Shown: piece after piece, positions 1-64,000 of the stretch
Numbering within the stretch: position 1 is the first letter of the stretch
Layout of the letters: each line of letters begins with the position of its first letter
IMG/VR virus record: IMGVR_UViG_3300031784_000003
DNA from: a virus
Lineage: Duplodnaviria > Caudoviricetes
Length of the DNA: 64,000 nucleotides
Reading direction: 5' to 3' (one strand)
Notes under the pieces: generated by a model
Databases searched by the model: none
What the model was told of the DNA's origin: nothing
What the model saw: the letters and a program-made list of their open reading frames with translations, nothing else
Made by a program: the position numbers and the translations under genes

Positions 1-2
1 AA

Positions 3-638
3 TCAATAGAAAATGGTTCACCTATACATAGGGGAACGGGTGCAGAACCTGGAGTATATAAAGATTTAGGGTTTTTATTTGATGATGTTTTTTGTAGGAC
101 AAATAGGTTTATAAATAGTTTTTTCAGAATATCTTTATACGATAAACCTTATAGTGGGCAAAATAAACTATTAAGTTTTTATGATGTCTATACTCAGGTA
201 GGTAATGATCAGGAAAATTCTTTTGGGTTTACATTACCTATAGAATCTTGTCCGATAACATTCACTTTGGGTGATCCTGTCACACAACCTGATAAAGTTA
301 ATGAAGGATTTCAAATATATTGGTTTAAAGATTTAGTTGATAATGCTCCTAATAAAGAATATGACCTTTATGCCGTTTTACAGTTTAATAATGCAGGTAA
401 TGGTAAGACATATGATATGGCGGCATCAAAAGCCATTAACCCTAATAATATAACAGTTTCTAATTTAGAAGGTAATCAAGGATTATTATATTTAAGAATA
501 ACTTTAAAAAATGATAATGGTGTTTACAAATATATGTTTAAACCAAATTCAAAACAGATTCAATTACCACCAGGGGTTAATTTAAATCCTTCAAACGGAG
601 GGATACCTACATTAACTTTTTGGCAAATAACTCCTTAG
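3..638 (+). CDS. Probable virion structural protein, 5'-truncated
   Basis: Frame is open from position 3 (SIENGSPIHRG...) to TAG at 638, so the TTG start at 267 is not the true start; lies in the structural gene run. Confidence 0.6.
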   Translation, partial: SIENGSPIHRGTGAEPGVYKDLGFLFDDVFCRTNRFINSFFRISLYDKPYSGQNKLLSFYDVYTQVGNDQENSFGFTLPIESCPITFTLGDPVTQPDKVNEGFQIYWFKDLVDNAPNKEYDLYAVLQFNNAGNGKTYDMAASKAINPNNITVSNLEGNQGLLYLRITLKNDNGVYKYMFKPNSKQIQLPPGVNLNPSNGGIPTLTFWQITP

Positions 639-651
639 AATATTTATTAAT

Positions 652-1527
652 ATGGAAATAATTAGAAAAAAAAGGAATTTAGAGAATTATACTGTAAGAA
701 GTATACCTAAAAGTGTTTTAAAAAAAGACGCTGATGGTAAAACTGTTATAGATGAAACAAACCCTAAATATTATTATGGTAAAATTCCTGATTATAAAAT
801 AGATAAAGAAGGTAATTTTATTTTAAATTCTTTTGGGCAAAAAATTGTTAATACTATTGATGTCGACTTGTTTTTGACACAAGATATTGATGATATGGGA
901 TTATTTAGTGATCAAAGTTATATACCTAAAACACCACTTTTAAATAATAAACCTTTAGGGTTTAATTCTTTTGAGTATGGTAGATTGGCTGGTGCACCAC
1001 TTAACTTCTATTTTAGTAATGTAGCAACAATTACGGGGACTACCGATGATGGTTTTTTAAAACAGGTTAAATCTTATAGAAAAGATTCATCTGGTAATGA
1101 TATATACGTTCCTAATTTAAATGTATCACAAGACCCTAAAAATATTTTTGATGGGGTTTTAACGGATAGTTCTACATTCACAACTTATAAAATTGGTGCG
1201 AATGTAAATAACATCCCAAATACAGGGGTTTTATTCACTACATATAAAAATGATTTTGTGAAAACAATTGACGAATTTGGTAAATCTATTACATATAATA
1301 AGACAGAATTTAAGGCATCAAACGGTGGATGGAATCAATATAACACATCTTTAAGTGCGAATATAAAAAAAGAAGAATTTTTAGGTGTAGTTTTTAAACC
1401 AGAAGTTAAGAGTGTAGTATTTATAAATAGAGGTATTGCTGATATATTTGAAAGACACGCAATATTATCTGAAATAAAAACAACTAATGATATTGACACA
1501 AATAGGGGTGGATTTATAAGAATATAA
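652..1527 (+). CDS. Putative virion/baseplate protein
   Basis: 291-aa ORF with ATATTTAT motif upstream, co-oriented with baseplate genes. Confidence 0.5.
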   Translation: MEIIRKKRNLENYTVRSIPKSVLKKDADGKTVIDETNPKYYYGKIPDYKIDKEGNFILNSFGQKIVNTIDVDLFLTQDIDDMGLFSDQSYIPKTPLLNNKPLGFNSFEYGRLAGAPLNFYFSNVATITGTTDDGFLKQVKSYRKDSSGNDIYVPNLNVSQDPKNIFDGVLTDSSTFTTYKIGANVNNIPNTGVLFTTYKNDFVKTIDEFGKSITYNKTEFKASNGGWNQYNTSLSANIKKEEFLGVVFKPEVKSVVFINRGIADIFERHAILSEIKTTNDIDTNRGGFIRI

Positions 1528-1537
1528 AAATAAAGTT

Positions 1538-2440
1538 ATGGCAACAGGAAATTACGGAACAATAAGACCAGCAGATGTATCAACACAGGATATAGAAATT
1601 TTTTACAGTTTCACACCAAATAGAGAATCGGTAACTGAAGTAGATTTACAACCTTTAGATCCTGCTCAAGTTTTGGTACCAGCAGCTAATCCTGATAATG
1701 TGAATGAAATATTTGGTGGTTTATATACGTTAAAATTACCTACTTCAGTATTTGGAACAAAGGGATTTTATAGTATAATAATTAGACCAAAACAAATAAG
1801 AGCGACAATTCAAGATTGTTCGATTTTAATTGATAATCAAGATGTAAAAGGTATTGTTTTCGATATCAATCAGATTCCTTTAGAATTACAAAATAGATTT
1901 GAAAATGGTAATCTTGTTGGTTATAGGATTGAATATTTAAAAGAACAAAGTGGTACTGGACAGGATAAAATACAAAATTTATTTAGAATTATAACATCAA
2001 ATAACAGGGCATTACCAATAACTCAAAATCAAGGTAATTCTAATGCGTCGCAAGCGTATACGTTTAATGATAATTCTACAAGTGTTTTTTGTACGGTTAC
2101 ACCCGCATCAGCACCTTCATTTAAACCTAACGCAACACCGTTTATTGGTAACCCACAACAAGAAGTTATAATAACAAATACGTTTTTTAATCCAGTTATG
2201 TTGGAAATAGAAATGGTAGAGTATGATGAAGAAACTTTAGCATATGCATTATTCTCCAACCAAACAAAATCTTTAGAAGATGGTATTTATACTATATACA
2301 ATTTCGGTAATGAAATTTATAGACAATACAATTTATATGAAGTTAAAGATCAATTTAGTGGTAAACCATTGTTTGAAGTTAGGGAACAAAAATTTACTAT
2401 TGATCCTACAAAAGATTTTGATGACATAACTAATTTTTAA
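1538..2440 (+). CDS. Putative virion/baseplate protein
   Basis: 300-aa beta-rich ORF in structural operon; function from context only. Confidence 0.5.
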   Translation: MATGNYGTIRPADVSTQDIEIFYSFTPNRESVTEVDLQPLDPAQVLVPAANPDNVNEIFGGLYTLKLPTSVFGTKGFYSIIIRPKQIRATIQDCSILIDNQDVKGIVFDINQIPLELQNRFENGNLVGYRIEYLKEQSGTGQDKIQNLFRIITSNNRALPITQNQGNSNASQAYTFNDNSTSVFCTVTPASAPSFKPNATPFIGNPQQEVIITNTFFNPVMLEIEMVEYDEETLAYALFSNQTKSLEDGIYTIYNFGNEIYRQYNLYEVKDQFSGKPLFEVREQKFTIDPTKDFDDITNF

Positions 2441-2447
2441 AACGTAA

Positions 2448-5400
2448 ATGGCAAATAAAAGAATAAAAGTAGCAGGTTACGCCCAAAGAATATTTTTCAA
2501 TGATAACATTGAATATAGGGATTTTAGTCCTGATTTAGTAGGATTACAACTTACTAGTGATGGAGGGACTACTCTATTTACTAATGGTAACTTTACAATA
2601 TCGACAAATTTAGATCCTAAACCTGATACGTTATTTATACAGGGTAAGAAATCTAAATTTTTTACGTTAGAAGATATTGTAGAGTCTGATACACCACAGT
2701 TAGAGATTCAAAAAAATATAAAAACTAAATTAAATATAGATTTAACAAATCCGTTAAGTTATATTTGGTATGGTTCTGCGAAAGAAATGGTAAAGGCTTC
2801 TTTAATTGAAATACAAGAAAAATGGCCTGCAGCGATTTATGTGGATAATAAAGTAGGTAGTGTTACTGGAAACAATATCACTAACTATGTTTATGATATA
2901 GAATCCGATGAATCTACATTTACGGTTAATAGTAATTACTTTATTAACCCTTACGGTATTAAATACACTATTGATGCTCAATATGTGGGTAATAACGATA
3001 GTGCAAATCCTTTAAGAAATTTTACTTTAAATTATGGTTCATATTTAATTGAACATAATGGAATTAGTAAAAAAATTAAAAGTATAACGCCTTCCACTCA
3101 AAAAACTAATTCTACTATTGAATTAGTGGTAGAAGGTAACCCATTTCCTGAATTGACAGGTATATACATACCTCAGTTATCATTTTTATTTAATAATGTA
3201 GATGGTTCAATACCATATTTTATTAAACCTAATGAATCGGAAATAGAAAAATTTTTTAGTGGATTAAATGAATTACAGAGTAATTTATTAAATAGAAACA
3301 TATACCCAAAATATAAATCTGAAGTTATTAGTACAAATTATACTGATGATGGTGTATTATTAACATCTAAATCAGTTTTAACTTTTCCTGTTTTAGATGA
3401 TGGATACAATTTAAACTTTTTTGATAGTTTTTATATTGCCTATATCGATCAATTAAATGATTTAGGTAAAGGTTTAGATGATACAAAAACTGATATCATA
3501 GTAAGAAAATATACTACTGAAGCGATATCTAGTTTTGATACTGTCCCTAGAGCGGATGGAAACGACTTAGTTTTAAACGGTGAGAAAGCAACTAAACTAT
3601 TAAGAATTTATGGTGTTGAGTTTGATTACGTTAAAAAATATATAAATGCAATTAAATTTGCACATGTTGTAACATACGATAAGAAGAATAATGTTCCAGA
3701 TACTTTGATAAAAGATTTGGCATTAATGTTAGGTTTTGAACCTATTAATTTTATTGATAGTTCATCTTTAAGTAAATTATTTTTACCTAGTAATGGGTCA
3801 GGTTTATTTAGCGGGACTTCAACAAATCTAACTGAATCAGAGATTGATGTTGAATTATATAGGAGAATAATTTTAAATATTGCTTGGTTATGGAAAAGTA
3901 AAGGTTCTAGAAAAGCAGTAGAATTTTTATTTAGATTTATTGGGGCACCAGAGTCTTTGGCAAATTTCAATGAATATGTGGTAATTGTCGATAAACCATT
4001 AGATATGGTAGAGATTAAAAAACTTTTATATCTATATACTGGTGACGTAAATTTAGATAATATACCATACGATGAAAACGGTTTTCCGTTACCACCTATT
4101 AATGGAGATATTGTAATATCAAATTATATTGATCCAGAAACTGGAGAAATAGTAGAGAATGATTTTACAGAAATGTACTTCCAAAAAGGGGGTGGTTGGT
4201 ATAGAGAGACTTATGGGTCTAATAGTCCTATTGTTTTAAATGGTAATAATCCACATGTGGGAAAATATGATGGCGGTAATGAATATTTACAATACTTTAG
4301 TAGGTGTTTCATACCTAATTTTGATAATGAACCTACAGTAACTTTAACTGCAAAAACATTAGTACAAAATTATTTTATTAATTATAATTATGGTATTTTT
4401 AATGGTATTAATGATAATTCTGAGATATTTACTAACCAATTAACATTTAACGCACTTACCAATAGTTATCAACCAATTAATGAATGTTTAAACGTTAATT
4501 ATTCGATAATAGAAACACCATTACAAAATGATGGTAAAACTACATTACAACAAGCGTTTTCTGGGGCACAGGCAGAGTATAATAGATACTTACAACTGAT
4601 TAAAGAAAATAGTTATTTACAATATTCACCTGAATGGGAAACAATAAAAAATAATTATGAATTATCTTTAAAAAATTGTTTAAATGAAATATCAACAGAA
4701 AACTGTGATATTAACAAAACATTAGAAATATGTTTATCTGAGAACCCAAAAGATCTTGTGGTATATAGTTGTAATAATTTAAATTTAGAAAATGCTTCCC
4801 CTTTTATATATTACACTAATAGTGATGGTGTAAAAGTATCTTTTGACGAATTCCCATCATGTTGTGCATCACAGGACGCAAAATATGTTTCATATGTAAA
4901 TGAATATGGTAGACAAACAGAATATTGTTCTAGTTTAGCACCTTGTGTTGGTAACCCTATTTCAACTTTACCTAACGGTGTTATAGAATTTGAAATGGTT
5001 AACAACACCACACCAAAAGATATAATACAAATAGAAACTAGGTGTTTTCAATATATTAATACTACCATTAGTTTTGAAGATTTTAGTGCTCGAGTTGATG
5101 CAACATCATATGTTAGCGATTTTTGTTTAGGCTTTGTTGATAGGGAGTTTACTTACCAATATGGTTATGGTCGCACTAATTGTGGAACATATTTTAAAGA
5201 AGTTACTTGTAATAGTACATCGATTGTTAGTAGTCCTGAATGTTGTGCTTGGTATGGGTATGGTTTTGAAATAATTGAACAAGGGGATTATAAATTTATT
5301 GTTTGTAAAGAAAAAAATCAACTTACTACCCCTGGACCTAGAAGAACAGGTATTGGTACAAAATATTATAATGAATATACCCTACCTATAATAGATTTTT

Positions 5401-8400
5401 CAGTAAATAGTAGTTATTATAATTTACAAAACCCAATAGGGGATGTATACAATTATTACTCAACGGAGATTTTTTGGGACAATTTTAATAAGGCAAGAAT
5501 AGTTAAGGAAGTTGTTCCAGGATCAAAATCATTATCTCTGCAACCATCATCTGTATTACAGGATCCTTCCCTTATGACACCATCAAATTGGAAGGTAGAT
5601 TCTATTGATGAATATGGTAGAGTTAGTTTTACACCAAAAACTTTTACTGATAATTTTATATTAGATTGGTATAGTTCTGACTTATTAAGTGATTTATATA
5701 AGACAGTTGCCACATATTATGGTTATAAGTTTAGTAAATTTACTTTTGATTATAATAATAATGTTTTAGTGCCTTTTGTGGGTGATAATTTATATAGTGA
5801 TAGACCTAATTCTGTAATCACTGCGGCAGTGGATTCTAATAGAGTAGCTTGTGGTGATGTAAATAGTGTTGCGGTAGTATTCGCTAGTGAAAAATGGAAA
5901 GGGTTTAATTTACCTAAATTAGATGATTGTAGTTGCACTATAGACTTCTCTTTTGATTACATGTTAAAATATGATGTGAATAACTTAACTAGATGTGCTA
6001 GTGGAATAAGTTGTTATCCTGCATTTATTTACGACAATACTATTGATAACATCAATTGCCTAAATTTTGTTGCATTTACTAATAACGCTAATACGTCAGT
6101 TAATTTACAAAGAAATTTTAATGATTCAACCTTTGTTACCGAAGAATATGTTTTATGGCAAAATTCTACTATATTAGAACCTAATGTAGAGTGTTGTAAG
6201 GCAGTTACAGGTAATGTGGTTGCGTTTAGAGAATGGGCTGAGTCTAATCAGACATGGGTTAAAAAAATAGAGGATACATACATTGCGATTTATCAACGAA
6301 ATACTTCTGTTTTAAATTCTTTAGATTTTGACTATACACCTATATATAATCAGGCAATTAAATATTTTGATTTAAAAAGTATATTTTATGATTCGTTACC
6401 TTATGCGGTAATTTCAGAAGGTGTAGGTGGTTTTGACGGTTCAGGAAAAGAATGTTTTACTCCTGATTTTACGGAAGAACCTTGTAATATACTATATGAG
6501 AATTATATAACTACACAAAATGTATGTTCATTAAATATGCCATTAGAATGTGGTTTATGGAGTAAATTATATGGTGATTATGAAAAATTATCTAGTGAGG
6601 TAACTAGATTAATTGAAGAGTATAATACTAACATTGCAGATTGTGGTGGTACCACTTACAATCAAGTTGTACCTTATTCCTATGAATCTGTTTCACCATC
6701 TGAAAGTAATTACGTTCCCCCAATGGCAGAAATGGTTGTGGTTGATAAAGAAAGGACTTTAAATAGTTTAGAAACTCAGAAAGTAGAACAAATTGCAATT
6801 TTAAGGGCGGATGAAGTAACTTTGACTTCTAATATAAATGATCTTAAAAATACTATTGGGGAAAAAGAATCTACCAACATTGTAATAAGAAAAGCATTAA
6901 CAAGTGTTAATTCGGATTTAGATTGTAGCATATATGAAGTTAGTATAAAAGAGATTGATAATTTTAATTATAAAGAATATTGTAACACTATTATTTATAA
7001 CGGAGGTATTAATGATGGATCTAAAAATGTAGATTATAATAATTGTGTTTCTACTAAAACTATTGAAAATAGTGAACAAAAATTAGTATATTCTGAGTTA
7101 TTAAATTCTTGTATTTTAAAAAACCAACTTAATAGTCAATTAGTAAATTCTAAATTTGAAAATAATCAAGTATTAACTACGACATTAGAAAATCAAATTC
7201 AACAATTAAATGTAAAAATTAATGAATTAACTACTAATGCTAATAGTGTTATCGCAGTAAATGAGTCTTACCAAAATTCTAAATTATTAGAAAATGATAC
7301 TCAAAATACTATTAACGTTGTTTCAGAAATATTGAACGTAAGTCCTCAAAGTATAACAGACAGTAGTGGTAATTTAGTTATTTCTGATTCACAAAAATTA
7401 AAATTAAATGTAGAATTAACTAAAAATGAGTCACAAATATCTGGATTAAATAGAGATGTTCAAAATTATTTTGATTCTTTAAATGAAAATATACAGAATC
7501 AAAAATATATAGAGTATGGTACTAATTTTATTCAAAACGATTTAAAGACTAATATTAATAATATTAATTTGGTTGATCCACCAATAACTCAACCAACTAC
7601 TCAAAGAATAGGTATATCTCCTACCACAGATAATAAAATCTCGAATATGGATTATAATCAATATACGGGAGAGTTTAACAATCTTACTTGGGTTAAACCT
7701 GATTATAACCCAATAACGGAAGAGTTTATTCCAGTTAGAACGGATTATAATCAATTTATTACTGAAGATTTAATTCCGACTAAACCTATTAATAATGGGT
7801 TTGACGCCTCTATAGGGGGAGAGTACAATAAAACTGAAGAAGTTGCTCAAGTAGTTAATGTTGGTACAGGTAATTTTTCAGATTGTTGTTTAGCATACTT
7901 AAAACTTAAAGAAAACAATACAATACAGGTTTTAAATGATATTTTACTTGATGTACAAGAAAGTATTAATTTTATTAAAACAAATGTGTATAATGCGTAT
8001 AATAGATGGAATGATACCTTAGAAAATAGTTATGAAAATTATATTGAAAGTAGTACAAATTATTTAAAATATATCGATGATTTAAAAATCAATTTTAAAT
8101 TATTTGTTGATAATAATAATATTGATGTGAATAATAGTATAGACACATCTTTAACTTATTTACCATACACTCAATCAATAAATCCTATATGGGAATTTAA
8201 TCCATCAGAAGGATATAGTGGTATTTTATTAGAAGGTGATGAACAAAGTTTGGCGTTAGTTGAAGAATCTATTTTTGATACGTTATCGTCTAAAAATATT
8301 AATTACAATTCTAATTTGTTTGAACCAGATTGGAAGACGTTTAATTTTACTATACCTGAATGTGTGTGTGACGATTTAAGAAGATTATATCCTAACAAAG

Positions 8401-10706
8401 ATTTTTATTTTAGTATTGAGATAGAAAATTATGAATGTGATGTGTGTTTATTAGTTGACAATATAATGGTAAACGTATCTGATTGTAAAACAGATAGGAT
8501 AGTTTCGATTAATAATTGTTTAATACCACAATTAAGTTGTGTAATAGATAACAAAAAATCTTGGGTGTATTATGAAGATGGTGTAGTTAAAGAAACCGTT
8601 TATCCTAATGGTGAATGTAATGGTGAATCCATTACTAATTTTGAGGTGGTTAAAATAAATGCACCACAAGAAAGACTATGGACAGATTTAGAATATAGAT
8701 ATACTAATTATGATAACTATCATTCAGATTTATTATTAAATGTTAAAAATACAACTTTTAGTATTGATCCTGCAAAATCTATAGAATGTGACGTATTTAA
8801 TTTTTGGAGAAATATTGATTGTGATAATTGTCCTACATCTAATAATTGCGATTCAGACAATTATATATTCCAAACCGCTGAAGATTATTTGTTTATGGAA
8901 GGTGACGATTACATCTTTCAAGATCAAATTATAACATATAGTAATTTTAATGATACATTAGATGTAACAGGAACTTCATTTAATTATAATTTAAATTTAG
9001 GTAATGCAACATTTAATAGTTTATCATTTAGTTGTGAAACATATACAAACACATTACAAAATCAAGTAATAGAACTTAAAAATAAGTATTATACATTAAC
9101 TTCTAATTATTCAGATTCATTAAATTCAACTTATTACGATTTATTAGAAAAAGGTGAAACACTTTCTAATTTTTATATAAATAAAAATAATTGTGGTGGG
9201 GATACTTTGGTTCTTAATAACAATAACCAAATTGGTAGTTTGTTTAATCTAATAGTAGAAGATAGTGATGGTACTTTAGGGTTATTTGATGTTTATACAT
9301 ATTCAGGTACACCTACATATAGTGGTGGTTATATACAAGAAATTTTATCTGGTGTAACTGCACAAACATTCAACCAAACAAATAATTTGACTAAAGAATG
9401 TTGTGAATCTATTAACACTTTATTAAATGTTAATGGTATTAATGGTTTAGGATTAGGTAAAAATTATCAATGGGACGAAGAAAATAATTCTTGTAATTGG
9501 TACAAAAATGACGATTGTTCTGATTGTAAAGGGGATTGTGAGTATTGTTCTAAAAGTAAAAGTTGTGTAAGTGGGGTAACTTCTGGTGATACATATAGTG
9601 TTTGTATTAACCCATTAGACTTTTTGGATATCGATACATCAAACATCAACATTAAAGATATTTTTGATGATTTAGTTTTAAGTAATTTGATAGATGCGAA
9701 AAGTAGACAAACAATTAGCGATTACCCATTATTAAGATTATTCTACGAACTTTATTTAAAGGCTAATAATTGTGGTAAAAATTTATCAAATAAATTTACA
9801 TATGACAGTATGTTTGAATTTATGGATAAAATAGGTGACTACTGGTTAGATTTAATTGAACAAGTAGTTCCTGCAACTACAATATGGGAAGGTTGTGATA
9901 ATTCAGGTAAAATTTATAGGAATACTATATTCGATCAAAATAAATTTAAATATAAAAAATCTAGTTTAAATTTTGTAGATGCCACAGTAGTTTGTCCTTT
10001 AAGTGCACAAACAGAATATAGTATTGGTTCAAAAACTATTCATTCTTTAGTTGAACAAAAACCAATATACCCTACTAATCCTGAAATTGAGAATTTAAAA
10101 AAACGAATAAAATTTGAAAATATTCGTATCAATAATAATATTAGGGCGTTAAAAAACTATGAAAAAGTATTATGTTCGTTAAAATTAAAAGATGTTGACA
10201 CACCAAATTTAAATAATCAAATACGACTATTAAATAATCAAATACAACTATTAAATAATTCGATAAAAGCTTTAAATAGTAAAGTACTTGGGTTGACATC
10301 TCAATTGGGTACTTTGGAAACAAAATATAAAGAACAACAAAATAATTTTGATAAAAATTTTATGAGTTGTAGTGGTTTATCAGAAACTTTAAAAACTGCG
10401 GAAGATAATTTAACTAATTATGTCCCTGGCACAACATCGTATGAAAGACAAAGAAATTTTATAGCATCGATTAAGGATAAATATTATAGATGTGTTAGAA
10501 AATCAAATGTATTAGTAACTGATTATAACACTGTTTTTATAACTCAAATTTATGATACTAATGAATATGAAGGTAATGTTACTATAATAGGTGATGATGA
10601 TTGGGTTGACGGTGGACCTTTTAATAATAAAGAGTTAATTCATAACTGTGAGTCGTCTTGGGAAAGAGCTAGAAACTATTGGGATTACTTTTACAACAGA
10701 TCTTAA
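2448..10706 (+). CDS. Giant Cys-rich baseplate wedge/tail protein (2752 aa)
   Basis: ELYRRIILNIAWLWKSKGSRKAVEFLFRFIG resembles the P2 gpI/T4 gp7-type wedge signature; coiled-coil stretches; many CC pairs. Confidence 0.6.
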   Translation: MANKRIKVAGYAQRIFFNDNIEYRDFSPDLVGLQLTSDGGTTLFTNGNFTISTNLDPKPDTLFIQGKKSKFFTLEDIVESDTPQLEIQKNIKTKLNIDLTNPLSYIWYGSAKEMVKASLIEIQEKWPAAIYVDNKVGSVTGNNITNYVYDIESDESTFTVNSNYFINPYGIKYTIDAQYVGNNDSANPLRNFTLNYGSYLIEHNGISKKIKSITPSTQKTNSTIELVVEGNPFPELTGIYIPQLSFLFNNVDGSIPYFIKPNESEIEKFFSGLNELQSNLLNRNIYPKYKSEVISTNYTDDGVLLTSKSVLTFPVLDDGYNLNFFDSFYIAYIDQLNDLGKGLDDTKTDIIVRKYTTEAISSFDTVPRADGNDLVLNGEKATKLLRIYGVEFDYVKKYINAIKFAHVVTYDKKNNVPDTLIKDLALMLGFEPINFIDSSSLSKLFLPSNGSGLFSGTSTNLTESEIDVELYRRIILNIAWLWKSKGSRKAVEFLFRFIGAPESLANFNEYVVIVDKPLDMVEIKKLLYLYTGDVNLDNIPYDENGFPLPPINGDIVISNYIDPETGEIVENDFTEMYFQKGGGWYRETYGSNSPIVLNGNNPHVGKYDGGNEYLQYFSRCFIPNFDNEPTVTLTAKTLVQNYFINYNYGIFNGINDNSEIFTNQLTFNALTNSYQPINECLNVNYSIIETPLQNDGKTTLQQAFSGAQAEYNRYLQLIKENSYLQYSPEWETIKNNYELSLKNCLNEISTENCDINKTLEICLSENPKDLVVYSCNNLNLENASPFIYYTNSDGVKVSFDEFPSCCASQDAKYVSYVNEYGRQTEYCSSLAPCVGNPISTLPNGVIEFEMVNNTTPKDIIQIETRCFQYINTTISFEDFSARVDATSYVSDFCLGFVDREFTYQYGYGRTNCGTYFKEVTCNSTSIVSSPECCAWYGYGFEIIEQGDYKFIVCKEKNQLTTPGPRRTGIGTKYYNEYTLPIIDFSVNSSYYNLQNPIGDVYNYYSTEIFWDNFNKARIVKEVVPGSKSLSLQPSSVLQDPSLMTPSNWKVDSIDEYGRVSFTPKTFTDNFILDWYSSDLLSDLYKTVATYYGYKFSKFTFDYNNNVLVPFVGDNLYSDRPNSVITAAVDSNRVACGDVNSVAVVFASEKWKGFNLPKLDDCSCTIDFSFDYMLKYDVNNLTRCASGISCYPAFIYDNTIDNINCLNFVAFTNNANTSVNLQRNFNDSTFVTEEYVLWQNSTILEPNVECCKAVTGNVVAFREWAESNQTWVKKIEDTYIAIYQRNTSVLNSLDFDYTPIYNQAIKYFDLKSIFYDSLPYAVISEGVGGFDGSGKECFTPDFTEEPCNILYENYITTQNVCSLNMPLECGLWSKLYGDYEKLSSEVTRLIEEYNTNIADCGGTTYNQVVPYSYESVSPSESNYVPPMAEMVVVDKERTLNSLETQKVEQIAILRADEVTLTSNINDLKNTIGEKESTNIVIRKALTSVNSDLDCSIYEVSIKEIDNFNYKEYCNTIIYNGGINDGSKNVDYNNCVSTKTIENSEQKLVYSELLNSCILKNQLNSQLVNSKFENNQVLTTTLENQIQQLNVKINELTTNANSVIAVNESYQNSKLLENDTQNTINVVSEILNVSPQSITDSSGNLVISDSQKLKLNVELTKNESQISGLNRDVQNYFDSLNENIQNQKYIEYGTNFIQNDLKTNINNINLVDPPITQPTTQRIGISPTTDNKISNMDYNQYTGEFNNLTWVKPDYNPITEEFIPVRTDYNQFITEDLIPTKPINNGFDASIGGEYNKTEEVAQVVNVGTGNFSDCCLAYLKLKENNTIQVLNDILLDVQESINFIKTNVYNAYNRWNDTLENSYENYIESSTNYLKYIDDLKINFKLFVDNNNIDVNNSIDTSLTYLPYTQSINPIWEFNPSEGYSGILLEGDEQSLALVEESIFDTLSSKNINYNSNLFEPDWKTFNFTIPECVCDDLRRLYPNKDFYFSIEIENYECDVCLLVDNIMVNVSDCKTDRIVSINNCLIPQLSCVIDNKKSWVYYEDGVVKETVYPNGECNGESITNFEVVKINAPQERLWTDLEYRYTNYDNYHSDLLLNVKNTTFSIDPAKSIECDVFNFWRNIDCDNCPTSNNCDSDNYIFQTAEDYLFMEGDDYIFQDQIITYSNFNDTLDVTGTSFNYNLNLGNATFNSLSFSCETYTNTLQNQVIELKNKYYTLTSNYSDSLNSTYYDLLEKGETLSNFYINKNNCGGDTLVLNNNNQIGSLFNLIVEDSDGTLGLFDVYTYSGTPTYSGGYIQEILSGVTAQTFNQTNNLTKECCESINTLLNVNGINGLGLGKNYQWDEENNSCNWYKNDDCSDCKGDCEYCSKSKSCVSGVTSGDTYSVCINPLDFLDIDTSNINIKDIFDDLVLSNLIDAKSRQTISDYPLLRLFYELYLKANNCGKNLSNKFTYDSMFEFMDKIGDYWLDLIEQVVPATTIWEGCDNSGKIYRNTIFDQNKFKYKKSSLNFVDATVVCPLSAQTEYSIGSKTIHSLVEQKPIYPTNPEIENLKKRIKFENIRINNNIRALKNYEKVLCSLKLKDVDTPNLNNQIRLLNNQIQLLNNSIKALNSKVLGLTSQLGTLETKYKEQQNNFDKNFMSCSGLSETLKTAEDNLTNYVPGTTSYERQRNFIASIKDKYYRCVRKSNVLVTDYNTVFITQIYDTNEYEGNVTIIGDDDWVDGGPFNNKELIHNCESSWERARNYWDYFYNRS

Positions 10707-10751
10707 ATAATTATTGGTATCAAAATCAATAAAGAGTAATATTTATTAATA

Positions 10752-13652
10752 ATGGCAAAAATAAGTGGTAAAATAATAAATCCTATAAAAAGTGGTGGTG
10801 AGGTTATTAGAGAAATTGAGACACCTGTTGTTTTAAGAGTTGGTACAGACATTAACTATCAAGCATCATCTCTGTCTTCTTTTTTAGAAACCGAATCAGC
10901 ATTGTTTTTACCAACAAATTTATCTATGATAGATAATATTTTTGTATTATCTAAACCAGAAAAATATGGGCAGTCTATTTTTAGAGATAAATTAATTGAA
11001 AAAACTATTCCATTATATTTTTCTGGTAATAGTAGTGATAGTATTTTAACTACCCCAATAATACCTAATAATCAAATTAGATATATTGATGGGGGTAGAA
11101 AATATCAATTATTGGCTAGTAGGGGAGAAAGTTTACATATTGAAGTGGATATAAGTAATACTGAACCTTATATTCATGTGGAGAGGTCAGATTTTGATAG
11201 TTTTGATTTTCCTCAAATTACGATGAGATCTGTTCGTAAAATTCCTACATCTAGTGCGGAAACTTTATGTGGTCCTGTATCTTATACTGGGTATACATAT
11301 GATAGATTAAACTATAATTGGTTTTTTGGGCAAAATGTGGGTATAAGTTTTAACCCAATACAAAATGGTAATAATCCAATTACGATAAGTGGTGCGATGG
11401 TAACGCAGGAAGGATGCTCATCAATATCTAACGAAGAAGGTAAGTTATTGTTTTACACTAATGGTGAAACAGTATTTACTAGTGCTAATACTATTATGCT
11501 TAGTGGTGATAGTTTATCTAGTTCAGGAACATCAACACAATCGTCAATTATTGTCCCTAGACCGAATACGGATAAATATTATATATTTACTACTAACTAT
11601 AATGGTTTAACAAATGGGTTTAATTATTCTATAGTAGACATGAGTTTACAAAATGGTGACGGTCAAGTTACTACAAAAAATATACAACTAATTAGTAACC
11701 CTTTAACTGAAAAAGTTACTGCTTGTAGCCATAGTAATGGTGAAGATTATTGGGTAATAACACACACAAGTGGTGATAGTACATATTATAGTTATTACGT
11801 TTCGTCTATAGGTTTAACTGCACCAGTAACTACAAATATTGGTAGTGTTCACAATACTGTTAGGGGGTATATGAAAACATCTCCAGATGGTAATAAATTA
11901 ATTTCTTTACTATATGATGAAGACATTATAGATATTTTAGATTTTGAAAGTTCTGCAGGTACACTATCTAATTTGATTAGTATTACGGGAATGACATTTA
12001 ATGTTGGTCCGTATGGTTTAGAATTTTCTTCAGATTCGTCTAAGTTCTATGTTTCTGATGGTGCAGGCGAAAAAATCTACCAATTTGATTTATCATATAC
12101 ATCGGCAACGGAAATGGTTAATAATGTAATAGAGGTGGCAGATATTAGTGGGGCTACTTTAGGTGCATTACAAATGGGTCCTGATGAGAGAATTTATGTG
12201 GCAGATTATAATAGTGATAAATTACATATAATACATAGGCCAAATGGTTTAGGTGTTCAATGTAATTTTCAGGAAGATGGATTCACATTAACATCGTCTA
12301 CAGTGACAGGTACAACATCATTGTGGGGATTACCAAACGTCATCACTTCTAAAAGTATTTCTTGTGATAGATGTGTGTTTATAACCCCAAAAACTCAATC
12401 AGGTTTTCAGTTTGATTTATTGGTTAATAACATAAATGGAGTTATTGAAACAAATAAGTTATCGTATTATGGTGAGATTTATAAATACAATAGTAATACA
12501 CAAGTTTTTAATAATTCTGCATTGTATAATTTTTCACTACCATATGAAACTTTAACTGCAAATACAGGTAACACAATTTTTATACCTTCTTTGAACATAG
12601 GTGAAGGGGAATTTTTATTAAAATCTTATTGGAATTATGATGTCAATACACTTTTGGCTAAACAACAATTAGTAAGAAAGAATAGTTTAGACACATATAA
12701 AAGAGGTAATTTATATGGTATCTACTATCCTGAAACAGATTGGTATTTTATTAATATTTTTTCTGCGGATAAACCACTATTTAATAATAGTGTTGCACCA
12801 TCTCCACCATCTTTAAACACATTTACCGTTTCGACACAATTTACTAATTCAGGACAAACTGATTATTTTATAGATGGGTTATCTGACCCAATAGTAAGTT
12901 ATAATGGTTCTGTATTGGCAAAGGATATTGAGTATAGTGCTATAACAACAGGTGCAACACCATTTATAAGACTTTCATTTAGTCCATTAGATAATCAAAT
13001 ATTAACATACGCATTTATTTCAAACGGTAAAACAAATGATTTATTGGCAGACACATATCCGATAACGTCACCAATCAGTAGTGGGGTAACTCAATCTACG
13101 TCAGATAGAGTATTTTTTAATACAACTACTTTAAAATATGAATTTTATTTAACTAGTTCTCCAGCAACTGATGTAGTTTTATCTTTAAATGGATCAATTT
13201 TGTCTAAAGATATCGAATATTATAGATCAATTAGTGACAATAGAAGAATAATTTTAGAAAATAATTTAAATGTTGGAGATGTATTAGAGGCGTTTTATGT
13301 TCCTAACGCAGCGATTAATGGTGGAATAAGTACAAACACACCAATAATAAGTTGGTCAATAAATAGTGCACCATCTACCGAAATATATGGTCGTTTTACT
13401 GTTGAGATTACTTCTTCAACAGACATAGAGTTCCAAAGTGTCATATATAGTGAAATAGTAGACTATGAATTAAATCAAAAAACTTATAGTAAGATGATAA
13501 CGTTGACAAATGCGGTGGCAGGAGATAAATTTATATATAGAGTTAAAAATGAAAAATTTTATACACCAATTATAGGTGAAACTATTTATGATGTGTCATA
13601 TAGTGATGTAAATAAAATACAAATATTGACAAATGCTGGTAATGCATATTAA
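10752..13652 (+). CDS. Tail/receptor-binding protein with beta-propeller domain
   Basis: NWFFG..GISF, EGCSSISNEEGKLLFYTNG, SSTQSSIIVP and YWVITH motifs resemble the propeller of Bacteroidota T9SS/PKD surface proteins. Confidence 0.55.
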   Translation: MAKISGKIINPIKSGGEVIREIETPVVLRVGTDINYQASSLSSFLETESALFLPTNLSMIDNIFVLSKPEKYGQSIFRDKLIEKTIPLYFSGNSSDSILTTPIIPNNQIRYIDGGRKYQLLASRGESLHIEVDISNTEPYIHVERSDFDSFDFPQITMRSVRKIPTSSAETLCGPVSYTGYTYDRLNYNWFFGQNVGISFNPIQNGNNPITISGAMVTQEGCSSISNEEGKLLFYTNGETVFTSANTIMLSGDSLSSSGTSTQSSIIVPRPNTDKYYIFTTNYNGLTNGFNYSIVDMSLQNGDGQVTTKNIQLISNPLTEKVTACSHSNGEDYWVITHTSGDSTYYSYYVSSIGLTAPVTTNIGSVHNTVRGYMKTSPDGNKLISLLYDEDIIDILDFESSAGTLSNLISITGMTFNVGPYGLEFSSDSSKFYVSDGAGEKIYQFDLSYTSATEMVNNVIEVADISGATLGALQMGPDERIYVADYNSDKLHIIHRPNGLGVQCNFQEDGFTLTSSTVTGTTSLWGLPNVITSKSISCDRCVFITPKTQSGFQFDLLVNNINGVIETNKLSYYGEIYKYNSNTQVFNNSALYNFSLPYETLTANTGNTIFIPSLNIGEGEFLLKSYWNYDVNTLLAKQQLVRKNSLDTYKRGNLYGIYYPETDWYFINIFSADKPLFNNSVAPSPPSLNTFTVSTQFTNSGQTDYFIDGLSDPIVSYNGSVLAKDIEYSAITTGATPFIRLSFSPLDNQILTYAFISNGKTNDLLADTYPITSPISSGVTQSTSDRVFFNTTTLKYEFYLTSSPATDVVLSLNGSILSKDIEYYRSISDNRRIILENNLNVGDVLEAFYVPNAAINGGISTNTPIISWSINSAPSTEIYGRFTVEITSSTDIEFQSVIYSEIVDYELNQKTYSKMITLTNAVAGDKFIYRVKNEKFYTPIIGETIYDVSYSDVNKIQILTNAGNAY

Positions 13653-13691
13653 TAATTAAAAATTAGAATATTTATTTAAAAATAAAGGGAA

Positions 13692-15926
13692 ATGAGTTAC
13701 ATAAATAAACAAAGTACTACGTTAGTAAGAGTAAAACTAACAGATATAGGTAGAGAACAATTAGCAAAAGGACAATTAACCTTCACCAACTACATTATAG
13801 GTGATTCTGAGGTTGATTATAATTACGTAAAGGGTTGGAAAGAATTTGTCCCATCTGCTGGGGCAGCAACAGGACAATTTTATTTTACTAATCCTGATGG
13901 TAACATTCAAAAAAATATATTCTCTAAAGTACTGAGACCAAAAGATGATAATCCATTTTTCTCTACTTTTCTACTTAATCAAAGTAACCAGTTTTTATTT
14001 CCTTTAAATCAACAAAGTAATATACAATTAATTAAAGGTTTAGTGTCTAATAAGGCAGAAGATAGAGGTTTCTTTTCTGGATCAACAGTAGACACAGGAT
14101 TAATTGCTCAATCAGATACTAAATTTATAAAAGAGAGTGGTACTATAGATTTAGGTAAATTTAATGGTAATATTAATTTAAGTACATATACACAAGGGGT
14201 TTTAGTTTTAGATACTCCATTAACTGCAACTAGCGTAAACGATTATATAGTATTTAGATTTAGTAATCCAACATTAGGTAACGTTACTGGAGACACTATG
14301 ACTGCAGCGACAATAAATACTACTTATAGTATCACATATTTAAGTGGTTCGACAATAAGGGTAGATAGAACATTACCTACATTAAGTGCATACTCAGGCA
14401 CAATTATTAGTTATTATACAATACCTGGTGGTGATGATCCCACAGATAGTTATTATGGATTAAATTCACTTACTGCGTATTGGAATACAGGTACACTATC
14501 CTTCGAAAGTAGTTGTGATGTTTGTGTTGAGAACATACCTGTATGGAATATGAATAATGTTTGGACAGAAAACCCCGCAGGACTTTATAAAGATTCGCCA
14601 GTTAATTTTCACGAACATAATTTATTTGGTTCTGAAGAATACACTGGTACAAAACAATATTTAGGGTATAATGAAAATTTAGTTTGTGATACTAATGACG
14701 CTAATTCTATATGTGGTGTTAATGAGTCAATTAGTTATATTGACCCATATAGAAAATCTATTTCTATAATACATTATACGAATAGTTGTATTTCTAATTT
14801 TTATGGTGAACAATTTTACATTGATGCAGAAACTGGTAAACTTTTAAATTTAGATATACCTGTTATGTGGCATAGAAGAAATGATGTTGGTACATCAAGT
14901 GGTACGACATTAGGTATGAGATTTACATCTGATGGAGTTAAGAAAACATTGAGTTCTAATAATGATGTAGAATATTATGATTTAATAGAGTATAGTGGAA
15001 TGTCAGTTACACCTACACTACCTTTAGTAGTTGGTAAAGTTTTCCCTCAATTACAAATAGTTGTTATCGATAATGAGGAATTAATTGCGGCTATGTCATA
15101 TAGATCGAATAGAAATTATACATTACCTGATTTATCAGCGGAATTAATAACATCGGTTAGTGGTAATTGTACGGGAGTTCTTAAAGCTGGTGAGAGAATG
15201 TATTTAACTTATTGGTTAGAGAACGTAGGAACAGGTACGACTAATGTTACAACACCTATATTACCTTGCCAAAGATATTCGGTTATAGATAATAACACTA
15301 GTTCAGATAAAGACGTTCAGTTTAGAATTAACAATCTTGGTCAATTACCATATATGAGGAAAAAAGAAGATGCGTCTTATGACGGATATGGATTCTTTGC
15401 AGATACATTTAAAGTGTTGGCACAAGTGGTTAACCCAAATACTCAGTTAAGACCGATACCATCTAATTGGAAGGTTATGGACTTCACTAGTAATAAAATT
15501 ACAGTCAATAGTGGTGAAACAATTAGTCCATCATTATTAGAAAACCAAAATCCTAATATTACTGGATTTATTATGACAGGTTCACTTTATAGTGGGTCGT
15601 CTACATTTAATTTAGGTGCAGAATTGGATATGCCTAACGCTAGTTACTATGGTAGATTAAACTTTGGTAAAGAAAGATTATTCTATGGTAACCTTAGAAC
15701 ATATATAGGGGCAACAATATACAAGTCACTATTCAATATAAATGTTGATGGGGCAACTATATCATCTAGTAGTAATCCAACATATGAGTTTGGTTATGAC
15801 AGATATATAAGTGAGATTGGTATATTAGATAGTAGTCAAAATTTAGTTTTGGTGGGTAAATTATCCAGACCAATAAGATTGGCTGATTCTACAACCGCTT
15901 CAATAGAATTAACAATAGATTTTTAA
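13692..15926 (+). CDS. Tail-collar/fibre-attachment-like protein
   Basis: N-terminal VKLTDIGREQLAKG..YIIGDSEVDY and C-terminal ISEIGILD..LVLVGKL (DUF3751-like ends). Confidence 0.5.
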   Translation: MSYINKQSTTLVRVKLTDIGREQLAKGQLTFTNYIIGDSEVDYNYVKGWKEFVPSAGAATGQFYFTNPDGNIQKNIFSKVLRPKDDNPFFSTFLLNQSNQFLFPLNQQSNIQLIKGLVSNKAEDRGFFSGSTVDTGLIAQSDTKFIKESGTIDLGKFNGNINLSTYTQGVLVLDTPLTATSVNDYIVFRFSNPTLGNVTGDTMTAATINTTYSITYLSGSTIRVDRTLPTLSAYSGTIISYYTIPGGDDPTDSYYGLNSLTAYWNTGTLSFESSCDVCVENIPVWNMNNVWTENPAGLYKDSPVNFHEHNLFGSEEYTGTKQYLGYNENLVCDTNDANSICGVNESISYIDPYRKSISIIHYTNSCISNFYGEQFYIDAETGKLLNLDIPVMWHRRNDVGTSSGTTLGMRFTSDGVKKTLSSNNDVEYYDLIEYSGMSVTPTLPLVVGKVFPQLQIVVIDNEELIAAMSYRSNRNYTLPDLSAELITSVSGNCTGVLKAGERMYLTYWLENVGTGTTNVTTPILPCQRYSVIDNNTSSDKDVQFRINNLGQLPYMRKKEDASYDGYGFFADTFKVLAQVVNPNTQLRPIPSNWKVMDFTSNKITVNSGETISPSLLENQNPNITGFIMTGSLYSGSSTFNLGAELDMPNASYYGRLNFGKERLFYGNLRTYIGATIYKSLFNINVDGATISSSSNPTYEFGYDRYISEIGILDSSQNLVLVGKLSRPIRLADSTTASIELTIDF

Positions 15927-15936
15927 ATATAAAAAA

Positions 15937-17232
15937 ATGGGATTTATAAATAGTGCAACAACAGTATCAATTAGAGCTAGATTAACTAATCTTGGAAGAG
16001 AAAGATTATTGACTGGTAATAATACAATATTCTCTCACTTTATTTTAGGTGATTCAGATGCAAATTACAATACAGAAACTCCATTACCTACTGGTAGAAT
16101 ACCTGTTGATAGTGGGGATTTAGGTAATGATAACGGAACAAACGATAATATTTCCGCAAATGTAGACATTAATAGTAAATTATTTGTCACTGTTGCACCT
16201 ATTATTAAGAAAACTGTTGAACCTAATTCATCTTCGGTAAGTTTGATTGTTAGTGAAATAGGTGAGACTACATTAACTGGTTCTAATTTAACGTATTTAC
16301 AAATGGATAAAACTAATACGACTAATATAAACACAAACTATTTTAAATCTTTATCCTTACCAATAAAATTAGATACGGTTAACATTTTTACAGGAACTAC
16401 ATCACAAAATGGTGGTTGGTCAGATACACCTTTTAGTGGATTAGGTGTGACAAAAGTGTTGATGGGTATTATTGATAATAGTAAATATGGTGAGATAATA
16501 GATGGTAAAAGTGTTAAAATTAATTTACCTGTTTATACTGGATTTACTAGTGGTGGGGTAGGTACAGGAATAACTACTTATAATATTTATAGTACATTTC
16601 CTAGAACAACTATTTCTAAGACAGAATTAGATAATCATTATATTGATGAGAGTAGTTATCCACAGTCTTTATTTGGTAGAAAAATTAATGTATCTTATTT
16701 AGTTTCCGATCAAATAAAAAAACCAAATAACGATTCAACAAAAAGTTGGTCGACAGGGTATGATACATTTAAACCATTTAGTTTAAATTCTAAGGAATTA
16801 ATTAATGTTCAAACAGTATCATCTACAGGTATTAACGCTGATGAAATAGTGGGTGTTATTTATTTAGATAAAGGTATTTTTGCGATAACTAATCAAACAA
16901 TAGTTAATAATATTGCAACTAATTTTAGTGGTGATACAGACACAAATACTATAAATACTGGTTTAAATCTTTACTATTATAGTGCGAGTACTTATAATAC
17001 GGTAATCGATAGTGTACAAAAAGATTTAGTTCAGAATATTGTTTGTATCGCAGCAAGAGGTGAGTTTTACAATTCACAAAATGAAACATTAACAGTTTAT
17101 GATGATGTTAGAATTAGTGAAGTGGCAATAACAGATACCGCAGGAAATATTTTAGCGATAGGTAAAACAGATAGACATATTGTGAAAAAGAAAAATGATT
17201 TTGTAGTATTCGATGTACAAATTATAATATAA
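15937..17232 (+). CDS. Tail-collar/fibre-attachment-like protein, paralog of 13692..15926
   Basis: ARLTNLGRERLLTG..FILGDSDANY and ISEVAITD..ILAIGK match the same two motifs. Confidence 0.5.
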   Translation: MGFINSATTVSIRARLTNLGRERLLTGNNTIFSHFILGDSDANYNTETPLPTGRIPVDSGDLGNDNGTNDNISANVDINSKLFVTVAPIIKKTVEPNSSSVSLIVSEIGETTLTGSNLTYLQMDKTNTTNINTNYFKSLSLPIKLDTVNIFTGTTSQNGGWSDTPFSGLGVTKVLMGIIDNSKYGEIIDGKSVKINLPVYTGFTSGGVGTGITTYNIYSTFPRTTISKTELDNHYIDESSYPQSLFGRKINVSYLVSDQIKKPNNDSTKSWSTGYDTFKPFSLNSKELINVQTVSSTGINADEIVGVIYLDKGIFAITNQTIVNNIATNFSGDTDTNTINTGLNLYYYSASTYNTVIDSVQKDLVQNIVCIAARGEFYNSQNETLTVYDDVRISEVAITDTAGNILAIGKTDRHIVKKKNDFVVFDVQIII

Positions 17233-17252
17233 CATTTTTTATTAAAGTTTTT

Positions 17253-17885
17253 ATGAGTAGAATATTAGGGTTGGATGTTTCCACCAAAACAATAGGTATA
17301 TCTCTTTTTGAAGATAATGGGGATAATGGTAGGTTACAATTATTAACACACATTACACCTAAAGTTAAACCAAAACCTACTGATAGTATTGAATTACTAA
17401 TTAAAAAAGCACAAATATTTCAGTTTGATTTTTTGGAAAAATATAGTGATATTGATATTAGTAGAGTTATCATTGAAGAACCTTTATTACAATCTAATAA
17501 TGTTAATACTGTTTCTACTCTATTAAGATTTAATGGTATGATATGTCGATCAGTGTATGAAGTTTTAAATATTGTGCCAGAATTTATATCATCTTATGAC
17601 GCTAGAAAATTTGCGTTTCCTGATTTAATGCAGATTAGAACTCACAATAAAAAAGGTGAACCATATAGTGATAAAGAAGTTGATAAGAAACAACCTGTAT
17701 TGTTTGGTTCATATCCTTGGGATATAGATAAAAAAGTAGTTGTTTGGGAAAAAGTTAACGAAAGAGAACCTCAAATAGTATGGATGTATGATAAACATCA
17801 AAAGTTGGCTAAAGAAAATTATGATATGACAGATGCTTACGCTTGTGTTTTAGGACAAATGAGAAAAGAAGGTAAGTGGAAATAA
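17253..17885 (+). CDS. RuvC-like Holliday junction resolvase
   Basis: ILGLDVSTKTIG, VIIEEP and C-terminal D..DA acidic motifs of the RNase H fold. Confidence 0.8.
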   Translation: MSRILGLDVSTKTIGISLFEDNGDNGRLQLLTHITPKVKPKPTDSIELLIKKAQIFQFDFLEKYSDIDISRVIIEEPLLQSNNVNTVSTLLRFNGMICRSVYEVLNIVPEFISSYDARKFAFPDLMQIRTHNKKGEPYSDKEVDKKQPVLFGSYPWDIDKKVVVWEKVNEREPQIVWMYDKHQKLAKENYDMTDAYACVLGQMRKEGKWK

Positions 17886-17913
17886 TATCGTTTATTTTAC
17901 TGATAATTTGAAG

Positions 17914-17941
17914 TATCGTCTTTTTAGGCGATATTTTTTTT
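17914..17941 (+). terminator. Intrinsic terminator
   Basis: TATCGTCT-tttt-AGGCGATA followed by a T8 tract. Confidence 0.75.
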
Positions 17942-17975
17942 GCGTATTAAAAAAATATTATTACATTTGTAATCG

Positions 17976-18932
17976 ATGTCTGAAATAATTGTAGAAATAT
18001 TAGAAGGTATTTTGGGGCAACCCAGAAAACATTATAAAGATAAATCACAAATATCTTTTGATTGTCCTGTCTGCTCATACGATATAAAAGGTTTAGAAAA
18101 GGGTGACGGTAAAGGTAATTTAGAAATTAATTATGAAAGTAACGTCTATAAATGTTGGGCTTGTTCCGAAACAAATAATACACATGGTTCAGTCTATAAA
18201 TTAGTTAAACAATACGGTACCAAATCGGATCTTAAAAAATATAAATTAGTTACACCTGAGTTAGTAGATAATTTTAAAAAGGAAGTTGAGGTAAAAACTT
18301 TAGAAGGTTTACCTAAAGAATTTATACCTTTATCTGTTGAATCTTTCACTACCGCATATAAAAAGTCTATGGAGTATCTTAAAAAGAGGAATATCGGTAT
18401 AGACATTATTGAAAAATATAATATAGGTTATTGTGAAACTGGTGAATATGCGGGTAGGGTAATATTCCCTTCTTATGATATTCATAATGATATTAATTAC
18501 TTTTTAGGTAGGAGTTATGATAAATATAGTAAACTAAAGTATAAGAATCCTGATATACCTAAATCTGAAATTATATTTAATGAGAATAAAATTGTATGGG
18601 ATTCTAATATCTATATAGTAGAGGGTGTATTCGATCACATAGTAGTCCCTAATAGTATACCAATGTTAGGTAAAGTGATGAGTGAAAACTTATTCAGTAA
18701 ATTAGTAAGGAAGGCGGAGTGTAAAGTTATTATTTTATTAGATTCGGATGCCTATAACGATTCAATCAAACTATACAAAAAATTAAATTCTACTAAATTA
18801 ATGGGTAGAGTTATGATTATAAAATTACCAGAAGGTTATGATATATCTGATGTTAATCAGAGGTTAGGTAAAAAAGGTGTTATAGATGTATTAAGTACTG
18901 CAAAAAAGATAAAAGAAAGTTTGTTATATTAA
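17976..18932 (+). CDS. DnaG-type DNA primase
   Basis: Zn finger CPVC..CWAC; TOPRIM motifs YIVEGVFD and LLDSDA. Confidence 0.85.
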   Translation: MSEIIVEILEGILGQPRKHYKDKSQISFDCPVCSYDIKGLEKGDGKGNLEINYESNVYKCWACSETNNTHGSVYKLVKQYGTKSDLKKYKLVTPELVDNFKKEVEVKTLEGLPKEFIPLSVESFTTAYKKSMEYLKKRNIGIDIIEKYNIGYCETGEYAGRVIFPSYDIHNDINYFLGRSYDKYSKLKYKNPDIPKSEIIFNENKIVWDSNIYIVEGVFDHIVVPNSIPMLGKVMSENLFSKLVRKAECKVIILLDSDAYNDSIKLYKKLNSTKLMGRVMIIKLPEGYDISDVNQRLGKKGVIDVLSTAKKIKESLLY

Positions 18933-18968
18933 TATATTTGCATATATTTGTTTTTAAAATTAATAATT

Positions 18969-19232
18969 ATGAAAAAGGGTGGTTTTAAAAGTAATTTTTT
19001 TATTTTTTTAAGAAAAATAAAGTTAATTCCTAAAAAACAAATGGAATTAAAACCTATGAAAGTTAGGACTGTTGTTGGTTATGATGACATATATACTGAT
19101 TTAGAGGTTCAAAGACATGTCTTTATAATTAATAAACTAAGTGTTAGAAAAGGATGTAAGTTTAATCCAGACACAAAAAGTTGTGTTTGTGGTGCAAATC
19201 TCGATGAATTTTTAACTAAAAAATATTGTTAG
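18969..19232 (+). CDS. Hypothetical protein
   Basis: ORF with in-frame ATG at 18969; C-terminal C..C.C cluster. Confidence 0.5.
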   Translation: MKKGGFKSNFFIFLRKIKLIPKKQMELKPMKVRTVVGYDDIYTDLEVQRHVFIINKLSVRKGCKFNPDTKSCVCGANLDEFLTKKYC

Positions 19233-19233
19233 T

Positions 19234-19611
19234 ATGTTATTATTTCTAGACGATAAGAGAGTCCCTTATGATGTTTTTAGGGACACAATAAATCCGTTGT
19301 ATGAGAAAAATGATGATTGGGTTATTGTACGTAATTATTATGAGTTTATAAATGTCATACAAAGAGTTGGTGTCCCTAAATTTATTTCATTTGATCACGA
19401 TTTAGATTATGATCATTATTTAATGGAAAACCAAAAGGATATAAACTATGATGGTTTAAATAGTAAAACAGGATACGATGCAGCTATTTGGTTGTGTAAA
19501 TATTGTTTAACTAACGATTTAGAATTACCTGAATATTATGTTCATTCGGCAAACTTAGAAGGTAAAAAGAATATTGTGGATTACTTAGAGACTTTTAGTA
19601 AATATGTTTAA
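19234..19611 (+). CDS. Cyclic-phosphate-processing receiver-like domain protein
   Basis: LFLDDKR.P, ISFDHDL, TGYDAAIWL and VHSAN motifs; paralog at 63208. Confidence 0.75.
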   Translation: MLLFLDDKRVPYDVFRDTINPLYEKNDDWVIVRNYYEFINVIQRVGVPKFISFDHDLDYDHYLMENQKDINYDGLNSKTGYDAAIWLCKYCLTNDLELPEYYVHSANLEGKKNIVDYLETFSKYV

Positions 19612-20180
19612 AATTTTTTAGTGTCTTTAACAAAGGCTCTTATTTTAACCTTATTCCAATTCTTTAAATCTTCACCGTTATCCCCTAATAGTAATATAGA
19701 CATAGTACGATGCCAACCTTCTATAAGTTCATATTTACCTTTAGGGTTTCTTACTACTATAATAGGCTCGTTCATACCACTAGATTTGGCGAGCCTTTTT
19801 TGTGTTCTCATTCTTTCTTCATCATTTGGGACTAGATAAGAATCTATGTTACCAAAATCTCTTTCTAAAAATGCGTTAACAGTATTATCATCAAAATCTT
19901 CTGGATTAACAGTTAACACTTCTAATTTCCAAGGACCTTTTAGGAAATTATCCCAATACCCCCCCTCAAATCTTGATAAAAATAAAATTGGATCACCATA
20001 ATAGTTATTTTTTATATCTTTAACATTTTGTCTAATAACGTTATTAAAAATGTCTTTTAATACATATTCAGGTGTATTTTTATAATAATTTTTTATTTTT
20101 TCGTATGTTTTTTTTTCTATGGTAGGTTCATATTCACCATAGATAGGTATCGATTCTTTTATAATATTTAAAAATTTCAT
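19608..20180 (-). CDS. ParB/Srx-like domain protein, possible internal head protein
   Basis: EPIIVV..YELIEGWHR motif; N-terminal MKFLNIIKES leader. Confidence 0.6.
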   Translation of the reverse strand: MKFLNIIKESIPIYGEYEPTIEKKTYEKIKNYYKNTPEYVLKDIFNNVIRQNVKDIKNNYYGDPILFLSRFEGGYWDNFLKGPWKLEVLTVNPEDFDDNTVNAFLERDFGNIDSYLVPNDEERMRTQKRLAKSSGMNEPIIVVRNPKGKYELIEGWHRTMSILLLGDNGEDLKNWNKVKIRAFVKDTKKF

Positions 20181-20701
20181 AATTGATATGTGTTTGAAAT
20201 TATTTTACCAGCAACTGTAAGTGCACACCAGTGGTTTGGGCAATCTGTACTTCTACCTGCCACATTTTTACCTGTACAATCATTCAGACCACCTAAAACA
20301 TTTATTCTCGGAACACCATTCGAAACGGCATCGTCTACAGATTTTTTAGTACTTTTTTCACAACTATAAGGTTCTACAATATACATTTTGTTTAGATTTC
20401 CACCATTTTCCTTTAAAAAAGATGAATAATCTTTTGAATAATGCCCTCCTCTACTAAATAAAACTAAAATTGTGTTGGGGTATGTTGAAATAGAATTTTT
20501 TATCTCAGACATACTGTCCCATGCGTGAGCAATTACGTTAAAATACCCTTTACCCAAACCTCTCTCCAAAAGAGACTTTTGTTCTTCCACCCCTTTATAT
20601 TTACCATCATATAATCCACTAACTAAAATAACTGTAGGTGAAGTATTCGTATCTAAATTTTCTATTTCTTCCTTTATTATTTTTTTTATTAATTCTTTCA
20701 T
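20177..20701 (-). CDS. Alpha/beta-hydrolase-like protein, possible internal head protein
   Basis: VILVSG, LFSRGG nucleophile-elbow-like motif, C-terminal HW; MKELIKKIIKEE leader. Confidence 0.45.
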   Translation of the reverse strand: MKELIKKIIKEEIENLDTNTSPTVILVSGLYDGKYKGVEEQKSLLERGLGKGYFNVIAHAWDSMSEIKNSISTYPNTILVLFSRGGHYSKDYSSFLKENGGNLNKMYIVEPYSCEKSTKKSVDDAVSNGVPRINVLGGLNDCTGKNVAGRSTDCPNHWCALTVAGKIISNTYQL

Positions 20702-20722
20702 ATTATGAATAAGTTTATATGA

Positions 20723-21157
20723 TTAATCAATTTTTGTTATATCTACCTCATGATCCCAAGTGTCATGAATATCTGTTTTTACATCGTCTTCATCGATTTG
20801 AAATTCATGTATCATATATTCTAATATGATTGGTAGATAAGTGTCATGTATAAACTCCTCTTCAAAATGAACTGTGGCATAATAACTTTTATTTCCCCTA
20901 TATTTATTTTTTATTGGTATTATTACATCATTTTCACTAAAACTACTTAAATTACCATTTAAATTTTTTAATGTTTCATAAAAAGAGGCATATATAAAAT
21001 CTACTTCATCCGCATCACTAATACCTAAATCATTTTGAATAAAATAGAATACTTCTTCATATACCATTTTATTTGTGTAAAAGTCATGTACGGAATATGT
21101 TTGGTTAAATTCAGAAAACAATAGTTTAATGAATCTATATAGAATTTTTTTGTTCAT
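20723..21157 (-). CDS. Hypothetical protein
   Basis: Likely start MNKKIL at 21157, downstream of a minus-strand ATATTTAT motif. Confidence 0.55.
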   Translation of the reverse strand: MNKKILYRFIKLLFSEFNQTYSVHDFYTNKMVYEEVFYFIQNDLGISDADEVDFIYASFYETLKNLNGNLSSFSENDVIIPIKNKYRGNKSYYATVHFEEEFIHDTYLPIILEYMIHEFQIDEDDVKTDIHDTWDHEVDITKID

Positions 21158-21213
21158 AGTTTGTTTTCCAATAAAAAAATCATTATAATTATTATTTATA
21201 AATATAATCAAAT

Positions 21214-22128
21214 ATGCAAATTTTAAAAGAGTTATCAGTTTTTAATAATATAAAATACTATGATGAACCACACACCTATTATATTAATGGGGTTAAAGCG
21301 ATATCGTGTACAGGACTAATCCATAAATTTGAAGAGGATTTTGAGGATGGTATTTTAAAACCCGATAGATGGGCGGAAAAACAAGGACATATATTCAATG
21401 CCAAAAGTATGGCGGATAGGTACGCTAATAAACAAAATTATTATCCTATGGAATCTGATCCTTATGGTAGACCAGATTACTCTAACCCTAAACCTAAATC
21501 GGAATGGATTACAGAAGAGCAAATTAAATCTGAGTGGAGATATAAAAATATACATGCAACGTATGAAGGTTCTACATTACACGATTATATAGAAAATTAT
21601 ATAAGTAATAAAATAAAACCTGAACCTAAGATAAGTCCTGAAGGTTTAATGTTTGAGGAAATAGAATCTACATACAATATAATGAAAGGGTATTTTCATA
21701 ATTTTTATAATGATACTATCGCACAAGGTAAATTAATTCCTGTTAAATCAGAATTAGTGGTTGGAGATGAGGAATTGATGTTATGTGGGATGGTGGATCA
21801 AATTTTTTGGAATGTTAAATACCAGTGTTTACAAATATGGGATTGGAAAACAAATACCTTATTGAAGATGTATAATGAATATGGTAATAAAATGAAACAT
21901 TGTTTAAAAGATTTGGATGTTTGTGAATTTAATACATATTCATTACAATTAAATGTCTATAAAAAAATAATAGAGAGAAATACTAATTTAAGATTTGGTG
22001 ATTGTTATTTAGTTTGGTATAATGAAGAAAATTCTAATTATGAAATTATTAAATGTGAAGAATATTCACATTATGTAGATGATATGTTTCATATGTTACA
22101 AACAGAAAGAGAATTATTATTTAAATAA
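21214..22128 (+). CDS. PD-(D/E)XK exonuclease
   Basis: GSTLHDYIE, SELVV..LCGMVDQIF..IWDWKTN and YSLQLNVY motifs. Confidence 0.8.
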   Translation: MQILKELSVFNNIKYYDEPHTYYINGVKAISCTGLIHKFEEDFEDGILKPDRWAEKQGHIFNAKSMADRYANKQNYYPMESDPYGRPDYSNPKPKSEWITEEQIKSEWRYKNIHATYEGSTLHDYIENYISNKIKPEPKISPEGLMFEEIESTYNIMKGYFHNFYNDTIAQGKLIPVKSELVVGDEELMLCGMVDQIFWNVKYQCLQIWDWKTNTLLKMYNEYGNKMKHCLKDLDVCEFNTYSLQLNVYKKIIERNTNLRFGDCYLVWYNEENSNYEIIKCEEYSHYVDDMFHMLQTERELLFK

Positions 22129-22166
22129 TACTTTGAATCGGTTAAATAAATTAATATATTTGTATT

Positions 22167-22985
22167 ATGGTAAAAAAATTATTTCACATTGCGGATTTAC
22201 ACTTCAGAACATACAAAAGATTAGATGAGTCTGAAGAAGTCTGTAAACTATTTATAGAAGAAGTTTCTGAATATTTTAAGGAACATAATCTTTCTTATAA
22301 TGAGGCTAGAATTGTTATAGTTGGGGATATAGTCCACCAAAAAATAACTATTTCAAATGAACTATTTGCACTCATAACTTGGTTTTTTAATGAATGTAGT
22401 AAATTATGTCCTGTAGTTATTATTGCTGGAAATCATGATTTGTTAGAGAATAATAAAGATAGGTTAGATAGTATTACTCCAATAGTTAATGCAATTAATA
22501 ATGATAATGTTAGATACTATAAAGATAGCATATGTTATGAGGATGATAATATAGTTTGGTGCGTTTATTCTATATTTGAAGAGAATCATAGACCTAATAT
22601 AGAAGAATTTAAAAAATTAATTGGTAACGATAAAAAATATATTGGACTTTATCATGCACCTGTTACAGGTGCCATTACTTCTATTGGTTTTGAATTTGAA
22701 GAAAGTGTAGAATTATCTCAGTTTGATGGATGTGACGCAGTTCTAATGGGTGATATTCACCATAGACAAAATTTTACTTACAAAGGAATTAACATTGCCT
22801 ATTGTGGGAGTTTAATCCAACAAGATTTTGGAGAAAGAGTTGACAATCATGGTTACTTAATTTGGGACGTTAATGATTTAACTTATACAGAACATAATAT
22901 AAAAAATAATTACGGTTATTATGTTTTTAGAATAAATTCTTTGGATGATATTGAAGAAGAAAGAGAATATATAACAAATTACTAA
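22167..22985 (+). CDS. SbcD/Mre11-like (gp47-like) recombination nuclease
   Basis: HIADLH, GDIVH, AGNHD, GDIH and YCGS metallophosphoesterase motifs; upstream of SbcC-like gene. Confidence 0.85.
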   Translation: MVKKLFHIADLHFRTYKRLDESEEVCKLFIEEVSEYFKEHNLSYNEARIVIVGDIVHQKITISNELFALITWFFNECSKLCPVVIIAGNHDLLENNKDRLDSITPIVNAINNDNVRYYKDSICYEDDNIVWCVYSIFEENHRPNIEEFKKLIGNDKKYIGLYHAPVTGAITSIGFEFEESVELSQFDGCDAVLMGDIHHRQNFTYKGINIAYCGSLIQQDFGERVDNHGYLIWDVNDLTYTEHNIKNNYGYYVFRINSLDDIEEEREYITNY

Positions 22986-23596
22986 TGGAAATACCTAAAA
23001 AAATAAAAGACGATATTTGGGAATATTGTAAAATAAACGATATATCAAACATAGATGAGTTTATCATAAAAATGGTTAAACTAGGGTTTACTTCAGAAAA
23101 ATATGGATCAACACCTTTAGGTACTACACAAACTGTGGAGGTAGAAAAAATTGTAGAAGTACCTGTTGATGTAATAAAGGAGGTTATTGTTGAAAAAGAG
23201 GTAATTAAAGAAGTCCCAGTAGAAAAAATTATCACAAAAATAGAATATGTTAGTGATAAACAAAGTGAAAATGAACTGTTCGGAAAAATCGAACAGTTGG
23301 AACAAGATATTTTCCAATTAAATGAACAAATGGGTTTAGAAAGTAAAAATTTTTCCACTAAAACCAAAGAAATGGAAAAAAATTTCCAAAAAGAGATAGA
23401 TAAAAAAAATAAAGAAATTAAAAATTTATCCTCATCATTAGAAAAGATAAAAGATGATAGTTTAAAAAAAGATATGGAAATTGACGAATTAAAAAAATCG
23501 ATTGAGGAGGGGAATAAAAAGATAAATAATAAACCAGATATCTATGGTGAAGATAGTAAAGGTGGTTGGTTCGGTTCAAATTTATTAAAAAAGTAA
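22985..23596 (+). CDS. Coiled-coil hypothetical protein
   Basis: EKIVEVPV/EVIKEVPV repeats followed by a charged coiled coil. Confidence 0.6.
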   Translation: MEIPKKIKDDIWEYCKINDISNIDEFIIKMVKLGFTSEKYGSTPLGTTQTVEVEKIVEVPVDVIKEVIVEKEVIKEVPVEKIITKIEYVSDKQSENELFGKIEQLEQDIFQLNEQMGLESKNFSTKTKEMEKNFQKEIDKKNKEIKNLSSSLEKIKDDSLKKDMEIDELKKSIEEGNKKINNKPDIYGEDSKGGWFGSNLLKK

Positions 23597-23597
23597 T

Positions 23598-25967
23598 ATG
23601 AGTGTTATAAAAAAAGAAAACAAAATTAAATTACCTGAAAAGGCTCAAATAAGAATTGATTGGAAGGGTTATCCTGAAGAAAGGACTTTAGAGAGTGTAA
23701 ATAGAGTTAAAACCTATTTTTCTGAAAAATATGGTGTACCTAAAGGATCAATCAAAATTAACTTTATTCCTATATTAAAAAATAGTGTTGGTAAAGTAAT
23801 TGATATTACTGATGGTTTAATTGATAATATAATGGATACCGCATACCAAAGAAATTTATTTGTGGAGTGGTTAAAATTAAATGAAGTAAGTATCGAATAT
23901 GATAGATTGTGTAGATTAGACGATAAGGTTAATGAGGTTTTGATAAACAATGAAGAAGAAGATGTTAGGTATAGAAGATGGAGTATTAAAAATATATGGT
24001 TAGATAATTTTTTATCTTTTGGTAATAATAATAATATAACATACAAAAATCTTAACGGGTTAACAGTAGTAAACTCAATACCTGCAAATCAAGGGGGTAA
24101 AACTATTTTTACTATTGATTCACTTTTATTTTTATTTTTTGGAAAAACTACTAAAACAGAAGTCGCTTCAGAAATTTTTAATACTTTTTCTAATAAAGAT
24201 ACTGTTACTGTTGGTGGGCAAATAGAAATTGATGGTGATGAGTATATAATAGAAAGAGGTTTAAGTAGAAAACTATCTAAAACTGGTGAATATAAAGTGT
24301 CTTCATCATTAGATTTTTATAAAATTTTATCTGATGGTTCAAAAGAAAACTTAGAGGGTGAACAAAGAAGGGAAACCGATAAGTTAATTGCAGAAACTAT
24401 TGGTAGTTATGATGATTTTATGTTGACTATAGTTGCCACTGCAAAAAATTTAGAGGACTTAATTGAAACCAAACCGACACAAAGGGGTAGGTTATTAACT
24501 AAATTTATCGGTTTAGAAGTTATAGAGAAAAAAGAAGATATTAATAAGACACTAATGTCAGATTTCAAAAGTAAGATGAAATCAAATCACTATAACACAA
24601 AACAATTAGAAATTGATAATGAAGAATATGGTAGAATTATTAGTGAAAATAGAATAGACATTAAAGAATATGAAAAAACTTTAGAGTCTACTATTGAAAA
24701 AATAAAAGATTCTACAGTTAAAAAAGAAGAAGTGTTGGGTAAGAGATACATTATTGATGAAGAAATTATTAAAGTCAATCCCATCACACTTAATAAAGAA
24801 ATAGAAGATTTAAAAAACACAGGTGTATCATTAAATCAAAAATTAGTTGGTATTGAAAATGATATAAAAAAAATACCTAAATTTTCTTATGATGAACAGG
24901 TTCACGATGAACTTAGAGAAGAAGAGAAAAAAATAATGTTAGATAAAAATAATATAGAAAATGTTATTAAGAATTTAGAAAAAACTATATTAGATTTAAA
25001 AAATGGTGAGATTTGCCCTACCTGTAAAAGATCTTTAGAAGAAGTTGATCACACATCTGAGATACTTGAAAATGAAAAAAATGTTGAAGATAAGAAAAAA
25101 GAATTAGAAAATGTTTCAGAAACATTAGACTCTATACTGAAAAAATTAACAGATATTTCAGAAGAGAAAAAAAATTCAGACTTATTTGATAGATTGAGTA
25201 TGTCTAAAGATAAGACAGATATTGAAATTGAAAAAATGAGAGTAGAATATAAAGAAAAAAATAATTTATTAAAAAATTATGAAAAAAATTCTACTTTTAT
25301 TGAAGAAAATAGAAAATTAGAAAGTACTATTTTAGGGTATAACCAATTAATTGAAACTTTAGAAGTTGAGAAAGATAGTATTAAAAATAAGATACAAACA
25401 TTATCTACCGATATTACATTAAAAGAAAATTCAATTACCGAAAATAAAAAAATTATAGAGATAATTAAAAAGGAAGAAGATGTTCTTAAAATTTTTGAAG
25501 TCTATGGTAAAATGATTGGTAAGAATGGTATATCTAAATTAGTTTTATCTTCTGTAATACCTATCATAAATTACGAACTAACTAGATTATTAGATGAAGT
25601 GTGTGATTTCGAAGTCCAGTTAGAAATAAATGATAAAAATGAAGTAGATTTTCTTATAATAAAGAATGATGTTATTAAAAAACTTAGGACTGGATCTGGT
25701 TTAGAGACAACATTAGCGTCATTAGCCTTACGTTCAGTATTAGGTAGAGTCTCAACGTTACCAAAACCAAATGTGATAGTATTTGATGAGGTGTTAGGTA
25801 AGGTAGCAAACATTAATTTGGATCAGGTAAAAATATTTTTTGATAAGATTAAAAAAATGTATGATACTATTTTATTGATAAGTCATAACCCATTAGTTCA
25901 AGATTGGGCTGACAAAATTATCACTGTAGAGAAAATAGATGACATTTCTACTTTGCAAATTAAATAA
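23598..25967 (+). CDS. SbcC/Rad50-like (gp46-like) ATPase
   Basis: Walker A NQGGKT, CPTC zinc hook, signature-like GSGLE, Walker B VFDEV, H-loop ISH. Confidence 0.9.
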   Translation: MSVIKKENKIKLPEKAQIRIDWKGYPEERTLESVNRVKTYFSEKYGVPKGSIKINFIPILKNSVGKVIDITDGLIDNIMDTAYQRNLFVEWLKLNEVSIEYDRLCRLDDKVNEVLINNEEEDVRYRRWSIKNIWLDNFLSFGNNNNITYKNLNGLTVVNSIPANQGGKTIFTIDSLLFLFFGKTTKTEVASEIFNTFSNKDTVTVGGQIEIDGDEYIIERGLSRKLSKTGEYKVSSSLDFYKILSDGSKENLEGEQRRETDKLIAETIGSYDDFMLTIVATAKNLEDLIETKPTQRGRLLTKFIGLEVIEKKEDINKTLMSDFKSKMKSNHYNTKQLEIDNEEYGRIISENRIDIKEYEKTLESTIEKIKDSTVKKEEVLGKRYIIDEEIIKVNPITLNKEIEDLKNTGVSLNQKLVGIENDIKKIPKFSYDEQVHDELREEEKKIMLDKNNIENVIKNLEKTILDLKNGEICPTCKRSLEEVDHTSEILENEKNVEDKKKELENVSETLDSILKKLTDISEEKKNSDLFDRLSMSKDKTDIEIEKMRVEYKEKNNLLKNYEKNSTFIEENRKLESTILGYNQLIETLEVEKDSIKNKIQTLSTDITLKENSITENKKIIEIIKKEEDVLKIFEVYGKMIGKNGISKLVLSSVIPIINYELTRLLDEVCDFEVQLEINDKNEVDFLIIKNDVIKKLRTGSGLETTLASLALRSVLGRVSTLPKPNVIVFDEVLGKVANINLDQVKIFFDKIKKMYDTILLISHNPLVQDWADKIITVEKIDDISTLQIK

Positions 25968-26008
25968 TAATTAGTATTTTTGACAGTAAATAATTTAATG
26001 TATGATTT

Positions 26009-26509
26009 TTGTTAATATTTATAGGTATGGAAAATAATTTTTTAAAGTCTTACTGTTTAGTTGTGTTAGATGGTAAAGAAAGTTTGATGGACGTTTTAAG
26101 TCATATATCAGAAACTAATGTAAATTTTGTTAGTGGCAAATTTGTCGGTGGTGAGAAATTAGTTATTGCGACATTAAAAAGTTCGTTTAACATCTTAGAA
26201 ATTGAAGAATTACTTAATATGGTTATTAAATCTTATGTGATATTTGAAATGACACCAGGATTTTATGGTGCAAAATTAGAGAATGAATCATATCAAGAGG
26301 CTTTATTTGGTAAAGAAATGAATAAATTACCTTTTATTAAGATACAGGAGGCGTTAAAGAAAATTAATGATGAAATGATTGACACCTTTACTGATTTTAC
26401 TAAAAAAGAATACCCATCTAAAAGTTTAGAGGAAGAATTAAAACATGCGTTAGACAATGAAGATTATGAAACTGCCGCAAAATTACGTGATAAATTAAAA
26501 AATAAATAA
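26009..26509 (+). CDS. Protein with C-terminal UVR (UvrB/C) motif
   Basis: LEEELKHALDNEDYETAAKLRDKL; ATG at 26027 is a likelier start. Confidence 0.7.
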   Translation: MLIFIGMENNFLKSYCLVVLDGKESLMDVLSHISETNVNFVSGKFVGGEKLVIATLKSSFNILEIEELLNMVIKSYVIFEMTPGFYGAKLENESYQEALFGKEMNKLPFIKIQEALKKINDEMIDTFTDFTKKEYPSKSLEEELKHALDNEDYETAAKLRDKLKNK

Positions 26510-26518
26510 AGTTTACAT

Positions 26519-27316
26519 ATGACAAATAAGTATATTGACTTATCAGAAGACTCATTAAATTTGTATTTAAAAGACGTTAGAAAAAACGAAATAATTACGA
26601 TTGATGAAGAAGTAGAATTAGCGAAAAGAATAAAAGATGGTGATGAAGTAGCGTTAAACAAATTAGTTACTGCCAATCTTAGATTTGTTATTAAAATTGC
26701 CAAAGAGTATCAAAATCAAGGGTTACCTGTGGCAGATTTAATATCTGAAGGTAATTACGGTTTAATAACTGCAGCGAAAAAATTTGATCACACTAAAGGG
26801 TTTAGATTTATATCTTATGCAATATGGTGGATTAAACAATCTATTCTACAATCATTAAATGATAATTCTAGGACAGTTAGATTACCTGGTAATATAATTA
26901 ACAAATTATCTAAGATAAAAAAACAAATTGAGTTTTTTGAAAAACAAAATCATAGAGGTCCACAGAATGATGAGGTAGAACAGATTAGTACACCCACTTG
27001 TATATCTTATAATGTGACAATAAATGAGGATGGTGATGAAATGATTAATTTAATTGAAGATAAATTCTTTAATAGTCCTGATACATTTCACGATGAAGAA
27101 GAATACCTTAAAGCAAGAGAAATGTCTAAGGCAATAAGAGGGTTATCATCTAGAGAAATTGAAATTGTTAATTGTTATTATGGTATTAATGGAGAACCTA
27201 TGACATTAGAAATGATTGGGGATGAAGTAGGTTTAACAAAAGAAAGGGTTAGACAAATTAAAGAAGGGGCAATAAGGAAAATAAGGAATAATATAGGTGG
27301 GGTATTTAATATCTAA
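26519..27316 (+). CDS. RpoD/sigma-70-family sigma factor
   Basis: Region 1.2 LNLYLKDV, region 2 ANLRFV..DLISEGNYGL..RFISYAIWWIKQ, region 4 TLEMIGDEVGLTKERVRQI. Confidence 0.92.
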   Translation: MTNKYIDLSEDSLNLYLKDVRKNEIITIDEEVELAKRIKDGDEVALNKLVTANLRFVIKIAKEYQNQGLPVADLISEGNYGLITAAKKFDHTKGFRFISYAIWWIKQSILQSLNDNSRTVRLPGNIINKLSKIKKQIEFFEKQNHRGPQNDEVEQISTPTCISYNVTINEDGDEMINLIEDKFFNSPDTFHDEEEYLKAREMSKAIRGLSSREIEIVNCYYGINGEPMTLEMIGDEVGLTKERVRQIKEGAIRKIRNNIGGVFNI

Positions 27317-27324
27317 CAGTAAAT

Positions 27325-27347
27325 GAGGGGGTTCTATACCCCCTTTT
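27325..27347 (+). terminator. Intrinsic terminator
   Basis: GAGGGGG-ttctata-CCCCCTT followed by Ts. Confidence 0.65.
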
Positions 27348-27397
27348 CTATTTACTTTAAAATTTAAAATTATTATATTTATAAATAAAAATTAGTT

Positions 27398-27727
27398 ATG
27401 AAAAAAATTATTGAGTTTGTTAAAAATTATAAGATTTATATCTTATCTACGTTATTGTTCATTTTCTTACTTCGATCTTGTGTAAAATCTGGTGAGGTTA
27501 GAAAATTAGAAAAAGAAAACATCAAAACAGAAAAAGTTATAGATAGTTTAAATTTATTGGTTAACGGTCAAAGTGATACAATTAAAAATATAACTGAGGT
27601 TATTAGAGTTGAAAAATTAAAGGTTCATAGAGATTATGATAATTTTATTTCTAAAAAAGATAGAGGTGAACAATTAATGGAACTTCATATGGTTGTTAAA
27701 GAAAACATTAAGAAACTTGAAAAATAA
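27398..27727 (+). CDS. Membrane-anchored coiled-coil protein (possible lysis accessory)
   Basis: N-terminal hydrophobic helix ending LLRSC. Confidence 0.5.
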   Translation: MKKIIEFVKNYKIYILSTLLFIFLLRSCVKSGEVRKLEKENIKTEKVIDSLNLLVNGQSDTIKNITEVIRVEKLKVHRDYDNFISKKDRGEQLMELHMVVKENIKKLEK

Positions 27728-27733
27728 ATTAAT

Positions 27734-28810
27734 ATGATTGGTATTTGGAATTGGATAAAAAATAATCCTAATAGGGCTATGTTTTTAGTACCTATTTTAT
27801 TAGTTGCTGGTATATCTATTTCTCACGTAGTTACTTGGTATGATATTGCAAACCCATTAAATTGGGCGATTTATTTATCTATTGCAATTGAAGTTGGTGC
27901 GATGACTGCGTTAGTTGCTGCAACTAATAAGATTAAAGGGGGTGTTTGGTTTATGTTTGGGTTAGTTACATTAATTCAAATGATAGGAAATATATTTTTC
28001 TCATTTAAAGAGATAGACAGTAATGGTGATTTATTTAAATCATGGGTTGAATTAACTGGTCCATTATGGGAAATGGTTGGTTCTGACCCTACTGACTCTA
28101 TTTCTATGAAAAGATGGTTATCATTCTTAGAAGGTGGTTTATTACCTATCATTTCATTAACATCATTACATTTCTTTGTTAAATATGACACTGTAAATGA
28201 CACTGTAAATGATGATACGAAATCGATTATTGAAACTACTGAAACAATTAATGACAATATCAGAGTTATATTGGAAGACATTGGTGATGAGGGAATGGGT
28301 GAGGGTGTGTCTGAAACTGTAAATGATGAAGTTGTTGATAAACTAACAAAATTACAAGGTGATAATATAAGGGTAAAGGGAGAAGAGACTGAAGATGTAC
28401 CTCATACTGACTCAATTGAAAACGGAACATACGAAACAACTAAATTGGTTAATGAATATAATGAAGAATCCAAAAAAGTTTGGGATAAAGTTCGTGAATT
28501 AAGAGAAGAAGGTAAATTACCAACTCAGGAAGAAATTGAGGATGAACCAACGGCATTAGCGTTCACACCATATGAAAATGAGGAAGATGATTTTTCTGAT
28601 TTAGACAATACATTATTAGATGGGATAGAAGAAGAAAATATTATCTCATTGAGTGAAGAAGATACTAATGTTTTTGTGGAAGAAGTTACTAAAGAACCTG
28701 AATCACCGAATGAAGTTTTAGAAAATGCCTTAAAAAAGTATAAAGAATCTAAAGGTATTTTCGAATCACCAATTAAAAATAAAAAAACTAATATTAAAAG
28801 GATTGATTAA
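27734..28810 (+). CDS. Multi-pass membrane protein with acidic tail
   Basis: About four hydrophobic segments in the first 150 aa followed by an E/D-rich tail. Confidence 0.6.
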   Translation: MIGIWNWIKNNPNRAMFLVPILLVAGISISHVVTWYDIANPLNWAIYLSIAIEVGAMTALVAATNKIKGGVWFMFGLVTLIQMIGNIFFSFKEIDSNGDLFKSWVELTGPLWEMVGSDPTDSISMKRWLSFLEGGLLPIISLTSLHFFVKYDTVNDTVNDDTKSIIETTETINDNIRVILEDIGDEGMGEGVSETVNDEVVDKLTKLQGDNIRVKGEETEDVPHTDSIENGTYETTKLVNEYNEESKKVWDKVRELREEGKLPTQEEIEDEPTALAFTPYENEEDDFSDLDNTLLDGIEEENIISLSEEDTNVFVEEVTKEPESPNEVLENALKKYKESKGIFESPIKNKKTNIKRID

Positions 28811-29418
28811 TGGACATCAACTTAGAAAAGTATAAGTTAGATGATAAAAATTATTATTTAACTGAATTTAATAAAAGACAGATTGTTATAGGTAATAGTT
28901 TTTCAGAAAAAGATTATCACATAAAAGGATGGCAAAATAGAATGGGTGGAGATTATAAAAAAACCTCCACCTTTACTATTTTTAAAAATGGGGAAATACA
29001 CCAACACTTTGAACCGTCTATGTATTCTGATTTTTTAGATAATAAGTCTATCGATAAAAAGATAATTTCAATATCAATAGAAAATCAAGGTTGGTTACAA
29101 AAAGATTTAACCAGTAATGAGTATTTTAATTGGGTTGGTAATATTTATAAAAAGAATAAAGTTGTATTTGAAAAAAGATGGCGTGGTTATACCTATTGGG
29201 ATAATTACACTAAAAAACAAATTACTGCTTGTTCAGAATTAGTAAGATATCTTTGTGATAAGTATGATATACCAAAGAATTGTGTCGGACATAATACATA
29301 TATTGATGGTATAGAATATTTTGAAGGTGTGACATACAGAAGTAATTATTATAAAGATAGTACAGATTTAAATCCTAGTTGGGATTTTAAAAAATTTAAA
29401 GAATTAATTGAAAAATAA
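28810..29418 (+). CDS. N-acetylmuramoyl-L-alanine amidase-like protein (Amidase_2 fold)
   Basis: STFTI..GEIHQHF, SISIENQG, YTKKQITACSELVRYLCDKYDIP, VGHN; the first Zn ligand looks degenerate. Confidence 0.65.
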   Translation: MDINLEKYKLDDKNYYLTEFNKRQIVIGNSFSEKDYHIKGWQNRMGGDYKKTSTFTIFKNGEIHQHFEPSMYSDFLDNKSIDKKIISISIENQGWLQKDLTSNEYFNWVGNIYKKNKVVFEKRWRGYTYWDNYTKKQITACSELVRYLCDKYDIPKNCVGHNTYIDGIEYFEGVTYRSNYYKDSTDLNPSWDFKKFKELIEK

Positions 29419-29429
29419 AAAATAGAGAT

Positions 29430-29951
29430 ATGAGTGAACATGATGTAACTAAAAAAATGTTAGATATCATAAGAGAATCTAAAGAAAATAGAAAAAATGT
29501 AATCAATGAAAGTTTAAAAAGAAAAAGATTTTTATTTGAGGCAGACAATAAAGAAGATAGAGATTTAGATACTAGCGAACTTACTGAAGAAGAAAAAAAA
29601 TTTAGAGACACTGTTTCACCTAGAGTTAAATTTAATAGATTTAAATTATATCCTAAAGCTCAGAATGTGGAATTTAGTGGTAAATTTACTGATAGTAACA
29701 TTGAGTGGTTTTATTCTTTAGACGATACTAGAGGTGTTTATATTACTGCAGATTTATTACAGTTAAATGATCAAACATTACAACAAATACAAAAATTAGT
29801 TGCGTATTACGAATCTTGGTCAAATGAATGGGCAACTAAAATTGCAGAAGAATATAAAAACGACAATAAAGACGAAGAAAACGCTGAGAAGGGTCCTGAA
29901 AATTTAGAAAATACTGAAGAGACTGAAGACGAAGAAGGTGGTGCGCTATAA
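29430..29951 (+). CDS. Hypothetical protein, probable virion core protein
   Basis: IIRES/VINES leader motifs and acidic tail. Confidence 0.5.
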   Translation: MSEHDVTKKMLDIIRESKENRKNVINESLKRKRFLFEADNKEDRDLDTSELTEEEKKFRDTVSPRVKFNRFKLYPKAQNVEFSGKFTDSNIEWFYSLDDTRGVYITADLLQLNDQTLQQIQKLVAYYESWSNEWATKIAEEYKNDNKDEENAEKGPENLENTEETEDEEGGAL

Positions 29952-30736
29952 TGAAAAATTTTAAAGATATATTATTAATATCATTATCTATTGTTATAAT
30001 AGTTTTATTGTTATTTGGTTGGGTAAAATATAATCAGATGCAAAAAGATTTGCGTGATGAGATAGATGGGGCAAATAAAGCCATATTAAGTATGGATAAA
30101 ACCACAAAAGAATCACAAGGACAATATGCAAAACTAATTAATTATTTTAATACTGAAAAAGATTTAAACCAACAGTTAAAAGAACAAAATGAGGGTTTAT
30201 ATAAGTTAATTAAAAAACAAGACGAAAGACTTCTAATGATAAATAATACAATAGTTACATTAGAAGATAAAATGATGGAAGGTTTTGGTAGTGTTAATAA
30301 AAATGATACAAATAAAATAGATTTAAAATTAACTTACCCTTCTAAAGAAAATAGTTTTATCACTTGGAATGGTTACGTCAATAAAAAAACTGCCTTTTAT
30401 AAGGGTGAATTTTCTTTTGGAAAATTACCATTACAAATTGTTTTAACTGAAACCCAAAGAGGAATATGGAAATCTAGATTAATCGGTCCTGAATGGTTAA
30501 TTGTAGATTCTATGGATATAAATAGTCTACCGTTACCTACACCAGAAAAAGTAAGTAATTGGGGATTATTTTTTGGTGGAGGATACCAAAAAAGTTTTAG
30601 TGTTAATATATCTAACGCATTTTCTTTATCGTTGGCTGCACAATATAGAAGACATATGTTAGTCTTTGATGCAACAACAAATATGCAATTAGGTTTAAGA
30701 TATCTATATAAAATAGAAAATTTTAAAAATAAATAA
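29951..30736 (+). CDS. Membrane-anchored protein, spanin-like candidate
   Basis: N-terminal TM helix, coiled coil, C-terminal amphipathic beta strands (WGLFFGGGY...LGLRYLY). Confidence 0.4.
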   Translation: MKNFKDILLISLSIVIIVLLLFGWVKYNQMQKDLRDEIDGANKAILSMDKTTKESQGQYAKLINYFNTEKDLNQQLKEQNEGLYKLIKKQDERLLMINNTIVTLEDKMMEGFGSVNKNDTNKIDLKLTYPSKENSFITWNGYVNKKTAFYKGEFSFGKLPLQIVLTETQRGIWKSRLIGPEWLIVDSMDINSLPLPTPEKVSNWGLFFGGGYQKSFSVNISNAFSLSLAAQYRRHMLVFDATTNMQLGLRYLYKIENFKNK

Positions 30737-30781
30737 TCATAACTTTTAATTTTTTATAATATTTATATAAAAACATTTTAT

Positions 30782-31042
30782 ATGGATAAAAATCGCTTGA
30801 GATATATTATTGAAGAATCGTTAACACAGACAGACGAAAATCAAATAGGGGTTTTGATAAGAAAAGAAATTAAAAAAGCTTTTGGGGATGATCTTGAAAA
30901 AAAAGTGATACAAATAATAAAAAAAGAACTAAAAGGTAAAGATCTAAGAAAAGATATTACTGATATTAACAAAGATGTTTTAGTTCAACTATACAAAGAA
31001 TTGTGGACTAAAAGACAATTCTGGATAAGCTCAATAAAATAA
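30782..31042 (+). CDS. Small hypothetical protein, probable head protein
   Basis: MDKNRLRYIIEES leader; ATATTTAT upstream. Confidence 0.5.
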   Translation: MDKNRLRYIIEESLTQTDENQIGVLIRKEIKKAFGDDLEKKVIQIIKKELKGKDLRKDITDINKDVLVQLYKELWTKRQFWISSIK

Positions 31043-31047
31043 AAGGT

Positions 31048-32298
31048 ATGGATAAAATGATGAGTGATTATGAAAGGACTAAGAATGTTATTCTTTCGTG
31101 TAACAATTTAGACCAATTAAAAGTTGCAGTTAAAATGTATAACCAATTAAATAAAAAACATTCATTATCGGATGATAAATTAGATAAATTAGAAAATCTA
31201 ATTGGGTTAATGAGGATTAAATTTGGGGAACAAAATGTCGATGAAGGTATTTCTAATATTGGTAAGGAATTTAATAAGGCGGCAATGTCTACAGGTGTGC
31301 CAGAGTTAAAAAAAATTAGATTTAGTGAGTCAACTAAAAAACTTACCGAAAAAGATATTGCAGATTTACATAATAAAGATATAAAAGATATTAAGAGAGA
31401 AATATCTATAGGTACTACTATTGAGATGGAACATACTGATGATAAAGAAGAGGCTAAAAAAATAGCGATGGAACATATAAAAGAAGTTCCTGACTATTAC
31501 ACCGATTCTGAATATGGTATAATAGCGATAGAAGATAAACAAAAACAAAAAAGAAAAACTGTTAGAGTATCTAAAAAAGAAATGGATAGATTACATGATA
31601 AAGGTAAAATTACTGTAGATGGTGTTGAAATACGTTTTAATGAAAAAATAAATGAGGATTTGGATTTAAATGATATATCAAAAACATTAAGAGATCAATT
31701 AAGAAAAAAATCTGAAAAAAGATTTAGTAAAGATCAAATCTTTGATGTAATTAGACAAAGAAGAGAAGAAGAAGAACTAAGGAGAAAAAAGGAAATTGAA
31801 GACTTTAATAAATTTAAAGATGAAGAGTTTGAAGAAGTTGATGATGAAGATGAAAATGTAGATGAAGCAACAGGGGCATCCTCATCAGGATCTTTTGTTG
31901 GTAAAGCTGGTGGACCAATTAATAGGTTATTTAGTAAACAATCTGAAATGATTTCCGAAGATGAAGTAGTAAATTATTGTGATGAGTGTGATAGACTTAA
32001 AGAACATTGTATTTGTGATGATAGTTCAGTTGATGAAGCGACAGGGGCATCTTCAAATGCGACATATGCGACATCACCTTGGGGAAAAAGTAAATTTATG
32101 TTGACAGATAAAGGTCCTGGTAAAGTGCCAGTTAAAACAACACAACCAGATATGTCAAATTTAGGGTATCAAAAAGTTAGGGTAAAGGAAAAATGTAAAA
32201 CCTTTCCTTACTGTAACGAAGATCCTAATGCGATAGGATTTTACAATGAAAGTAGAGTAATTAAAAAAATAAAAAAAGGTAATTTAAAATTAAAGTAA
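31048..32298 (+). CDS. Prohead core/scaffold-like protein with DUF5661-like segment
   Basis: IGTTIEMEHTDDKEEAKKIAMEHIKEVPDYY motif; repeated VDEATGASS segments. Confidence 0.55.
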   Translation: MDKMMSDYERTKNVILSCNNLDQLKVAVKMYNQLNKKHSLSDDKLDKLENLIGLMRIKFGEQNVDEGISNIGKEFNKAAMSTGVPELKKIRFSESTKKLTEKDIADLHNKDIKDIKREISIGTTIEMEHTDDKEEAKKIAMEHIKEVPDYYTDSEYGIIAIEDKQKQKRKTVRVSKKEMDRLHDKGKITVDGVEIRFNEKINEDLDLNDISKTLRDQLRKKSEKRFSKDQIFDVIRQRREEEELRRKKEIEDFNKFKDEEFEEVDDEDENVDEATGASSSGSFVGKAGGPINRLFSKQSEMISEDEVVNYCDECDRLKEHCICDDSSVDEATGASSNATYATSPWGKSKFMLTDKGPGKVPVKTTQPDMSNLGYQKVRVKEKCKTFPYCNEDPNAIGFYNESRVIKKIKKGNLKLK

Positions 32299-32299
32299 A

Positions 32300-32941
32300 A
32301 TGGGAAGAATTGGTAAAATAAAAAGAGATTTAATAATGGAAGCTAATAAAAAATTATTAAATGAGTCAGAAGTGGGCATAGATTTATCTACATGTCATTG
32401 GTTTTTTATGAATGTAACTTTTTTAGACGGTAAATTAGGTGAATTACATTTAACTCAAAAAGATAAAGGATTTTGGTATCTAAAAAAATACACTAATCAA
32501 AAAAATGTTAATGATTTTACTCAAGATACCATAGAAGTACCTCAAGAAAGTGAAATTGAGGTATATTGGGATAAAGATAAAGGAAGAATAGAATTAGTAG
32601 GTAAAAGTTTAGATGGTTTAGACGCATACAATAAAATACTTCGAGGGAATAATGACAAATATTCGGGTAAATTAATTTATGCTACTGAACAACCATCTGA
32701 TAAATATGGTTTTAATAAAGATTATCAGTATTTACGTTTTGCTAATGTTAAATTAGTTGAGTCTAGTAAATTGCTAGCTTGGAAAAAAGATGAAGTTAAA
32801 ATGGAAAACGGCGCAATACTTAATGATAGTAGTTATTTTGTTAAAAACAATTTATTCGGTAAACCAACATATTATTATATTACGATAAATCAAGAGGATC
32901 AATATAATGATTTGTTAAAACCGTGTGAAAATTATAAATAA
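32300..32941 (+). CDS. Putative internal head protein
   Basis: Leader MGRIGKIKRDLIMEANKKLLNES is shared with 33463..33993. Confidence 0.5.
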   Translation: MGRIGKIKRDLIMEANKKLLNESEVGIDLSTCHWFFMNVTFLDGKLGELHLTQKDKGFWYLKKYTNQKNVNDFTQDTIEVPQESEIEVYWDKDKGRIELVGKSLDGLDAYNKILRGNNDKYSGKLIYATEQPSDKYGFNKDYQYLRFANVKLVESSKLLAWKKDEVKMENGAILNDSSYFVKNNLFGKPTYYYITINQEDQYNDLLKPCENYK

Positions 32942-32944
32942 AAG

Positions 32945-33358
32945 TTAATAATATTCAACTAGAACTAACGTTGTAACACCATCTTTATAGAAGTACTCTA
33001 AGTCAAATAGACTATGAGGTAGTTTGTTTTTACTAATATTTTTTTGCATACATTCTATTTGCTTGTCTCTATCATTTACAAAGTAAACTTTTCGTGAATA
33101 GTAATCCCATCCGTTCTTATGACAAACATAAATTAAGTCAGTAGGGTACATCCATTGGATACTATCCGTATTTACGCCTATAGAACTGAATAATTCATTT
33201 ACCAGAGAGTCACAAGTGTCATCCAAATGATCGATATACCATTCATAAACTCCTTCATTGGATTTTGCCCTAAGAGGAACGTCAAAGTCATATTGTCTTT
33301 GAGAAAATACACTTAAAGTTGTAAGTGTTAATAGTGAAGTTAAAATTAAAGTTTTCAT
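32945..33358 (-). CDS. Secreted protein with Sec signal peptide
   Basis: Likely start MKTLILTSLLTLTTLSVFSQ at 33358, after a TTG..TATATTTG promoter. Confidence 0.6.
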   Translation of the reverse strand: MKTLILTSLLTLTTLSVFSQRQYDFDVPLRAKSNEGVYEWYIDHLDDTCDSLVNELFSSIGVNTDSIQWMYPTDLIYVCHKNGWDYYSRKVYFVNDRDKQIECMQKNISKNKLPHSLFDLEYFYKDGVTTLVLVEYY

Positions 33359-33446
33359 AGTGTTTGATTTTATATAAACAAATATAATACAAATATTTTT
33401 ATCTGCCAAAATTTTATATGGAAAAGTGATATTTATTAATAAAAAA
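33342..33446. repeat. Duplicated divergent promoter cassette, copy 1
   Basis: About 105 nt closely similar to 34311..34415. Confidence 0.8.
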
Positions 33447-33462
33447 CTAAAATTAAGATATT

Positions 33463-33993
33463 ATGGGTAGAATTGAAAAACAAAAAAGAGAAATGATAAT
33501 GGAGGCGAATATGAGATTATTAAATGAGAGTGACATATCAATAGCCGAACCTGAAATGAATAATGCAACAGTTTCTAAAACTAGTGTAGGAGGATTATCT
33601 TTAGAATGTGTTAAAATAAATGAAACAGATCCTAGAAATTCAGAATTTTCATACGCAGGACCATATCCTTGGGATTTAGTAGAATATAGTAAAGATTCTA
33701 GACCAGTTAAAATTTTTCTTTATAGAGATAAACCTAGAGATGTAGTGTATGGTGGATCGAATGAGGCAGAAATGACTCTTCACTTTGAAGAGATTACTGA
33801 TAGGGTACTTAGAAATTTTTTAGGTATGAATAAAAAATATATTATGGCAACAAATAATGCGCCTGGAGTCACTGGACCACAATATTGTAGAGTAGACGGT
33901 AATATGGATAAAGATTGGGATGAAAACTTCTTTAGTTATCAGAATAATGGTAATGTTATAGAACCATATCCTGATTTTTCACAATTTAAATAA
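33463..33993 (+). CDS. Putative internal head protein
   Basis: Leader MGRIEKQKREMIMEANMRLLNES. Confidence 0.5.
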   Translation: MGRIEKQKREMIMEANMRLLNESDISIAEPEMNNATVSKTSVGGLSLECVKINETDPRNSEFSYAGPYPWDLVEYSKDSRPVKIFLYRDKPRDVVYGGSNEAEMTLHFEEITDRVLRNFLGMNKKYIMATNNAPGVTGPQYCRVDGNMDKDWDENFFSYQNNGNVIEPYPDFSQFK

Positions 33994-34007
33994 AATGGAT
34001 ATAAAAT

Positions 34008-34034
34008 AAAAAAGGGGTTTTAAACCCCTTTTTT
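34008..34034. terminator. Bidirectional intrinsic terminator
   Basis: AAAAAAGGGGTTT-t-AAACCCCTTTTTT between convergent genes. Confidence 0.8.
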
Positions 34035-34327
34035 TAATTTGTCTTTTTATAATCGATAGTATCTACTAAATTCTTTACTTCTTTTTCAGAGAAAGAACCA
34101 CTGGATCTCCATTTTTGTTGTTCTTCTTCAGGTAGACTCATTAAAAAATATGCAAATGCCCTTTGTCTTGGGTTGTAGCCTGGTTCTTGTGTACTATCAG
34201 CGACAACAACATTGTTACTGATTTCGTAATTCTTATTAGTATTAGATAAAACTTTTTTAGAATTTCCACAACTAACGAGTAGAATAGTTATATAAACGAC
34301 TCCGATAATTAAAATTAAATTTTTCAT
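34034..34327 (-). CDS. Putative lipoprotein
   Basis: MKNLILIIGVVYITILLVS-C lipobox-like signal at the likely start 34327. Confidence 0.6.
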   Translation of the reverse strand: MKNLILIIGVVYITILLVSCGNSKKVLSNTNKNYEISNNVVVADSTQEPGYNPRQRAFAYFLMSLPEEEQQKWRSSGSFSEKEVKNLVDTIDYKKTN

Positions 34328-34415
34328 AGTGTTTGATTTTATATATACGAATATAATATAAATATTTTTGTCTACCAAAATTTTTTAAAAAAAAGTGATA
34401 TTTATTAATAAAAAA
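34311..34415. repeat. Duplicated divergent promoter cassette, copy 2
   Basis: Matches 33342..33446. Confidence 0.8.
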
Positions 34416-34419
34416 GAAA

Positions 34420-35256
34420 ATGGAAAGAAGATTCTTAACTAAAAAAACCAAAATTACTATAACAGAAAATAAAAGTGTTCCTGGTTTAAACACTGCGATG
34501 GATAATAGATCTAAAAGTGGTGAATTTAATTCTGACTCATTAAAAGATTTTAATAAAAAAATATCTGATTATTATCAATTCGATAATAAAGATGATTTTA
34601 AAACACCTAAATATAATAGATCTGAATACGAAGAGGCTTACGAAATAGAAGATTTAGGTGCTGGTAAAATGTCTGGTTTAAAATATGATAATGAAGAAAC
34701 AGAAGTATTTAAATCCTTTACTGAAAGAATGAATAAATTAAATGATAATTCAGAATACGATAAAGAATTTGGTACGTATGATGGTTTTGGTGAAGGGGAA
34801 AAAGAAGATGATACGTATGATACATTAAAAGATAATAGTGAAAAATATATTAAACATAAGTACGAAAAACCAGAGGAGTATCACTATACACCAAAAGTTA
34901 GAGTAACAAACGAATCTAAAACAAATAAAATGAAAAGATTAAATTTTAAAAATGAGTTTACATCTGAATATGATATGAAAAAACTTATTCCTGAACATTA
35001 TAAATATGATGGTCACGTATTTTTAATGGATGACGGTAACCAAACTTATAAAGTTAGATGGGACGATTCAATTAATGAAGGTACGGTTATGTCTTATAAA
35101 AATAAGACTATGATTAATGAAGATATGAATAAGATGAAAAAATTATTCAGTTATTCTTATGAAGATTCTATGGGTAAAACAAATAACTATAGTGAAGAAA
35201 CTAATAAGTTTAAAACTTTATTTGAATCAACAAAAAAGGGTAAAAATATCATTTAA
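34420..35256 (+). CDS. Hypothetical acidic protein, probable virion core protein
   Basis: ITE, TNE and INE motifs; ATATTTAT upstream. Confidence 0.5.
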   Translation: MERRFLTKKTKITITENKSVPGLNTAMDNRSKSGEFNSDSLKDFNKKISDYYQFDNKDDFKTPKYNRSEYEEAYEIEDLGAGKMSGLKYDNEETEVFKSFTERMNKLNDNSEYDKEFGTYDGFGEGEKEDDTYDTLKDNSEKYIKHKYEKPEEYHYTPKVRVTNESKTNKMKRLNFKNEFTSEYDMKKLIPEHYKYDGHVFLMDDGNQTYKVRWDDSINEGTVMSYKNKTMINEDMNKMKKLFSYSYEDSMGKTNNYSEETNKFKTLFESTKKGKNII

Positions 35257-35276
35257 ATATAAAAAATTAAATATAG

Positions 35277-35305
35277 AAAAGGTGTCTAATGTGGACACCT
35301 TTTTT
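35277..35305 (+). terminator. Intrinsic terminator
   Basis: AAAAGGTGTCT-aatgt-GGACACCTTTTTT. Confidence 0.75.
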
Positions 35306-35327
35306 GTTTTATATAATATTTATTATT

Positions 35328-36080
35328 ATGAAGTTTAAAAATTTAATAACGGAATCTATTATAGATACATTAAAATTATCTAAAGAAGAAAAGGCAATTC
35401 TAAAAACTTTTAATATTGTTGACGGTGATAAAAACACTTACTCATCAGGAACTTTTGATTTGACTGACGGAGAAAAAATAATTAAAGTTTCTGATATGAC
35501 AGGTGTAAATGATTTAGATAAATTATATACTTTATATAAATTTTTTAAAAAATATAAAGATATTTTGTTTAAAGATGAGGTGGGAGGAATCCAGTATGGT
35601 AGTATAGATACAAAAGATTATGAGATATTATCTCCACTATTTTTAAAATATTTTTATGATAATTTTAATGGTAATACACTATTAAATGTTGATGGTGGTG
35701 AGTGGAAAGTGACTACTATGTATGATATGGAGGAACAAATGGCAGAAGAAGATTATTCGATATTTGTTTATCTATCCTCTGAAACTTTACCACAAGTATC
35801 ATTATTTAGTGGTATTTATAAAGGAGATAAAGAAGGTATAGGTTGGGACTTAATAGCTCAAGATGAAGATCTATCAGTTTTTAACGCAGAAAAGATAAAA
35901 AAGAAAGGTAAGTATGAAGAAATATTAGGTGGTGGGATTATTGACATACCCACACCAAAAAACCTTTCAAAAACAGAGATGGATAAGTACTTCCGTTTAT
36001 TATTTTTAAATTTAGAAGATGGTATTTTAGATCAAATGTGGATAATTGAGGATTTTATGGAATATAAGACAAATAATTAA
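35328..36080 (+). CDS. Putative internal head protein
   Basis: Likely start MKFKNLITES at 35328. Confidence 0.55.
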   Translation: MKFKNLITESIIDTLKLSKEEKAILKTFNIVDGDKNTYSSGTFDLTDGEKIIKVSDMTGVNDLDKLYTLYKFFKKYKDILFKDEVGGIQYGSIDTKDYEILSPLFLKYFYDNFNGNTLLNVDGGEWKVTTMYDMEEQMAEEDYSIFVYLSSETLPQVSLFSGIYKGDKEGIGWDLIAQDEDLSVFNAEKIKKKGKYEEILGGGIIDIPTPKNLSKTEMDKYFRLLFLNLEDGILDQMWIIEDFMEYKTNN

Positions 36081-36096
36081 AATTAATAATAAATTT

Positions 36097-36702
36097 ATGT
36101 ACACAAGAGAACAAATAAAATCAGCCGTTGAAAAGAAAGGCTACAAATGGTTTAATGACGATGCAAATAAATCCTATGATGTAAATATCGTAGGTATTAG
36201 AAATAGTTCCCCATCAGTTTACAAAAAAGTGACTAACGTATTTGACGATTATATTACTATATCTTTTAAAGATGAAAAAGGTGTGTGGCAATTTTATTGT
36301 TGGCAAGCAACTTGTGATCCAGGAAAAAAAGGTGTACAACAATTCCATAATAAAAAAGGTGTTGCTAGATTAGTTACTGGACAATATAGAACTGTGTGGG
36401 CGGTAGATAAACATCAGGGTAAATATGATGCACTATGTCAAAGATTGGGTAATGTTACAGTTTGGAGAGATGGTAACAAAGATCTTGTTTTTGATGAGGT
36501 GGTAAAAGATACTGGTATGTTTGGTATTAATATACACAAAGCGGGACAAGATTCTACTTGGGTAGAAAATTGGTCGGAAGGGTGTCAAGTGTTTAAAAGA
36601 GTAAAAGATTTTGATGAGTTTATGAAAATATGTAAGAAGGCGGTTAAAATTTATGGTAATAAATTTTCTTACACTTTATTAGAATCTACTGATATAAAAT
36701 AA
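36097..36702 (+). CDS. L,D-transpeptidase (YkuD)-like cell-wall enzyme
   Basis: GINIHKAG...WSEGCQV (H-x(12)-S-x-G-C); ATG at 36097. Confidence 0.7.
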   Translation: MYTREQIKSAVEKKGYKWFNDDANKSYDVNIVGIRNSSPSVYKKVTNVFDDYITISFKDEKGVWQFYCWQATCDPGKKGVQQFHNKKGVARLVTGQYRTVWAVDKHQGKYDALCQRLGNVTVWRDGNKDLVFDEVVKDTGMFGINIHKAGQDSTWVENWSEGCQVFKRVKDFDEFMKICKKAVKIYGNKFSYTLLESTDIK

Positions 36703-36714
36703 AAATAAAAAGTT

Positions 36715-37605
36715 ATGTTATTAAAATTAGGTAGTAAAAGTGAGGATGTTAAAATCCTACAAAGATTTTTAAAATTAAAAGATGATGGTTCTTTTGGGTC
36801 AAAAACTGAATCTGCAGTTAAAAAGTGGCAAAAAGAAAATAAGTTAAAAGATGATGGTATTGTTGGACCTAAAACTTGGGTCGCAATGGGATTAGATCAA
36901 TTAGTAACTACAGATAATAGCGAAAGATTAAATGAATCTACAAATGGTTTAGTGGTTGAGCAATATTTTTTACCTAAAGGAGAATATTTGGTTGGCCCAA
37001 CTAACAAAGAATATGTTTTTTTACACCATACTGCTGGTGGACATAATCCTTATCAAGTTGTTGATATGTGGGGAAGAGATACTAGAGGTAAAATTGCTAC
37101 TGAATTTATTTTAGGTGGACAAAGTGCTGCGGGTAATAATACTAAATTTGATGGTAAGTTAATCCAATGTATGCCGACTGGTTCATATGGATGGCATTTA
37201 GGTGATAATGGATCACAACATATGCATTCACATTCAGTAGGTATTGAAGTTTGTAATTTTGGTTATGTAGTAAATGGGAAGACATATGCTAACACAATTG
37301 TTGATAAATCACAAATAGTCACATTATCTCAACCATTTAGAGGACATAAAGATTGGCAACGATATTCAGATAAACAAATTGAAGTTTTAAAACAATGGAT
37401 TCTTTTTGTTGCGGATAGAGATAATATTGACGTAAGAAAAGGTTTGGTTGAGGAAATTAGAAAAAATGGTGCTAAAGGTTTTGAATTTAACGATAACGCT
37501 TATTATGGTAGAGTAAAAGGTATGTGGACGCATACAAATACTAGAAAAGATAAAGTGGATATGTTTCCACAACAGGAATTAATTGATATGTTATTATCTT
37601 TATAA
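36715..37605 (+). CDS. Endolysin: peptidoglycan-binding domain plus Amidase_2
   Basis: LKLGS..VKILQRFL..DG.FG..TESAVKKWQ..DGIVGPKTW; LHHTAG, SVGIEVCN, HTN. Confidence 0.85.
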   Translation: MLLKLGSKSEDVKILQRFLKLKDDGSFGSKTESAVKKWQKENKLKDDGIVGPKTWVAMGLDQLVTTDNSERLNESTNGLVVEQYFLPKGEYLVGPTNKEYVFLHHTAGGHNPYQVVDMWGRDTRGKIATEFILGGQSAAGNNTKFDGKLIQCMPTGSYGWHLGDNGSQHMHSHSVGIEVCNFGYVVNGKTYANTIVDKSQIVTLSQPFRGHKDWQRYSDKQIEVLKQWILFVADRDNIDVRKGLVEEIRKNGAKGFEFNDNAYYGRVKGMWTHTNTRKDKVDMFPQQELIDMLLSL

Positions 37606-37632
37606 TTTCTTAAATTACATTATTATTGTTTT

Positions 37633-38100
37633 ATGGATAGTTTTGAATTTATTAGTTATATGATTGATCCTCTAACAAACGAGCAAATGAATCTTTTGTA
37701 TAAAGCAAATGACGTAAAATATGATAAATGTAATTTGTATTACGATGTAATTAAAACATTGAACAAATTAATTGTTGACACATACTTAGGTGATGAATAC
37801 ATTACCAATGAGGAACAAAAAATAGAACACTATAATTGGTGTTTTAATACGGTTATAGAAAATTTTAAGAAGGAAAAGATAATCTTTGGGAATATTAATG
37901 ATTTAAAAGAATATTTTTTCTTTTTTTATGATGAGTTGTTTTATAAAGATAAACATAAGAATATAGAAAAAATTGATAATCTACCAGAACTTTCTTTTAA
38001 ATTTTATAGGTTGAAGTCTAGATCAGATATGGATATTATGATAGAACTTTACAAATTATTTGAAAAAAGTTTAAACGAAAAAATAAAAAATAAGGTTTAG
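37633..38100 (+). CDS. Hypothetical protein
   Basis: 155-aa ORF in gene run. Confidence 0.55.
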   Translation: MDSFEFISYMIDPLTNEQMNLLYKANDVKYDKCNLYYDVIKTLNKLIVDTYLGDEYITNEEQKIEHYNWCFNTVIENFKKEKIIFGNINDLKEYFFFFYDELFYKDKHKNIEKIDNLPELSFKFYRLKSRSDMDIMIELYKLFEKSLNEKIKNKV

Positions 38101-38102
38101 TA

Positions 38103-38381
38103 TTGATTTTTTTACTTTTTTTCATTATATTGGTTCATATGAATACAAAAATAAAGTTTTTGGAGATAGTTTTATCTGACTTAGTTTCACAAAGAGACAC
38201 TTTTGAACTAGAACTTAACAGAATTATTAATAATGATGAAAAAATATCTGTTAAGAAAGTTGATTTCGAAAGTGTGTTAACACAAATCACTATTACAAAT
38301 AGTAAAATACAAACGTTAAGTGATTATTTAACTACTTTGAGTAATTTAGAAAGTAAAACTGAAAATAATAACAATGATTAA
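38103..38381 (+). CDS. Hypothetical coiled-coil protein
   Basis: ORF; ATG at 38140 is a likelier start. Confidence 0.5.
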   Translation: MIFLLFFIILVHMNTKIKFLEIVLSDLVSQRDTFELELNRIINNDEKISVKKVDFESVLTQITITNSKIQTLSDYLTTLSNLESKTENNNND

Positions 38382-38393
38382 AATAAATTAAAA

Positions 38394-38576
38394 ATGGAAT
38401 TGTACGAACAATTAGTTAAATTAGTAGGTGAACTTAATGAAAATGTCACTAAATTTTATGACAAAGGTAATAAAGCTGCAGGTACTAGAGTAAGAAAAAC
38501 TTGTCAAGACATTAAAAATCTTTGTCAAGACATTAGAGTTGATGTTTCTAATAAAAAAACAGAAGTTAACGCTTAA
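38394..38576 (+). CDS. Histone H1-like (Hc1 family) protein
   Basis: KFYDKGNKAAGTRVRKTCQDIKNLCQDIR matches the Hc1-like motif. Confidence 0.8.
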   Translation: MELYEQLVKLVGELNENVTKFYDKGNKAAGTRVRKTCQDIKNLCQDIRVDVSNKKTEVNA

Positions 38577-38582
38577 TTTGAT

Positions 38583-38774
38583 ATGGATATACTTAATAGC
38601 ATATATATGTTTCTTTTCGTATTCTCAACATTGAATATACTAAGAAATTTATTTTTCTTAATAAAAAATGTTAGAGATGAAGAAAGATTTACTATGGGTA
38701 AATTACCATTATTTGTTTTAGGTATATCCATTTCATACTTTATCACTTCAATAATAACAGTATTAATAAATTGA
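38583..38774 (+). CDS. Small two-TM membrane protein
   Basis: Two hydrophobic helices. Confidence 0.55.
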   Translation: MDILNSIYMFLFVFSTLNILRNLFFLIKNVRDEERFTMGKLPLFVLGISISYFITSIITVLIN

Positions 38775-38777
38775 TAA

Positions 38778-39239
38778 ATGTTTCACGAAAAATTAAATGA
38801 AATGAGACCTTATGTGACGGGTATTAGATTTGTAAAAGATCTACCTGTTGTAGATGTTGTCTTATTAGATGGTTGGGATATGTTTGAATCTGATACTGTT
38901 TCATATAAGCTTGGTAGTAGTAACAAAAATTATTTTATGGTATTCCCACAACAAAATGGGGGTACTATTGATAGTGTTATGGAACACGTACAATTCGTGA
39001 TCGAATTTAACATTGAAAAAGAAAATAAGTTGTCATTACTAAAGGCTAAGATAGAAGAACTTAAAAATTTGTTTAGTGAGAAATCTCTATCTGAATTAGA
39101 AAAATTAAAGTTTGTTATAGAAACAGTCAATGAACCAACATTAAAAGATATTTCCAAAGTACCAAAAATACACAACGGGGTGGAGTTACCACCTACGAAT
39201 GGTAGTATGGTTATGGTAGAAGAAGAAAAAGAGGGTTAA
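38778..39239 (+). CDS. Hypothetical protein
   Basis: 153-aa ORF. Confidence 0.55.
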   Translation: MFHEKLNEMRPYVTGIRFVKDLPVVDVVLLDGWDMFESDTVSYKLGSSNKNYFMVFPQQNGGTIDSVMEHVQFVIEFNIEKENKLSLLKAKIEELKNLFSEKSLSELEKLKFVIETVNEPTLKDISKVPKIHNGVELPPTNGSMVMVEEEKEG

Positions 39240-39251
39240 ACCCTCTTTTTT
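39229..39251. terminator. Bidirectional terminator
   Basis: AAAAAGAGGGTT-a-AACCCTCTTTTT between convergent genes. Confidence 0.7.
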
Positions 39252-39571
39252 TATACTTCTAATTTTTCTTGAATTGTATGGATTAACCAAGTGGTACCTG
39301 ATATTAAACAGGCATCTAAGAAAATCGATACTGGTGCAAATTCTAAACCATAATGGTAGAATGGTGAAAATTGAGTGAATCCACTAATTTGTGATCCTAA
39401 AGATAGGAAAAACCCTACCCACCAAGGTGTACACATCATACAACCCAAAAGTTTACCAAAAAAGTTTGGGCTATAGACTTCGGCAGTCTCTCTCAAACCA
39501 TCAAAAATTGCCCCGTAAACGATAATGTTAGAAATTCCATAACTAACTAAAATAACTAATAATAATTCCAT
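39251..39571 (-). CDS. DUF1360-like membrane protein
   Basis: IFDGLR..FFGKLLGCMMCTPWWVGF motif with TM helices. Confidence 0.65.
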   Translation of the reverse strand: MELLLVILVSYGISNIIVYGAIFDGLRETAEVYSPNFFGKLLGCMMCTPWWVGFFLSLGSQISGFTQFSPFYHYGLEFAPVSIFLDACLISGTTWLIHTIQEKLEV

Positions 39572-39625
39572 AATGATTACTTTTTTATTAAAAAAATTGA
39601 TATTTATTATTAAAGTATACTAAAT

Positions 39626-40537
39626 ATGAAGGTAATTGTAAATAGAAGACAATACAATAAAGTTATTAATGAAACAAGAGGGTATTCTAAAAATGTTGAA
39701 GAATGGGCTGATTATGTTGCAGATGAGTTATTACCGTTAATTATTAAACAAGATGTGGAAGAAGATGTATATACTCTAAAAAAATTGTCTTTAAAACTTA
39801 AAAATAAAAAATTTTATGAGGATATCCCTATTGATAGTATTATTATGACAGTTATAATAAATGATGTTGAAGGCGATTCTGCGGATATTAGTATAGGGTA
39901 TAATCCATTTTACACACAAATTGTAGATAACGATGATAATAGTTATAACATTTTAGATGTTGAGTTTGATGTTGTGATGAATTTACCTTCAAATAGAGAG
40001 GATATTGATTATAATACTTTACAATATTATTTTTCTTCATTCTTATCGCATGAATTTATGCATGTATATGAATGGGTTAGTAGAAATTTAGAAACCCCTA
40101 GTTCAATAAAAGGGTGTGAGGACTTTTATAAAAATGGAGATATTAGTGGGGATGCGATAGAAAGAATTGCATATATGTTATATGTAACACAGTCTTTTGA
40201 GATAAACGCTTTTGTTCAACAAGCGGCGACTATGTTATCTAAAATAAATCCAAAAAATAACGATGATTTTATGGTTCATTTAAAGAGTTTACCTATGTAT
40301 TTATTTGCGGAAACTATGATAAATTTTAATTCGGAAGAATATTTAAATGAAATAAATGAATTATCTAACGATAAAAAAAGTGAACTTTACAATATTATTA
40401 TGTGCTTTTATTATGTTGATGGGAGTTTACCAAAAATAAAATCTGTTGATAGATTTTTATATGATTTAGAAAAGAAATTTAAAATTGTTGGTGAATCATT
40501 TAAAAGAAAATTATTAAGATTAATAACCGTAATATGA
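39626..40537 (+). CDS. Zincin-like metalloprotease, probable head cargo
   Basis: LSHEFMHVY (HExxH) and EINAF; leader MKVIVNRRQYNKVINET. Confidence 0.6.
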   Translation: MKVIVNRRQYNKVINETRGYSKNVEEWADYVADELLPLIIKQDVEEDVYTLKKLSLKLKNKKFYEDIPIDSIIMTVIINDVEGDSADISIGYNPFYTQIVDNDDNSYNILDVEFDVVMNLPSNREDIDYNTLQYYFSSFLSHEFMHVYEWVSRNLETPSSIKGCEDFYKNGDISGDAIERIAYMLYVTQSFEINAFVQQAATMLSKINPKNNDDFMVHLKSLPMYLFAETMINFNSEEYLNEINELSNDKKSELYNIIMCFYYVDGSLPKIKSVDRFLYDLEKKFKIVGESFKRKLLRLITVI

Positions 40538-43335
40538 AAAGAATATTAATTACTGAAAAACAATATAAAAATTTATTAAATTTAGTTAATGAACAATTTG
40601 TTAAATATAATAATCCTGAAGATGAAAAAGATCTTAGTCACGATATTGTAGATACTTTAACATATTTAACTGTTGTATTTAGAGAAAACAACATCAATAA
40701 AGATGTCTTTGTTGATAAAATAGAGGATGGTGTGGTTTATTTGGATCCGACTAAATATACTCAAGAAGAAAAAGACATAATTGAAAAAAGATTACAAACT
40801 TATGTGGATTACCAAAAAAATCCTAGAGATAAAGTTTTAACAAATGCTTTAGGATTCGATAGTGGATTTGATAGTGATTGGACAGGTGGGGATATTGCGG
40901 ATGTAGAAGATAATAGTGATGTTGCGGATGTAGAAGATAATAGTGATGTTGCGGATGTGGAAGATGACAGTGATGTTGCGGTTATTGAAGATGAAGCGGA
41001 AAAAATATATAAACAAATAGAGGCTTGTGATTTTGGAAGAAATTCTAAAGGTAATAAAAGAAAAGTTATATTACCACCTACAATGGATATTAGATTTTAT
41101 CAGGATTTACTTAAAAAGTTAGGTGCAAATTTTACTTGTCAAAAGATGTTATTCTTTTTTGCGTGGAGAGATGGGGAAAGTTCTAAATCAACATATAACC
41201 CTTTTGCGACAACATATAGAGATGAGAAAAACGAAGGTTGTTATTACAATTGTTTAAAAAGTGGTAAGGGATATAAACCTACTGGTTGTAGGACATGTCC
41301 TCCAGGTACAAATCCTGGTGTTAGGAATTATAAAACTTATAGTTCTGGATTAGATGCGACATATAAAACACTAACTAATGGATTGTATCAGAATGTAATT
41401 AAAAAATTAAAAAATGATAATATTACTGCGGTAGAAATTGCTTCAGAAAAGTCTGAGTTAAAGACTTGGGGAACAGGAGGATTAGTTCTGGATATACTTA
41501 AATATACTAATACTATTAGGGTTAATAGAATAGAAAAATATGGAGGAGGTTCGATAGTTGATGATGAGTGTGTTTTAACTACTGCAGAATACAACTTTTA
41601 TAAACAACATATAAAAAATAAAAGTGATGGTGACGCATTTAGAGGGTGGGTTAATTCAGATAGTAGTAGATTAAATTATGTGAATAGAAAATTATCTGAT
41701 TGTTCTTTATTTACTGGTTTAGAAAAGACAGGTGAACTTAATGACTATGTTGAAATCGCCTTCAAACATAAGGGTAAAGAATGGGTTAAATTAGGTAAAC
41801 CAGGTAAAGAAAGTGAAAATGTAGTAGTTGATAGTAAAAAAGATGAGGAAATAAGAAATAGAATTATAAAATATGCAGAAACTAAATTAGGGCAACCATA
41901 TATTTGGGGTAAAGAATTTGATGGTGTAGGTGGAGATTGTTCTGGTTTTATTGATAATGTTTTAAGAAATGTAAATGGTATTACCTCACCTTATGATGGT
42001 AGAGAAACGTCAGCAGTTTTAAAGAAATTAGTTTTAGGGAAAAATGTGGGTAAGAAATCTGGACTTAAAAGGGGTGACATCTTAGTGTTTAACCCTAGAG
42101 CTGGTGGAAGTATAGGTCATGTTGGGTTTGTCCATAACGTAAATAGTGATGGGACAGTAGATATGATACACTCCTCTTCATCAAAAGGGGTAATAATCCA
42201 AAAAGATATATTAAATAGTGGTATAGGTAAAAGGTATTATGGGGCACTACCAATCGTAAACGGTAGGTATGAGTCATCGAGTACTGGTGAAATTAGTAGT
42301 AACGTTAATGTTAATAATTCTAGGAAAGATGAAGATGATTGTCCTAACTATGATTGTTGGTCATATTTTGGTAAAGAAAGTTTTTGGAATGGTACAAGTA
42401 AAATAAATAATAAAACTGTACCTAAAATTACAATAGAAAAATCTAATAGTTTATTTAAAATAACTTATAAGGGTACATCATCAGGATTTTTACTTAAACA
42501 TAGTAAAGGTGGTAAAAATGATACCATTCATCAGTTGTTAAATGTTCTTACATTAGAATTGAATGATTATTTAAAAACCCGTTATTTAAAACCTGTTATT
42601 AAATCTATTAAAATGGATTTGGTTGGTAATAGTTTAACTGTTGAAGTCCCTTTAATTGATAGTGGTAATAAAAAATATATTATAAATAGGAGAGGTAGAT
42701 TAGGTGGTGGATCAATAGATGAAAGTGGGTTAGTTAAATATGAAGATATGGATGGGTATGAAGAGGTATACCATACTTCTGGCTCACTTAGAGAGAAATT
42801 TATAACAGTAATTGACACAAACGTTGGTTTTGGTAATAAAAATGAAGGAATAGAACAACCTAAAAAGGGAACTGATATCACTAAACCTAGTGATGCTAGA
42901 TTAACATCTCTACCACAAAGTAGTAGATGGGGTAGACCACATCATGGGTATGATATAGTGGGTCCTTATAGTGGTAAAAAATGTTTAATAGTTTGTAATA
43001 ATCCAGGAATAGTTACACATGCTGGTAGATGTGGAGGTTATGGTAACCTAGTTGAGATTGATCATGGTATGGGGAAATTTTCAGCATACGCACATCTTCA
43101 TAAAATATTTGTTACTGAAGGTCAACAAATAAATGTAGGTGATGTTATAGGTATTGAAGGAAATACTGGTGGTTCTATGGGTAGACATTTACATTTTGAA
43201 GAAAGGGTAAGAAGACCTAAAAATTTAAAGAATAGATGTGGAAATGGGTCACCATATAATGAAGCTTATGGTTACGATACCGTAAAACCATTAAGTAATT
43301 TAGATAACTACTTTTATTTTCAACAAGGTATATGA
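40534..43335 (+). CDS. Multidomain virion peptidoglycan hydrolase (lysozyme-like, NlpC/P60, M23)
   Basis: AWRDGES..YNPFAT; QPYIWG..DCSG..HVG; HHGYD..YGNLV..YAHL..GNTG..HLHFE. Confidence 0.8.
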   Translation: MKRILITEKQYKNLLNLVNEQFVKYNNPEDEKDLSHDIVDTLTYLTVVFRENNINKDVFVDKIEDGVVYLDPTKYTQEEKDIIEKRLQTYVDYQKNPRDKVLTNALGFDSGFDSDWTGGDIADVEDNSDVADVEDNSDVADVEDDSDVAVIEDEAEKIYKQIEACDFGRNSKGNKRKVILPPTMDIRFYQDLLKKLGANFTCQKMLFFFAWRDGESSKSTYNPFATTYRDEKNEGCYYNCLKSGKGYKPTGCRTCPPGTNPGVRNYKTYSSGLDATYKTLTNGLYQNVIKKLKNDNITAVEIASEKSELKTWGTGGLVLDILKYTNTIRVNRIEKYGGGSIVDDECVLTTAEYNFYKQHIKNKSDGDAFRGWVNSDSSRLNYVNRKLSDCSLFTGLEKTGELNDYVEIAFKHKGKEWVKLGKPGKESENVVVDSKKDEEIRNRIIKYAETKLGQPYIWGKEFDGVGGDCSGFIDNVLRNVNGITSPYDGRETSAVLKKLVLGKNVGKKSGLKRGDILVFNPRAGGSIGHVGFVHNVNSDGTVDMIHSSSSKGVIIQKDILNSGIGKRYYGALPIVNGRYESSSTGEISSNVNVNNSRKDEDDCPNYDCWSYFGKESFWNGTSKINNKTVPKITIEKSNSLFKITYKGTSSGFLLKHSKGGKNDTIHQLLNVLTLELNDYLKTRYLKPVIKSIKMDLVGNSLTVEVPLIDSGNKKYIINRRGRLGGGSIDESGLVKYEDMDGYEEVYHTSGSLREKFITVIDTNVGFGNKNEGIEQPKKGTDITKPSDARLTSLPQSSRWGRPHHGYDIVGPYSGKKCLIVCNNPGIVTHAGRCGGYGNLVEIDHGMGKFSAYAHLHKIFVTEGQQINVGDVIGIEGNTGGSMGRHLHFEERVRRPKNLKNRCGNGSPYNEAYGYDTVKPLSNLDNYFYFQQGI
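40891..40980 (+). repeat. 27-nt in-frame tandem repeat (about 3.3 copies)
   Basis: gatgttgcggatgtagaagataatagt units encoding DVADVEDNS. Confidence 0.9.
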
Positions 43336-43715
43336 GAAAAAAAATATATGGTGGAGTTTTATTAATTGATATTAATAGTAATGAATTTTTATTAGGGCAG
43401 AGGGGTAAAAATACTACCTTTGCCAATTCTTGGTCACTATTTGGGGGTAAAATAGAAGAAGGTGAAGATGTTTTAGATGGGATAAAAAGAGAGTTATTGG
43501 AAGAAACAGGTATTAGTTCTAAAGGTATAACGTTCAAACCATTTGAGGTTCAGTATACTATGGGGTATCCTTACCATTTTTTTATTGGTTATTGTGACGG
43601 ACAGAAAAAATGTATATTAAATGATGAGAATCAAGATTGGGGATGGTTTAATTTAGATAATTTACCTAAACCATTATTTCCTACACTTTATTCTTCACTA
43701 GTTAGAATTTTTTAA
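43332..43715 (+). CDS. NUDIX hydrolase
   Basis: GGKIEEGEDVLDGIKRELLEETG Nudix box. Confidence 0.9.
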   Translation: MRKKIYGGVLLIDINSNEFLLGQRGKNTTFANSWSLFGGKIEEGEDVLDGIKRELLEETGISSKGITFKPFEVQYTMGYPYHFFIGYCDGQKKCILNDENQDWGWFNLDNLPKPLFPTLYSSLVRIF

Positions 43716-43728
43716 TTATAATTATCTT

Positions 43729-43920
43729 ATGAATGAATTAAAAAAAATAGAATCTGACATACAGTTAGAAAAATTAAAAACAGAACTTAAAAAAGAAAAA
43801 TTTATAAAAGATATTAAAAATGGGTTAGGTGATCATATTAAAGTTAATGGTGGTTCAGTTAAAAAAATAAAAAAATCATTTATTAAACGTATTTGGGAAA
43901 AAGTTTTAAAAATATTTTAA
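43729..43920 (+). CDS. Hypothetical protein
   Basis: 63-aa basic ORF. Confidence 0.5.
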   Translation: MNELKKIESDIQLEKLKTELKKEKFIKDIKNGLGDHIKVNGGSVKKIKKSFIKRIWEKVLKIF

Positions 43921-43921
43921 T

Positions 43922-44143
43922 ATGAATTTAGAAAAAGTTTTAGAAATTGCGAATGAATGTATTGGGAATGAATTAATCCCTACAGAAAATCTAACTATAA
44001 CATATAAGTTAGATAAAGAAATACATAAAAAATTAGATGAGGAATTGTTTTATAATACAAACAATAACTTAAATAATTTTATCCATAATGATTTAATCGA
44101 AATTAATATTGCGGGAATTACATTTATCTTCGAAATAAAGTAA
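43922..44143 (+). CDS. Hypothetical protein
   Basis: 73-aa ORF. Confidence 0.5.
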   Translation: MNLEKVLEIANECIGNELIPTENLTITYKLDKEIHKKLDEELFYNTNNNLNNFIHNDLIEINIAGITFIFEIK

Positions 44144-44189
44144 TTTGACATTTGATAAAAAAATCTATAACATTAGAAAAAAATAATGT

Positions 44190-45200
44190 ATGGAAGAAAA
44201 TAATACGCACAAAGATTTTATGGATTATCTATTAAATGATGATAAAGAAACTTACGACAATGGTTTATCTCATCCTAGTGTTGAATCTGAAGAAAATGAA
44301 CGTAAAGTGGTTGATGAAATTCTCGAAAGTAGAATGATAGAATATTATTGTTGTGATAGATTTTATGGTAATGAAAAATTAGTATGTGATAATATAAAAA
44401 AATTAAGTAGTTGGGTGTGTGATGAGGATGGACTTAATATGAAAGAAAATATTAACTTTATATTACAGGACATTGTAGAATGTGAAAACCTAAACGAAAT
44501 GTATCAAAAACCATTAGAATATCTACATAGGACAGGAATCGTAAACGATATTATAAAAAAATCGGATGGTAGTTATTATACTAAAAAACTAAATAATTGT
44601 TGTTTAGTTAAAAACTCTAATGGTGAATGGAGTTATGTTAATAAATTAAATACCAACTACAGTGATTTATCAGAATTACTTACCACACTATTCATAAAAG
44701 GTGGACAGATAGAAAAACTATCTAAAATGAATAGTTCTGAAATAAAAAAGTTTTTACTTACAATTAAAGGTGGTACATTGACTAAACTATTGCAGAAATA
44801 TTTTACGTTAGATGATTATGAAGATTATACTTATAACACTAAGAATAATACTAAGGTTGGTGATTATGTAGAAAATCTAACTAAAGAATTGTTACAAGAA
44901 GATGGATTTACTTTATTATATGAAGGGTGTAACGGTAATTTTATTGATATGATTTATGGTGTGGATCTTATTATGGAAAAAGAAGGTGAAATATATTTGG
45001 TGCAAGTTAAAAGGAGATCATCCGTTGCAAAACAAAGTACTACTAATGTGAAGTATAGATATATTGATATTTTTGCAGGAGAATCACCTGACTATAATGG
45101 TATTATGTTATATAATAGACATGAAAAATTCGTAGAAAAATTTATGGGTAGAAATGTTTTAAAAAAGAATATGAATTATTTAAAAGAAATATATAAATAA
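44190..45200 (+). CDS. Protein with C-terminal PD-(D/E)XK-like nuclease motif
   Basis: GDYVE...GVDLIM..YLVQVK. Confidence 0.5.
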   Translation: MEENNTHKDFMDYLLNDDKETYDNGLSHPSVESEENERKVVDEILESRMIEYYCCDRFYGNEKLVCDNIKKLSSWVCDEDGLNMKENINFILQDIVECENLNEMYQKPLEYLHRTGIVNDIIKKSDGSYYTKKLNNCCLVKNSNGEWSYVNKLNTNYSDLSELLTTLFIKGGQIEKLSKMNSSEIKKFLLTIKGGTLTKLLQKYFTLDDYEDYTYNTKNNTKVGDYVENLTKELLQEDGFTLLYEGCNGNFIDMIYGVDLIMEKEGEIYLVQVKRRSSVAKQSTTNVKYRYIDIFAGESPDYNGIMLYNRHEKFVEKFMGRNVLKKNMNYLKEIYK

Positions 45201-45247
45201 TTTTGTTTTTTAAAAAGATATATCATATATTTGTAGAAAATATTATT

Positions 45248-45874
45248 ATGGGTTGCGATGTTCATATGTTTGTTGAAAGGAAAAATTCTGAAACTAATAG
45301 TTGGGAAAAAGTAAATGATGAATTTTTTTGTGATTATAGTCTAAAAAGTGCGGAGGATTATATAATACATAATTTAGGTTTAACTAGAGAAGAATCTAAT
45401 CATATGTTAAAGAAATTTTTTAAAGGGGATAAACCTAACTCTAAATTAGAGGAGTACGTCATCAATAAGTTTTTGGTAGATGTGTTTTCTGATAATTGGA
45501 CTGAAATAAATGGGTTAGGTAAATTACCTGATCCTAGAACTGATCAACCTTATAACGGTAGAAATTATACATTGTTTGGTGTATTGGCTGGAGTAAGAGA
45601 CACTTATATGCATATGATTAGTGATGAACTTAGAGGGTTACCTATTGATGTGTCTAAAGAAATTTCTGATTTAAGTGATGATTGGGATGTGGACGGACAT
45701 TCACACAATCACTTATATTTGGATGAAATAATAAATAGTGAATATTATGAAATGAGTGATGACGAATTAGATGATATAGGTTTAGGTACTCATTTTTTTA
45801 GATATACAGTTAATTCACTTTTAGAAATAGGTGATACTAAGGACATTAGAATAGTATTTTGGTTCGACAATTAA
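45248..45874 (+). CDS. Conserved phage hypothetical protein
   Basis: MGCDVHMFVE start at 45248; RNYTLFGVLAGVR and HSHNH motifs. Confidence 0.6.
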   Translation: MGCDVHMFVERKNSETNSWEKVNDEFFCDYSLKSAEDYIIHNLGLTREESNHMLKKFFKGDKPNSKLEEYVINKFLVDVFSDNWTEINGLGKLPDPRTDQPYNGRNYTLFGVLAGVRDTYMHMISDELRGLPIDVSKEISDLSDDWDVDGHSHNHLYLDEIINSEYYEMSDDELDDIGLGTHFFRYTVNSLLEIGDTKDIRIVFWFDN

Positions 45875-45953
45875 AAAAAATAATTTTTTTTTAAAAAACA
45901 TTTGACTTTTTAGAAAATAGTATATAAATTTGTATTCAGAAATAAAAAAAGAT

Positions 45954-47369
45954 ATGGAAACACAGTTGACTAATATTGAGAAAGAGAACGTAACATTAAC
46001 TAAAAACGGTATGGTTACTAACCCAACAACACTTAATAAGTGTGTTGACTTATTCTTCTCTATTGGTTCAATGAGAGGTAAGTCAAAAGATAAATTAATT
46101 AAAATGTTTAATGAGGCATTTGAAGAAAATCCTTTGATTACGACAAAAATTCTTTTTTGGGTTAGAGATATTAGAGGTGGTGCGGGTGAAAGAAAAGTGT
46201 TCAGAGATATTATTGAATACTTGGTAACTAACTCACCAGAAACAGTTAGAAAAAATATTAATCTAATACCTGAGTTCGGAAGATGGGATGACATATTGAT
46301 TCTTTTGGGTACAGAATTAGAAGAAGATATGTTTTACCATATCAGAGCAGCGTTAATCAACCGTACCGATGGTTTATGTGCTAAATGGATGCCTAGAAAA
46401 GGTGAGTTGGCAAACAAACTTAGAAAATTGTTTAAGATGACACCTAAACAATATAGAAAAATGTTAGTTGAATTAACTAATGTTGTTGAAACTAAGATGT
46501 GTGATAAGGATTGGGAATCTATTGATTATTCTAAATTACCTTCTTTAGCGTCATCTAGATATCAAAAATCTTTTAAGAGAAACGATACTGTTAGATATGA
46601 GGATTATAAAAATGCGTTGGTTGATGGTACCGCTAAGGTAAATGCTGGGGCAGTATATCCATATGATATCATTAAATCTATGAGATATGGTGGTGACGAT
46701 GTTGTCAACAATAAACAATGGGAATCCCTACCAAATTTTATGGAAGGATCCACTGAAAGAATATTACCAGTGGTAGACGTTTCTGGATCTATGACTTGTT
46801 CAGCAGGAGGAAATCCAAACCTAACATGTATAGATGTGGCAATATCATTAGGTATGTATATATCTGAAAGAAGTGAAGGTAATTTTAAAGATGCGTTTAT
46901 CACATTCTCTGAGAATCCACAACTACAGTATTTAAAAGGTGATTTAAAACAAAGATTGAACCAGTTACTTAGTGCGGAGTGGGGTATGACTACTAATTTA
47001 GAAAAAGTATTTAAATTAATACTTACACAGGCTAAGAACAACAAAATATCTGAAGATATGATGCCGACTAAAATAATTATTTTATCGGATATGGAGTTCA
47101 ACGAAGCAACTCGTAAAGATAGTAGTTCACAATCTATGATTGAAGCTATGTATGAGGAGGCAGGGTATAAAAAACCTGATATCATCTACTGGAATTTAAA
47201 TGCGACTGGAGGTAACTTTCCTGTTGAGTTTGATGAAAACGGAACTGCGTTAGTTTCAGGATTTAGTCCGTCAATTCTTAAATCTTTATTAGGTGGTAAG
47301 AATATGACACCAGAATCCATATTGTTGGATACTGTGAATAGTGAAAGATATGGTGTTATAACCGTATAA
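45954..47369 (+). CDS. TROVE/Ro60-like protein (DUF2828-type helical domain plus vWA)
   Basis: RDIRGGAGER, FGRWDD, CAKWMPR; vWA MIDAS DVSGS, FITFS, ILSDMEF. Confidence 0.75.
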   Translation: METQLTNIEKENVTLTKNGMVTNPTTLNKCVDLFFSIGSMRGKSKDKLIKMFNEAFEENPLITTKILFWVRDIRGGAGERKVFRDIIEYLVTNSPETVRKNINLIPEFGRWDDILILLGTELEEDMFYHIRAALINRTDGLCAKWMPRKGELANKLRKLFKMTPKQYRKMLVELTNVVETKMCDKDWESIDYSKLPSLASSRYQKSFKRNDTVRYEDYKNALVDGTAKVNAGAVYPYDIIKSMRYGGDDVVNNKQWESLPNFMEGSTERILPVVDVSGSMTCSAGGNPNLTCIDVAISLGMYISERSEGNFKDAFITFSENPQLQYLKGDLKQRLNQLLSAEWGMTTNLEKVFKLILTQAKNNKISEDMMPTKIIILSDMEFNEATRKDSSSQSMIEAMYEEAGYKKPDIIYWNLNATGGNFPVEFDENGTALVSGFSPSILKSLLGGKNMTPESILLDTVNSERYGVITV

Positions 47370-47391
47370 AAAGTTCTTTGAAAAAAAATAT

Positions 47392-47548
47392 TTGTGATAG
47401 TTAAGGAATAATTGCAGCAAAATTTAAAACTAAAATTTATAGCTACATACAAAGGGCTTGATAACCCTCCTAACTATAAGGGTGTAAACCACGAAAGTGG
47501 GGGACCACTCACGGTTAGGTAAAGTGTCAAACTATTCCGATATCACAA
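47392..47548 (+). ncRNA. Y-RNA-like structured RNA A
   Basis: Closing helices TTGTGATA/TATCACAA and GGAATA/TATTCC followed by TTGCAGCAA; internal hairpins CCTAAC/GTTAGG and CCAC-gaaa-GTGG. Confidence 0.55.
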
Positions 47549-47556
47549 TCATATTA

Positions 47557-47878
47557 GGTGTAATGGATTGGAGGTTAACGAACCTCCTTTAAGTCCGATA
47601 AACGAATGGTTTCTGCAACTCTTATTCTAGGAACTATGTAGATCAGAAGTTTTACCACTTTACTTCAAAAAAAATATAAAGTGGCGACCATAGGTGAGTT
47701 TAAACGTGGGAAATTCCCACACTTTAGGTCGTAAAACATACCTCTTGTTTATCTCAAGTTAAAAAGGTAGTTGGATTTGTCTCAATTAAAAAAAAGACAC
47801 CCGAACCAGAATGGGCCAATAATATTGGGGTGGGTACTCTACCACCTAAAATAAAAACAGGACCACCATTCCGACACC
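47557..47878 (+). ncRNA. Large Y-RNA-like structured RNA B
   Basis: GGTGT/ACACC and GAATGGT/ACCATTC closing helices, TTCTGCAAC motif, at least 7 internal helices, no ORF. Confidence 0.55.
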
Positions 47879-47886
47879 GACATTTA

Positions 47887-47913
47887 AAAGGGAAGAGAAA
47901 TCTTCCCTTTTTT
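47887..47913 (+). terminator. Intrinsic terminator
   Basis: AAAAGGGAAGA-gaaa-TCTTCCCTTTTTT. Confidence 0.85.
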
Positions 47914-47986
47914 ATTTTATAACATTTACAGTTTAAATTATTTTCAGTAACATTGTTTATAATAACAAAGTTAAGAAATTATATAT

Positions 47987-48460
47987 ATGAAAATTGTTAC
48001 AAAAAACATTAAATTAGAAAAAGGGGATAGACATTATTTAATTTATCTAATGGATCATAACAATAACCCTATTGAATGTAAAGAGGCTATCGGAGAAGAG
48101 GATAGATTAGGTAAGGAAAATGAATTAAGTAAACAATATAGTATTACTACTGAAAACATTGAGTTTGTGTCCTTAGATAAATTTAAAAGTCAAAATAGTG
48201 ATTATACCCCACTAATTCTTGTATTTTATTTAGAAAGACACTTATTCTCTAATAGAGATATGATCCAAACCTATGGAGATAGTGTGAGAAAGTATTTGGA
48301 GGATAAAGGTGATGACGTAAGATTATTCTTTTTACCAACGGATGATAAAGAAGAAATAAAATGTATTAATCCTGTTTATATAGAAGATAATGATGAGTTG
48401 GAAAAATTAAATGATCTGATTGAAGATCTTAATGATAAATTTCAAGTTGGTGTTGAATAG
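47987..48460 (+). CDS. Hypothetical protein
   Basis: 157-aa ORF. Confidence 0.55.
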   Translation: MKIVTKNIKLEKGDRHYLIYLMDHNNNPIECKEAIGEEDRLGKENELSKQYSITTENIEFVSLDKFKSQNSDYTPLILVFYLERHLFSNRDMIQTYGDSVRKYLEDKGDDVRLFFLPTDDKEEIKCINPVYIEDNDELEKLNDLIEDLNDKFQVGVE

Positions 48461-49111
48461 TTAAGGGCGGGTGGATGATCTATATGTTTTATTTATTGTC
48501 CACCCAGTCTTTTCCACAATTCTTTTATATGTTTTAGTTCTATTCTTTCTATTTATTGGACCTGTGAATAAGATATTTTTAACTTTATTAGTTTCACAAA
48601 ATTCTAATAAAACCCTATATAATCTTTTAGTATCATAAGGGTTTTTACAAACTATAATATTAAAATCGTAATTTTGATGTATTAATAGTTTATTATTAAT
48701 ATAATTAATTTGTTTGATGTTGTCTTCTTTAGATTTATTTAGTATGAACAACCGTAACAATTTTTTAGTATCCATTCTTTCTTTAAACCCATATACAGTA
48801 AATTTCTCCTCATAAAAATATTCTGATTTATGTATCAGACTCCATTTTTCACTATTTAATTTTACTGGTATAGTTCTACCTAATTCATCTCTATCATAAT
48901 AATCTATATCAGTCTCCTCCTTTTCTTTCAGTAAAAGTAGTTCGTATAAAACTGGTTTTATTTTCTTATAGGCATTATTTTTTTTAGGTAATAGTACAAT
49001 ATTTTTATCCCTAGTTTTGAAGTATTTTTCTTTCGCATTGTTTTCATTACTACCTTCGTATACTATTTTTCTTTTTTTACCGTTCTGAGTAATAATAATT
49101 CTGTAACGCAT
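48461..49111 (-). CDS. Hypothetical basic protein
   Basis: 216-aa ORF filling the gap between plus-strand genes. Confidence 0.6.
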   Translation of the reverse strand: MRYRIIITQNGKKRKIVYEGSNENNAKEKYFKTRDKNIVLLPKKNNAYKKIKPVLYELLLLKEKEETDIDYYDRDELGRTIPVKLNSEKWSLIHKSEYFYEEKFTVYGFKERMDTKKLLRLFILNKSKEDNIKQINYINNKLLIHQNYDFNIIVCKNPYDTKRLYRVLLEFCETNKVKNILFTGPINRKNRTKTYKRIVEKTGWTINKTYRSSTRP

Positions 49112-49166
49112 ATCTTTATTTTCTATTTAAGTATAGTTATACTTTATAAAAAATAAATATAAAATA

Positions 49167-50165
49167 ATGAATAAAGATTATTACCAAATTTTAGGAGTAG
49201 ATAGAAGTGCGAATGAATCCGACATAAAAAAAGCATATAGAAAATTATCTAAAGAGTATCATCCAGATCTAAACCCAAATAATAAAGAGGCAGAAGAAAA
49301 GTTTAAAAGTATTGCCGAAGCGTATTCTGTGTTGTCAGACAAAGAAAAAAAAATAAATTATGATAGATTTGGGACTGCGGATGGTAGAACAAATCCTTTT
49401 GGTGGTATGAATATGGATGACATATTTTCTTCTTTTTATGGTAATATGAAATATGGAAGAAATATGAAAGGTGGAGACATTAGAATTAATGTAAAACTTA
49501 CATTAGAAGAAATGTATAATGGAGTCCAAAAGAAAATAATATATAGAAAATTATCTAAATGTGAACCTTGTATTGGTAGAGGTGGAGAAACAATTAGTTG
49601 CGTTACTTGTAATGGTATTGGTGTGGTAAATAATATTCAAAACACACCATTCGGTAAAATACAAACTACTACACATTGTCCTAACTGTTCTGGTAGTGGG
49701 CAAATCATTACTAAAAAATGTGGTATTTGTTCAGGTAATGGAGTTAGTCAACAAGAAATTCCTTTTGAGTTTGATTTACCTAGAGGAGTTATGGATGGTG
49801 AAATGTTAAGAGTTTTTGGTATGGGTAATTCAGTTAGAAATGGGGTGGAAGGAGATTTATTAATTAATATTATAGAAATACCACATGAAAAATTTAAGAG
49901 GGTAGGTTTAGATATACACCAAAAGATTAATTTAACGTATAAAGATTTAGTTTTAGGTAATGATTCTGTTGAGATAGATACTATAGACAATAAAATAAGG
50001 TTTAAAATACATCCTGGGACTAAGATTGGAACAATGTTAAGGGTACCTAATAAAGGGTTCATTAGAGAAAATTTAAACGGTGATATGTTATTGGAGATAT
50101 GGTTAGATATACCAACAAATATCGATGAAGAAGAAAAAGAAAAAATTAATTTATTAAAAATTTGA
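49167..50165 (+). CDS. dnaJ: DnaJ chaperone
   Basis: J-domain HPD, four CxxCxGxG motifs, C-terminal substrate-binding domain. Confidence 0.93.
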
Positions 50166-50221
50166 TTTTTCGGAAATTAATAGATAAATTTGTGTATTAT
50201 TAATTAAAAAATATAAAAATT

Positions 50222-50647
50222 ATGGCAAAATTTGAAGAAGTCTTTGAAGACACATTAGAATTGTTTCAAAAACACATTGATGAAAGTTCTATCCCTAAAT
50301 TCCTTAAAATTAAAATTTTATCGAATAACAATCTTAAAAAAGATTTTGGTGTAGTTAGTAAATCACAAGATATTGTGAAATATATGACTGACTATGATAT
50401 CATCATTCAAGTTAATGAACCAATATTCGATCAATTAGAAAATACTCAAAAAGAGTATATCGTTAGTGATCTTTTGGCTCAGATTGTATATGATATGGAT
50501 AAGGATAAAGTTAGTATTGTGAAACCTGATGTTAACACATTTAGTGGTGTATTAAGAAAATATGGTATCGATACATATTTATCAATTAAAGAAAGTATTT
50601 CAGTACTTTTAGAACAAAAACAAATTGAAGAAGATGCAGTTAGATAA
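50222..50647 (+). CDS. Phage metallopeptidase-like fold, apparently lacking HExxH
   Basis: YDIIIQVNEPIFDQL..QKEYIVSDLLAQI..KPDVNTF..VLRKYG pattern. Confidence 0.45.
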   Translation: MAKFEEVFEDTLELFQKHIDESSIPKFLKIKILSNNNLKKDFGVVSKSQDIVKYMTDYDIIIQVNEPIFDQLENTQKEYIVSDLLAQIVYDMDKDKVSIVKPDVNTFSGVLRKYGIDTYLSIKESISVLLEQKQIEEDAVR

Positions 50648-50837
50648 TAGTAATGGTATAAATAAAATTGCCACCGATCCAACCCTATCTAAACAAGAAA
50701 AGAATTGGGAGTTGATGAGTGTTTTAGGAATGAAATGGTCAGAAACAGTTTCTCTTACTGATGAAGACAGAGATTTTTTATTAACTAAGGTGGAGAAGAT
50801 TAAAATTCATATTGAAAAAAGTAGAAAATTACAATGA
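50625..50837 (+). CDS. Hypothetical protein
   Basis: 70-aa ORF overlapping its neighbours. Confidence 0.5.
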   Translation: MKKMQLDNSNGINKIATDPTLSKQEKNWELMSVLGMKWSETVSLTDEDRDFLLTKVEKIKIHIEKSRKLQ

Positions 50838-51745
50838 TAAGTTATATTGGTGGCAAGGCTAGGATTTCTAAATGGATAGTACCATTTATATCCGAAGATA
50901 TAGAAACATACGTAGAACCTTTTAGTGGTATGTTTTGGGTATTTTTTAGAATGGATTTAAAAAAATATCCTAATTTGAAGACTGTGGTTTATAACGACTT
51001 CAACGGGTTAAACGCAAATTTATTTTCTTGTTGTAAGGAGTATGATAAATTATGGGATGAAATAATTAAATATCCTTGTCAACAATTAGGGGTGACAGAT
51101 ACACCTCAGATTTATTCAGAAATGTTTAAACAATACCAGAATGAGTTATTCAGCTCGTCTGGTATTGTTATTACGGAAGAAAATAAATATGATATTGCAG
51201 CAAAATATGTGTACGTATTAACTCAAATATTTTCTGGTTCTAAACCTGAGACATCTAATTATATGGATTATAAAGGTAAATACAGATGTAAAGTATTAAT
51301 ATTTTTAGATAAACTTAAAGATAAAAAATATAGAGAACATTTTGATAAAATCACATTTATAGAAAATTTAGATTTTAGTGATGTTATACAGAAATATGAT
51401 TCCGAAAAAACTTATTTTTATGTCGATCCACCGTATTGGAAAACAGAAAATTACTATTCCAATCATGACTTTGATAGAAACGATCACGAAAGATTGGCAA
51501 TCGTATTAAAAAACATTAAAGGTAGATTTTCTTTAAGTTATTATGATTTTCCATTACTTAAAGAATGGTTTCCTAAAACAGAATATGTTTGGGAAATGAA
51601 AGAGTTTGCTAAAGCAGCAGCCGCTAAAAGTGGTGTAAAACAAAATATGGGTGAAGAATTACTCATTATGAATTATGGTGAGAACAAATACGTATTACCA
51701 TCTGAAGGGACTCAGTTAGATTTATTTAATCATACATTTTTATAG
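50834..51745 (+). CDS. Dam-like (D12 class) N6-adenine DNA methyltransferase
   Basis: SYIGGK, YVEPFSG, YNDFN, YVDPPY. Confidence 0.88.
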   Translation: MISYIGGKARISKWIVPFISEDIETYVEPFSGMFWVFFRMDLKKYPNLKTVVYNDFNGLNANLFSCCKEYDKLWDEIIKYPCQQLGVTDTPQIYSEMFKQYQNELFSSSGIVITEENKYDIAAKYVYVLTQIFSGSKPETSNYMDYKGKYRCKVLIFLDKLKDKKYREHFDKITFIENLDFSDVIQKYDSEKTYFYVDPPYWKTENYYSNHDFDRNDHERLAIVLKNIKGRFSLSYYDFPLLKEWFPKTEYVWEMKEFAKAAAAKSGVKQNMGEELLIMNYGENKYVLPSEGTQLDLFNHTFL

Positions 51746-51747
51746 AC

Positions 51748-52638
51748 ATGGGAAGAATACCTAAGAAAAGAAAAATTGAACAATTAGCATTGTTTAGTGC
51801 AGAAACTATGGAGGAAATAACAATATTTAAAGGGGAAGAAACTATAGATGATGTAGTTTTGATAGACGTAGTAGAATCCAAAGAGGTTGGGTTAGTAACC
51901 AATCAAATTTATTGTGGGGATACTGTTGAAACTATGAAAAAAATTAAAGACAAAAGTATTAATTTAATTTTAACTTCTCCACCATATTTGGCATCGATAA
52001 GAAAAGATAATCATAAATATCCAGGTGCTAAAGACCTAATTAAAGATAACCAACCAGTAAAAGAATATATTAGTTGGTTAATAGAAGTGTTTAAACAATA
52101 TGAAAGAATTTTGACAGATGAGGGTGTAATTGTATTTAATTATAGTTATACCACATTTAATCCATCTTTACCGTATATGTTAATTAATGAGGTGTTTGAA
52201 AATACATCATTAGAGATATATGATACGGCATCTTGGAAAAAGAAATCTTGTGTACCTTTAAGTGGGCATCCAAATAGAATGACTAGAATTGTTGAAATGG
52301 TTTATATTTTTGCGAAAACACCTAACTTTAGTGCAAATAAAATAGTATCTTCAGTATCTAAAACTGGACAGAAGTATTTCAATACGTATTATAATTTTAT
52401 TGAGGCAAAAAATAATGATGGTAAAGTGGAAGGACATGAGGCAACATTTTCTACAGAGTTTGCAAATTACTTTATAGATTTATACTCAAAACCGAATGAC
52501 ATTGTATTAGATAACTTTTCTGGTACGGGTACAACACCCTACGCCGCATCCAAAATGGGTAGACAGTATATTGGGATAGATTTAGTCGAAGATTACTGTG
52601 ACTACGCTAAGGAAAGACTTTCTAAACTATATAAATAA
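51748..52638 (+). CDS. N4-cytosine/N6-adenine DNA methyltransferase (beta class)
   Basis: LTSPPY precedes VLDNFSGTGTT. Confidence 0.88.
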   Translation: MGRIPKKRKIEQLALFSAETMEEITIFKGEETIDDVVLIDVVESKEVGLVTNQIYCGDTVETMKKIKDKSINLILTSPPYLASIRKDNHKYPGAKDLIKDNQPVKEYISWLIEVFKQYERILTDEGVIVFNYSYTTFNPSLPYMLINEVFENTSLEIYDTASWKKKSCVPLSGHPNRMTRIVEMVYIFAKTPNFSANKIVSSVSKTGQKYFNTYYNFIEAKNNDGKVEGHEATFSTEFANYFIDLYSKPNDIVLDNFSGTGTTPYAASKMGRQYIGIDLVEDYCDYAKERLSKLYK

Positions 52639-52656
52639 AATAGTAAATAATTTAGG

Positions 52657-53082
52657 ATGGACTGGTTAAAAAAATATTTAAAATATAAATTTAAACGATT
52701 TATAGTAAAATATAAATTATTTGAAGGTCATTTTTTAAAAGAAAATTTTGAGTATACTGGTTATGAAAGAATATGTACCGCAATAGTTCGTAAAACAATA
52801 AATCATACAGATACTAAATATACCATCGCACCACTTTCAAATAAAAGATACCTAATCAACAAAACTTTAGATATTTTTATTATTATGGAAGATAGTAAAG
52901 TAGAGATAACTAATCATGTGTATCATTATGTCATTACTTTACCAAAAAAAGAAATGATTAAATTAATTAATAGATTTGATAAAAAGGTTGATGAGGAAAG
53001 GATCATGTATGAAAATCAAATTAAATCTCAGATAGATTATACCCTACATAAAATTTATGACAAAATAAATTTTTTTAATTGA
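52657..53082 (+). CDS. Hypothetical protein
   Basis: 141-aa ORF. Confidence 0.55.
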   Translation: MDWLKKYLKYKFKRFIVKYKLFEGHFLKENFEYTGYERICTAIVRKTINHTDTKYTIAPLSNKRYLINKTLDIFIIMEDSKVEITNHVYHYVITLPKKEMIKLINRFDKKVDEERIMYENQIKSQIDYTLHKIYDKINFFN

Positions 53083-53117
53083 ATTTTTATTATATATTTG
53101 TACAATAATTTATTTTT

Positions 53118-53516
53118 ATGGAAAAAGTGGAAGAAAAGTTATTAGAGTATTTAAATGATAAACCTAATTACGAAAAATTTAAAATACTACATAATGAGAT
53201 GGGTTACGATTTCGATTTCATTAAAAAATTATACCCAAAAGAACTTAAAACCTTTTCAGATTTAAAATTTGGAAAGCATGGTAATAGTTGGATGGTAGGT
53301 GCGATTCAAGCAATTTTAAATTTCGATAATGGACACTTTGTTTCAGTAGTTGGTGGGGGTAATGGTTTATATGGTGATGGGGTTAAAACCTTTGAAGTAG
53401 GGTTTCCGTTACCTGGTGATAGTATAGATGTTGAGGGTTGGTTGTCACCTGAAGAAGTAACAACGTTAATGATTAACATTCAAATGAAAGAACCATATGG
53501 GACAAACCGAATATAA
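53118..53516 (+). CDS. Hypothetical protein
   Basis: 132-aa ORF after a TATATTTG promoter. Confidence 0.55.
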   Translation: MEKVEEKLLEYLNDKPNYEKFKILHNEMGYDFDFIKKLYPKELKTFSDLKFGKHGNSWMVGAIQAILNFDNGHFVSVVGGGNGLYGDGVKTFEVGFPLPGDSIDVEGWLSPEEVTTLMINIQMKEPYGTNRI

Positions 53517-53937
53517 GAGAAGGTTAGAATTTATTAATGAAGACGTAAAAATATTATACGGATCATTAACAGACGAAGTAATTAATACACCTGTCCCTAA
53601 TTATGAAAGTGTAGGTGTTCTTTTAAGTAATATAGAAATCGCCTCTAATTTAAATGATGATGAATCTTTGGGTTGGAAAACTAAATTTAACATCCCTACT
53701 CATGATCCACAAACAGGTGACATTAACCCTTATTATGAAGAACTAACTGGTAGTAAAAACCCATTGGTTGTCTCTAATATAGATAAGATGCCCAATCAAA
53801 AGTGGCATCAGATAATATCATTTATTAAATCTGGAGTTAGAATAGTTGGTTATTGTTTTATACCATTTAATTTAGTTTTGGCAACAGTTTTATTGGTATT
53901 AAGTGAAGTTATTGGTATCGTAGAAGAATTAGTATAG
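53497..53937 (+). CDS. Hypothetical protein with C-terminal hydrophobic segment
   Basis: 146-aa ORF. Confidence 0.5.
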   Translation: MGQTEYKRRLEFINEDVKILYGSLTDEVINTPVPNYESVGVLLSNIEIASNLNDDESLGWKTKFNIPTHDPQTGDINPYYEELTGSKNPLVVSNIDKMPNQKWHQIISFIKSGVRIVGYCFIPFNLVLATVLLVLSEVIGIVEELV

Positions 53938-53938
53938 T

Positions 53939-54214
53939 ATGGAAGGGAAAAAAATTATTACTATCGTATCAGAAGTGAAAGAAGACGGTAGACTTTATTT
54001 AGATTTTGGAATAGATAAAATAAGTGGTATAACAAAGTTAGAATTATTGTCTATAATGACTAATAGTCTGGTTATGTCAACAAAAATGGTTTGTGAGGAT
54101 TTAGATTATGAATCTCAAGGTAAACTAATAACTGATGTACTTGATTTACTTAAAAATAACTTATTTGATGGTGATTCTTTTAAAGATTTAGATGTAAAAA
54201 TAAAAGAATTGTAA
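53939..54214 (+). CDS. Hypothetical protein
   Basis: 91-aa ORF. Confidence 0.5.
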   Translation: MEGKKIITIVSEVKEDGRLYLDFGIDKISGITKLELLSIMTNSLVMSTKMVCEDLDYESQGKLITDVLDLLKNNLFDGDSFKDLDVKIKEL

Positions 54215-54401
54215 AAAAATATTTGTTTTTAAGTAAATTATATATATATTTGTAGATATAATAATAACACTAATGAGTTTATCTAAAAAAATATACGAAG
54301 AAATCAAGTATGAGGAAGAAAATATTTCTTACGATGAGAGTGGTTGGGTTGATAGAGTATTGTATACTAAAGATAAATTAAAAGAAAGTTCTTTGAAAAA
54401 T

Positions 54402-54802
54402 GGGGATGGTTTTGGATTTGACAATCAAAGGTTGAGTTCGGAATGATGCAAGCAGGGTTAGATGGAAACCCTTAAACACCTATCAAAACATAAATGCAAA
54501 CGCATACAACGTAGAGGATATCATGAGTATCCCAACTTCTATTACTCGCTCAGCGGTAGTTGAAGAGATTGAATTAATGGAATTAGTTTAATCGGTGGGT
54601 CACACTTACCTAGAAACAGAAAGGTGTAAAAAATAGAGTTGATCGTCAATACTCTATAAACAATTGACGAAAACAGGGTTGTTGGATAACCATGTTATAA
54701 ATAAAACCAAATATTTTGTTTATTTAGAAAAATAAACTAAGCTTGTGAATGATTTTCTTATGGCGATTTGATTGGACGAGGGTTCGACTCCCTCCATCTC
54801 CA
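54402..54802 (+). ncRNA. ssrA: tmRNA
   Basis: 5' GGGGATG..GGATTTGAC; 3' T-arm GAGGG-TTCGACT-CCCTC and CATCTCCA with G3:U; resume codon GCA at 54496, tag ORF ends 54591. Confidence 0.92.
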
Positions 54803-54872
54803 CTAGTGTTGTCGGTTTCTTTGTTCCCTAAAAACAAAGTGGTGGAAGTTGATAGTAATCCTATCGGCCCTT

Positions 54873-54903
54873 TAACCCCTCAGAGTGAGGGGTTATTTTT
54901 TTT
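54873..54903 (+). terminator. Intrinsic terminator
   Basis: TAACCCCTCA-gag-TGAGGGGTTA followed by a T tract. Confidence 0.85.
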
Positions 54904-54944
54904 ATAATTTTAATATTTTGGGAAGGTACAAATTTGAAAATAAA

Positions 54945-55439
54945 ATGGATAAGGTATTAGTTTTAAATAATGACTATACTCCATTAAACTTGACTACACT
55001 TAAAAGGGGGTTTAAATTAGTATATAAAGGTAAGGCAGAAATAATTTATTATGATGAGTCAAATCCTATTATATCTAGTTTTAAAAATTTTAATAGACCT
55101 TCTGTAATTAGATTACACAGATTTATTTATACACCTTATAAAAAAGTACCTTTAAGTAGATATAATGTTTTTAGGAGGGATGATCATAAATGTGTATATT
55201 GTGGGACAAATAAAAATTTAACTATTGATCACGTAATACCTAAATCTAGGGGTGGTGATAATACTTGGAAAAATTTAGTTACGTGTTGTGGTGTATGTAA
55301 CCTTAAAAAAGATGATAGAACACCAGAAGAGGCTGGTATGTTGTTATTAAGAAAACCATATACTCCTACATATATTCAGTTTATTGAAAGAATGAATGGT
55401 GTAATTAAAGAAGAGTGGAAACAATTTTTAATGGTATGA
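54945..55439 (+). CDS. HNH endonuclease (McrA-like)
   Basis: VLVLNNDY start at 54945; CVYCG..TIDHVIPKSRGG..W.NLVTCC..CN.KK. Confidence 0.9.
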   Translation: MDKVLVLNNDYTPLNLTTLKRGFKLVYKGKAEIIYYDESNPIISSFKNFNRPSVIRLHRFIYTPYKKVPLSRYNVFRRDDHKCVYCGTNKNLTIDHVIPKSRGGDNTWKNLVTCCGVCNLKKDDRTPEEAGMLLLRKPYTPTYIQFIERMNGVIKEEWKQFLMV

Positions 55440-55606
55440 AAAAATTTTTTAGTTATCATAAACAAAAAGGGTATTTTAGGTTCAGAATATTTGGATATGG
55501 TTTAACAATTTCCGATAGATTTACACTTAATCAAAAAAGAGGGCATGTGAAATACATTTACTTTTATGGATATGTAATTACTTTTTTAAAACCTAATAAA
55601 TTTTAA
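55415..55606 (+). CDS. Hypothetical protein
   Basis: Short ORF. Confidence 0.4.
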   Translation: METIFNGMKKFFSYHKQKGYFRFRIFGYGLTISDRFTLNQKRGHVKYIYFYGYVITFLKPNKF

Positions 55607-55607
55607 T

Positions 55608-56198
55608 ATGATAGAAAGAATAAAATTGTGGTGGGACTTTGATGGTAGATACTACCATAAAGATTTCATTCAAGGAGTAAAAAATCTTTGGAAATGGTTT
55701 CCTACAATATGGAGAGATCGTGATTGGGACACCAACTTTATCTATGAAATAATTAAAGTAAAATTAAATAACCAATCGGATTATATTGGGGGTAAAAATA
55801 GACACACAAGAGCAAAACGTGATGCCGAATTAATGAAATTATGTTCTCGTTTAATCCAACGTTGTCAAGATGACCACTATGATATGGAATATATGGATTA
55901 TCACGAATCAAATTACAATTTTTTAGATATCACCGATGAAGATGATATTCCTGAAAAATACAGAAAAGGTAAAAAATTGGATATTGAATTAGTTAGTGAA
56001 AACTTTGACGACTACTTTAAAAAATACTCGCGTCAATACAAACGTGTAATGTCAGGTGAGGTTAGTAGATTCAGAAGACCAATTGAAGAAAAAGACAAAC
56101 AACTAATCGCAATGGAGATTGCACATGAGAATCAGTATAGATGTCGTAAGTTACTTTTTAAAATAATGGAAAGATATATTGAAGGATGGTGGGATTAG
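55608..56198 (+). CDS. Hypothetical protein
   Basis: 196-aa ORF, WFPTIWRDRDWD..GWWD. Confidence 0.6.
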   Translation: MIERIKLWWDFDGRYYHKDFIQGVKNLWKWFPTIWRDRDWDTNFIYEIIKVKLNNQSDYIGGKNRHTRAKRDAELMKLCSRLIQRCQDDHYDMEYMDYHESNYNFLDITDEDDIPEKYRKGKKLDIELVSENFDDYFKKYSRQYKRVMSGEVSRFRRPIEEKDKQLIAMEIAHENQYRCRKLLFKIMERYIEGWWD

Positions 56199-56581
56199 TT
56201 TATAAAATTAATTTGTTTTTTTAAAAAAAAGTATTTACATTTGTTTTAAATTAGAAAATTATGAAATCAGGTGCAAGTGGTAAAACTACTCATAGTAGAG
56301 TATCAGCAAAAGAACAATTGAGAGAAATAGAATTGAAAAGGGCATTAAAAATTTTGTCCCAATCTATGTTGAATTATATTAAGAATAATCCTAATTAAGA
56401 TGGTAAGGGTTAGATTTCCAAATGAGACTTATTACGATGTTATCCCAAACTTCAATTGGAATGAATTCAAACCTGGTAAAATTAATAGTGAATTCGTTTT
56501 TGGGTGGTATCAAGATGTTTATATATCTGTCGATAGAGAAGATTACGATGAATATGTTACTAAAAAAAATAATTAATTAAT

Positions 56582-56806
56582 ATGAAAAAAATTTTATTAG
56601 ATACCTTAATTATGTTATCAACAGGAATTGTTTCAGGAATTGGTTTTACTGCATTAACTATTGCATTGGATATGGGTATAAATAATTATTTTATATTTAT
56701 TCCTTCTATTATAGTTAGTTGGTTAATACTTTACCCTTCATATAAATTTTGGTCGGATATCTTTAAAAAAATGTTAAATTATGAAAAATATAATCAAAAA
56801 GATTAA
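56582..56806 (+). CDS. Small membrane protein
   Basis: Two hydrophobic helices. Confidence 0.5.
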   Translation: MKKILLDTLIMLSTGIVSGIGFTALTIALDMGINNYFIFIPSIIVSWLILYPSYKFWSDIFKKMLNYEKYNQKD

Positions 56807-56908
56807 AGATCATATTTCATTGTGGTGGAGAAGAAATATTGTGGATTACTGCCCACCAGAATTAGAAGACGAGGAATTTTCAGAAAAATATAGATAAAAA
56901 ATATAATT

Positions 56909-57679
56909 ATGTCGAATTTTATTTATTCTAGAGTTACAATTGAGCCTTTAGGGGCTATGGACAAAATTTGCAACTTAATAATGGGTATGCCTGAATATGA
57001 GTATGGAAAAGAAACTACAACGGTAGTAAAAACATTTTATACAGAAGAAGAAATAAGAAAACCTTATAAAGGAGAAGAAACTGAATACCCAATAACTGAA
57101 GAGGGAGTTAATCACGGTTGGTTGTATGATAATGTAGGGACTAAATGGATTATAGTGAGTATTGATGATGATATTAGAATTGAATCACCATACTATATAC
57201 CTGATGGTTTTCTTATTAAACTATATAGTTTATGTGTTGATGAATTTGAGGGTGTTAGTATAACATGTAAGTGGTATGACGAAACAGAAACTCAGTGTGG
57301 TACTGCATTAATTTGGAATGGTATCTATACAGAAGATGAAGAAAATTTAATCGGTGAAGAAATTTCTGATCCTGTTTATGAAGTTACTGGAGAAGAAAAC
57401 ATTGATGAAGTTAAAAAATGGATTTTAAGTGAAATTTCTGAAAACTCTTATATTAAATCTGAAGAAGTTGAGGAAATGGATGAGGAAAGACTTCGTGAGT
57501 TATTTGAAGATTGGAAAAGACAAGGTAAATGGGATCATATTGTTGAACGTCAGGAATCTATGTATTATTCTTGTGAAGAAGCAATAGAAACAGAGGACTT
57601 CAATTTCCCTATAACAAAAGTTAAAAAGATTGCAAATAGAAAGTATGAAATGATAACAAATTGTTACCCATTTCAATAA
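56909..57679 (+). CDS. Acidic hypothetical protein (possibly DUF1281/YubB-like)
   Basis: WLYDNVGTKW resembles the W..NWGTKW motif. Confidence 0.4.
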   Translation: MSNFIYSRVTIEPLGAMDKICNLIMGMPEYEYGKETTTVVKTFYTEEEIRKPYKGEETEYPITEEGVNHGWLYDNVGTKWIIVSIDDDIRIESPYYIPDGFLIKLYSLCVDEFEGVSITCKWYDETETQCGTALIWNGIYTEDEENLIGEEISDPVYEVTGEENIDEVKKWILSEISENSYIKSEEVEEMDEERLRELFEDWKRQGKWDHIVERQESMYYSCEEAIETEDFNFPITKVKKIANRKYEMITNCYPFQ

Positions 57680-57727
57680 ATAAGAAATAAATGAAAGTAA
57701 AGTTATTAATAAAATATTAGTTAGAGA

Positions 57728-58036
57728 TTGATTATGTTTGAGATTATTGGTATTGTGTCTTTATTTGCGGTAGTATCTTTTTTACTGTTTATACAATATA
57801 GTTTAGTTGGTGCAGGTGTAATGAAAGAAAGTTTAAAGTGGTATGGGAAAGTTATTAGTTGGATCCCATTATTACCTTTTATTATATTTATTTTATTTTT
57901 TTTAAATTTTATGGTTATGATAGTGTTAAATAAATTAGTTAAGTGGTTTGAATTAAATTGGGGATGGTTTTTTATAAATGGTAGAAATCAAGCGGTTTGG
58001 GCAGAATATTTAAGAAAAAAATATGGTGAAGAATAA
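57728..58036 (+). CDS. Membrane protein
   Basis: Two long hydrophobic segments. Confidence 0.5.
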   Translation: MIMFEIIGIVSLFAVVSFLLFIQYSLVGAGVMKESLKWYGKVISWIPLLPFIIFILFFLNFMVMIVLNKLVKWFELNWGWFFINGRNQAVWAEYLRKKYGEE

Positions 58037-58040
58037 AAAA

Positions 58041-58086
58041 TAAAAAAATATTTTTAAAATATTGACTTTTTAGATAAACTTTTGTA
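58041..58086 (+). promoter_or_regulatory. Promoter of tRNA operon 1 (46-bp repeat, copy 1)
   Basis: taaaaaaatatttttaaaatattgactttttagataaacttttgta, identical to 59495..59540. Confidence 0.8.
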
Positions 58087-58117
58087 TAATTGGTTATATT
58101 TAATTAAAACAGTGAAA

Positions 58118-58204
58118 ATGAAAATACATAATATACATATTAATTTTAGCCAATGGTGTCAACCGTATATCGGCGGATTGGGGTATATTATGGATATAAT
58201 TTAA
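58118..58204 (+). CDS. Attenuator leader peptide 1 (MKIHNIHINFSQWCQPYIGGLGYIMDII)
   Basis: 28-codon ORF between promoter and terminator (in-frame GTG also at 58112); codons match operon 1 tRNAs. Confidence 0.75.
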   Translation: MKIHNIHINFSQWCQPYIGGLGYIMDII

Positions 58205-58230
58205 TTGATAGTTAAATAAAATCAAAGTGA

Positions 58231-58265
58231 AACCCCAATTCAGAAATGATTTGGGGTTTTTTAAT
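58231..58265 (+). terminator. Attenuator terminator 1
   Basis: AAACCCCAATTCA-gaaa-TGATTTGGGGTTT plus U tract; competing strand ATTGGGGT at 58177..58184. Confidence 0.85.
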
Positions 58266-58271
58266 TTATTA

Positions 58272-58347
58272 CGGTATGTGGCCAAGTAGGTTTAAGGCAT
58301 CTCGCTGATATCGAGAAGATTCGTAGGTTCGATCCCTACCATACCGA
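58272..58347 (+). tRNA. tRNA-Ile(GAT)
   Basis: Cloverleaf; TCTCG-CTGATAT-CGAGA. Confidence 0.9.
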
Positions 58348-58356
58348 CAGAACAAA

Positions 58357-58370
58357 AGTTCTTTGACATA
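58357..58370 (+). promoter_or_regulatory. boxA-like antitermination element
   Basis: AGTTCTTTGACATA; also at 59742, with variants at about 47372 and 54387. Confidence 0.6.
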
Positions 58371-58387
58371 TTGTTATAAAAGTGAAT

Positions 58388-58460
58388 GACTCAGTAGCTC
58401 AGTTGGTAGAGCAATTGACTGTTAATCAATCGGTCGCAGGTTCGAATCCTGCCTGAGTCG
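58388..58460 (+). tRNA. tRNA-Asn(GTT)
   Basis: Cloverleaf; loop CTGTTAA. Confidence 0.95.
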
Positions 58461-58461
58461 C

Positions 58462-58523
58462 AAACTAACACAGAATGAATGATACGAGCCTCACAAGTTC
58501 GAAAGGAGTCAGGGTGTTAGTTT
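58462..58523 (+). ncRNA. Small structured element with anticodon-like stem-loop (CAC)
   Basis: 10-bp stem AAACTAACAC/GTGTTAGTTT enclosing CGAGC-CTCACAA-GTTCG. Confidence 0.4.
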
Positions 58524-58527
58524 AAAT

Positions 58528-58611
58528 GGGAATACGCCAAAGTTGGAGAGTTGGGGCAGACTGTAAATCTGTTGTCTTATGATTGAGTAGGTTCGAATCC
58601 TACTATTCTCA
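58528..58611 (+). tRNA. tRNA-Tyr(GTA)
   Basis: Cloverleaf with long variable arm; loop CTGTAAA. Confidence 0.92.
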
Positions 58612-58612
58612 C

Positions 58613-58693
58613 AAAATATTAAAAGGAAGATTTCAGCAAAAATAACTACGAACTGCAAATTTGGATATGTAAAAACATTTTCCTGAATATTTT
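58613..58693 (+). ncRNA. Minimal Y-RNA-like element with Cys anticodon-loop mimic
   Basis: AAAATATT/AATATTTT and AGGAAGAT/ATTTTCCT stems, TTCAGCAA motif, CGAA-CTGCAAA-TTTG hairpin. Confidence 0.5.
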
Positions 58694-58697
58694 ATTA

Positions 58698-58768
58698 GCG
58701 TCTCTGGTGTAACGGTAGCACCAACGGCTCCAACCCGTTAAGTAAGAGTTCGAATCTTTTGGGGCGCG
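58698..58768 (+). tRNA. tRNA-Trp(CCA)
   Basis: AACGG-CTCCAAC-CCGTT. Confidence 0.9.
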
Positions 58769-58773
58769 CAAAT

Positions 58774-58849
58774 GGTGATGTAGCTCAGTTGGTAGAGCAA
58801 TGGACTGAAAATCCTTGTGTCGGTGGTTCGATTCCGTCCATCACCACCA
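58774..58849 (+). tRNA. tRNA-Phe(GAA)
   Basis: Cloverleaf with encoded CCA. Confidence 0.95.
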
Positions 58850-58857
58850 AATTTTAA

Positions 58858-58932
58858 CTGGGTATTGGCTAATTGGTAAGCCGCCACATTTGGGATGTGG
58901 ACATAGTGTGAGTTCGAGTCTCGCTACCCAGA
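58858..58932 (+). tRNA. tRNA-Pro(TGG)
   Basis: CCACA-TTTGGGA-TGTGG. Confidence 0.92.
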
Positions 58933-58939
58933 CTAATAT

Positions 58940-59013
58940 TGTCCTGTAGACGAATTGGCAAAGTCATCACGCTTTGAACGTGAAGTTTGGAAGTTCGAGC
59001 CTTCCCAGGACAA
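58940..59013 (+). tRNA. tRNA-Gln(TTG)
   Basis: TCACG-CTTTGAA-CGTGA. Confidence 0.9.
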
Positions 59014-59015
59014 CT

Positions 59016-59089
59016 GTGTATGAAGCTAAAGAGGTCGAGGCGTCGGGTTGTGATTCCGATAATAGTGGGTTCGAGTCCCATCGTACACC
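59016..59089 (+). tRNA. tRNA-His(GTG)
   Basis: TCGGG-TTGTGAT-TCCGA; C73 discriminator. Confidence 0.9.
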
Positions 59090-59093
59090 TAAT

Positions 59094-59180
59094 GGAAAGA
59101 TGACAGAGTGGTTTATTGTGGCACCCTGCTAAGGTGTTGTACTCGAAAGGGTACCATAGGTTCAAATCCTATTCTTTCCG
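59094..59180 (+). tRNA. tRNA-Ser(GCT)
   Basis: GCACC-CTGCTAA-GGTGT; long variable arm. Confidence 0.92.
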
Positions 59181-59186
59181 CAATAT

Positions 59187-59258
59187 GGGGATGTGATGTA
59201 ACGGTGAACATGCTACTCTTATACAGTAGTCTCGGTGGTTCGACTCCACCCATCCCTA
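59187..59258 (+). tRNA. tRNA-Ile(TAT)
   Basis: CTACT-CTTATAC-AGTAG; GGGGATG/CATCCCT acceptor stem. Confidence 0.85.
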
Positions 59259-59262
59259 CAAC

Positions 59263-59335
59263 ACACTCTTAGTTCAATGGATTAGAACCTATGACTACGG
59301 ATCATAAAATGGGAGTTCGAATCTCTCAGAGTGTA
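59263..59335 (+). tRNA. tRNA-Arg(ACG)
   Basis: TATGA-CTACGGA-TCATA. Confidence 0.9.
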
Positions 59336-59404
59336 CAATAAACTTATTTTTGCTACAATAAACAGATAAAGTTTATCATGCAAAATCTAGTTTAGTGAAC
59401 TAAT

Positions 59405-59478
59405 GGTCAGATGCCTGAGTGGTTTAAAGGGGTAGTCTGCAAAACTATTTTTCGGGGGTTCGAATCCCTCTCTGACCT
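59405..59478 (+). tRNA. tRNA-Cys(GCA)
   Basis: GTAGT-CTGCAAA-ACTAT; U73. Confidence 0.92.
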
Positions 59479-59494
59479 CATAAATAAAAAAAAT

Positions 59495-59540
59495 TAAAAA
59501 AATATTTTTAAAATATTGACTTTTTAGATAAACTTTTGTA
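59495..59540 (+). promoter_or_regulatory. Promoter of tRNA operon 2 (46-bp repeat, copy 2)
   Basis: Identical to 58041..58086; followed by Bacteroidota -7 element TAACTTTG. Confidence 0.8.
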
Positions 59541-59578
59541 ACTTTGTGTATATTTAATTAAAAACGAAATAAAATTCA

Positions 59579-59677
59579 GTGAAAACTACAATGACATACA
59601 GATTAGAGGTTGCTAAGGCAAAAATGGATGGGGCGGATTCGCTTCTACCAAATCTTAGGGTATATCATTATAGTTAA
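59579..59677 (+). CDS. Attenuator leader peptide 2 (MKTTMTYRLEVAKAKMDGADSLLPNLRVYHYS)
   Basis: 32-codon GTG-start ORF in the same cagtgaaaa context as leader 1; codons match operon 2 tRNAs. Confidence 0.75.
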   Translation: MKTTMTYRLEVAKAKMDGADSLLPNLRVYHYS

Positions 59678-59706
59678 TCAAAAAAATTTAAAATACTATA
59701 TTATGG

Positions 59707-59740
59707 AAACCCTAAGTGAAAACTTAGGGTTTTTTGTTTT
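59707..59740 (+). terminator. Attenuator terminator 2
   Basis: AAACCCTAAGT-gaaa-ACTTAGGGTTT plus U tract; competing CTTAGGGT at 59654..59661. Confidence 0.88.
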
Positions 59741-59741
59741 T

Positions 59742-59755
59742 AGTTCTTTGACATA
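59742..59755 (+). promoter_or_regulatory. boxA-like element
   Basis: AGTTCTTTGACATA immediately after terminator 2. Confidence 0.6.
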
Positions 59756-59766
59756 TTAAAAAAAAT

Positions 59767-59852
59767 GGAAGAGTGGCAGAGTTGGTTTATTGCACCTGTC
59801 TTGAAAATAGGAGTACTTAACGGTACCGTAGGTTCGAATCCTACCTCTTCCT
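59767..59852 (+). tRNA. tRNA-Ser(TGA)
   Basis: CCTGT-CTTGAAA-ATAGG; long variable arm. Confidence 0.92.
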
Positions 59853-59855
59853 CAA

Positions 59856-59999
59856 AATGATAATAAAGGGATTGTTTCTGCAACAATTATTTTAGCCTTT
59901 TAAGCTCGGGGTCGTAGGTTCGAATCCTACCTGAGGACATTTATTGTCTTCAGTAGCTTAGTGGTAGAGCACGTATACAACCCAATCCTGATTATCATT
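59856..59999 (+). ncRNA. YrlA-like Y RNA (circularly permuted tRNA mimic)
   Basis: Closing stems AATGATAAT/ATTATCATT and GGGATTG/CAATCCT; T-arm precedes loop-closed acceptor stem CTGAGGAC/GTCTTCAG, then D-arm. Confidence 0.8.
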
Positions 60000-60004
60000 T
60001 ATTA

Positions 60005-60080
60005 GGTCCATTGGTGTAATGGTTTAACATACATCACTGTCTATGATGTGCTGAGAGTTCGATTCTCTCATGGACCGCCA
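60005..60080 (+). tRNA. tRNA-Asp(GTC)
   Basis: Cloverleaf with CCA. Confidence 0.93.
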
Positions 60081-60081
60081 C

Positions 60082-60154
60082 AGTCTCTTAACTCAGTTGG
60101 TAGAGTGCTTGTTTTACATGCAAGATGTCGTAGGTTCGAATCCTACAGAGACTA
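60082..60154 (+). tRNA. tRNA-Val(TAC)
   Basis: CTTGT-TTTACAT-GCAAG. Confidence 0.92.
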
Positions 60155-60162
60155 CTAAATAC

Positions 60163-60236
60163 CGCCCGTTGGACAAGTGGTTTAAGTCGTTTCCCTTTCA
60201 CGGAAAAGATCATGGGTTCGAATCCCATACGGGTGA
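60163..60236 (+). tRNA. tRNA-Glu(TTC)
   Basis: TTTCC-CTTTCAC-GGAAA. Confidence 0.92.
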
Positions 60237-60242
60237 CTATTA

Positions 60243-60314
60243 GGTTTTGTAGTTTAGTCGGTAAAACTCTTGATTTGTAATCAAGTGTCCTCAGTTCGAA
60301 TCTGAGCGAAACCT
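60243..60314 (+). tRNA. tRNA-Thr(TGT)
   Basis: CTTGA-TTTGTAA-TCAAG. Confidence 0.9.
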
Positions 60315-60320
60315 CAACAA

Positions 60321-60395
60321 TCCTTCGTAGCTCAGTTGGTTTAGAGCAGTACACTTTTAATGTACGGGTCACAGGTTCGATTCCTGTCGGGGGAA
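60321..60395 (+). tRNA. tRNA-Lys(TTT)
   Basis: GTACA-CTTTTAA-TGTAC. Confidence 0.93.
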
Positions 60396-60429
60396 CTTAA
60401 ATATACCGAATTCGGTGTAATTAAAAAAT

Positions 60430-60507
60430 AGCGGGGTAGACTGGAGGTGGTTCCAGCTCGGTCTCATAAGCCGAATTACGTGGGTTCGAGTCCCATCCCC
60501 GCAACCA
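60430..60507 (+). tRNA. tRNA-Met(CAT), initiator-like
   Basis: TCGGT-CTCATAA-GCCGA; unpaired A1:A72; CCA encoded. Confidence 0.85.
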
Positions 60508-60510
60508 ATT

Positions 60511-60584
60511 GGGTCATTGGTGAAGATGGCTATCACACCTGATTTGCACTCAGGAGTCCTCGGTTCGATGCCGAGATGTATCCA
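60511..60584 (+). tRNA. tRNA-Ala(TGC) with bulged acceptor stem
   Basis: CCTGA-TTTGCAC-TCAGG; G3:U70 present; one extra T in the 3' acceptor strand. Confidence 0.8.
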
Positions 60585-60750
60585 CTAATAATAAAAATAA
60601 AAATAAAAAGTATGAAAGAAGTAATGTCTGGGACAATTAAGTCCTCAAAGGAAAATTTTAATATGTTGAGACATAGAAAAAATTCAATCGATTTAAGTAA
60701 GTTGGTAGAATTTATTAAATTTAAAAAGATTAGGAAAAAATAATCTTAAT

Positions 60751-60823
60751 GCAGGTATCGTATAGTGGTTTATTATGTCTGACTTCCAATCAGAGGACGA
60801 GAGTTCGATTCTCTCTACCTGCT
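60751..60823 (+). tRNA. tRNA-Gly(TCC)
   Basis: TCTGA-CTTCCAA-TCAGA; U73. Confidence 0.92.
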
Positions 60824-60829
60824 CAAAAT

Positions 60830-60904
60830 GCCAAAGTGACGGGAAATGGTATACCTCTTTGTCTTAGAAACAAAGGTTTGTGAGTTCGAATCTCACCTTT
60901 GGTA
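60830..60904 (+). tRNA. tRNA-Leu(TAG) with short variable loop
   Basis: TTTGT-CTTAGAA-ACAAA; 5-nt variable region GGTTT. Confidence 0.8.
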
Positions 60905-61134
60905 CAATTATTATTAAAATATTTGTTTTTTAATTTAATAGTTTTTATATTTGTTAAAAAAATATTATGGGAATACCTCAAATCACTTTAATTTTATTAT
61001 TTTCTTTAAGTTTATTAGCTGCAGCTCATTTGCACGGTAAAGAAAGAACCCCACATAACTTTTGGGTTACATTTATTGCAGTCATCATCGAAGTATCTAT
61101 TTTAATATGGGGTGGGTTTTTTTAAATTAGTATT

Positions 61135-61488
61135 ATGAGTAAAAGAACTATAGAGGATGTAGAAAGAGAACTTTATATGGCACAATTCAGAGTTAAAAAA
61201 TGTCAATATAATGATCACCTTTATGATATGGAAAAATGGGAATATGAAGTTGAAATTCTTAAAGATGAATTAAAAAATATGAAAATGGAACAAACACCAG
61301 TAGAATGGTTTTTTAAACAACTTACAGAGGTTGATTATGGATGTATAAACAAAACATTCTTACAAAACAATAACAGTTTAGCGGGCCATAAGTTGAGAGA
61401 ACTTCTTGAACAAGCCAAAGAAATGGAAAAAGAAAGATTAGAATCTCTTAAAGATTTTGATAATTGGAAAGAATGGAAAAACTCATAA
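61135..61488 (+). CDS. Hypothetical protein
   Basis: 117-aa ORF; QTPVEWF and LLEQAKEMEKE motifs. Confidence 0.55.
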   Translation: MSKRTIEDVERELYMAQFRVKKCQYNDHLYDMEKWEYEVEILKDELKNMKMEQTPVEWFFKQLTEVDYGCINKTFLQNNNSLAGHKLRELLEQAKEMEKERLESLKDFDNWKEWKNS

Positions 61489-61643
61489 TAATATGTCATA
61501 CTATAGAATCAAAATTAGAATGGATTAAAGAAGATGGTAAAGATTGGTTAGAACCATTTGTTGAAGCGGTATATAAAGTTTGGGACAAATTTAACATCCA
61601 ATATGTGAGATATTCTTGGTGATATTAAAAACTTTTAGTATAT

Positions 61644-61910
61644 TTGTATTATGAAAAATTGAAACCAATGGCAAAAATAAGTAAATTAGCACAAAGACAA
61701 GTTGTATCAAATCATCACGATATTCATGTTGGATTGACTGGTGACATCGGTTACATATCAATAACTGATAACGGATTGTACCCAGATAATGATAGCAGAA
61801 CACATAGACGTGATTTGAACTTTCATACAATGATGGTTCCTCTCATGACCAGACAACAACTCAAAGATTTGAAAATAGCAATTGAAGAAGTCTTAAAAAA
61901 TTCTAAATGA
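61644..61910 (+). CDS. Hypothetical protein
   Basis: ORF; ATG of MAKISK is the likelier start. Confidence 0.5.
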   Translation: MYYEKLKPMAKISKLAQRQVVSNHHDIHVGLTGDIGYISITDNGLYPDNDSRTHRRDLNFHTMMVPLMTRQQLKDLKIAIEEVLKNSK

Positions 61911-62185
61911 TTATGAGTACGAATAAACGAATAAAAGAAACTTTTGAAAAGTTAGGTAAAGATTTGATTATATCTAAACAAGGATGTGATACAAAAAAGA
62001 TGTTGGAGAACATCAAAAATAAAGTAGAGATAAAAAAAATTGTTGCAGAAATAATTGACACACTAACAGTATCTTCTATTATGGTAGATGCGTGGTGGAT
62101 GGATTTAAGTGATGAACAAGAACAAGAAGTTTACAACAAATTAGAAGAAATTATTACTAGAAGAATTGGTAAAATGAAGATTTAA
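61907..62185 (+). CDS. Hypothetical protein
   Basis: 92-aa ORF. Confidence 0.5.
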   Translation: MIMSTNKRIKETFEKLGKDLIISKQGCDTKKMLENIKNKVEIKKIVAEIIDTLTVSSIMVDAWWMDLSDEQEQEVYNKLEEIITRRIGKMKI

Positions 62186-62213
62186 TAATAATTTTATTAA
62201 AAAATAAATTTAA

Positions 62214-62906
62214 ATGAAGAAAAAAATTACTTTTATTAGCGATACCCACACCAAACACGAAAAACTAAATAGTTTTTTACCTGGTGGAGACATCCTTATT
62301 TGTGGGGGTGATATTAGTAGTAGAGGTTATGTCTCAGAAATAGAAAACTTTTTAAAATGGTTTGATAATATAGATAATTACGATTTTAAAATTTTTATCG
62401 CAGGAAATCACGATTTTGGGTTTCAAGATGATTATGAAAAAATTATGGGGTTATTAACTGGTTACAAAAATATCGATTATCTTCAGGATGAAAAAATGGA
62501 ACTTTGGGACGATGAAGATATGCAGTTGATTGTATATGGATCCCCTTGGCAACCTGAATTTCATAATTGGGCATTTAATTTACCTAGAGGTGAGAAAATA
62601 AAAGAAAAATGGGATATGATTCCACACAATACAGATATTTTAATTACTCACGGCCCACCATACGGTAAATTAGACTATGTAAATTATGACAACATCAATG
62701 TTGGTTGCGAAGAACTATTAAAAGTTGTGGAGGATATAAAACCTAAAATACATGTGTTTGGACATATTCATGAAGGGTTTGGTTATGTTTTTGACGGTAA
62801 CACACATTATATTAATGCGGCAGTATTAAATGGTAGATATGAATTTAGAAATAAACCAGTAAATGTTGAGTGGGACATGATAACTAACGAAATACAATTT
62901 TTATGA
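62214..62906 (+). CDS. Calcineurin-like metallophosphoesterase (MPPED-like)
   Basis: ISDTH, GGDIS, AGNHD, ITHGPP, FGHIHE. Confidence 0.9.
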   Translation: MKKKITFISDTHTKHEKLNSFLPGGDILICGGDISSRGYVSEIENFLKWFDNIDNYDFKIFIAGNHDFGFQDDYEKIMGLLTGYKNIDYLQDEKMELWDDEDMQLIVYGSPWQPEFHNWAFNLPRGEKIKEKWDMIPHNTDILITHGPPYGKLDYVNYDNINVGCEELLKVVEDIKPKIHVFGHIHEGFGYVFDGNTHYINAAVLNGRYEFRNKPVNVEWDMITNEIQFL

Positions 62907-63211
62907 AATCCATAAGACAAATTTTTAAAACTAACGATTCACTTATGGAAGAACCTGAGGTTTCAGAATTAATTGATTATTGTAAAGATTTAGAAGATGA
63001 AGTTGTAGAATGTATCCAAAAAAATGATCAGACAATAGTTTTAAAACAACTAATTTCAGAAATTAGTAAAAGTTGTTATGAATTAATTGAGGAAGATAAA
63101 AAGTCTGAACGATGGGAACATGATTTTGAAAAGATTGACTTTAAAAAATCTATAATTAATTTAAGAGAATATATAATAAAATATTGTTTAGATAATAAAA
63201 TAAAATTATGA
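62903..63211 (+). CDS. Hypothetical protein
   Basis: 102-aa ORF overlapping both neighbours by 4 nt. Confidence 0.55.
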   Translation: MKSIRQIFKTNDSLMEEPEVSELIDYCKDLEDEVVECIQKNDQTIVLKQLISEISKSCYELIEEDKKSERWEHDFEKIDFKKSIINLREYIIKYCLDNKIKL

Positions 63212-63645
63212 TAAAGTATAGAATATATTTGGATGACATAAGAACTCCAGTGAGTCCTAATAACGAATGGGTTGAAGGTGTTGAAGAATGGACAGTTGTT
63301 CGTTCATATGATGAATTCGTTCAAAAAGTAAATTCGGTAGGGTTAGAAAATATTGAAATAATTTCGTTGGATCACGATTTGGGTGATACTGCGATGAACG
63401 AGTGGTTATATGGTGTAACTAAAAACTACTCAATTAATTATGATAATATTACCGAAAAGACTGGTTACGACTGTGCTAAATGGTTAGTTAATGAGTGGAT
63501 GGATGGTAAACCAGTTGTTAGGGTAGTAACACATTCGGCAAATGCAATCGGTAGTGCCAACATTATGGGTTATGTAAATAATTATTTACACTTAAATCGT
63601 TTACCGCAAAATTGTGTAAGAGTACAAATAGAACATACAGTTTAA
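63208..63645 (+). CDS. Cyclic-phosphate-processing receiver-like domain protein
   Basis: IYLDDIRTP, ISLDHDLG, TGYDCAKWL, THSAN. Confidence 0.78.
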   Translation: MIKYRIYLDDIRTPVSPNNEWVEGVEEWTVVRSYDEFVQKVNSVGLENIEIISLDHDLGDTAMNEWLYGVTKNYSINYDNITEKTGYDCAKWLVNEWMDGKPVVRVVTHSANAIGSANIMGYVNNYLHLNRLPQNCVRVQIEHTV

Positions 63646-63646
63646 T

Positions 63647-64000
63647 ATGAAAGTAATATTTTTAGATCACGATGGTGTGATATGTTTATCTGATCAGTGG
63701 GGTGGTCGTTATAAGAAAAAAGGATTTAACTCTAATCCTGAAACCCCTTTAGATATTAGAATGGATAATTTTGACACTAAGGCAGTTAAAGTTCTTAATA
63801 AAATTATTGAGGAAACTGGTTGTGAGTTGGTTATTAGTTCAGATTGGAAGAGATGGGGAACGTTAGAACAAATGAAGGAAATGTATGTGACTAGAGGTAT
63901 TAAACCACCGATAGATCTAACACCAATGATACAAGAATGTACGGTACATAGTGATACATTTATATGGTCACCTATGTGGGAGTTGGAACAAACCAGATCA
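63647..64000 (+). CDS. HAD-superfamily phosphatase (RNA-repair SAK-type), 3'-truncated
   Basis: MKVIFLDHDGVI, LNKIIEETGCELVISSDWK; runs off the window end. Confidence 0.78.
   Translation, partial: MKVIFLDHDGVICLSDQWGGRYKKKGFNSNPETPLDIRMDNFDTKAVKVLNKIIEETGCELVISSDWKRWGTLEQMKEMYVTRGIKPPIDLTPMIQECTVHSDTFIWSPMWELEQTRS

What the first reader, a model, noticed from the sequence alone, without database searches (positions are those of the whole stretch)
58613..58693. Minimal Y-like RNA carrying only a Cys anticodon hairpin
Seen in sequence: the same closing-stem and TTCAGCAA signature encloses CGAA-CTGCAAA-TTTG, whose 7-nt loop is identical to that of tRNA-Cys at 59405. It is embedded between the Tyr and Trp tRNAs and would be released by tRNA processing (inference). 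It could be a minimal decoy or a degenerate remnant.
Basis: partly seen in the sequence, partly recalled or inferred. Interest (0 to 1): 0.6.

Follow-up and report, generated by a model that had tools for sequence, protein, structure and literature searches.

The report
Phage Ro60-partner RNA with anticodon mimic
The 81-base spacer between two phage tRNA genes is a real small-RNA gene from a large, unpublished phage family that travels with a Ro60-like protein. Many members display a copy of a tRNA anticodon arm, here the cysteine one.

Summary
Window 58613-58693 folds into a terminal two-tier stem, followed by the box UUCAGCAA and a weak hairpin CGAA-CUGCAAA-UUUG. The hairpin loop equals the anticodon loop of the phage's own tRNA-Cys.

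A covariance model built only from 44 similar RNAs of other phages hits the window once, exactly here (48.4 bits, E 3e-8). The family has at least 143 distinct members in my sample. It is confined to phage contigs that encode a DUF2828 protein, which is Ro60-like by fold search. Members usually lie beside that gene or are wedged between tRNA genes.

In 26 of 138 members the variable middle carries a hairpin whose 7-nt loop is a genuine tRNA anticodon loop. Controls give about 0.8. The types are Lys, Thr, Cys and Tyr, and the stems covary.

Two caveats apply. In the sister lineage a 7-nt deletion removes this hairpin while the handle stays intact. The hairpin is also thermodynamically marginal.

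The handle matches the architecture of dictyostelid Class I RNAs (AAG, stem, ACAGCAA box, CUG), but Rfam models do not hit it. Binding, expression and function are inferred, not shown. This scan has noted the same protein-RNA system before on other DNA (55 notes, at least 52 genomes).

The parts
58528..58612 (+). tRNA-Tyr(GTA). Maturation of its 3' end would create the 5' end of the small RNA.
   Evidence: ARAGORN and Rfam tRNA
58613..58620 (+). Outer stem, 5' strand (AAAAUAUU). It pairs with 58686-58693.
   Evidence: Pair probabilities 0.75-0.98. Invariant in orthologues. An outer stem is present in only part of the family.
58624..58631 (+). Handle stem, 5' strand (AGGAAGAU), preceded by the conserved A run (the 'AAG' start).
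   Evidence: Aligned to the 7-bp helix of models R1 and R2. In orthologues the partner strand changes G.U to G-C and U-A to U.G, keeping the pairing.
58632..58639 (+). Conserved single-stranded box UUCAGCAA (family consensus U-N-C-N-G-C-A-A).
   Evidence: C, G, C, A, A are invariant in 44 and in 22 aligned relatives. The box is present within 260 nt downstream of the DUF2828 gene in 62 of 77 loci.
58649..58663 (+). Anticodon-arm-like hairpin CGAA-CUGCAAA-UUUG. The loop is identical to that of tRNA-Cys.
   Evidence: Sequence. Loop identity. Model R2 aligns it to the family's anticodon-arm helix. It starts 9 nt after the box; the family range is 6-15. Pair probability is only about 0.12.
58664..58676 (+). 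A-rich linker ending in AAAAAC, before the 3' strand of the handle.
   Evidence: The A-rich tract is conserved in the family alignments.
58677..58685 (+). Handle stem, 3' strand (AUUUUCCU) plus unpaired G. The conserved C-U-G lies at 58683-58685.
   Evidence: C, U, G are invariant in A3 and A6.
58686..58697 (+). Outer stem, 3' strand (AAUAUUUU), and a 4-nt tail before tRNA-Trp.
58698..58769 (+). tRNA-Trp(CCA). RNase P cleavage at its 5' end would create the 3' end of the small RNA (inferred).
58062..58090 (+). Promoter-like site of tRNA operon 1 (TTGACT-17-TATAAT). No promoter or terminator signal lies between tRNA-Tyr and tRNA-Trp.
45930..47369 (+). Gene for the Ro60-like protein (DUF2828 + DUF7788, with a vWA MIDAS motif DVSGS). 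It is the presumed protein partner, 11.2 kb upstream on the same strand.
   Evidence: Pfam. The profile's best PDB hits are TROVE proteins, E 0.038. The top 13 Foldseek hits are all Ro60/TROVE, E 3e-8 to 1e-4, on a low-confidence model.
47405..47540 (+). Long handle RNA 1, directly behind the Ro60-like gene (stem GGAAUAAUU / AACUAUUCC, box UGCAGCAA).
   Evidence: Conserved in L020-L023.
47603..47873 (+). Long handle RNA 2 (stem GAAUGGU / ACCAUUC, box UUCUGCAA).
59855..60004 (+). YrlA-like permuted tRNA mimic with the same two-tier handle and box UUCUGCAA. This is the full-size counterpart of the minimal RNA.
   Evidence: Fold z -3.4. Rfam YrlA 30.9 bits, below the cut-off of 69.
59405..59479 (+). 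tRNA-Cys(GCA). Its anticodon loop, 59437-59443, is CUGCAAA.

Best explanation
Window 58613-58697 encodes a small non-coding RNA of about 70-85 nt. It belongs to a widespread, unpublished family of phage 'handle' RNAs.

Proposed mechanism, with my odds for each step:
- It is transcribed as part of tRNA operon 1 and cut out by the enzymes that mature the flanking tRNA-Tyr and tRNA-Trp (inferred, about 0.75).
- Its conserved handle is the docking site for the phage's Ro60-like DUF2828 protein (inferred from co-occurrence and adjacency, about 0.65). The handle consists of an AAG start, a 7-8 bp stem formed by the two ends, the box UUCAGCAA and a closing CUG.
- The variable middle is the cargo. In this copy it is a weak look-alike of the tRNA-Cys anticodon arm. 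About one family member in five displays a Lys, Thr, Cys or Tyr anticodon arm at the same place.
- The particle would therefore present an anticodon-arm mimic to some factor that reads tRNA anticodon loops, such as a host anticodon nuclease or a modification or repair enzyme.
- Whether the Cys arm of this copy is functional is uncertain (about 0.4). The decoy or sensor role is a guess (about 0.15-0.2).
For: Family membership:
- Model R1 was built from 44 RNAs of other phages, with the window and its orthologues left out. It gives a single hit in the window, 58615-58693, 48.4 bits, E 3e-8, over the full model.
- All 85 hits in 83 sources, including 80 DUF2828 loci, are on the gene's strand.

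Link to the protein:
- 34 hits lie within 500 nt downstream of the DUF2828 stop codon.
- Of the 49 contigs tested, 26 carry the DUF2828 protein, and all 26 are R1-positive.
- Among contigs at least 20% complete, 20 of 21 R1-positive contigs carry it, against 0 of 8 whose pattern match R1 rejected.
- The protein is Ro60-like.

tRNA context:
- 91 of 143 distinct RNAs lie within 300 nt of a same-strand tRNA.
- 37 have a tRNA ending within 30 nt upstream and 27 have one starting within 30 nt downstream.

Anticodon mimicry:
- 26 of 138 bodies hold a hairpin of at least 4 bp whose 7-nt loop is a real tRNA anticodon loop of these phages.
- Shuffles give 0.67 (max 5 in 400). Natural 36-nt windows from the same loci give 0.77 +/- 0.89 per 138.
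- The loop CUUUUAA occurs on 8 different stems.
- Both helices show compensatory changes (4 pairs each), with 96% of cells paired against at most 44% when the partners are slid.
- Model R2, built without the window, aligns the window's hairpin to the family's anticodon arm, 41.1 bits.

Other support:
- Cys-type loops recur in three other phage contigs (L134, L105, L173).
- The orthologous handle is conserved, with pair-preserving changes.
- The element is identical in two more assemblies.
Against:
- No binding data.
- The window's hairpin has only 4 pairs, with one G.U. It adds no stability and has about 0.12 pair probability.
- In the L014-L019 lineage a 7-nt deletion removes the hairpin while every handle position is kept. 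The Cys arm is therefore dispensable, at least there.
- About 80% of family members show no tRNA-type loop.
- The element lies 11.2 kb from the Ro60-like gene, not next to it.
- Co-occurrence with DUF2828 could partly reflect shared ancestry of the phages.
- Training sets for R1 and R2 were picked by complementarity, so the pairing percentages lean towards the structure.
- The protein model is low-confidence (pLDDT 53).
Confidence: 0.6

Rival explanations
1. It is a genuine handle RNA and protein partner, but the Cys-like hairpin of this copy is incidental. On this view the middle is only a spacer of the right length and A/U content, and the identity with the tRNA-Cys loop is chance or a leftover.
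For: - The hairpin is marginal: 4 bp, pair probability about 0.12.
- It is deleted in the sister lineage, which keeps an intact handle.
- Most family members (112 of 138) have no tRNA-type loop.
- R1, which has no hairpin in its structure, scores the L014 form higher (56.3 bits) than the window form (48.4 bits).
Against: - The hairpin sits at the family's usual offset, 9 nt after the box, and R2 aligns it to the family arm.
- tRNA-type loops are about 30-fold enriched in the family.
- Cys-type loops recur in three other phage contigs.
- The hairpin-bearing form is fixed in at least three assemblies.
Confidence: 0.25
2. It is a cis-acting processing spacer of the tRNA operon. On this view the stem merely helps RNase P, RNase E or RNase Z separate tRNA-Tyr from tRNA-Trp, the excised piece is degraded, and there is no trans function or protein partner.
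For: - Other spacers of the same array also fold into stem-closed hairpins: 58462-58527 (z -3.7) and 59337-59404 (z -3.1).
- The element has no promoter or terminator of its own.
- Phage T4 also has small RNAs in its tRNA cluster.
Against: - The same RNA family occurs away from tRNAs, directly behind or in front of the DUF2828 gene: 34 hits within 500 nt downstream.
- The family has an invariant single-stranded box that a mere processing stem would not need.
- It tracks the DUF2828 gene across contigs.
- The other two spacers lack the box and are not hit by R1.
Confidence: 0.08
3. It is a decaying remnant of a YrlA-like tRNA mimic or of a tRNA-Cys gene. On this view the remnant has lost its T, acceptor and D arms and is on its way out.
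For: - The layout equals the YrlA-like RNA at 59855-60004 minus the T, acceptor and D arms.
- The sister lineage has lost a further 7 nt.
- The tRNA island is a variable region, replaced by protein genes in the relative G003.
Against: - Short forms are a discrete class: bodies of 21-45 nt in 49 distinct RNAs, against long forms of 80 nt or more.
- They are found in phages whose Ro60-like proteins are only 50-60% identical.
- They show compensatory changes in both helices.
- The handle is invariant between the two lineages while neighbouring tRNAs differ.
Confidence: 0.06

Closest known systems
Ro60 (Rsr/TROVE) with Y RNAs, especially bacterial and mycobacteriophage YrlA/YrlB (Chen et al. 2014, PMC4201824; Rfam RF02553, RF00019)
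   Same: - A ring-type Ro60-like protein (alpha-solenoid plus vWA with a MIDAS motif) is encoded with several small RNAs on the same strand.
- The RNAs are modular. A stem formed by the 5' and 3' ends carries the conserved protein-side motif, and the distal part varies.
- One RNA per genome is a tRNA mimic (here 59855-60004), and shorter partner RNAs without the full mimic also exist (YrlB, Yrn2).
- A link to tRNA damage and repair is known for the Salmonella rsr-yrlBA-rtcBA operon (PMC7790460).
   Different: - The protein is DUF2828/DUF7788, not Pfam TROVE.
- The conserved GNCGAAN(0-1)G motif of YrlA/YrlB is absent from the handle, which instead has U-N-C-N-GCAA and a closing CUG.
- There is no T arm or D arm.
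- Rfam YrlA and Y_RNA models do not hit the element.
- The gene is embedded in a tRNA operon 11 kb from the protein gene.
Dictyostelid Class I RNAs (Rfam RF01414; Kjellin et al. 2021, PMC7919456)
   Same: The architecture is almost point for point the same:
- length of about 45-65 nt;
- an AAG start;
- a short stem joining the 5' and 3' ends, whose first G pairs with a conserved C;
- a conserved motif directly after the 5' strand. In Class I RNAs this is CCUUACAGCAA, seen in the paper's sequence files. Here it is UUUCAGCAA, and many phage members read UUACAGCAA;
- a variable A/U-rich middle, often ending in an A run;
- a 3' end of CUG(U).
   Different: - Class I RNAs are eukaryotic, made from their own promoters, and reported as unique to Dictyostelia.
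- Their known direct binder is the RRM protein Rnp1A.
- The Rfam model does not report the window's element even at E up to 10.
- Whether the likeness is homology, horizontal transfer or convergence is unknown.
- I did not test whether dictyostelids have a DUF2828 protein.
Phage T4 stable RNAs rnaC and rnaD (species 1 and 2) in the tRNA gene cluster
   Same: They are small stable RNAs of unknown function, encoded among the tRNA genes of a T4-type phage and released by tRNA processing (annotation).
   Different: They have no handle. R1 finds nothing at rnaC or rnaD, and the best hit in the 5-kb region is 15.8 bits elsewhere.
Phage answers to host anticodon nucleases: nuclease-insensitive phage tRNAs and tRNA repair (van den Berg et al. 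2023, PMC10264068; PARIS/AriB and T5 tRNA-Lys, PMC11455837)
   Same: The same battlefield is implied. The loops displayed by the family (Lys UUU most often, also Thr, Cys and Tyr) are those of tRNAs known or proposed as nuclease targets, and the RNAs sit inside phage tRNA arrays.
   Different: The known counter-measures are replacement tRNAs with altered loops, or ligases. An anticodon-arm mimic mounted on a Ro60-like particle has not been described in the papers I could search. No nuclease link was tested here.

Membership tests
   AGGAAGAU pairs with AUUUUCCU. It is aligned to the model helix with no non-standard pair. Pair probabilities are 0.6-0.96.
   UUCAGCAA at 58632-58639 and CUG at 58683-58685. 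These are invariant columns in A3 and A6.
   R1: 48.4 bits, E 3e-8, the only hit in the window. R2: 41.1 bits, E 4e-6.
   The gene lies at 45930-47369 on the + strand. Family-wide, 20 of 21 R1-positive contigs against 0 of 8 R1-negative contigs carry it, among contigs at least 20% complete.
Anticodon-arm-bearing subclass of the handle RNAs | Hairpin with a 7-nt loop of tRNA type (Y-U-NNN-R-N), starting 6-15 nt after the box, typically with a 5-bp stem | tested here: inconclusive
   Loop CUGCAAA, offset 9 nt. R2 aligns it to the arm, but only 4 standard pairs form and the outer A.G is flagged. Pair probability is about 0.12. The hairpin is absent in the sister lineage.
YrlA / bacterial Y RNA (RF02553; Chen et al. 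2014) | GNCGAAN(0-1)G motif near the 5' end | tested here: not met
   Read from the sequence. The 5' part has no such motif. The nearest string, UACGAACUG at 58647-58655, lies in the body and fails at the first position and in the spacing.
YrlA / bacterial Y RNA (RF02553; Chen et al. 2014) | tRNA-like domain with a T arm and a D arm | tested here: not met
   There is no T-loop or D-loop sequence in 58613-58697. ARAGORN and Rfam tRNA give no hit there.
YrlA / bacterial Y RNA (RF02553; Chen et al. 2014) | Rfam model at or above the gathering score | tested here: not met
   No YrlA or Y_RNA match to the element even at E up to 10.
YrlA / bacterial Y RNA (RF02553; Chen et al. 2014) | Encoded within about 4 kb of the Ro60 gene, on the same strand | tested here: not met
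   The strand is the same, but the element lies 11.2 kb downstream. Other family members do lie within 500 nt.
YrlA / bacterial Y RNA (RF02553; Chen et al. 2014) | Physically bound by the Ro60 orthologue | not testable with these tools
   This needs immunoprecipitation or a gel-shift assay.
Dictyostelid Class I RNA (RF01414) | AAG start, short terminal stem, an 11-nt motif ending in ACAGCAA beside the 5' strand, and a CUGU end | tested here: inconclusive
   The architecture matches. The window's box differs from the motif: UUUCAGCAA against CUUACAGCAA. The 3' end reads CUGA.
Dictyostelid Class I RNA (RF01414) | Rfam model at or above the gathering score | tested here: not met
   No RF01414 match is listed at E up to 10, either on 3.1 kb or on 101 nt.
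tRNA | Cloverleaf detected by ARAGORN or Rfam RF00005 | tested here: not met
   No call within 58613-58697.

The most novel reading that the evidence does not exclude
Phages of many lineages build a Ro60-like particle whose interchangeable small RNAs each display a copy of a different tRNA anticodon arm (Lys, Thr, Cys, Tyr and others). The particle would act as an RNA-based decoy or sensor against host enzymes that cut or mark anticodon loops. The same handle in dictyostelid Class I RNAs would point to a shared, ancient RNP module whose protein partner has been overlooked.
Probability: 0.15. Interest if true: 0.9.

Novelty: new variant of a known kind. Interest (0 to 1): 0.7.

Why it matters
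- If the reading holds, tRNA-array 'spacers' in many large phages are genes for a second kind of Ro60/Y-RNA particle. That would explain gaps that annotation pipelines leave empty.
- It would give a function-sized handle on DUF2828, a protein family found in 711 cultured phage records with no literature on its function.
- The anticodon-arm cargo ties the particle to the current question of how phages survive host tRNA-cutting defences.
- The near-identical architecture of dictyostelid Class I RNAs, abundant RNAs whose molecular role is unknown, offers a testable lead for that open problem.
- Members in Escherichia phage VpaE1 (Felix O1 type) and Cronobacter phage S13 make the system testable at the bench.

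Tried and rejected
- An exact 40-mer of the element is absent from IMG/VR.
- A search with the single DUF2828 protein found no loci. An alignment was needed.
- Relatives found through the neighbouring 256-aa gene (L001-L004) carry no tRNAs there. In G003 the array position holds protein genes. BLAST of the element against those contigs gave only chance matches.
- My first two stem scanners were too strict or too loose. The third gave 198 hits against 35 on reversed sequence and served only to seed model R1.
- The one metagenome pattern scan returned three GC-rich chance matches with no tRNAs.
- Exact-protein look-ups failed for P0121 and for the TTG-start form of the 100-aa gene.
There is therefore no read evidence and no read-laying run.
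- Rfam gave nothing for the element at any threshold.
- T4 rnaC and rnaD are not relatives.
- For a while I thought CUGCAAA was a mutated copy of a CUACAAA box seen after the GCAA box in some relatives. I dropped this once the enrichment and covariation of the anticodon-arm hairpin were measured.
- A second GCAA word in the bodies is mildly enriched: 25 observed against 14 +/- 3. I did not pursue it.
- The AlphaFold model of the protein is poor (pLDDT 53). I use only the consistent ranking of Ro60 chains, not its geometry.

Full report
**What is there.**

The window comes from an AT-rich T4-like phage. It holds a tmRNA and 22 tRNA genes in two operons.

The finding is the 85-nt gap between tRNA-Tyr (ends 58612) and tRNA-Trp (starts 58698). 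Read directly, the gap contains, in order:
- an outer stem, AAAAUAUU (58613-58620), pairing with AAUAUUUU (58686-58693);
- an AAA bulge;
- an inner stem, AGGAAGAU (58624-58631), pairing with AUUUUCCU (58677-58684);
- the box UUCAGCAA (58632-58639);
- a 9-nt linker;
- the hairpin CGAA-CUGCAAA-UUUG (58649-58663);
- an A-rich linker;
- an unpaired G after the inner stem.

The hairpin loop is identical to the anticodon loop of the phage's tRNA-Cys at 59437-59443.

One detail needs correcting. The exact word TTCAGCAA occurs once in the window. The sister RNAs carry TTCTGCAA (59876, 47611) and TGCAGCAA (47413).

**Is it more than chance?**

Thermodynamics alone does not say so. The MFE is -8.8 kcal/mol with z -0.8. 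The two handle stems are well populated (0.6-0.98), but the small hairpin adds no stability and has about 0.12 pair probability.

The case rests on comparison. The same two-tier closing stem, 5' A bulge, single 3' G and box appear in the YrlA-like permuted tRNA mimic at 59855-60004 (fold z -3.4; Rfam YrlA 30.9 bits, below threshold). The stem and box also appear in two long RNAs directly behind the gene at 45930-47369.

**The protein.**

That gene encodes a DUF2828 + DUF7788 protein. Three observations mark it as Ro60-like:
- It has an invariant DVSGS MIDAS motif.
- A profile of the family finds TROVE-domain proteins as its best PDB sequence matches, E 0.038.
- Foldseek ranks 13 Ro60/TROVE chains first: Thermus phage phiLo Ro60, Xenopus and human Ro60, and Deinococcus Rsr. 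They score E 3e-8 to 1e-4 over the whole length.

The structure model is poor (pLDDT 53), so I use only the consistent ranking. I found no paper on the function of DUF2828. A jumbo-phage survey mentions TROVE proteins with a tRNA-like partner only in passing.

**Orthologues.**

The closest IMG/VR relative (G003, 86% identical protein) has protein genes where this phage has its tRNA arrays.

Walking along public assemblies through neighbouring proteins gave two lineages.
- L221 and L222, from independent ENA and JGI assemblies, carry the element letter for letter.
- L014-L019 have a protein about 95% identical and the same order of tRNAs. Every position of the outer stem, inner 5' strand and box is identical.
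- In L014-L019 the inner 3' strand changes from AUUUUCCU to GUCUUCCU. This turns G.U into G-C and U-A into U.G, so pairing is kept.
- A 7-nt deletion (GAACUGC) in L014-L019 removes the 5' half of the small hairpin and most of its loop.

So the handle is under constraint, and the Cys arm is dispensable in that lineage.

**The family.**

An alignment of DUF2828 proteins retrieved 80 phage loci with 50-86% identity. In 62 of the 77 loci with enough downstream DNA, the box lies within 260 nt after the stop codon.

A stem-aware scan gave 182 candidates on the gene's strand, 16 on the other strand and 35 in reversed-sequence controls. Body lengths were bimodal: 49 distinct short forms (21-45 nt) and long forms of 80 nt or more.

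I built model R1 from 44 short forms, leaving out the window and its orthologues.
- R1 hits the window once, at 58615-58693, 48.4 bits, E 3e-8. The next hit scores 13.5 bits.
- Over 83 sources (the window, its two orthologous loci and 80 DUF2828 loci) it gives 85 hits, all on the gene's strand.
- Of these, 34 lie within 500 nt downstream of the gene and 33 lie 5.5-9.4 kb downstream next to tRNA genes.

**RNA-first test of the protein link.**

R1 confirmed 106 RNAs in 67 of those loci. I then searched 49 of the contigs for the protein.
- 26 contigs have the protein, and all 26 are R1-positive.
- Among contigs that CheckV rates at least 20% complete, 20 of 21 R1-positive contigs have it.
- None of the 8 contigs whose pattern match R1 rejected has it. 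A hand-computed exact test gives about 2e-6.
- The 14 other R1-positive contigs without the gene are fragments of at most 18% completeness.

Relatedness among the phages inflates this figure. Together with the adjacency, it still makes the DUF2828 protein the most likely partner.

**tRNA context.**

Of 143 distinct family RNAs:
- 37 have a same-strand tRNA ending within 30 nt upstream, and for 19 of these it is tRNA-Met(CAT);
- 27 have a tRNA starting within 30 nt downstream;
- 91 lie within 300 nt of a tRNA.

The window's element has no promoter-like or terminator-like site of its own. The nearest promoter-like site is at 58062-58090. Excision by tRNA maturation is therefore a reasonable inference, but no reads could be examined.

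**The anticodon question.**

I listed every hairpin of at least 4 bp with a 7-nt loop in the 138 bodies.
- 26 bodies (23 distinct hairpins) carry a loop identical to a real anticodon loop among the 613 tRNAs of the same loci.
- Half-wise shuffles give 0.67 on average, with a maximum of 5 in 400.
- Random natural 36-nt windows from the same loci give 0.77 +/- 0.89 per 138.
- The loops are CUUUUAA (Lys, on 8 different stems), CUUGUAA (Thr), CUGCAAA and UUGCAAA (Cys, four RNAs including this one), CUGUAAA (Tyr), and single Met, Ser, Glu and Gln types.
- The hairpins start 6-15 nt after the box. The window's starts at 9.

In an alignment of 22 such RNAs, both helices show four pairs with changes on both sides. 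In that alignment 96% of cells pair, against at most 44% when partners are slid, and no shuffle reaches the covariation score. These rows were chosen for having the hairpin, so the percentage leans high. The variety of stems under one loop is the informative part.

Model R2 was built from that alignment without the window. It aligns the window's CGAA-CUGCAAA-UUUG to the family arm (41.1 bits), flagging only the outermost A.G. In L014 it skips the arm.

The layout equals the YrlA-like RNA minus its T, acceptor and D arms. That RNA shows AGC-CUUUUAA-GCU at the same offset after its box.

**Comparison with known families.**

The system works like Ro60 with Y RNAs. The protein has the Ro60 fold. 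Its RNAs are closed by a stem formed from their two ends and carry a variable module. One of them is a tRNA mimic, and shorter partners lack it, as with YrlB and Yrn2 (PMC4201824).

It is not a member of YrlA or Y_RNA. The GNCGAAN(0-1)G motif, the T arm and the D arm are absent, and the Rfam models do not hit it.

A note from an earlier report of this scan pointed me to dictyostelid Class I RNAs, and I checked the paper. Those RNAs start with AAG and have a short stem joining the ends. An 11-nt motif lies beside the 5' strand, followed by a variable middle and a CUGU end. The paper's sequence files give the motif as CCUUACAGCAA and show A-rich tracts before the 3' strand. That is the architecture found here, and many phage members read UUACAGCAA exactly. 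Rfam RF01414 nevertheless does not report the element. I record a striking resemblance, not membership.

T4 rnaC and rnaD share the setting but not the handle.

**Mechanism and odds.**

| Step | Basis | My odds |
|---|---|---|
| The element is a member of this RNA family | shown | about 0.95 |
| It is excised as a discrete RNA | inferred | about 0.75 |
| The handle docks the DUF2828 protein | inferred | about 0.65 |
| The Cys arm of this copy works | open | about 0.4 |
| The anticodon arms serve as decoys or sensors for host enzymes that read anticodon loops | guess | about 0.15-0.2 |

The last line is a guess prompted by the literature on anticodon nucleases and phage tRNAs (PMC10264068, PMC11455837).

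**Tractable models and earlier notes.**

The protein occurs in 711 cultured phage records. R1 finds family RNAs in two of them:
- Cronobacter phage S13, between tRNA-Lys, tRNA-Tyr and tRNA-Asp;
- Escherichia phage VpaE1 (Felix O1 type), in the gap just behind its DUF2828 gene.

This scan has already noted the same protein-RNA system on other DNA: 55 notes in at least 52 genomes.

Noticed in passing
window 58462-58527: The Asn-Tyr spacer folds into a 66-nt hairpin closed by a 10-bp stem (z -3.7). It has no CAGCAA box and no R1 hit. It is conserved in L014 with a few changes in the apical part. It may be another processed small RNA of unknown kind.
   Followed up: partly
window 59337-59404: The Arg-Cys spacer is a 68-nt three-tier hairpin (z -3.1). 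It is present in L014, L015 and L019 but missing in L016 and L017, where tRNA-Arg and tRNA-Cys are 5 nt apart. It is therefore an insertion/deletion polymorphism inside the array.
   Followed up: partly
L014:11034-11403: The sister lineage has extra material between Trp, Phe, Pro and Gln that this window lacks. One piece is a 121-nt stretch with an acceptor-like stem and a T arm (11145-11265) that ARAGORN does not call. Another is a 62-nt stem-closed spacer.
   Followed up: no
L003:12058-14460 versus window 58067-60916: In the closest IMG/VR relative (G003) the whole block of two tRNA operons and handle RNAs is replaced by protein-coding genes. A few tRNAs, some unusually long, lie elsewhere (L010). 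The tRNA/handle-RNA block behaves as a swappable island.
   Followed up: partly
family loci, e.g. L083:17936-18085, L048:10071-10223, L074:18108-18254: The commonest upstream neighbour of a minimal handle RNA is tRNA-Met(CAT): 19 of the 37 RNAs with a tRNA ending within 30 nt upstream. The RNA often starts 12-14 nt after the tRNA.
   Followed up: partly
L229:16869-17111 (Cronobacter phage S13): Directly behind the DUF2828 gene the GenBank record annotates a 121-nt 'tRNA-Ser' and a 113-nt 'tRNA-OTHER'. Given their position and odd lengths, these may be misannotated tRNA-mimic handle RNAs.
   Followed up: no
L039:5400-5475: ARAGORN calls a tRNA with a four-letter anticodon (gcaa) inside a phage tRNA array that also holds handle RNAs.
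   Followed up: no
L089:9833-9900, L054:11496-11575, L039:11740-11809: Some minimal RNAs carry a second copy of the (C)AGCAA box in their body. A GCAA word occurs in 25 of 138 bodies, against 14 +/- 3 in shuffles.
   Followed up: partly
L003:6261-6832: This stretch is 88% identical to the window's tmRNA gene (54402-54805), yet ARAGORN reported no tmRNA in L003.
   Followed up: no
G011 and G050 (loci L111, L170): Two contigs with confirmed handle RNAs lack a close DUF2828 protein. They do encode a 563-aa frame that matches only profile positions 255-450 (E about 1e-13). It may be a more distant Ro60-like/vWA partner.
   Followed up: no

Follow-up and report, generated by a model that had tools for sequence, protein, structure and literature searches.

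The 64,000-nt stretch of DNA analysed here (the window) belongs to a giant freshwater phage in which a short leader reading frame, leader ORF 2, precedes a block of ten tRNA genes. We consider it likely that this arrangement, unit 2, is a ribosome-mediated leader-peptide transcription attenuator gating the ten-gene tRNA operon, a function which is inferred in the absence of expression data. Wherever predictions of the attenuator model could be tested at the level of sequence they were all met, with the anti-antiterminator resting on fold predictions that do not all agree, and to this extent the model is supported. As proposed, RNA polymerase would start at the conserved promoter and transcribe the 32-codon leader, in which codons 2–23 would sample each array 2 tRNA. 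With fast decoding, the ribosome would cover CUUAGGGUAUAUCAUUAUAGU in region 2 and continue through to the stop codon, region 3 would pair with region 4 and the resulting 13-bp/U-tract terminator would halt transcription 32 nt short of tRNA-Ser; if no ribosome were loaded, region 1 would sequester region 2 and termination would likewise ensue. Scarcity of any one of the ten cognate aminoacyl-tRNAs would stall the ribosome in the sensing window, where it would cover region 1, and the free region 2 would capture region 3 as it emerges, a pairing that would prevent the terminator and permit transcription of the ten tRNA genes. In effect, the supply of phage tRNAs would feed back negatively on itself, with any of the ten species able to act alone (OR logic), the phage probably making these tRNAs only when their codons are decoded slowly. 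The trigger may be a host tRNA pool that fits phage codons poorly, or the loss of tRNAs from the host. Where transcription starts, that the leader is translated, that transcription and translation are coupled, which way the system responds and what triggers it physiologically are all inferred.

Table 1. Coordinates of the features of units 1 and 2 within the window.
Feature	Position	Strand	Details and basis
Paralogous unit 1	58029-58271	+	Promoter block 58029-58109; leader ATG 58118 to TAA 58204
Unit 1 antiterminator core	58177-58184	+	ATTGGGGT; scan and folds
Unit 1 terminator	58229-58262	+	Scan and folds
tRNA array 1	58272-59479	+	Twelve tRNAs; begins 9 nt past terminator 1
Unit 2 promoter block	59483-59563	+	TTGACT 59518-59523; conserved TATATTTAATTAAAA 59549-59563; conservation only
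Leader ORF 2	59579-59677	+	32 sense codons + TAA; GTG start at 59579; product MKTTMTYRLEVAKAKMDGADSLLPNLRVYHYS
Sensing window, leader 2 codons 2-23	59582-59647	+	19/22 codons read by array 2; 10/10 tRNAs represented
Region 1, anti-antiterminator strand	59584-59604	+	Pairs with 59650-59675 when ribosome absent (MFE folds)
Region 2, antiterminator 5' strand	59654-59674	+	Within codons 26-32; core CTTAGGGT at 59654-59661
Region 3, antiterminator 3' strand, doubling as terminator 5' arm (59705-59717)	59695-59717	+	Scan, folds, covariation
Region 4, terminator 3' arm (59722-59734) and U-tract	59722-59741	+	Terminator scan; tail TGTTTTTAGT
tRNA array 2	59767-60905	+	Ten tRNAs; ARAGORN and Rfam, exactly ten found

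A sequence-only reading of this DNA had described a 32-codon leader, an 11-bp terminator at 59707–59732, an antiterminator strand complementary to ACCCTAAG at 59709–59716 and ten downstream tRNAs of given identity. The leader was found to run from GTG to TAA as described, and both complementary strands were located. The 11-bp terminator is present as the core of a longer hairpin detected by the terminator scan (59705–59734; 13 pairs including four G-C, a GAAA loop, a T-rich tail, −16.9 kcal/mol), which constitutes the 3:4 helix. ARAGORN and Rfam agreed with the ten identities, in the order Ser-TGA, Asp-GTC, Val-TAC, Glu-TTC, Thr-TGT, Lys-TTT, Met-CAT, Ala-TGC, Gly-TCC and Leu-TAG. Array 2 also contains a tRNA-like or Y-RNA-like element at 59854–60004 and a 46-aa ORF at 60603–60743. 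Gaps of 9 nt between terminator 1 and the first tRNA of array 1, and of 32 nt between U-tract 2 and tRNA-Ser, leave no room for a promoter, and thus expression of either array needs terminator readthrough.

The reported match of 19 of the 22 sensing-window codons to array 2, with all ten tRNAs covered, was reproduced on recounting under four-way U34 wobble. TAC, AGA and TTA are unmatched and, under strict wobble, ACT, GTT, GCT and CTT are additionally lost, these four codons being dependent on the four-way rule. The choice of codon box fits the anticodons of the array, serine being encoded by rare TCG and leucine by rare CTT/CTA; similarly, serine in leader 1 is AGC, which accounts for 1% of Ser codons and fits the array 1 anticodon. 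tRNAs for two of the unmatched codons, Arg-TCT and Leu-TAA, for which a search had been proposed, are both present in a third tRNA cluster (Leu-TAA, Arg-TCT, Asp, Glu, Met) of the relatives L010, L013 and L016, which belong to the graded set of related viral contigs used for comparison. A cluster with Leu-TAA and Arg-TCT is predicted for this phage too, about 8 kb past 62906 and beyond the end of the window. In these three relatives the third cluster has no leader in front of it, and its long spacers, though structured in appearance, gave zero Rfam matches.

The three overlapping helices required for attenuation are predicted in both units, with whole-leader z-scores of −4.4 and −4.1. In leader 2, the MFE fold assigns the 1:2 helix −23.8 kcal/mol (z −2.6), an equivalent being predicted in L011, L013 and L016, and the 2:3 antiterminator hairpin (59654–59674 with 59695–59716) has a predicted energy of −14.5 kcal/mol. 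By chance, leader ORF 2 would contain eight contiguous nucleotides exactly complementary to the terminator arm with a probability of ∼0.007. Two strand 3 columns (C/T and T/G) are compensated in both strand 2 and strand 4, all strand covariation being derived from a single paralogue split, unit 1 versus unit 2. When folding was modelled with a ribosome footprint across which pairing is forbidden, a stall at codon 22 or earlier left the antiterminator of leader 2 free with P≥0.67, a value that drops to 0.46 and 0.16 for stalls at codons 23 and 24, respectively. The modelled switch point therefore falls at codons 22–24 and, in 7/7 units, is no more than one codon away from where the matched run ends. 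Folding to equilibrium in the presence of the whole terminator cannot discriminate between ribosome states, the terminator winning in every one (P 0.9), and nascent-RNA models were therefore used instead; it follows that the switch must act kinetically, like that of trp. With no ribosome on the nascent RNA, the equilibrium model of leader 2 still prefers 2:3.

The same parts could be read with the opposite polarity, fast translation of the leader keeping the ribosome close behind the polymerase and suppressing the terminator so that tRNAs are made when decoding is good. This is an unlikely reading, although the geometry lends it some support, as the leader 2 stop codon is situated just 27 nt 5' of the terminator stem (23–36 nt in the other classes). 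In an E. coli study (PMC4824070), an intrinsic terminator is reported to be repressed when it lies a few base pairs past a translated gene and to recover with distance, which also favours the reading. However, a ribosome at the stop codon covers ∼12–15 nt downstream and leaves the 5' arm clear by ∼10 nt or more, and the resulting positive feedback on tRNA supply is without obvious use. Nor does the coupling mechanism need an in-ORF complement of the terminator arm, a feature that is independent in four classes and covaries. Furthermore, the matched run stops where stalling ceases to favour 2:3, which is predicted by the classical attenuation model only.

Unit 2 has a paralogue upstream. The contention that leader 2 is unrelated to leader 1 proved wrong, as the units align from promoter to U-tract; the accompanying claim of a common architecture is borne out, promoter block, start context and switch strands being common to both. 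Shared segments comprise the 81-nt promoter block (90% identity), TGAAAA at the start codon, GGGTATAT[T/C]AT, GAAACCC[C/T]AA and TT[G/A]GGGTTTTTT. A 25-nt core of the promoter block occurs twice in the window with zero occurrences expected, and the pattern TTGACTTTT-N5-AAACTTT-NN-TA-N8-TATATTTAATTA is retained in 8/8 units from four phages. A scan for sigma-70-type promoters matched this sequence no more often than it did shuffled sequence; the promoter assignment rests on conservation alone, with the transcription start being inferred. In leader 1, ATG 58118 was taken as the start because the GTG upstream of it reads GTA in L011. Array 1 (Ile-GAT, Asn, Tyr, Trp, Phe, Pro, Gln, His, Ser-GCT, Ile-TAT, Arg-ACG, Cys) reads 15 of the 16 codons at positions 2–17 of this leader, with 11 of the 12 tRNAs covered; counted as a run of 16 consecutive array 1 codons that covers 11 of 12 tRNAs, the match has P<5e-6. 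Unit 1 would play an equal role for these other twelve tRNAs.

Two further, independent leader classes were observed in distant relatives, each unalignable with leaders 1 and 2 and each followed by a different tRNA set. The L038 leader, MRTTGQHINSNSQQEKCWYEGICPVVRMS, precedes Asn, Gly, Glu, Lys, His, Cys, Trp, Tyr, Gln, Ser-GCT and Ile, with 18 of 21 codons and 11 of 11 tRNAs matched, and the L040 leader, MKNLNQTYNTTYRTEERLSRREML, precedes Glu, Arg-TCT and Thr, with 10 of 17 codons matched. Within each of these ORFs lies a stretch complementary to the terminator arm of the same unit (P 0.005–0.012) and, in a 4×4 leader-array matrix, all four leader classes score highest with their own array. 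Composition also follows the array in individual relatives. In L039, tRNAs for Trp, Lys and Gly are absent and exactly the W, K and G codons are replaced in the leader, an exception being four Asn codons for which an Asn tRNA was not detected. Leader 1 of L016 is reshuffled, with in-frame indels, and still matches at 17 of 18 codons and covers 11 of 12 tRNAs.

Alternatively, the mini-ORF may be ordinary or untranslated and the hairpin a constitutive partial terminator or insulator, with its readthrough under the control of an antitermination factor of phage or host, the codon match having no sensing role. Expression data are nil, four public RNA runs which were examined being uninformative, with tRNA fragments of relatives only and nothing on the leaders. 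The leader-array match is also broken in some relatives: G006/L037, a complete genome, has the L038 leader without tRNAs for Asn, Gly, Lys or His, and leader 2 of L014–16 retains GAG, GAA and GAT, the corresponding Asp and Glu tRNAs residing in an ungated cluster. Other tRNA clusters in these phages are without leader or terminator, and a promoter-like motif occurs 3' of the terminator in L037–L040, where the gate may consequently only add to a basal level. These observations keep the alternative in consideration, but we judge it improbable, as it fails to account for four unrelated peptides that each mirror their own tRNA set, for the reshuffling of the L016 leader 1 while its composition was kept, for the choice of rare boxes such as AGC, TCG and CTN, or for the presence at the 3' end of each ORF of a complement to its own terminator arm. 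At the same locus in L001–L004, identified through a 256-aa neighbour gene, there are no tRNAs, and protein genes replace the arrays in L003. The lineage is without a cultured model: in searches for close relatives in culture, blastn with the array region yielded generic tRNA matches only, and tblastn yielded none for a 966-aa protein and only matches of ≤28% identity for a 789-aa protein.

The attenuation model requires that the leader be translated. The leader 2 start codon, GTG in this phage and the sole non-ATG start among those inspected within the window, is ATG in L011, L013 and L016. In these orthologues the 32-codon frame is held with zero frameshifting indels, the stop codon is at the same position, TAA being changed to TAG, and 9 of 17 variable sites are at third codon positions. 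Start, frame, stop and third-position pattern in the relatives thus favour translation of leader 2, support that comes from comparative data, as translation itself has not been observed. The host is probably a Bacteroidota-like organism which does not use Shine-Dalgarno sites. Orthologue substitutions that stay within the set of served codons (9/14 versus 0.63 expected) are not significant and weakly informative; within codons 10–22, a window chosen post hoc, 9/9 stay in the set. In four lake or reservoir metagenome populations leader 2 is without variants while nearby tRNAs and spacers vary, and so there are no compensatory changes to score there.

These features bear on whether the switch could operate without a ribosome, the triplets binding tRNA anticodons directly in the manner of T-box specifiers. 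T-box leaders do sense tRNA status through terminator/antiterminator pairs, which provides a precedent for such an RNA-only switch. However, a cmscan of 54000–64000 at E≤1 returned only tRNA, tmRNA and weak YrlA and plastid-UTR chance matches, with no T-box (RF00230) and no His, Leu, Thr or Trp leader family. The exchange of GTG and ATG, the held frame and stop and the third-position bias point instead to translation, and ten specifiers within one reading frame would, to our knowledge, be unprecedented. The RNA-only switch is therefore regarded as very unlikely.

The possibility that an ORF and hairpin arose by chance in an AT-rich spacer can be virtually dismissed: the two arrays jointly read 90% of all codons used, so that any ORF partly matches one or the other, but the leader 2 census has P∼2e-4 against random strings drawn from phage codon usage and that of leader 1 is rarer still, no other of 519 small six-frame ORFs and none of 13,837 22-codon windows from 36 real genes equals leader 2, and the pattern recurs in two further independent classes and in phage phiCbK.

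Why phages carry tRNA genes, and how these are controlled, is an open question, the debate revolving mainly around compensation for codon usage and escape from host tRNA-cleaving defence. If ribosome-mediated attenuation of unit 2 is true, phages measure translational demand and tune tRNA output, and classical attenuation extends from amino-acid pathways to the decoding machinery. It would also furnish a small sensor of natural origin that integrates several inputs on tRNA availability and could be reused as a reporter. A broader proposal, which we advance only tentatively and hold to be rather doubtful at present, is that codon-census attenuators represent a widespread, undescribed closed-loop control of tRNA supply in large phages, in which a stall at any served codon induces the block. 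They would form an inducible counter-measure to poor host pools or tRNA-cleaving host defence nucleases, the stall in itself prompting substitution by the phage-encoded tRNA, and the two arrays here, gated separately and dividing the 20 amino acids among them, would be two independent alarm circuits.

The leader-peptide attenuators of enterobacteria include ilvGMEDA (Ile/Val/Leu), thr (Thr/Ile), trpL, hisL, leuL and pheL. Unit 2 resembles them in the succession of promoter, short leader with regulatory codons, three overlapping helices (1:2, 2:3 and 3:4, here predicted) and first gene, in the position of the regulatory codons 5' of strand 2 and in having a stop codon within or beside strand 2. 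It differs in being phage-encoded, in bearing no resemblance to any Rfam leader family and in its leader, which samples 10–12 tRNA species one to three times each, whereas enterobacterial leaders repeat one to three amino acids. All described leader-peptide attenuators of which we know regulate amino-acid biosynthesis or related enzymes; the departure here is that the regulated genes are ten tRNAs, and a literature search did not find leader-peptide attenuation of tRNA genes described. The T-box riboswitch, which is untranslated, binds one uncharged tRNA directly and controls synthetase or amino-acid genes. The T-box senses tRNA status and chooses between terminator and antiterminator, as is proposed for unit 2; unit 2 differs in the evidence for its translation and in the absence of a T-box match.

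The logic of unit 2 is paralleled in the Caulobacter phage phiCbK (JX100813), in which a promoter, a 32-codon ORF (51341–51439) with QFVRQIQVVRNI and an annotated terminator (51465–51502) are followed by tRNAs Phe, Val, Ile, Ile, Val, Gln and Gln, the ORF including a copy of the terminator 3' arm. In a second phiCbK unit, gp083, 22 of 44 codons are P, K, L or S, an observation based on a rough look only. The record annotates these features merely as 'terminator' and 'hypothetical protein'. While the logic is alike, the sequences are unrelated, phiCbK being GC-rich with an alphaproteobacterial host. As phiCbK shares the design, the attenuator proposed for unit 2 is testable in a cultured phage-host pair, in Caulobacter.

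Unit 2, the second of two tRNA units of the window phage, comprises a promoter, a 32-codon leader, a terminator and the ten-tRNA array 2. The leader, terminator, antiterminator strand and matched array described in the sequence-only reading are confirmed, and the coordinates it assigned to the ORF, the terminator and the complementary strands are all correct. The interpretation as a ribosome-controlled attenuator draws support from several independent lines of sequence evidence, with no experimental proof. Because the first tRNA lies only 32 nt past the U-tract in unit 2 and 9 nt in unit 1, the arrays of the window phage can only be expressed via terminator readthrough.

Parts of unit 2 and examples of a recurrent upstream motif, in window positions
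Feature	Position	Strand	Description
Leader ORF 2	GTG 59579 to TAA 59677	+	32 sense codons
Strand 2 core (antiterminator strand, in ORF)	59654-59661		CTTAGGGT
Terminator of unit 2	59705-59734	+	terminator scan: 13 pairs, GAAA loop, T-rich tail
Strand 3 segment (in antiterminator 3' strand and terminator 5' arm)	59709-59716		ACCCTAAG, exact complement of CTTAGGGT
Array 2, ten tRNAs	59767-60905	+	Ser-TGA, Asp, Val, Glu, Thr, Lys, Met, Ala, Gly-TCC, Leu-TAG
(A)TATTTAT motif examples	652, 10752, 13692, 27398, 30782, 34420, 53118		upstream of genes; TATATTTG at 53118

With U34 tRNAs reading entire four-codon boxes, array 2 serves 19 of the 22 codons in the leader 2 sensing window (codons 2-23) with 10/10 tRNAs represented, as originally claimed; under strict wobble ACT, GTT, GCT and CTT join TAC, AGA and TTA as unserved codons. 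Background codon usage was taken from 36 window genes, in which 51.5% of codons are read by array 2 and 39% by array 1. Equally long random codon strings attain the leader 2 value (10/10 tRNAs, at least 19/22 codons) with P about 2e-4, none of 13,837 22-codon windows of real genes attains it, and leader 2 is the sole ORF at its value among 519 small ORFs in six frames. Leader 1 contains a run of 16 array-1 codons covering 11 of the twelve tRNAs (P<5e-6; 0/14,053 gene windows). The Ser codon of leader 2, TCG (6% of Ser codons), needs Ser-TGA and its Leu codons CTT/CTA (9% and 7% of Leu codons) need Leu-TAG; in leader 1 the Ser codon AGC (1% of Ser codons) needs Ser-GCT, and ATA and ATY are both present, matching two Ile tRNAs. 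Codon choice in the leaders is set by codon box, beyond the amino acid alone, and synonymous codons in both sensing windows are rarer than expected (P 0.03-0.045).

TAC, AGA and TTA are located in strand 1, the anti-antiterminator, and are kept in 4/4 orthologues of leader 2, with CTA replacing TTA in L016. Tyr (TAC) is served by array 1, and the Leu-TAA and Arg-TCT tRNAs, for which a search had been proposed, are found in a third cluster in the relatives L013, L016 and G003, ~6.6-8.3 kb past the phosphoesterase gene; the corresponding position in the window phage would lie just beyond the window end. The third cluster (L010 3200-5500; L013 18780-20654; L016 16160-17400) holds Leu-TAA, Arg-TCT, Asp, Glu, Met and Leu-CAG, with an HNH-like ORF among the tRNAs and long, GC-richer, structured-looking spacers which may be introns or unknown RNAs. 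No leader or terminator was found in this cluster, and L016 15600-18600, the only stretch scanned, gave no Rfam matches besides tRNA. The tRNA-Ser-TGA orthologue of L014-16 (L016 8914-8996) was missed by ARAGORN; its best Rfam model is tRNA-Sec (47.9 bits), yet the anticodon loop is CTTGAAA, with a UGA anticodon. Within array 2 of the window, tRNA-like halves in odd order occupy 59854-60004 between tRNA-Ser-TGA and tRNA-Asp, a T-arm-bearing 3' half (59897-59940) preceding a D-arm-bearing 5' half (59947-59985), with a weak Rfam YrlA (Y RNA-like) match at 59907-59973 (30.9 bits, E 0.0016, below gathering). A 46-aa ORF (MKEVMSGTIKSSKENFNMLRHRKNSIDLSKLVEFIKFKKIRKK, 60603-60743) without Pfam match lies between tRNA-Ala and tRNA-Gly, in a spacer of the same length in L011 and L013.

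Leader 2 had been considered unrelated to leader 1. This is wrong, as the two units align end to end and are paralogues. The 81-nt promoter block is 90% identical and the start context (A/G)TGAAAA is common to both, as are strand 2 (TT[G/A]GGGTATAT[T/C]AT), strand 3 (GAAACCC[C/T]AA) and strand 4, the terminator 3' arm (TT[G/A]GGGTTTTTT); only the codon-sampling stretch, from the start to strand 2, is rewritten. In strand 3 the units differ at two positions (C/T, T/G), each compensated in both strand 2 and strand 4, with 98% and 94% of cells paired vs 47-71% with the partner slid one column. Mutually exclusive helices would predict such three-way compensation, its source being one duplication event only. 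In lake and reservoir metagenomes, T58250G in terminator 1, which converts a U-U mismatch to a G-U pair, occurs in 4/4, and a 63-nt deletion polymorphism in the tRNA-Arg-ACG/tRNA-Cys spacer (59342-59404) in 3/4.

Orthologues were retrieved via neighbouring genes and a search pattern derived from the switch strands. L011 (DNA 88.7% identical) has the same arrays as the window, L013 has these arrays and the third cluster, and in L014-16 array 2 lacks Asp and Glu. Leader 2 begins with ATG in each of the three lineages, vs GTG in the window, and retains 32 codons with the stop (TAA or TAG) in place. Because the upstream in-frame GTG 58112 of unit 1 is GTA in L011 and ATG 58118, which aligns with the leader 2 GTG, is kept, leader 1 would start at 58118. 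Third codon positions account for 9/17 variable sites of leader 2. Derived codons fall within the array-2 set in 9/14 cases, no better than the 0.63 expected from single-base neighbours; for codons 10-22 the count is 9/9, in a window picked post hoc. Leader 1 of L016 is more telling than these substitutions, its peptide being reshuffled with in-frame indels (MIMNNIHSNPIQWCQPFYIY...) while 17/18 codons remain array-1 codons and 11/12 tRNAs are covered. Leader 2 of L014-16 retains GAG, GAA and GAT, and the Asp and Glu tRNAs of these phages are in the third, ungated cluster.

Independent leaders occur in distant relatives (L037-L040), in which the neighbouring phosphoesterase is just 50-56% identical and the tRNAs lie elsewhere in the genome. 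L037, L038 and L039 share the layout promoter, ORF MRTTGQHINSNSQQEKCWYEGICPVVRMS, terminator AGACCCCGAACT...GTTTGGGGTTTTTTT, with AGTTCGG in the 3' end of the ORF complementary to the terminator arm. The L038 leader precedes Asn, Gly, Glu, Lys, His, Cys, Trp, Tyr, Gln, Ser-GCT, Gly and Ile tRNAs, matching 18/21 sensing codons and 11/11 tRNA species. Here Gly, Glu and Lys are grouped with Gln, His, Ile and others, and the leader includes G, E and K; array 2 holds these tRNAs in the window, and the leader 1 sensing run lacks G, E and K. L039 has no Trp, Lys or Gly tRNAs, and exactly W, K and both G codons are replaced in its leader, which contains four Asn codons with no Asn tRNA in the available fragment. 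The L040 ORF MKNLNQTYNTTYRTEERLSRREML includes GGGAGATG, the complement of the terminator arm CATCTCCC in the same unit, and precedes Glu, Arg-TCT and Thr with 10/17 codons matched, including AGA for Arg-TCT. In a four-by-four leader/array table each leader scores highest with its own array, the chance of an in-ORF complement of the terminator arm is low in every leader class (P 0.005-0.012 each), and leaders are present in 4/4 terminator-preceded tRNA blocks found and in none of the terminator-less blocks. G006/L037, rated complete, carries the L038 leader, yet tRNAs for Asn, Gly, Lys and His are all absent from the whole genome. Because of the mismatches in L037, L014-16 and L039, leaders therefore track arrays loosely, perhaps lagging after tRNA loss. 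Between terminator and first tRNA, L037-L040 carry a TTTG...TAtcTTTG motif (reverse complement; e.g. L038rc 4468-4521), which is promoter-like by comparison with Bacteroidota promoters, so that in these phages the gate may merely add to a basal level. The window has only its first half (GTTCTTTGACAT, 59747-59758), with no room for the second.

Folding of the whole leader 2 is much more stable than that of shuffled sequence (z -4.4). Because the terminator, once complete, dominates every modelled state, any switch must on these models be kinetic, as in the trp attenuator. In a nascent-RNA model, folded up to the terminator 5' arm with no pairing across the ribosome (-15 to +12 of the A site), strand 2 captures the 5' arm with P 0.77 for stalls at codons 1-21, falling to 0.67, 0.46 and 0.16 at codons 22, 23 and 24; codon 23 is the last of the array-matched run. 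The run end and the model switch point also agree within one codon in leader 1, both L016 leaders, L038, L039 and L040. Past the switch point, strand 2 dictates the codons. Folding predicts a 1:2 helix (-23.8 kcal/mol) in every orthologue, without clear preference over 2:3 in the equilibrium model of leader 2.

The window (28% G+C) encodes large-phage functions (SbcC-like nuclease, tail and lysis domains, HNH endonuclease) and, on the + strand, 22 tRNA genes and one tmRNA gene. DNA near-identical to it is present in many lake, reservoir and drinking-water metagenomes; no close relative was found among cultured phages. Because all 48 inspected gene starts lack a Shine-Dalgarno sequence and use ATG (48/48), a Bacteroidota-type host is suggested. 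An (A)TATTTAT motif recurs upstream of many genes, from a few up to about 18 nt ahead of the ATG, and is carried by both attenuator units as TATATTTAATTA; because it is close to the ATG and Shine-Dalgarno sites are nowhere seen, it hints at 5' leaders that are very short or missing and at a promoter element specific to phage or host. The tmRNA (54402-54803; Rfam 104 bits) has an unusually long ARAGORN-predicted tag, ANAYNVEDIMSIPTSITRSAVVEEIELMELV, and is followed by a terminator (54873-54895) and an HNH endonuclease gene. The tag in L015/L016 (2417-2785) is AKEEVVFA, and in L003 ARAGORN calls no tmRNA despite 88% identity over the stretch. A 479-aa protein (45930-47369) matches PHROG 850 'RNA-binding protein', Pfam DUF2828 and DUF7788.

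The anatomy of unit 2 resembles that of classical leader-peptide attenuators, the multivalent ilv and thr leaders being closest. Unlike these, the window leaders would regulate tRNAs and sample 10-12 species. The locus has no match to an Rfam leader or T-box model, and full-text literature searches yielded no account of tRNA genes or phage tRNA arrays being attenuated. On this interpretation unit 2 is a known regulatory principle in a new form, one that recurs in unrelated phages. The record of the Caulobacter phage phiCbK (JX100813) annotates terminators directly before three tRNA blocks, and a 32-codon ORF with QFVRQIQVVRNI precedes Phe, Val, Ile, Ile, Val, Gln and Gln. Both Gln codons and the two annotated Val codons occur in this ORF, whose CCGGGCGGGCC is a copy of the terminator 3' arm. 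Because a tRNA-matched leader and a terminator-arm copy are found there, phiCbK offers a cultured system for testing the attenuator idea.

What the first reader, a model, noticed from the sequence alone, without database searches (positions are those of the whole stretch)
59856..59999. YrlA-like permuted tRNA mimic displaying a tRNA-Lys(UUU) anticodon loop
Seen in sequence: the tRNA halves are in reversed order (T-arm GTAGG-TTCGAAT-CCTAC, acceptor stem closed by a loop, then D-arm GCTT-AGTGGTA-GAGC) inside a long closing stem. That is the known architecture of bacterial YrlA Y RNAs. In addition, AGC-CTTTTAA-GCT (loop 59897-59903) reproduces the anticodon loop of the phage tRNA-Lys. Established knowledge: tRNA-Lys(UUU) is the PrrC target. 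Inference: this is a non-chargeable decoy for an anticodon nuclease, or a Ro60-bound adaptor for RNA repair or decay.
Basis: partly seen in the sequence, partly recalled or inferred. Interest (0 to 1): 0.75.

Follow-up and report, generated by a model that had tools for sequence, protein, structure and literature searches.

The report
Phage Y-RNA-like permuted tRNA mimic
This is a real, conserved small-RNA gene in a large freshwater phage: a complete tRNA cloverleaf with rotated ends, mounted on a conserved "handle", and most likely a partner RNA of the phage's Ro60-like ring protein, in a widespread phage version of the Ro60/Y-RNA particle that Rfam does not list.

Summary
Bases 59856-59999 fill the spacer between tRNA-Ser and tRNA-Asp and fold as: outer stem, AAA/G internal loop, 7-bp helix P1, UUUCUGCAA motif, a 3-bp hairpin with loop CUUUUAA, T arm, loop-closed acceptor stem, D arm.

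It is a whole cloverleaf whose ends leave the anticodon stem between nt 28 and 29.

Rfam YrlA matches only the tRNA-like core (30.9 bits, cut-off 69), and the YrlA 5' motif GNCGAA is absent.

A pattern search recovered over 100 distinct relatives:
- Pairing is 96.7% with strong covariation.
- The 7-nt loops look like anticodon loops (U33 in 85/98, R37 in 89/98).
- A DUF2828 gene lies in 31 of 118 RNA-selected loci, always on the same strand, at a median of 418 nt.

The window's DUF2828 protein (45930-47369) is not Pfam TROVE. Its model matches Ro60 structures first.

Members occur in Felix O1-type phages (Bas63, BPS15Q2), Cronobacter phage S13 and mycobacteriophage Whirlwind. A preprint reports the Bas63 homologue (gp130) as a counter-defence gene.

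The Ro60-partner reading is supported. The PrrC-decoy reading is untested.

This scan has already found the family on other DNA.

The parts
59856..59864 (+). Outer closing stem, 5' strand (AATGATAAT). It pairs with 59991-59999.
   Evidence: Sequence and MFE fold. Identical in relative L157, so there is no covariation information.
59865..59867 (+). AAA side of the asymmetric internal loop, opposite the single G at 59990.
   Evidence: The same AAA/G loop occurs in the paralogue at 58613-58693. The G after P1 is invariant in alignment A1.
59868..59874 (+). Handle helix P1, 5' strand (GGGATTG). It pairs with 59983-59989.
   Evidence: All 7 pairs form in all 52 parsed relatives, with very different sequences. 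The helix is 100% paired and all 7 pairs covary.
59875..59883 (+). Handle motif UUUCUGCAA (family core CWGCAA).
   Evidence: 14 window matches to TTBCWGCAA against 1.9 expected. The CAGCA core is also kept in members not selected by the pattern: L008, Whirlwind, BPS15Q2, Bas63.
59894..59906 (+). Lower anticodon arm: AGC / CUUUUAA / GCU, with anticodon-like UUU.
   Evidence: The loop is identical to that of the phage's tRNA-Lys. It is conserved in L157, L176 and L101, and in L101 the stem has compensatory changes. Family-wide, U33 occurs in 85 of 98 loops and R37 in 89 of 98.
59907..59908 (+). CG (tRNA positions 42-43). It pairs with CG 59972-73 (positions 27-28) to form the top of the anticodon stem.
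   Evidence: This helix is 92% paired and both pairs covary. The Rfam YrlA alignment pairs the same bases.
59909..59930 (+). Variable loop GGGUC and the T arm.
   Evidence: Rfam YrlA core alignment and model R1. C48 can pair with G15, read from the sequence.
59931..59953 (+). Acceptor stem (7 bp, one G-U) closed by the 9-nt loop CAUUUAUUG. No CCA is encoded.
   Evidence: 96% paired and all 7 pairs covary. L157 has a fully different, still complementary stem.
59954..59973 (+). U8-A9, the D arm, A26, C27-G28.
59974..59982 (+). 3' joining strand UAUACAACC (family consensus: UA followed by an A-rich run).
   Evidence: Alignment A1.
59983..59999 (+). P1 3' strand CAATCCT, the invariant unpaired G 59990, and the outer stem 3' strand.
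45930..47369 (+). Ro60-like protein (Pfam DUF2828 + DUF7788; phrog_850 'RNA-binding protein'), the inferred partner.
   Evidence: The MIDAS motif DxSGS is invariant. The AlphaFold model has pLDDT 78. The top 12 Foldseek PDB hits are all Ro60/TROVE proteins, E from 2e-10 to 2e-5.
58613..58693 (+). Paralogous mini handle RNA. It has the same outer stem, AAA/G loop, P1 and UUUCAGCAA, but carries only a hairpin whose loop CUGCAAA equals that of the phage's tRNA-Cys.
47386..47760 (+). Two further handle RNAs (about 47386-47556 and 47596-47760) directly downstream of the Ro60-like gene. Their bodies are not tRNA-like.
   Evidence: Motifs at 47412 and 47610.

Best explanation
The element is a functional small RNA of the Y-RNA type.

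How it is made (inferred): it is transcribed inside the second tRNA operon. Ordinary tRNA processing of its neighbours, tRNA-Ser and tRNA-Asp, releases it.

How it folds:
- Shown by covariation: helix P1, the split anticodon stem, the T arm, the closed acceptor stem and, weakly, the D stem (3 of its 4 pairs never vary).
- Seen only in the fold of this copy and its in-phage paralogue: the outer stem and the AAA/G internal loop.
- Conserved as sequence: the CWGCAA motif and the unpaired G after P1.
- These pieces make a 'handle' that branches out of the anticodon stem (between nt 28 and 29) of an otherwise complete tRNA cloverleaf with a tRNA-Lys(UUU)-type anticodon loop.

What it does (inferred from gene linkage, fold homology and analogy to Rsr-YrlA): the handle is the docking site for the phage's Ro60-like DUF2828 ring protein. 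The tRNA-shaped part then acts as bait or adaptor, bringing that protein to factors that recognise tRNA-Lys: nucleases, repair enzymes or modification enzymes. The particle probably helps protect the phage's translation apparatus from host defence.
For: A real, constrained RNA:
- 96.7% of cells pair and covariation is 0.779, against 0.17 or less in slid controls.
- P1 is fully paired in all 52 parsed relatives with unrelated sequences.
- Model R1 scores the element 105.7 bits, against 42 or less for tandem tRNAs.
- In relatives 81% and 73% identical, the acceptor and T stems changed compensatorily, while the CUUUUAA loop is unchanged.

Linkage to the protein:
- 31 of 118 loci retrieved by RNA pattern alone carry a DUF2828 homologue (24-50% identical). 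It is on the same strand in all 31, at a median of 418 nt.
- Members lie 0.1-1.3 kb downstream of the gene in Whirlwind, BPS15Q2, Bas63 and S13.
- Two handle RNAs lie directly after the gene in this window.

The protein is Ro60-like: Foldseek's top 12 hits are all Ro60/TROVE, the profile search also lists Ro60 first, though weakly, and the MIDAS motif is invariant.

Precedent: Rsr-YrlA (PMC4201824) and phage phiLo Ro60-Yrl (PMC12135203).

Function hints:
- Bas63 gp130, the same family, is reported as a counter to the Ppl defence system, and the authors guessed that nearby 'tRNAs' are Y RNAs (PMC11482910).
- RNA-repair-type domains (cREC_REC, HAD_SAK_2, metallophosphoesterase) lie 2-4 kb downstream.

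Expression hint: a contig from a freshwater RNA library is identical over 59837-59981.
Against: - No binding, expression ends or phenotype are shown for this RNA. The RNA-library contig could derive from DNA, and contigs cannot show RNA ends.
- This copy lies 12.5 kb from the protein gene, beyond the 4 kb used to define YrlA.
- The handle motif (CWGCAA) differs from the Ro60-contacting motifs of Y RNAs (GGUCCGA, GNCGAA, CGAA), so Ro60-style docking is an analogy only.
- Some phages with the gene showed no R1-type RNA within 3-4 kb: KVP40, Pseudomonas phage Milchi and Listeria phage LP-064.
- The retrieval pattern fixed the motif, the T loop and TAGC. Their conservation can therefore be judged only from the fewer members not selected by the pattern.
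Confidence: 0.65

Rival explanations
1. Dedicated anticodon-nuclease decoy. The displayed tRNA-Lys(UUU) loop soaks up or inhibits PrrC-, RloC- or PARIS-type nucleases, with or without the Ro60-like protein.
For: - The loop is identical to the tRNA-Lys loop and is conserved while the stems change.
- Family loops keep U33 and R37 and carry many different anticodons.
- In loci with at least 10 canonical tRNAs, 16 of 24 elements duplicate an anticodon already supplied by a canonical tRNA. About 40% would be expected by chance.
- That tRNA-Lys(UUU) is a PrrC and PARIS target is established knowledge.
Against: - No nuclease or cleavage data exist.
- The only reported phenotype for the protein family is against Ppl, an ATPase-PHP system not known to cut tRNA.
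- The anticodon stem is only 3 bp below a three-way junction.
- The commonest family 'anticodon' is GUU (19 of 76), not Lys.
- Handle RNAs without any tRNA part exist.
Confidence: 0.15
2. A true permuted tRNA-Lys gene. The handle acts like an intron or permutation junction. It is excised and the ends are ligated (for example by RtcB), then the acceptor loop is opened by RNase P and 3' processing, giving a working tRNA, as for the permuted tRNA genes of Cyanidioschyzon merolae.
For: - The cloverleaf is complete, with the nucleotides for tertiary pairs in place.
- NCCA follows the acceptor 3' strand in 21 of 114 family members, against 1.6% expected.
- Unpermuted versions have the handle inserted in a CCA-ending tRNA body (S13).
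- RtcB lies near the gene in Listeria phage LP-064.
Against: - This copy has no CCA.
- Its discriminator is C, while the phage's tRNA-Lys has A73.
- A canonical tRNA-Lys(UUU) is present 330 nt away.
- No enzyme that would excise the handle is known, and no such cleavage is known.
- Handle RNAs with no tRNA body exist.
Confidence: 0.07
3. A non-functional remnant of a tandem tRNA duplication, or a chance arrangement in a tRNA array.
For: - It lies in a tRNA cluster.
- Its T arm is identical to those of tRNA-Ser and tRNA-Val.
- Tandem tRNAs score up to 42 bits with R1.
Against: - Compensatory changes occur in every helix across more than 100 distinct relatives.
- The position is syntenic in relatives 81% identical.
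- Members occur in phages of Proteobacteria and Actinobacteria.
Confidence: 0.03

Closest known systems
YrlA (Rfam RF02553) with bacterial and mycobacteriophage Ro60/Rsr (Chen et al. 2014, PMC4201824)
   Same: - The 5' and 3' ends pair in a long stem.
- The tRNA-like domain has the order (V hairpin)-T arm-closed acceptor-D arm.
- The nucleotides for tRNA tertiary pairs are present.
- It is encoded on the same strand as a Ro60-type ring protein.
- There are several sister RNAs per genome, some without the tRNA part, as with YrlB.
   Different: - Only the core matches the model (30.9 bits against 69).
- There is no GNCGAAN0-1G motif. CWGCAA follows a 7-bp helix instead.
- The hairpin before the T arm is a proper 7-nt anticodon-type loop.
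- The partner is DUF2828, not Pfam TROVE.
- This copy sits 12.5 kb from the gene, inside a tRNA operon.
Thermus phage phiLo Ro60 with Yrl1/Yrl2 (PMC12135203; PDB 9KOP, 9L5Y)
   Same: It is a phage-encoded Ro60 ring, and it gives the best structural match to the window's protein (E 2e-10). Its partner RNAs are encoded nearby and have a stem-bulge-stem design.
   Different: phiLo has a TROVE-annotated protein and RNAs with a CGAA motif. No permuted full cloverleaf is described there.
Bas63 gp130 (PhageMaP preprint, PMC11482910)
   Same: It is the same protein family (about 40% identical by tblastn; bas63_0130), and the same RNA family lies 1 kb downstream (65.9 bits). It is reported as a counter-defence gene, and the authors guessed that nearby tRNA genes could be Y RNAs.
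   Different: The RNAs were not identified there. The Bas63 member is currently overlaid by a small minus-strand ORF annotation. The defence it counters (Ppl) is not a known tRNA nuclease.
Dictyostelium Class I RNAs (Kjellin et al. 2021, PMC7919456)
   Same: The handle plan is the same: a short terminal stem, then CCUUACAGCAA directly after the 5' strand, a variable body, the 3' strand, then UG(U). I read this from the published sequences in the paper's supplement.
   Different: - They are eukaryotic RNAs of 42-65 nt without tRNA parts.
- Their known binder is an RRM protein, Rnp1A.
- The window motif matches 7 of the 11 positions.
Circularly permuted tRNA genes of Cyanidioschyzon merolae (recalled from memory, not checked in a paper here)
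   Same: The 3' part of the tRNA is encoded before the 5' part, and the acceptor ends are joined by a short loop.
   Different: Those are matured by the eukaryotic/archaeal splicing endonuclease at a bulge-helix-bulge motif. No such machinery or motif is present here, and the junction lies at nt 28/29 with a conserved handle.

Membership tests
YrlA (Rfam RF02553) | Score at or above the curated gathering threshold of the covariance model | tested here: not met
   30.9 bits against 69, with only model positions 24-84 of 114 matched. The Whirlwind homologue behaves the same way, at 38.3 bits.
YrlA (Rfam RF02553) | tRNA-like domain in the order T arm, closed 'acceptor' stem-loop, D arm, with the nucleotides for tRNA tertiary pairs | tested here: met
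   alignment. U8, A14, G15/C48, G18G19 and the T loop UUCGAAU are read from the sequence.
YrlA (Rfam RF02553) | GNCGAAN0-1G motif near the 5' end (proposed Rsr contact; Chen et al. 2014) | tested here: not met
   There is no CGAA between 59854 and 59918. UUUCUGCAA is there instead.
YrlA (Rfam RF02553) | Encoded within about 4 kb of, and on the same strand as, a TROVE-domain Ro60 gene | tested here: not met
   It is on the same strand but 12.5 kb away, and the protein has no Pfam TROVE hit at E <= 0.01. Sister handle RNAs do lie within 400 nt of the gene.
YrlA (Rfam RF02553) | Bound by Ro60/Rsr in vivo | not testable with these tools
   This needs immunoprecipitation or EMSA.
   (105.7 bits; note that the element is in the seed alignment).
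   Gene at 45930-47369 (+). Family-wide linkage is 31 of 118 loci, with 31 of 31 on the same strand.
Functional tRNA | Contiguous cloverleaf with free acceptor ends, recognised by tRNA finders | tested here: not met
   ARAGORN calls none here. Rfam tRNA scores 15.3 bits against a threshold of 29. The acceptor stem is closed by a loop, there is no CCA, and the discriminator is C.
Ro60/TROVE proteins (the partner gene) | HEAT-repeat ring plus a vWA domain with a MIDAS motif | tested here: met
   Full-length Foldseek matches to 9KOP, 2I91, 2NVO, 1YVR and 9NEN, with TM about 0.5-0.57. DxSGS is invariant. The Pfam TROVE profile itself is not matched.
Dictyostelium Class I RNAs | Short terminal stem, the 11-nt motif CCUUACAGCAA after its 5' strand, and a CUGU 3' end | tested here: inconclusive
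   The architecture is the same. The motif matches at 7 of 11 positions and the 3' end reads CCUGA. The comparison was made by eye with published sequences, and no statistical homology test was available.

The most novel reading that the evidence does not exclude
The Ro60-like ring and its handle RNAs form an anticodon-addressed anti-defence particle. Each RNA displays a genuine anticodon arm: Lys-UUU here, Cys-GCA in the mini RNA at 58613, and Asn, Thr, Phe and others elsewhere. That arm selects which tRNA-targeting nuclease, or which damaged tRNA species, the particle engages. Phages would then carry a programmable set of tRNA baits alongside their replacement tRNAs.
Probability: 0.15. Interest if true: 0.85.

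Novelty: new variant of a known kind. Interest (0 to 1): 0.62.

Why it matters
Ro60/Y-RNA particles are known from animals, some bacteria and a few phages, but the role of the tRNA-like part of bacterial Y RNAs is still open. This work adds several things.

- **A second, much more widespread phage branch.** The DUF2828 gene is found in 711 of 50,697 phage records.
- **Fuller tRNA mimics.** The RNAs keep an anticodon arm, and they sit in the tRNA operons of well-studied phages (Felix O1 type, Bas63, S13, cluster L mycobacteriophages), where they are unannotated or mis-annotated.
- **A way to test function.** One protein homologue is already reported as a counter-defence gene, so the function of a Y-RNA tRNA mimic becomes directly testable in E. 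coli or Salmonella phage genetics.
- **Practical annotation value.** Odd 'tRNA-OTHER' calls, over-long tRNAs and tiny ORFs in phage tRNA arrays may be these RNAs.

Tried and rejected
- **Close relatives in the phage collection.** Megablast of 24 kb found none. blastn of the element hit only tRNA-Ser genes.
- **Whole genome of the window.** None is held.
- **The search for related loci with the single protein.** It found no viral contig.
- **Neighbouring phosphoesterase as a route to syntenic relatives.** This cost one homology search and four contig look-ups. Relatives carry that gene in a different, tRNA-free context, so it gave nothing.
- **First DNA pattern (T loop plus D arm).** It gave mostly tandem tRNAs and only four permuted elements.
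- **Rfam in E-value mode.** On the mini element and on the region after the protein gene it gave no meaningful family, and no Class I RNA family.
- **Paper searches.** Searches for DUF2828, permuted tRNA with phage, Ro-like, and the motif letters found no description of this RNA family. Aspegren et al. 2004 is not held.
- **Laying RNA runs.** All four were contigs of metatranscriptomes. One exact contig covers 59837-59981, but strand, ends, abundance and true RNA origin cannot be told. No 28-29 joined form was seen, which proves nothing.
- **Origin as a recent copy of the phage's tRNA-Lys.** Rejected: the re-circularised element is 76% identical to Lys, 75% to Asn and 74% to Val.
- **Strict handle scan of the window.** It recovers only 58634 and 59878 outside coding regions. 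The two RNAs after the gene have looser handles.

Full report
**Setting**

The window is a large, AT-rich phage genome piece with 22 tRNA genes and a tmRNA. It has no near relative among deposited phages. The flagged bases 59856-59999 are essentially the whole spacer between tRNA-Ser(UGA), 59767-59853, and tRNA-Asp, 60005-60080. No promoter-like or terminator-like site lies between these tRNAs. The element would therefore be made as part of the tRNA operon and freed by normal tRNA end processing. That last step is inference.

**Observation**

The MFE fold reproduces the two-tier closing stem, the T arm, the loop-closed acceptor stem and the D arm. It gives -40.8 kcal/mol, z = -3.3, and no shuffle folds as well. 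The loop CUUUUAA at 59897-59903 is identical to the anticodon loop of the phage's tRNA-Lys(UUU).

- The CG after A26 (59972-73) pairs with the CG before the variable loop (59907-08), as positions 27-28 with 42-43.
- The AGC/GCU hairpin supplies positions 29-31 and 39-41.
- The RNA is therefore a complete cloverleaf, circularly permuted, with its ends leaving the anticodon stem between nt 28 and 29.
- There the ends continue into a joining region with UUUCUGCAA, a 7-bp helix (P1), an AAA/G internal loop and an outer stem.

**Known families**

Rfam at gathering thresholds finds nothing here. In E-value mode, YrlA (RF02553) matches 59907-59973 at 30.9 bits (cut-off 69, E = 6.5e-5). Only model positions 24-84 align, which is the tRNA-like core. 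The YrlA hallmark GNCGAAN0-1G (Chen et al. 2014) is absent. The topology is YrlA-like, but membership fails on three tested criteria.

**Relatives**

Three sister RNAs in the window carry the same handle:
- 58613-58693, which has only a hairpin whose loop equals that of tRNA-Cys.
- About 47386-47556 and 47596-47760, directly after the protein gene.

Cronobacter phage S13 has, just after its homologous gene, one permuted element. It also has two 113-121-nt 'tRNAs' in which the same module is inserted, in rotated form, into a CCA-ending tRNA body.

A degenerate pattern (motif, T loop, TAGC) retrieved 108 metagenomic and 44 viral stretches. Results from these:
- 52 parsed elements all have a perfectly paired 7-bp P1 with unrelated sequences.
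- On a MAFFT alignment of 38 elements (A1), the proposed structure is 96.7% paired. All P1, acceptor and anticodon-stem pairs change on both sides. The covariation score is 0.779, against 0.17 or less in slid registers.
- A covariance model (R1) scores the window element 105.7 bits and tandem tRNAs 42 or less.
- R1 found 167 matches of 55 bits or more, 114 of them distinct.
- The nearest relatives (L157 and L176, 81% identical, at the same position after tRNA-Ser) have a wholly different but complementary acceptor stem and the same CUUUUAA loop. L101 (73% identical) keeps the loop with a compensated stem.

Caveat: the pattern fixed the motif, the T loop and TAGC. However, members found only by R1 keep CAGCA(A). 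These are tandem neighbours, L008, Whirlwind, BPS15Q2 and Bas63.

**The anticodon arm**

Of the 114 distinct elements, 98 have a 7-nt loop. Among these, U33 is present in 85, R37 in 89 and both in 76, far above what base composition gives. The 'anticodons' are diverse: GUU 19, GAA 6, UUU 6, UGU 5, GUA 5, UGG 5 and others.

In loci holding at least 10 canonical tRNAs, 16 of 24 elements repeat an anticodon that a canonical tRNA in the same locus already supplies. Roughly 40% would be expected by chance. These loci are not phylogenetically independent.

NCCA directly follows the acceptor 3' strand in 21 of 114 members, but not in this copy, whose discriminator is C. The anticodon-loop likeness is therefore a selected, family-wide property and not a coincidence. 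It does not by itself show what reads the loop.

**The protein**

ORF 45930-47369 is DUF2828+DUF7788 in Pfam and phrog_850 'RNA-binding protein' in PHROGs. It is not TROVE.
- An AlphaFold model from an 18-sequence alignment (pLDDT 78) has Ro60/TROVE structures as all of its 12 best PDB matches. They are full-length matches with E from 2e-10 to 2e-5.
- A sequence profile also lists Ro60 first, though weakly.
- The MIDAS motif is invariant.
- Homologues occur in 711 phage records: Felix O1-like, T4-like, Listeria, Staphylococcus, Campylobacter and Mycobacterium phages.

**Linkage**

Among 118 loci chosen only by the RNA, 31 contain a DUF2828 homologue in the few kb held. All 31 are on the RNA's strand, at a median distance of 418 nt. 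In cultured phages, R1 finds members at these positions:
- 100 nt after the gene in Whirlwind (71.8 bits).
- About 1 kb after it in BPS15Q2 and Bas63 (65.9 bits each).
- About 750 nt after it in S13.

KVP40, Milchi and LP-064 showed no R1-type RNA within 3-4 kb. R1 cannot see handle-only or unpermuted forms.

**Function**

Published work supplies three relevant points:
- Precedents for Ro60-Y RNA particles in bacteria and phages.
- A report that Bas63 gp130 counters the Ppl defence system, with the authors' guess that nearby tRNA genes are Y RNAs. I confirmed that gp130 is the DUF2828 homologue and located the RNA.
- RNA-repair-type domains 2-4 kb downstream in this window.

A freshwater metatranscriptome contig is identical over 59837-59981. 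This is a weak hint of expression.

I conclude that the RNA is most likely a partner RNA of the Ro60-like protein, with a tRNA-Lys-shaped bait module. The specific anticodon-nuclease-decoy idea remains an open sub-hypothesis, and a true permuted-tRNA maturation pathway is unlikely but not excluded.

**Relation to earlier notes of this scan**

Look-ups show that the scan has reported this RNA family beside DUF2828 genes on many other genomes. They also gave the lead to Dictyostelium Class I RNAs. I checked that lead only so far as reading the published sequences. These share the plan of terminal stem, CCUUACAGCAA, variable body, stem, then UG.

Noticed in passing
window 58613-58693: A mini handle RNA between tRNA-Tyr and tRNA-Trp. 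It has the same outer stem, AAA/G loop, P1 and UUUCAGCAA as the target. Its only body is a hairpin whose 7-nt loop CUGCAAA equals the anticodon loop of the phage's tRNA-Cys.
   Followed up: partly
window 47386-47556 and 47596-47760: Two longer handle RNAs (motifs at 47412 and 47610) directly downstream of the Ro60-like gene. Their bodies are structured but not tRNA-like. A terminator-like hairpin lies at about 47888-47912.
   Followed up: partly
window 62214-64000: A run of RNA-repair-type genes: a calcineurin-like metallophosphoesterase, a DUF7893 protein, a cyclic-phosphate-processing receiver domain (cREC_REC) and a HAD_SAK_2 'Swiss Army Knife RNA repair' domain. No RNA ligase was seen in the window part examined.
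   Followed up: partly
L001 5868-6110 (Cronobacter phage S13, NC_028773.1 about 132702-132944): Two features annotated as tRNA-Ser (121 nt) and tRNA-OTHER (113 nt). They are CCA-ending tRNA bodies whose anticodon region carries the handle module in rotated form (A-rich strand, hairpin, AUUCAGCA). A permuted member follows at about L001 6118-6278.
   Followed up: partly
L184 5617-5750 (Escherichia phage Bas63 / JohannRWettstein, MZ501086.1 about 82777-82910): A family member (65.9 bits) lies where the record annotates a small minus-strand hypothetical ORF (bas63_0137, 5588-5740; bas63_0138 lies just beyond at 5752-5862). The ORF is probably a mis-annotation of an RNA gene.
   Followed up: partly
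L182 4549-4684 (Mycobacterium phage Whirlwind, NC_022052.1 about 42176-42311): An unannotated permuted tRNA-like RNA (71.8 bits) in the 380-nt gap after gene 55, the 'RNA-binding protein'. Rfam YrlA again matches only its core (38.3 bits).
   Followed up: partly
L181 5852-7063 (Listeria phage LP-064): An RtcB-like RNA ligase gene lies 1.3 kb downstream of the DUF2828 gene, among tRNA genes. This echoes the bacterial rsr-yrlBA-rtcBA arrangement.
   Followed up: no
PMC7919456 supplement, compared with window 59868-59990: Dictyostelium Class I RNAs share the handle plan: terminal stem, CCUUACAGCAA, variable body, stem, UG(U). Whether this reflects common descent, and whether a DUF2828 protein binds them, is open.
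   Followed up: partly
family loci, e.g. L008, L084, L113, L065, L108: Elements with a GUU (Asn-type) loop are the commonest. In 5 of the 6 such loci with at least 7 canonical tRNAs, no canonical tRNA-Asn was in the DNA held, unlike most other anticodon types. The loci are partial, so absence is not shown.
   Followed up: no
window 54402-55439: A phage tmRNA gene (104 bits) is followed at once by an HNH endonuclease ORF. A DnaJ homologue lies at 49167-50165 and two DNA methyltransferases at 50834-52638.
   Followed up: no
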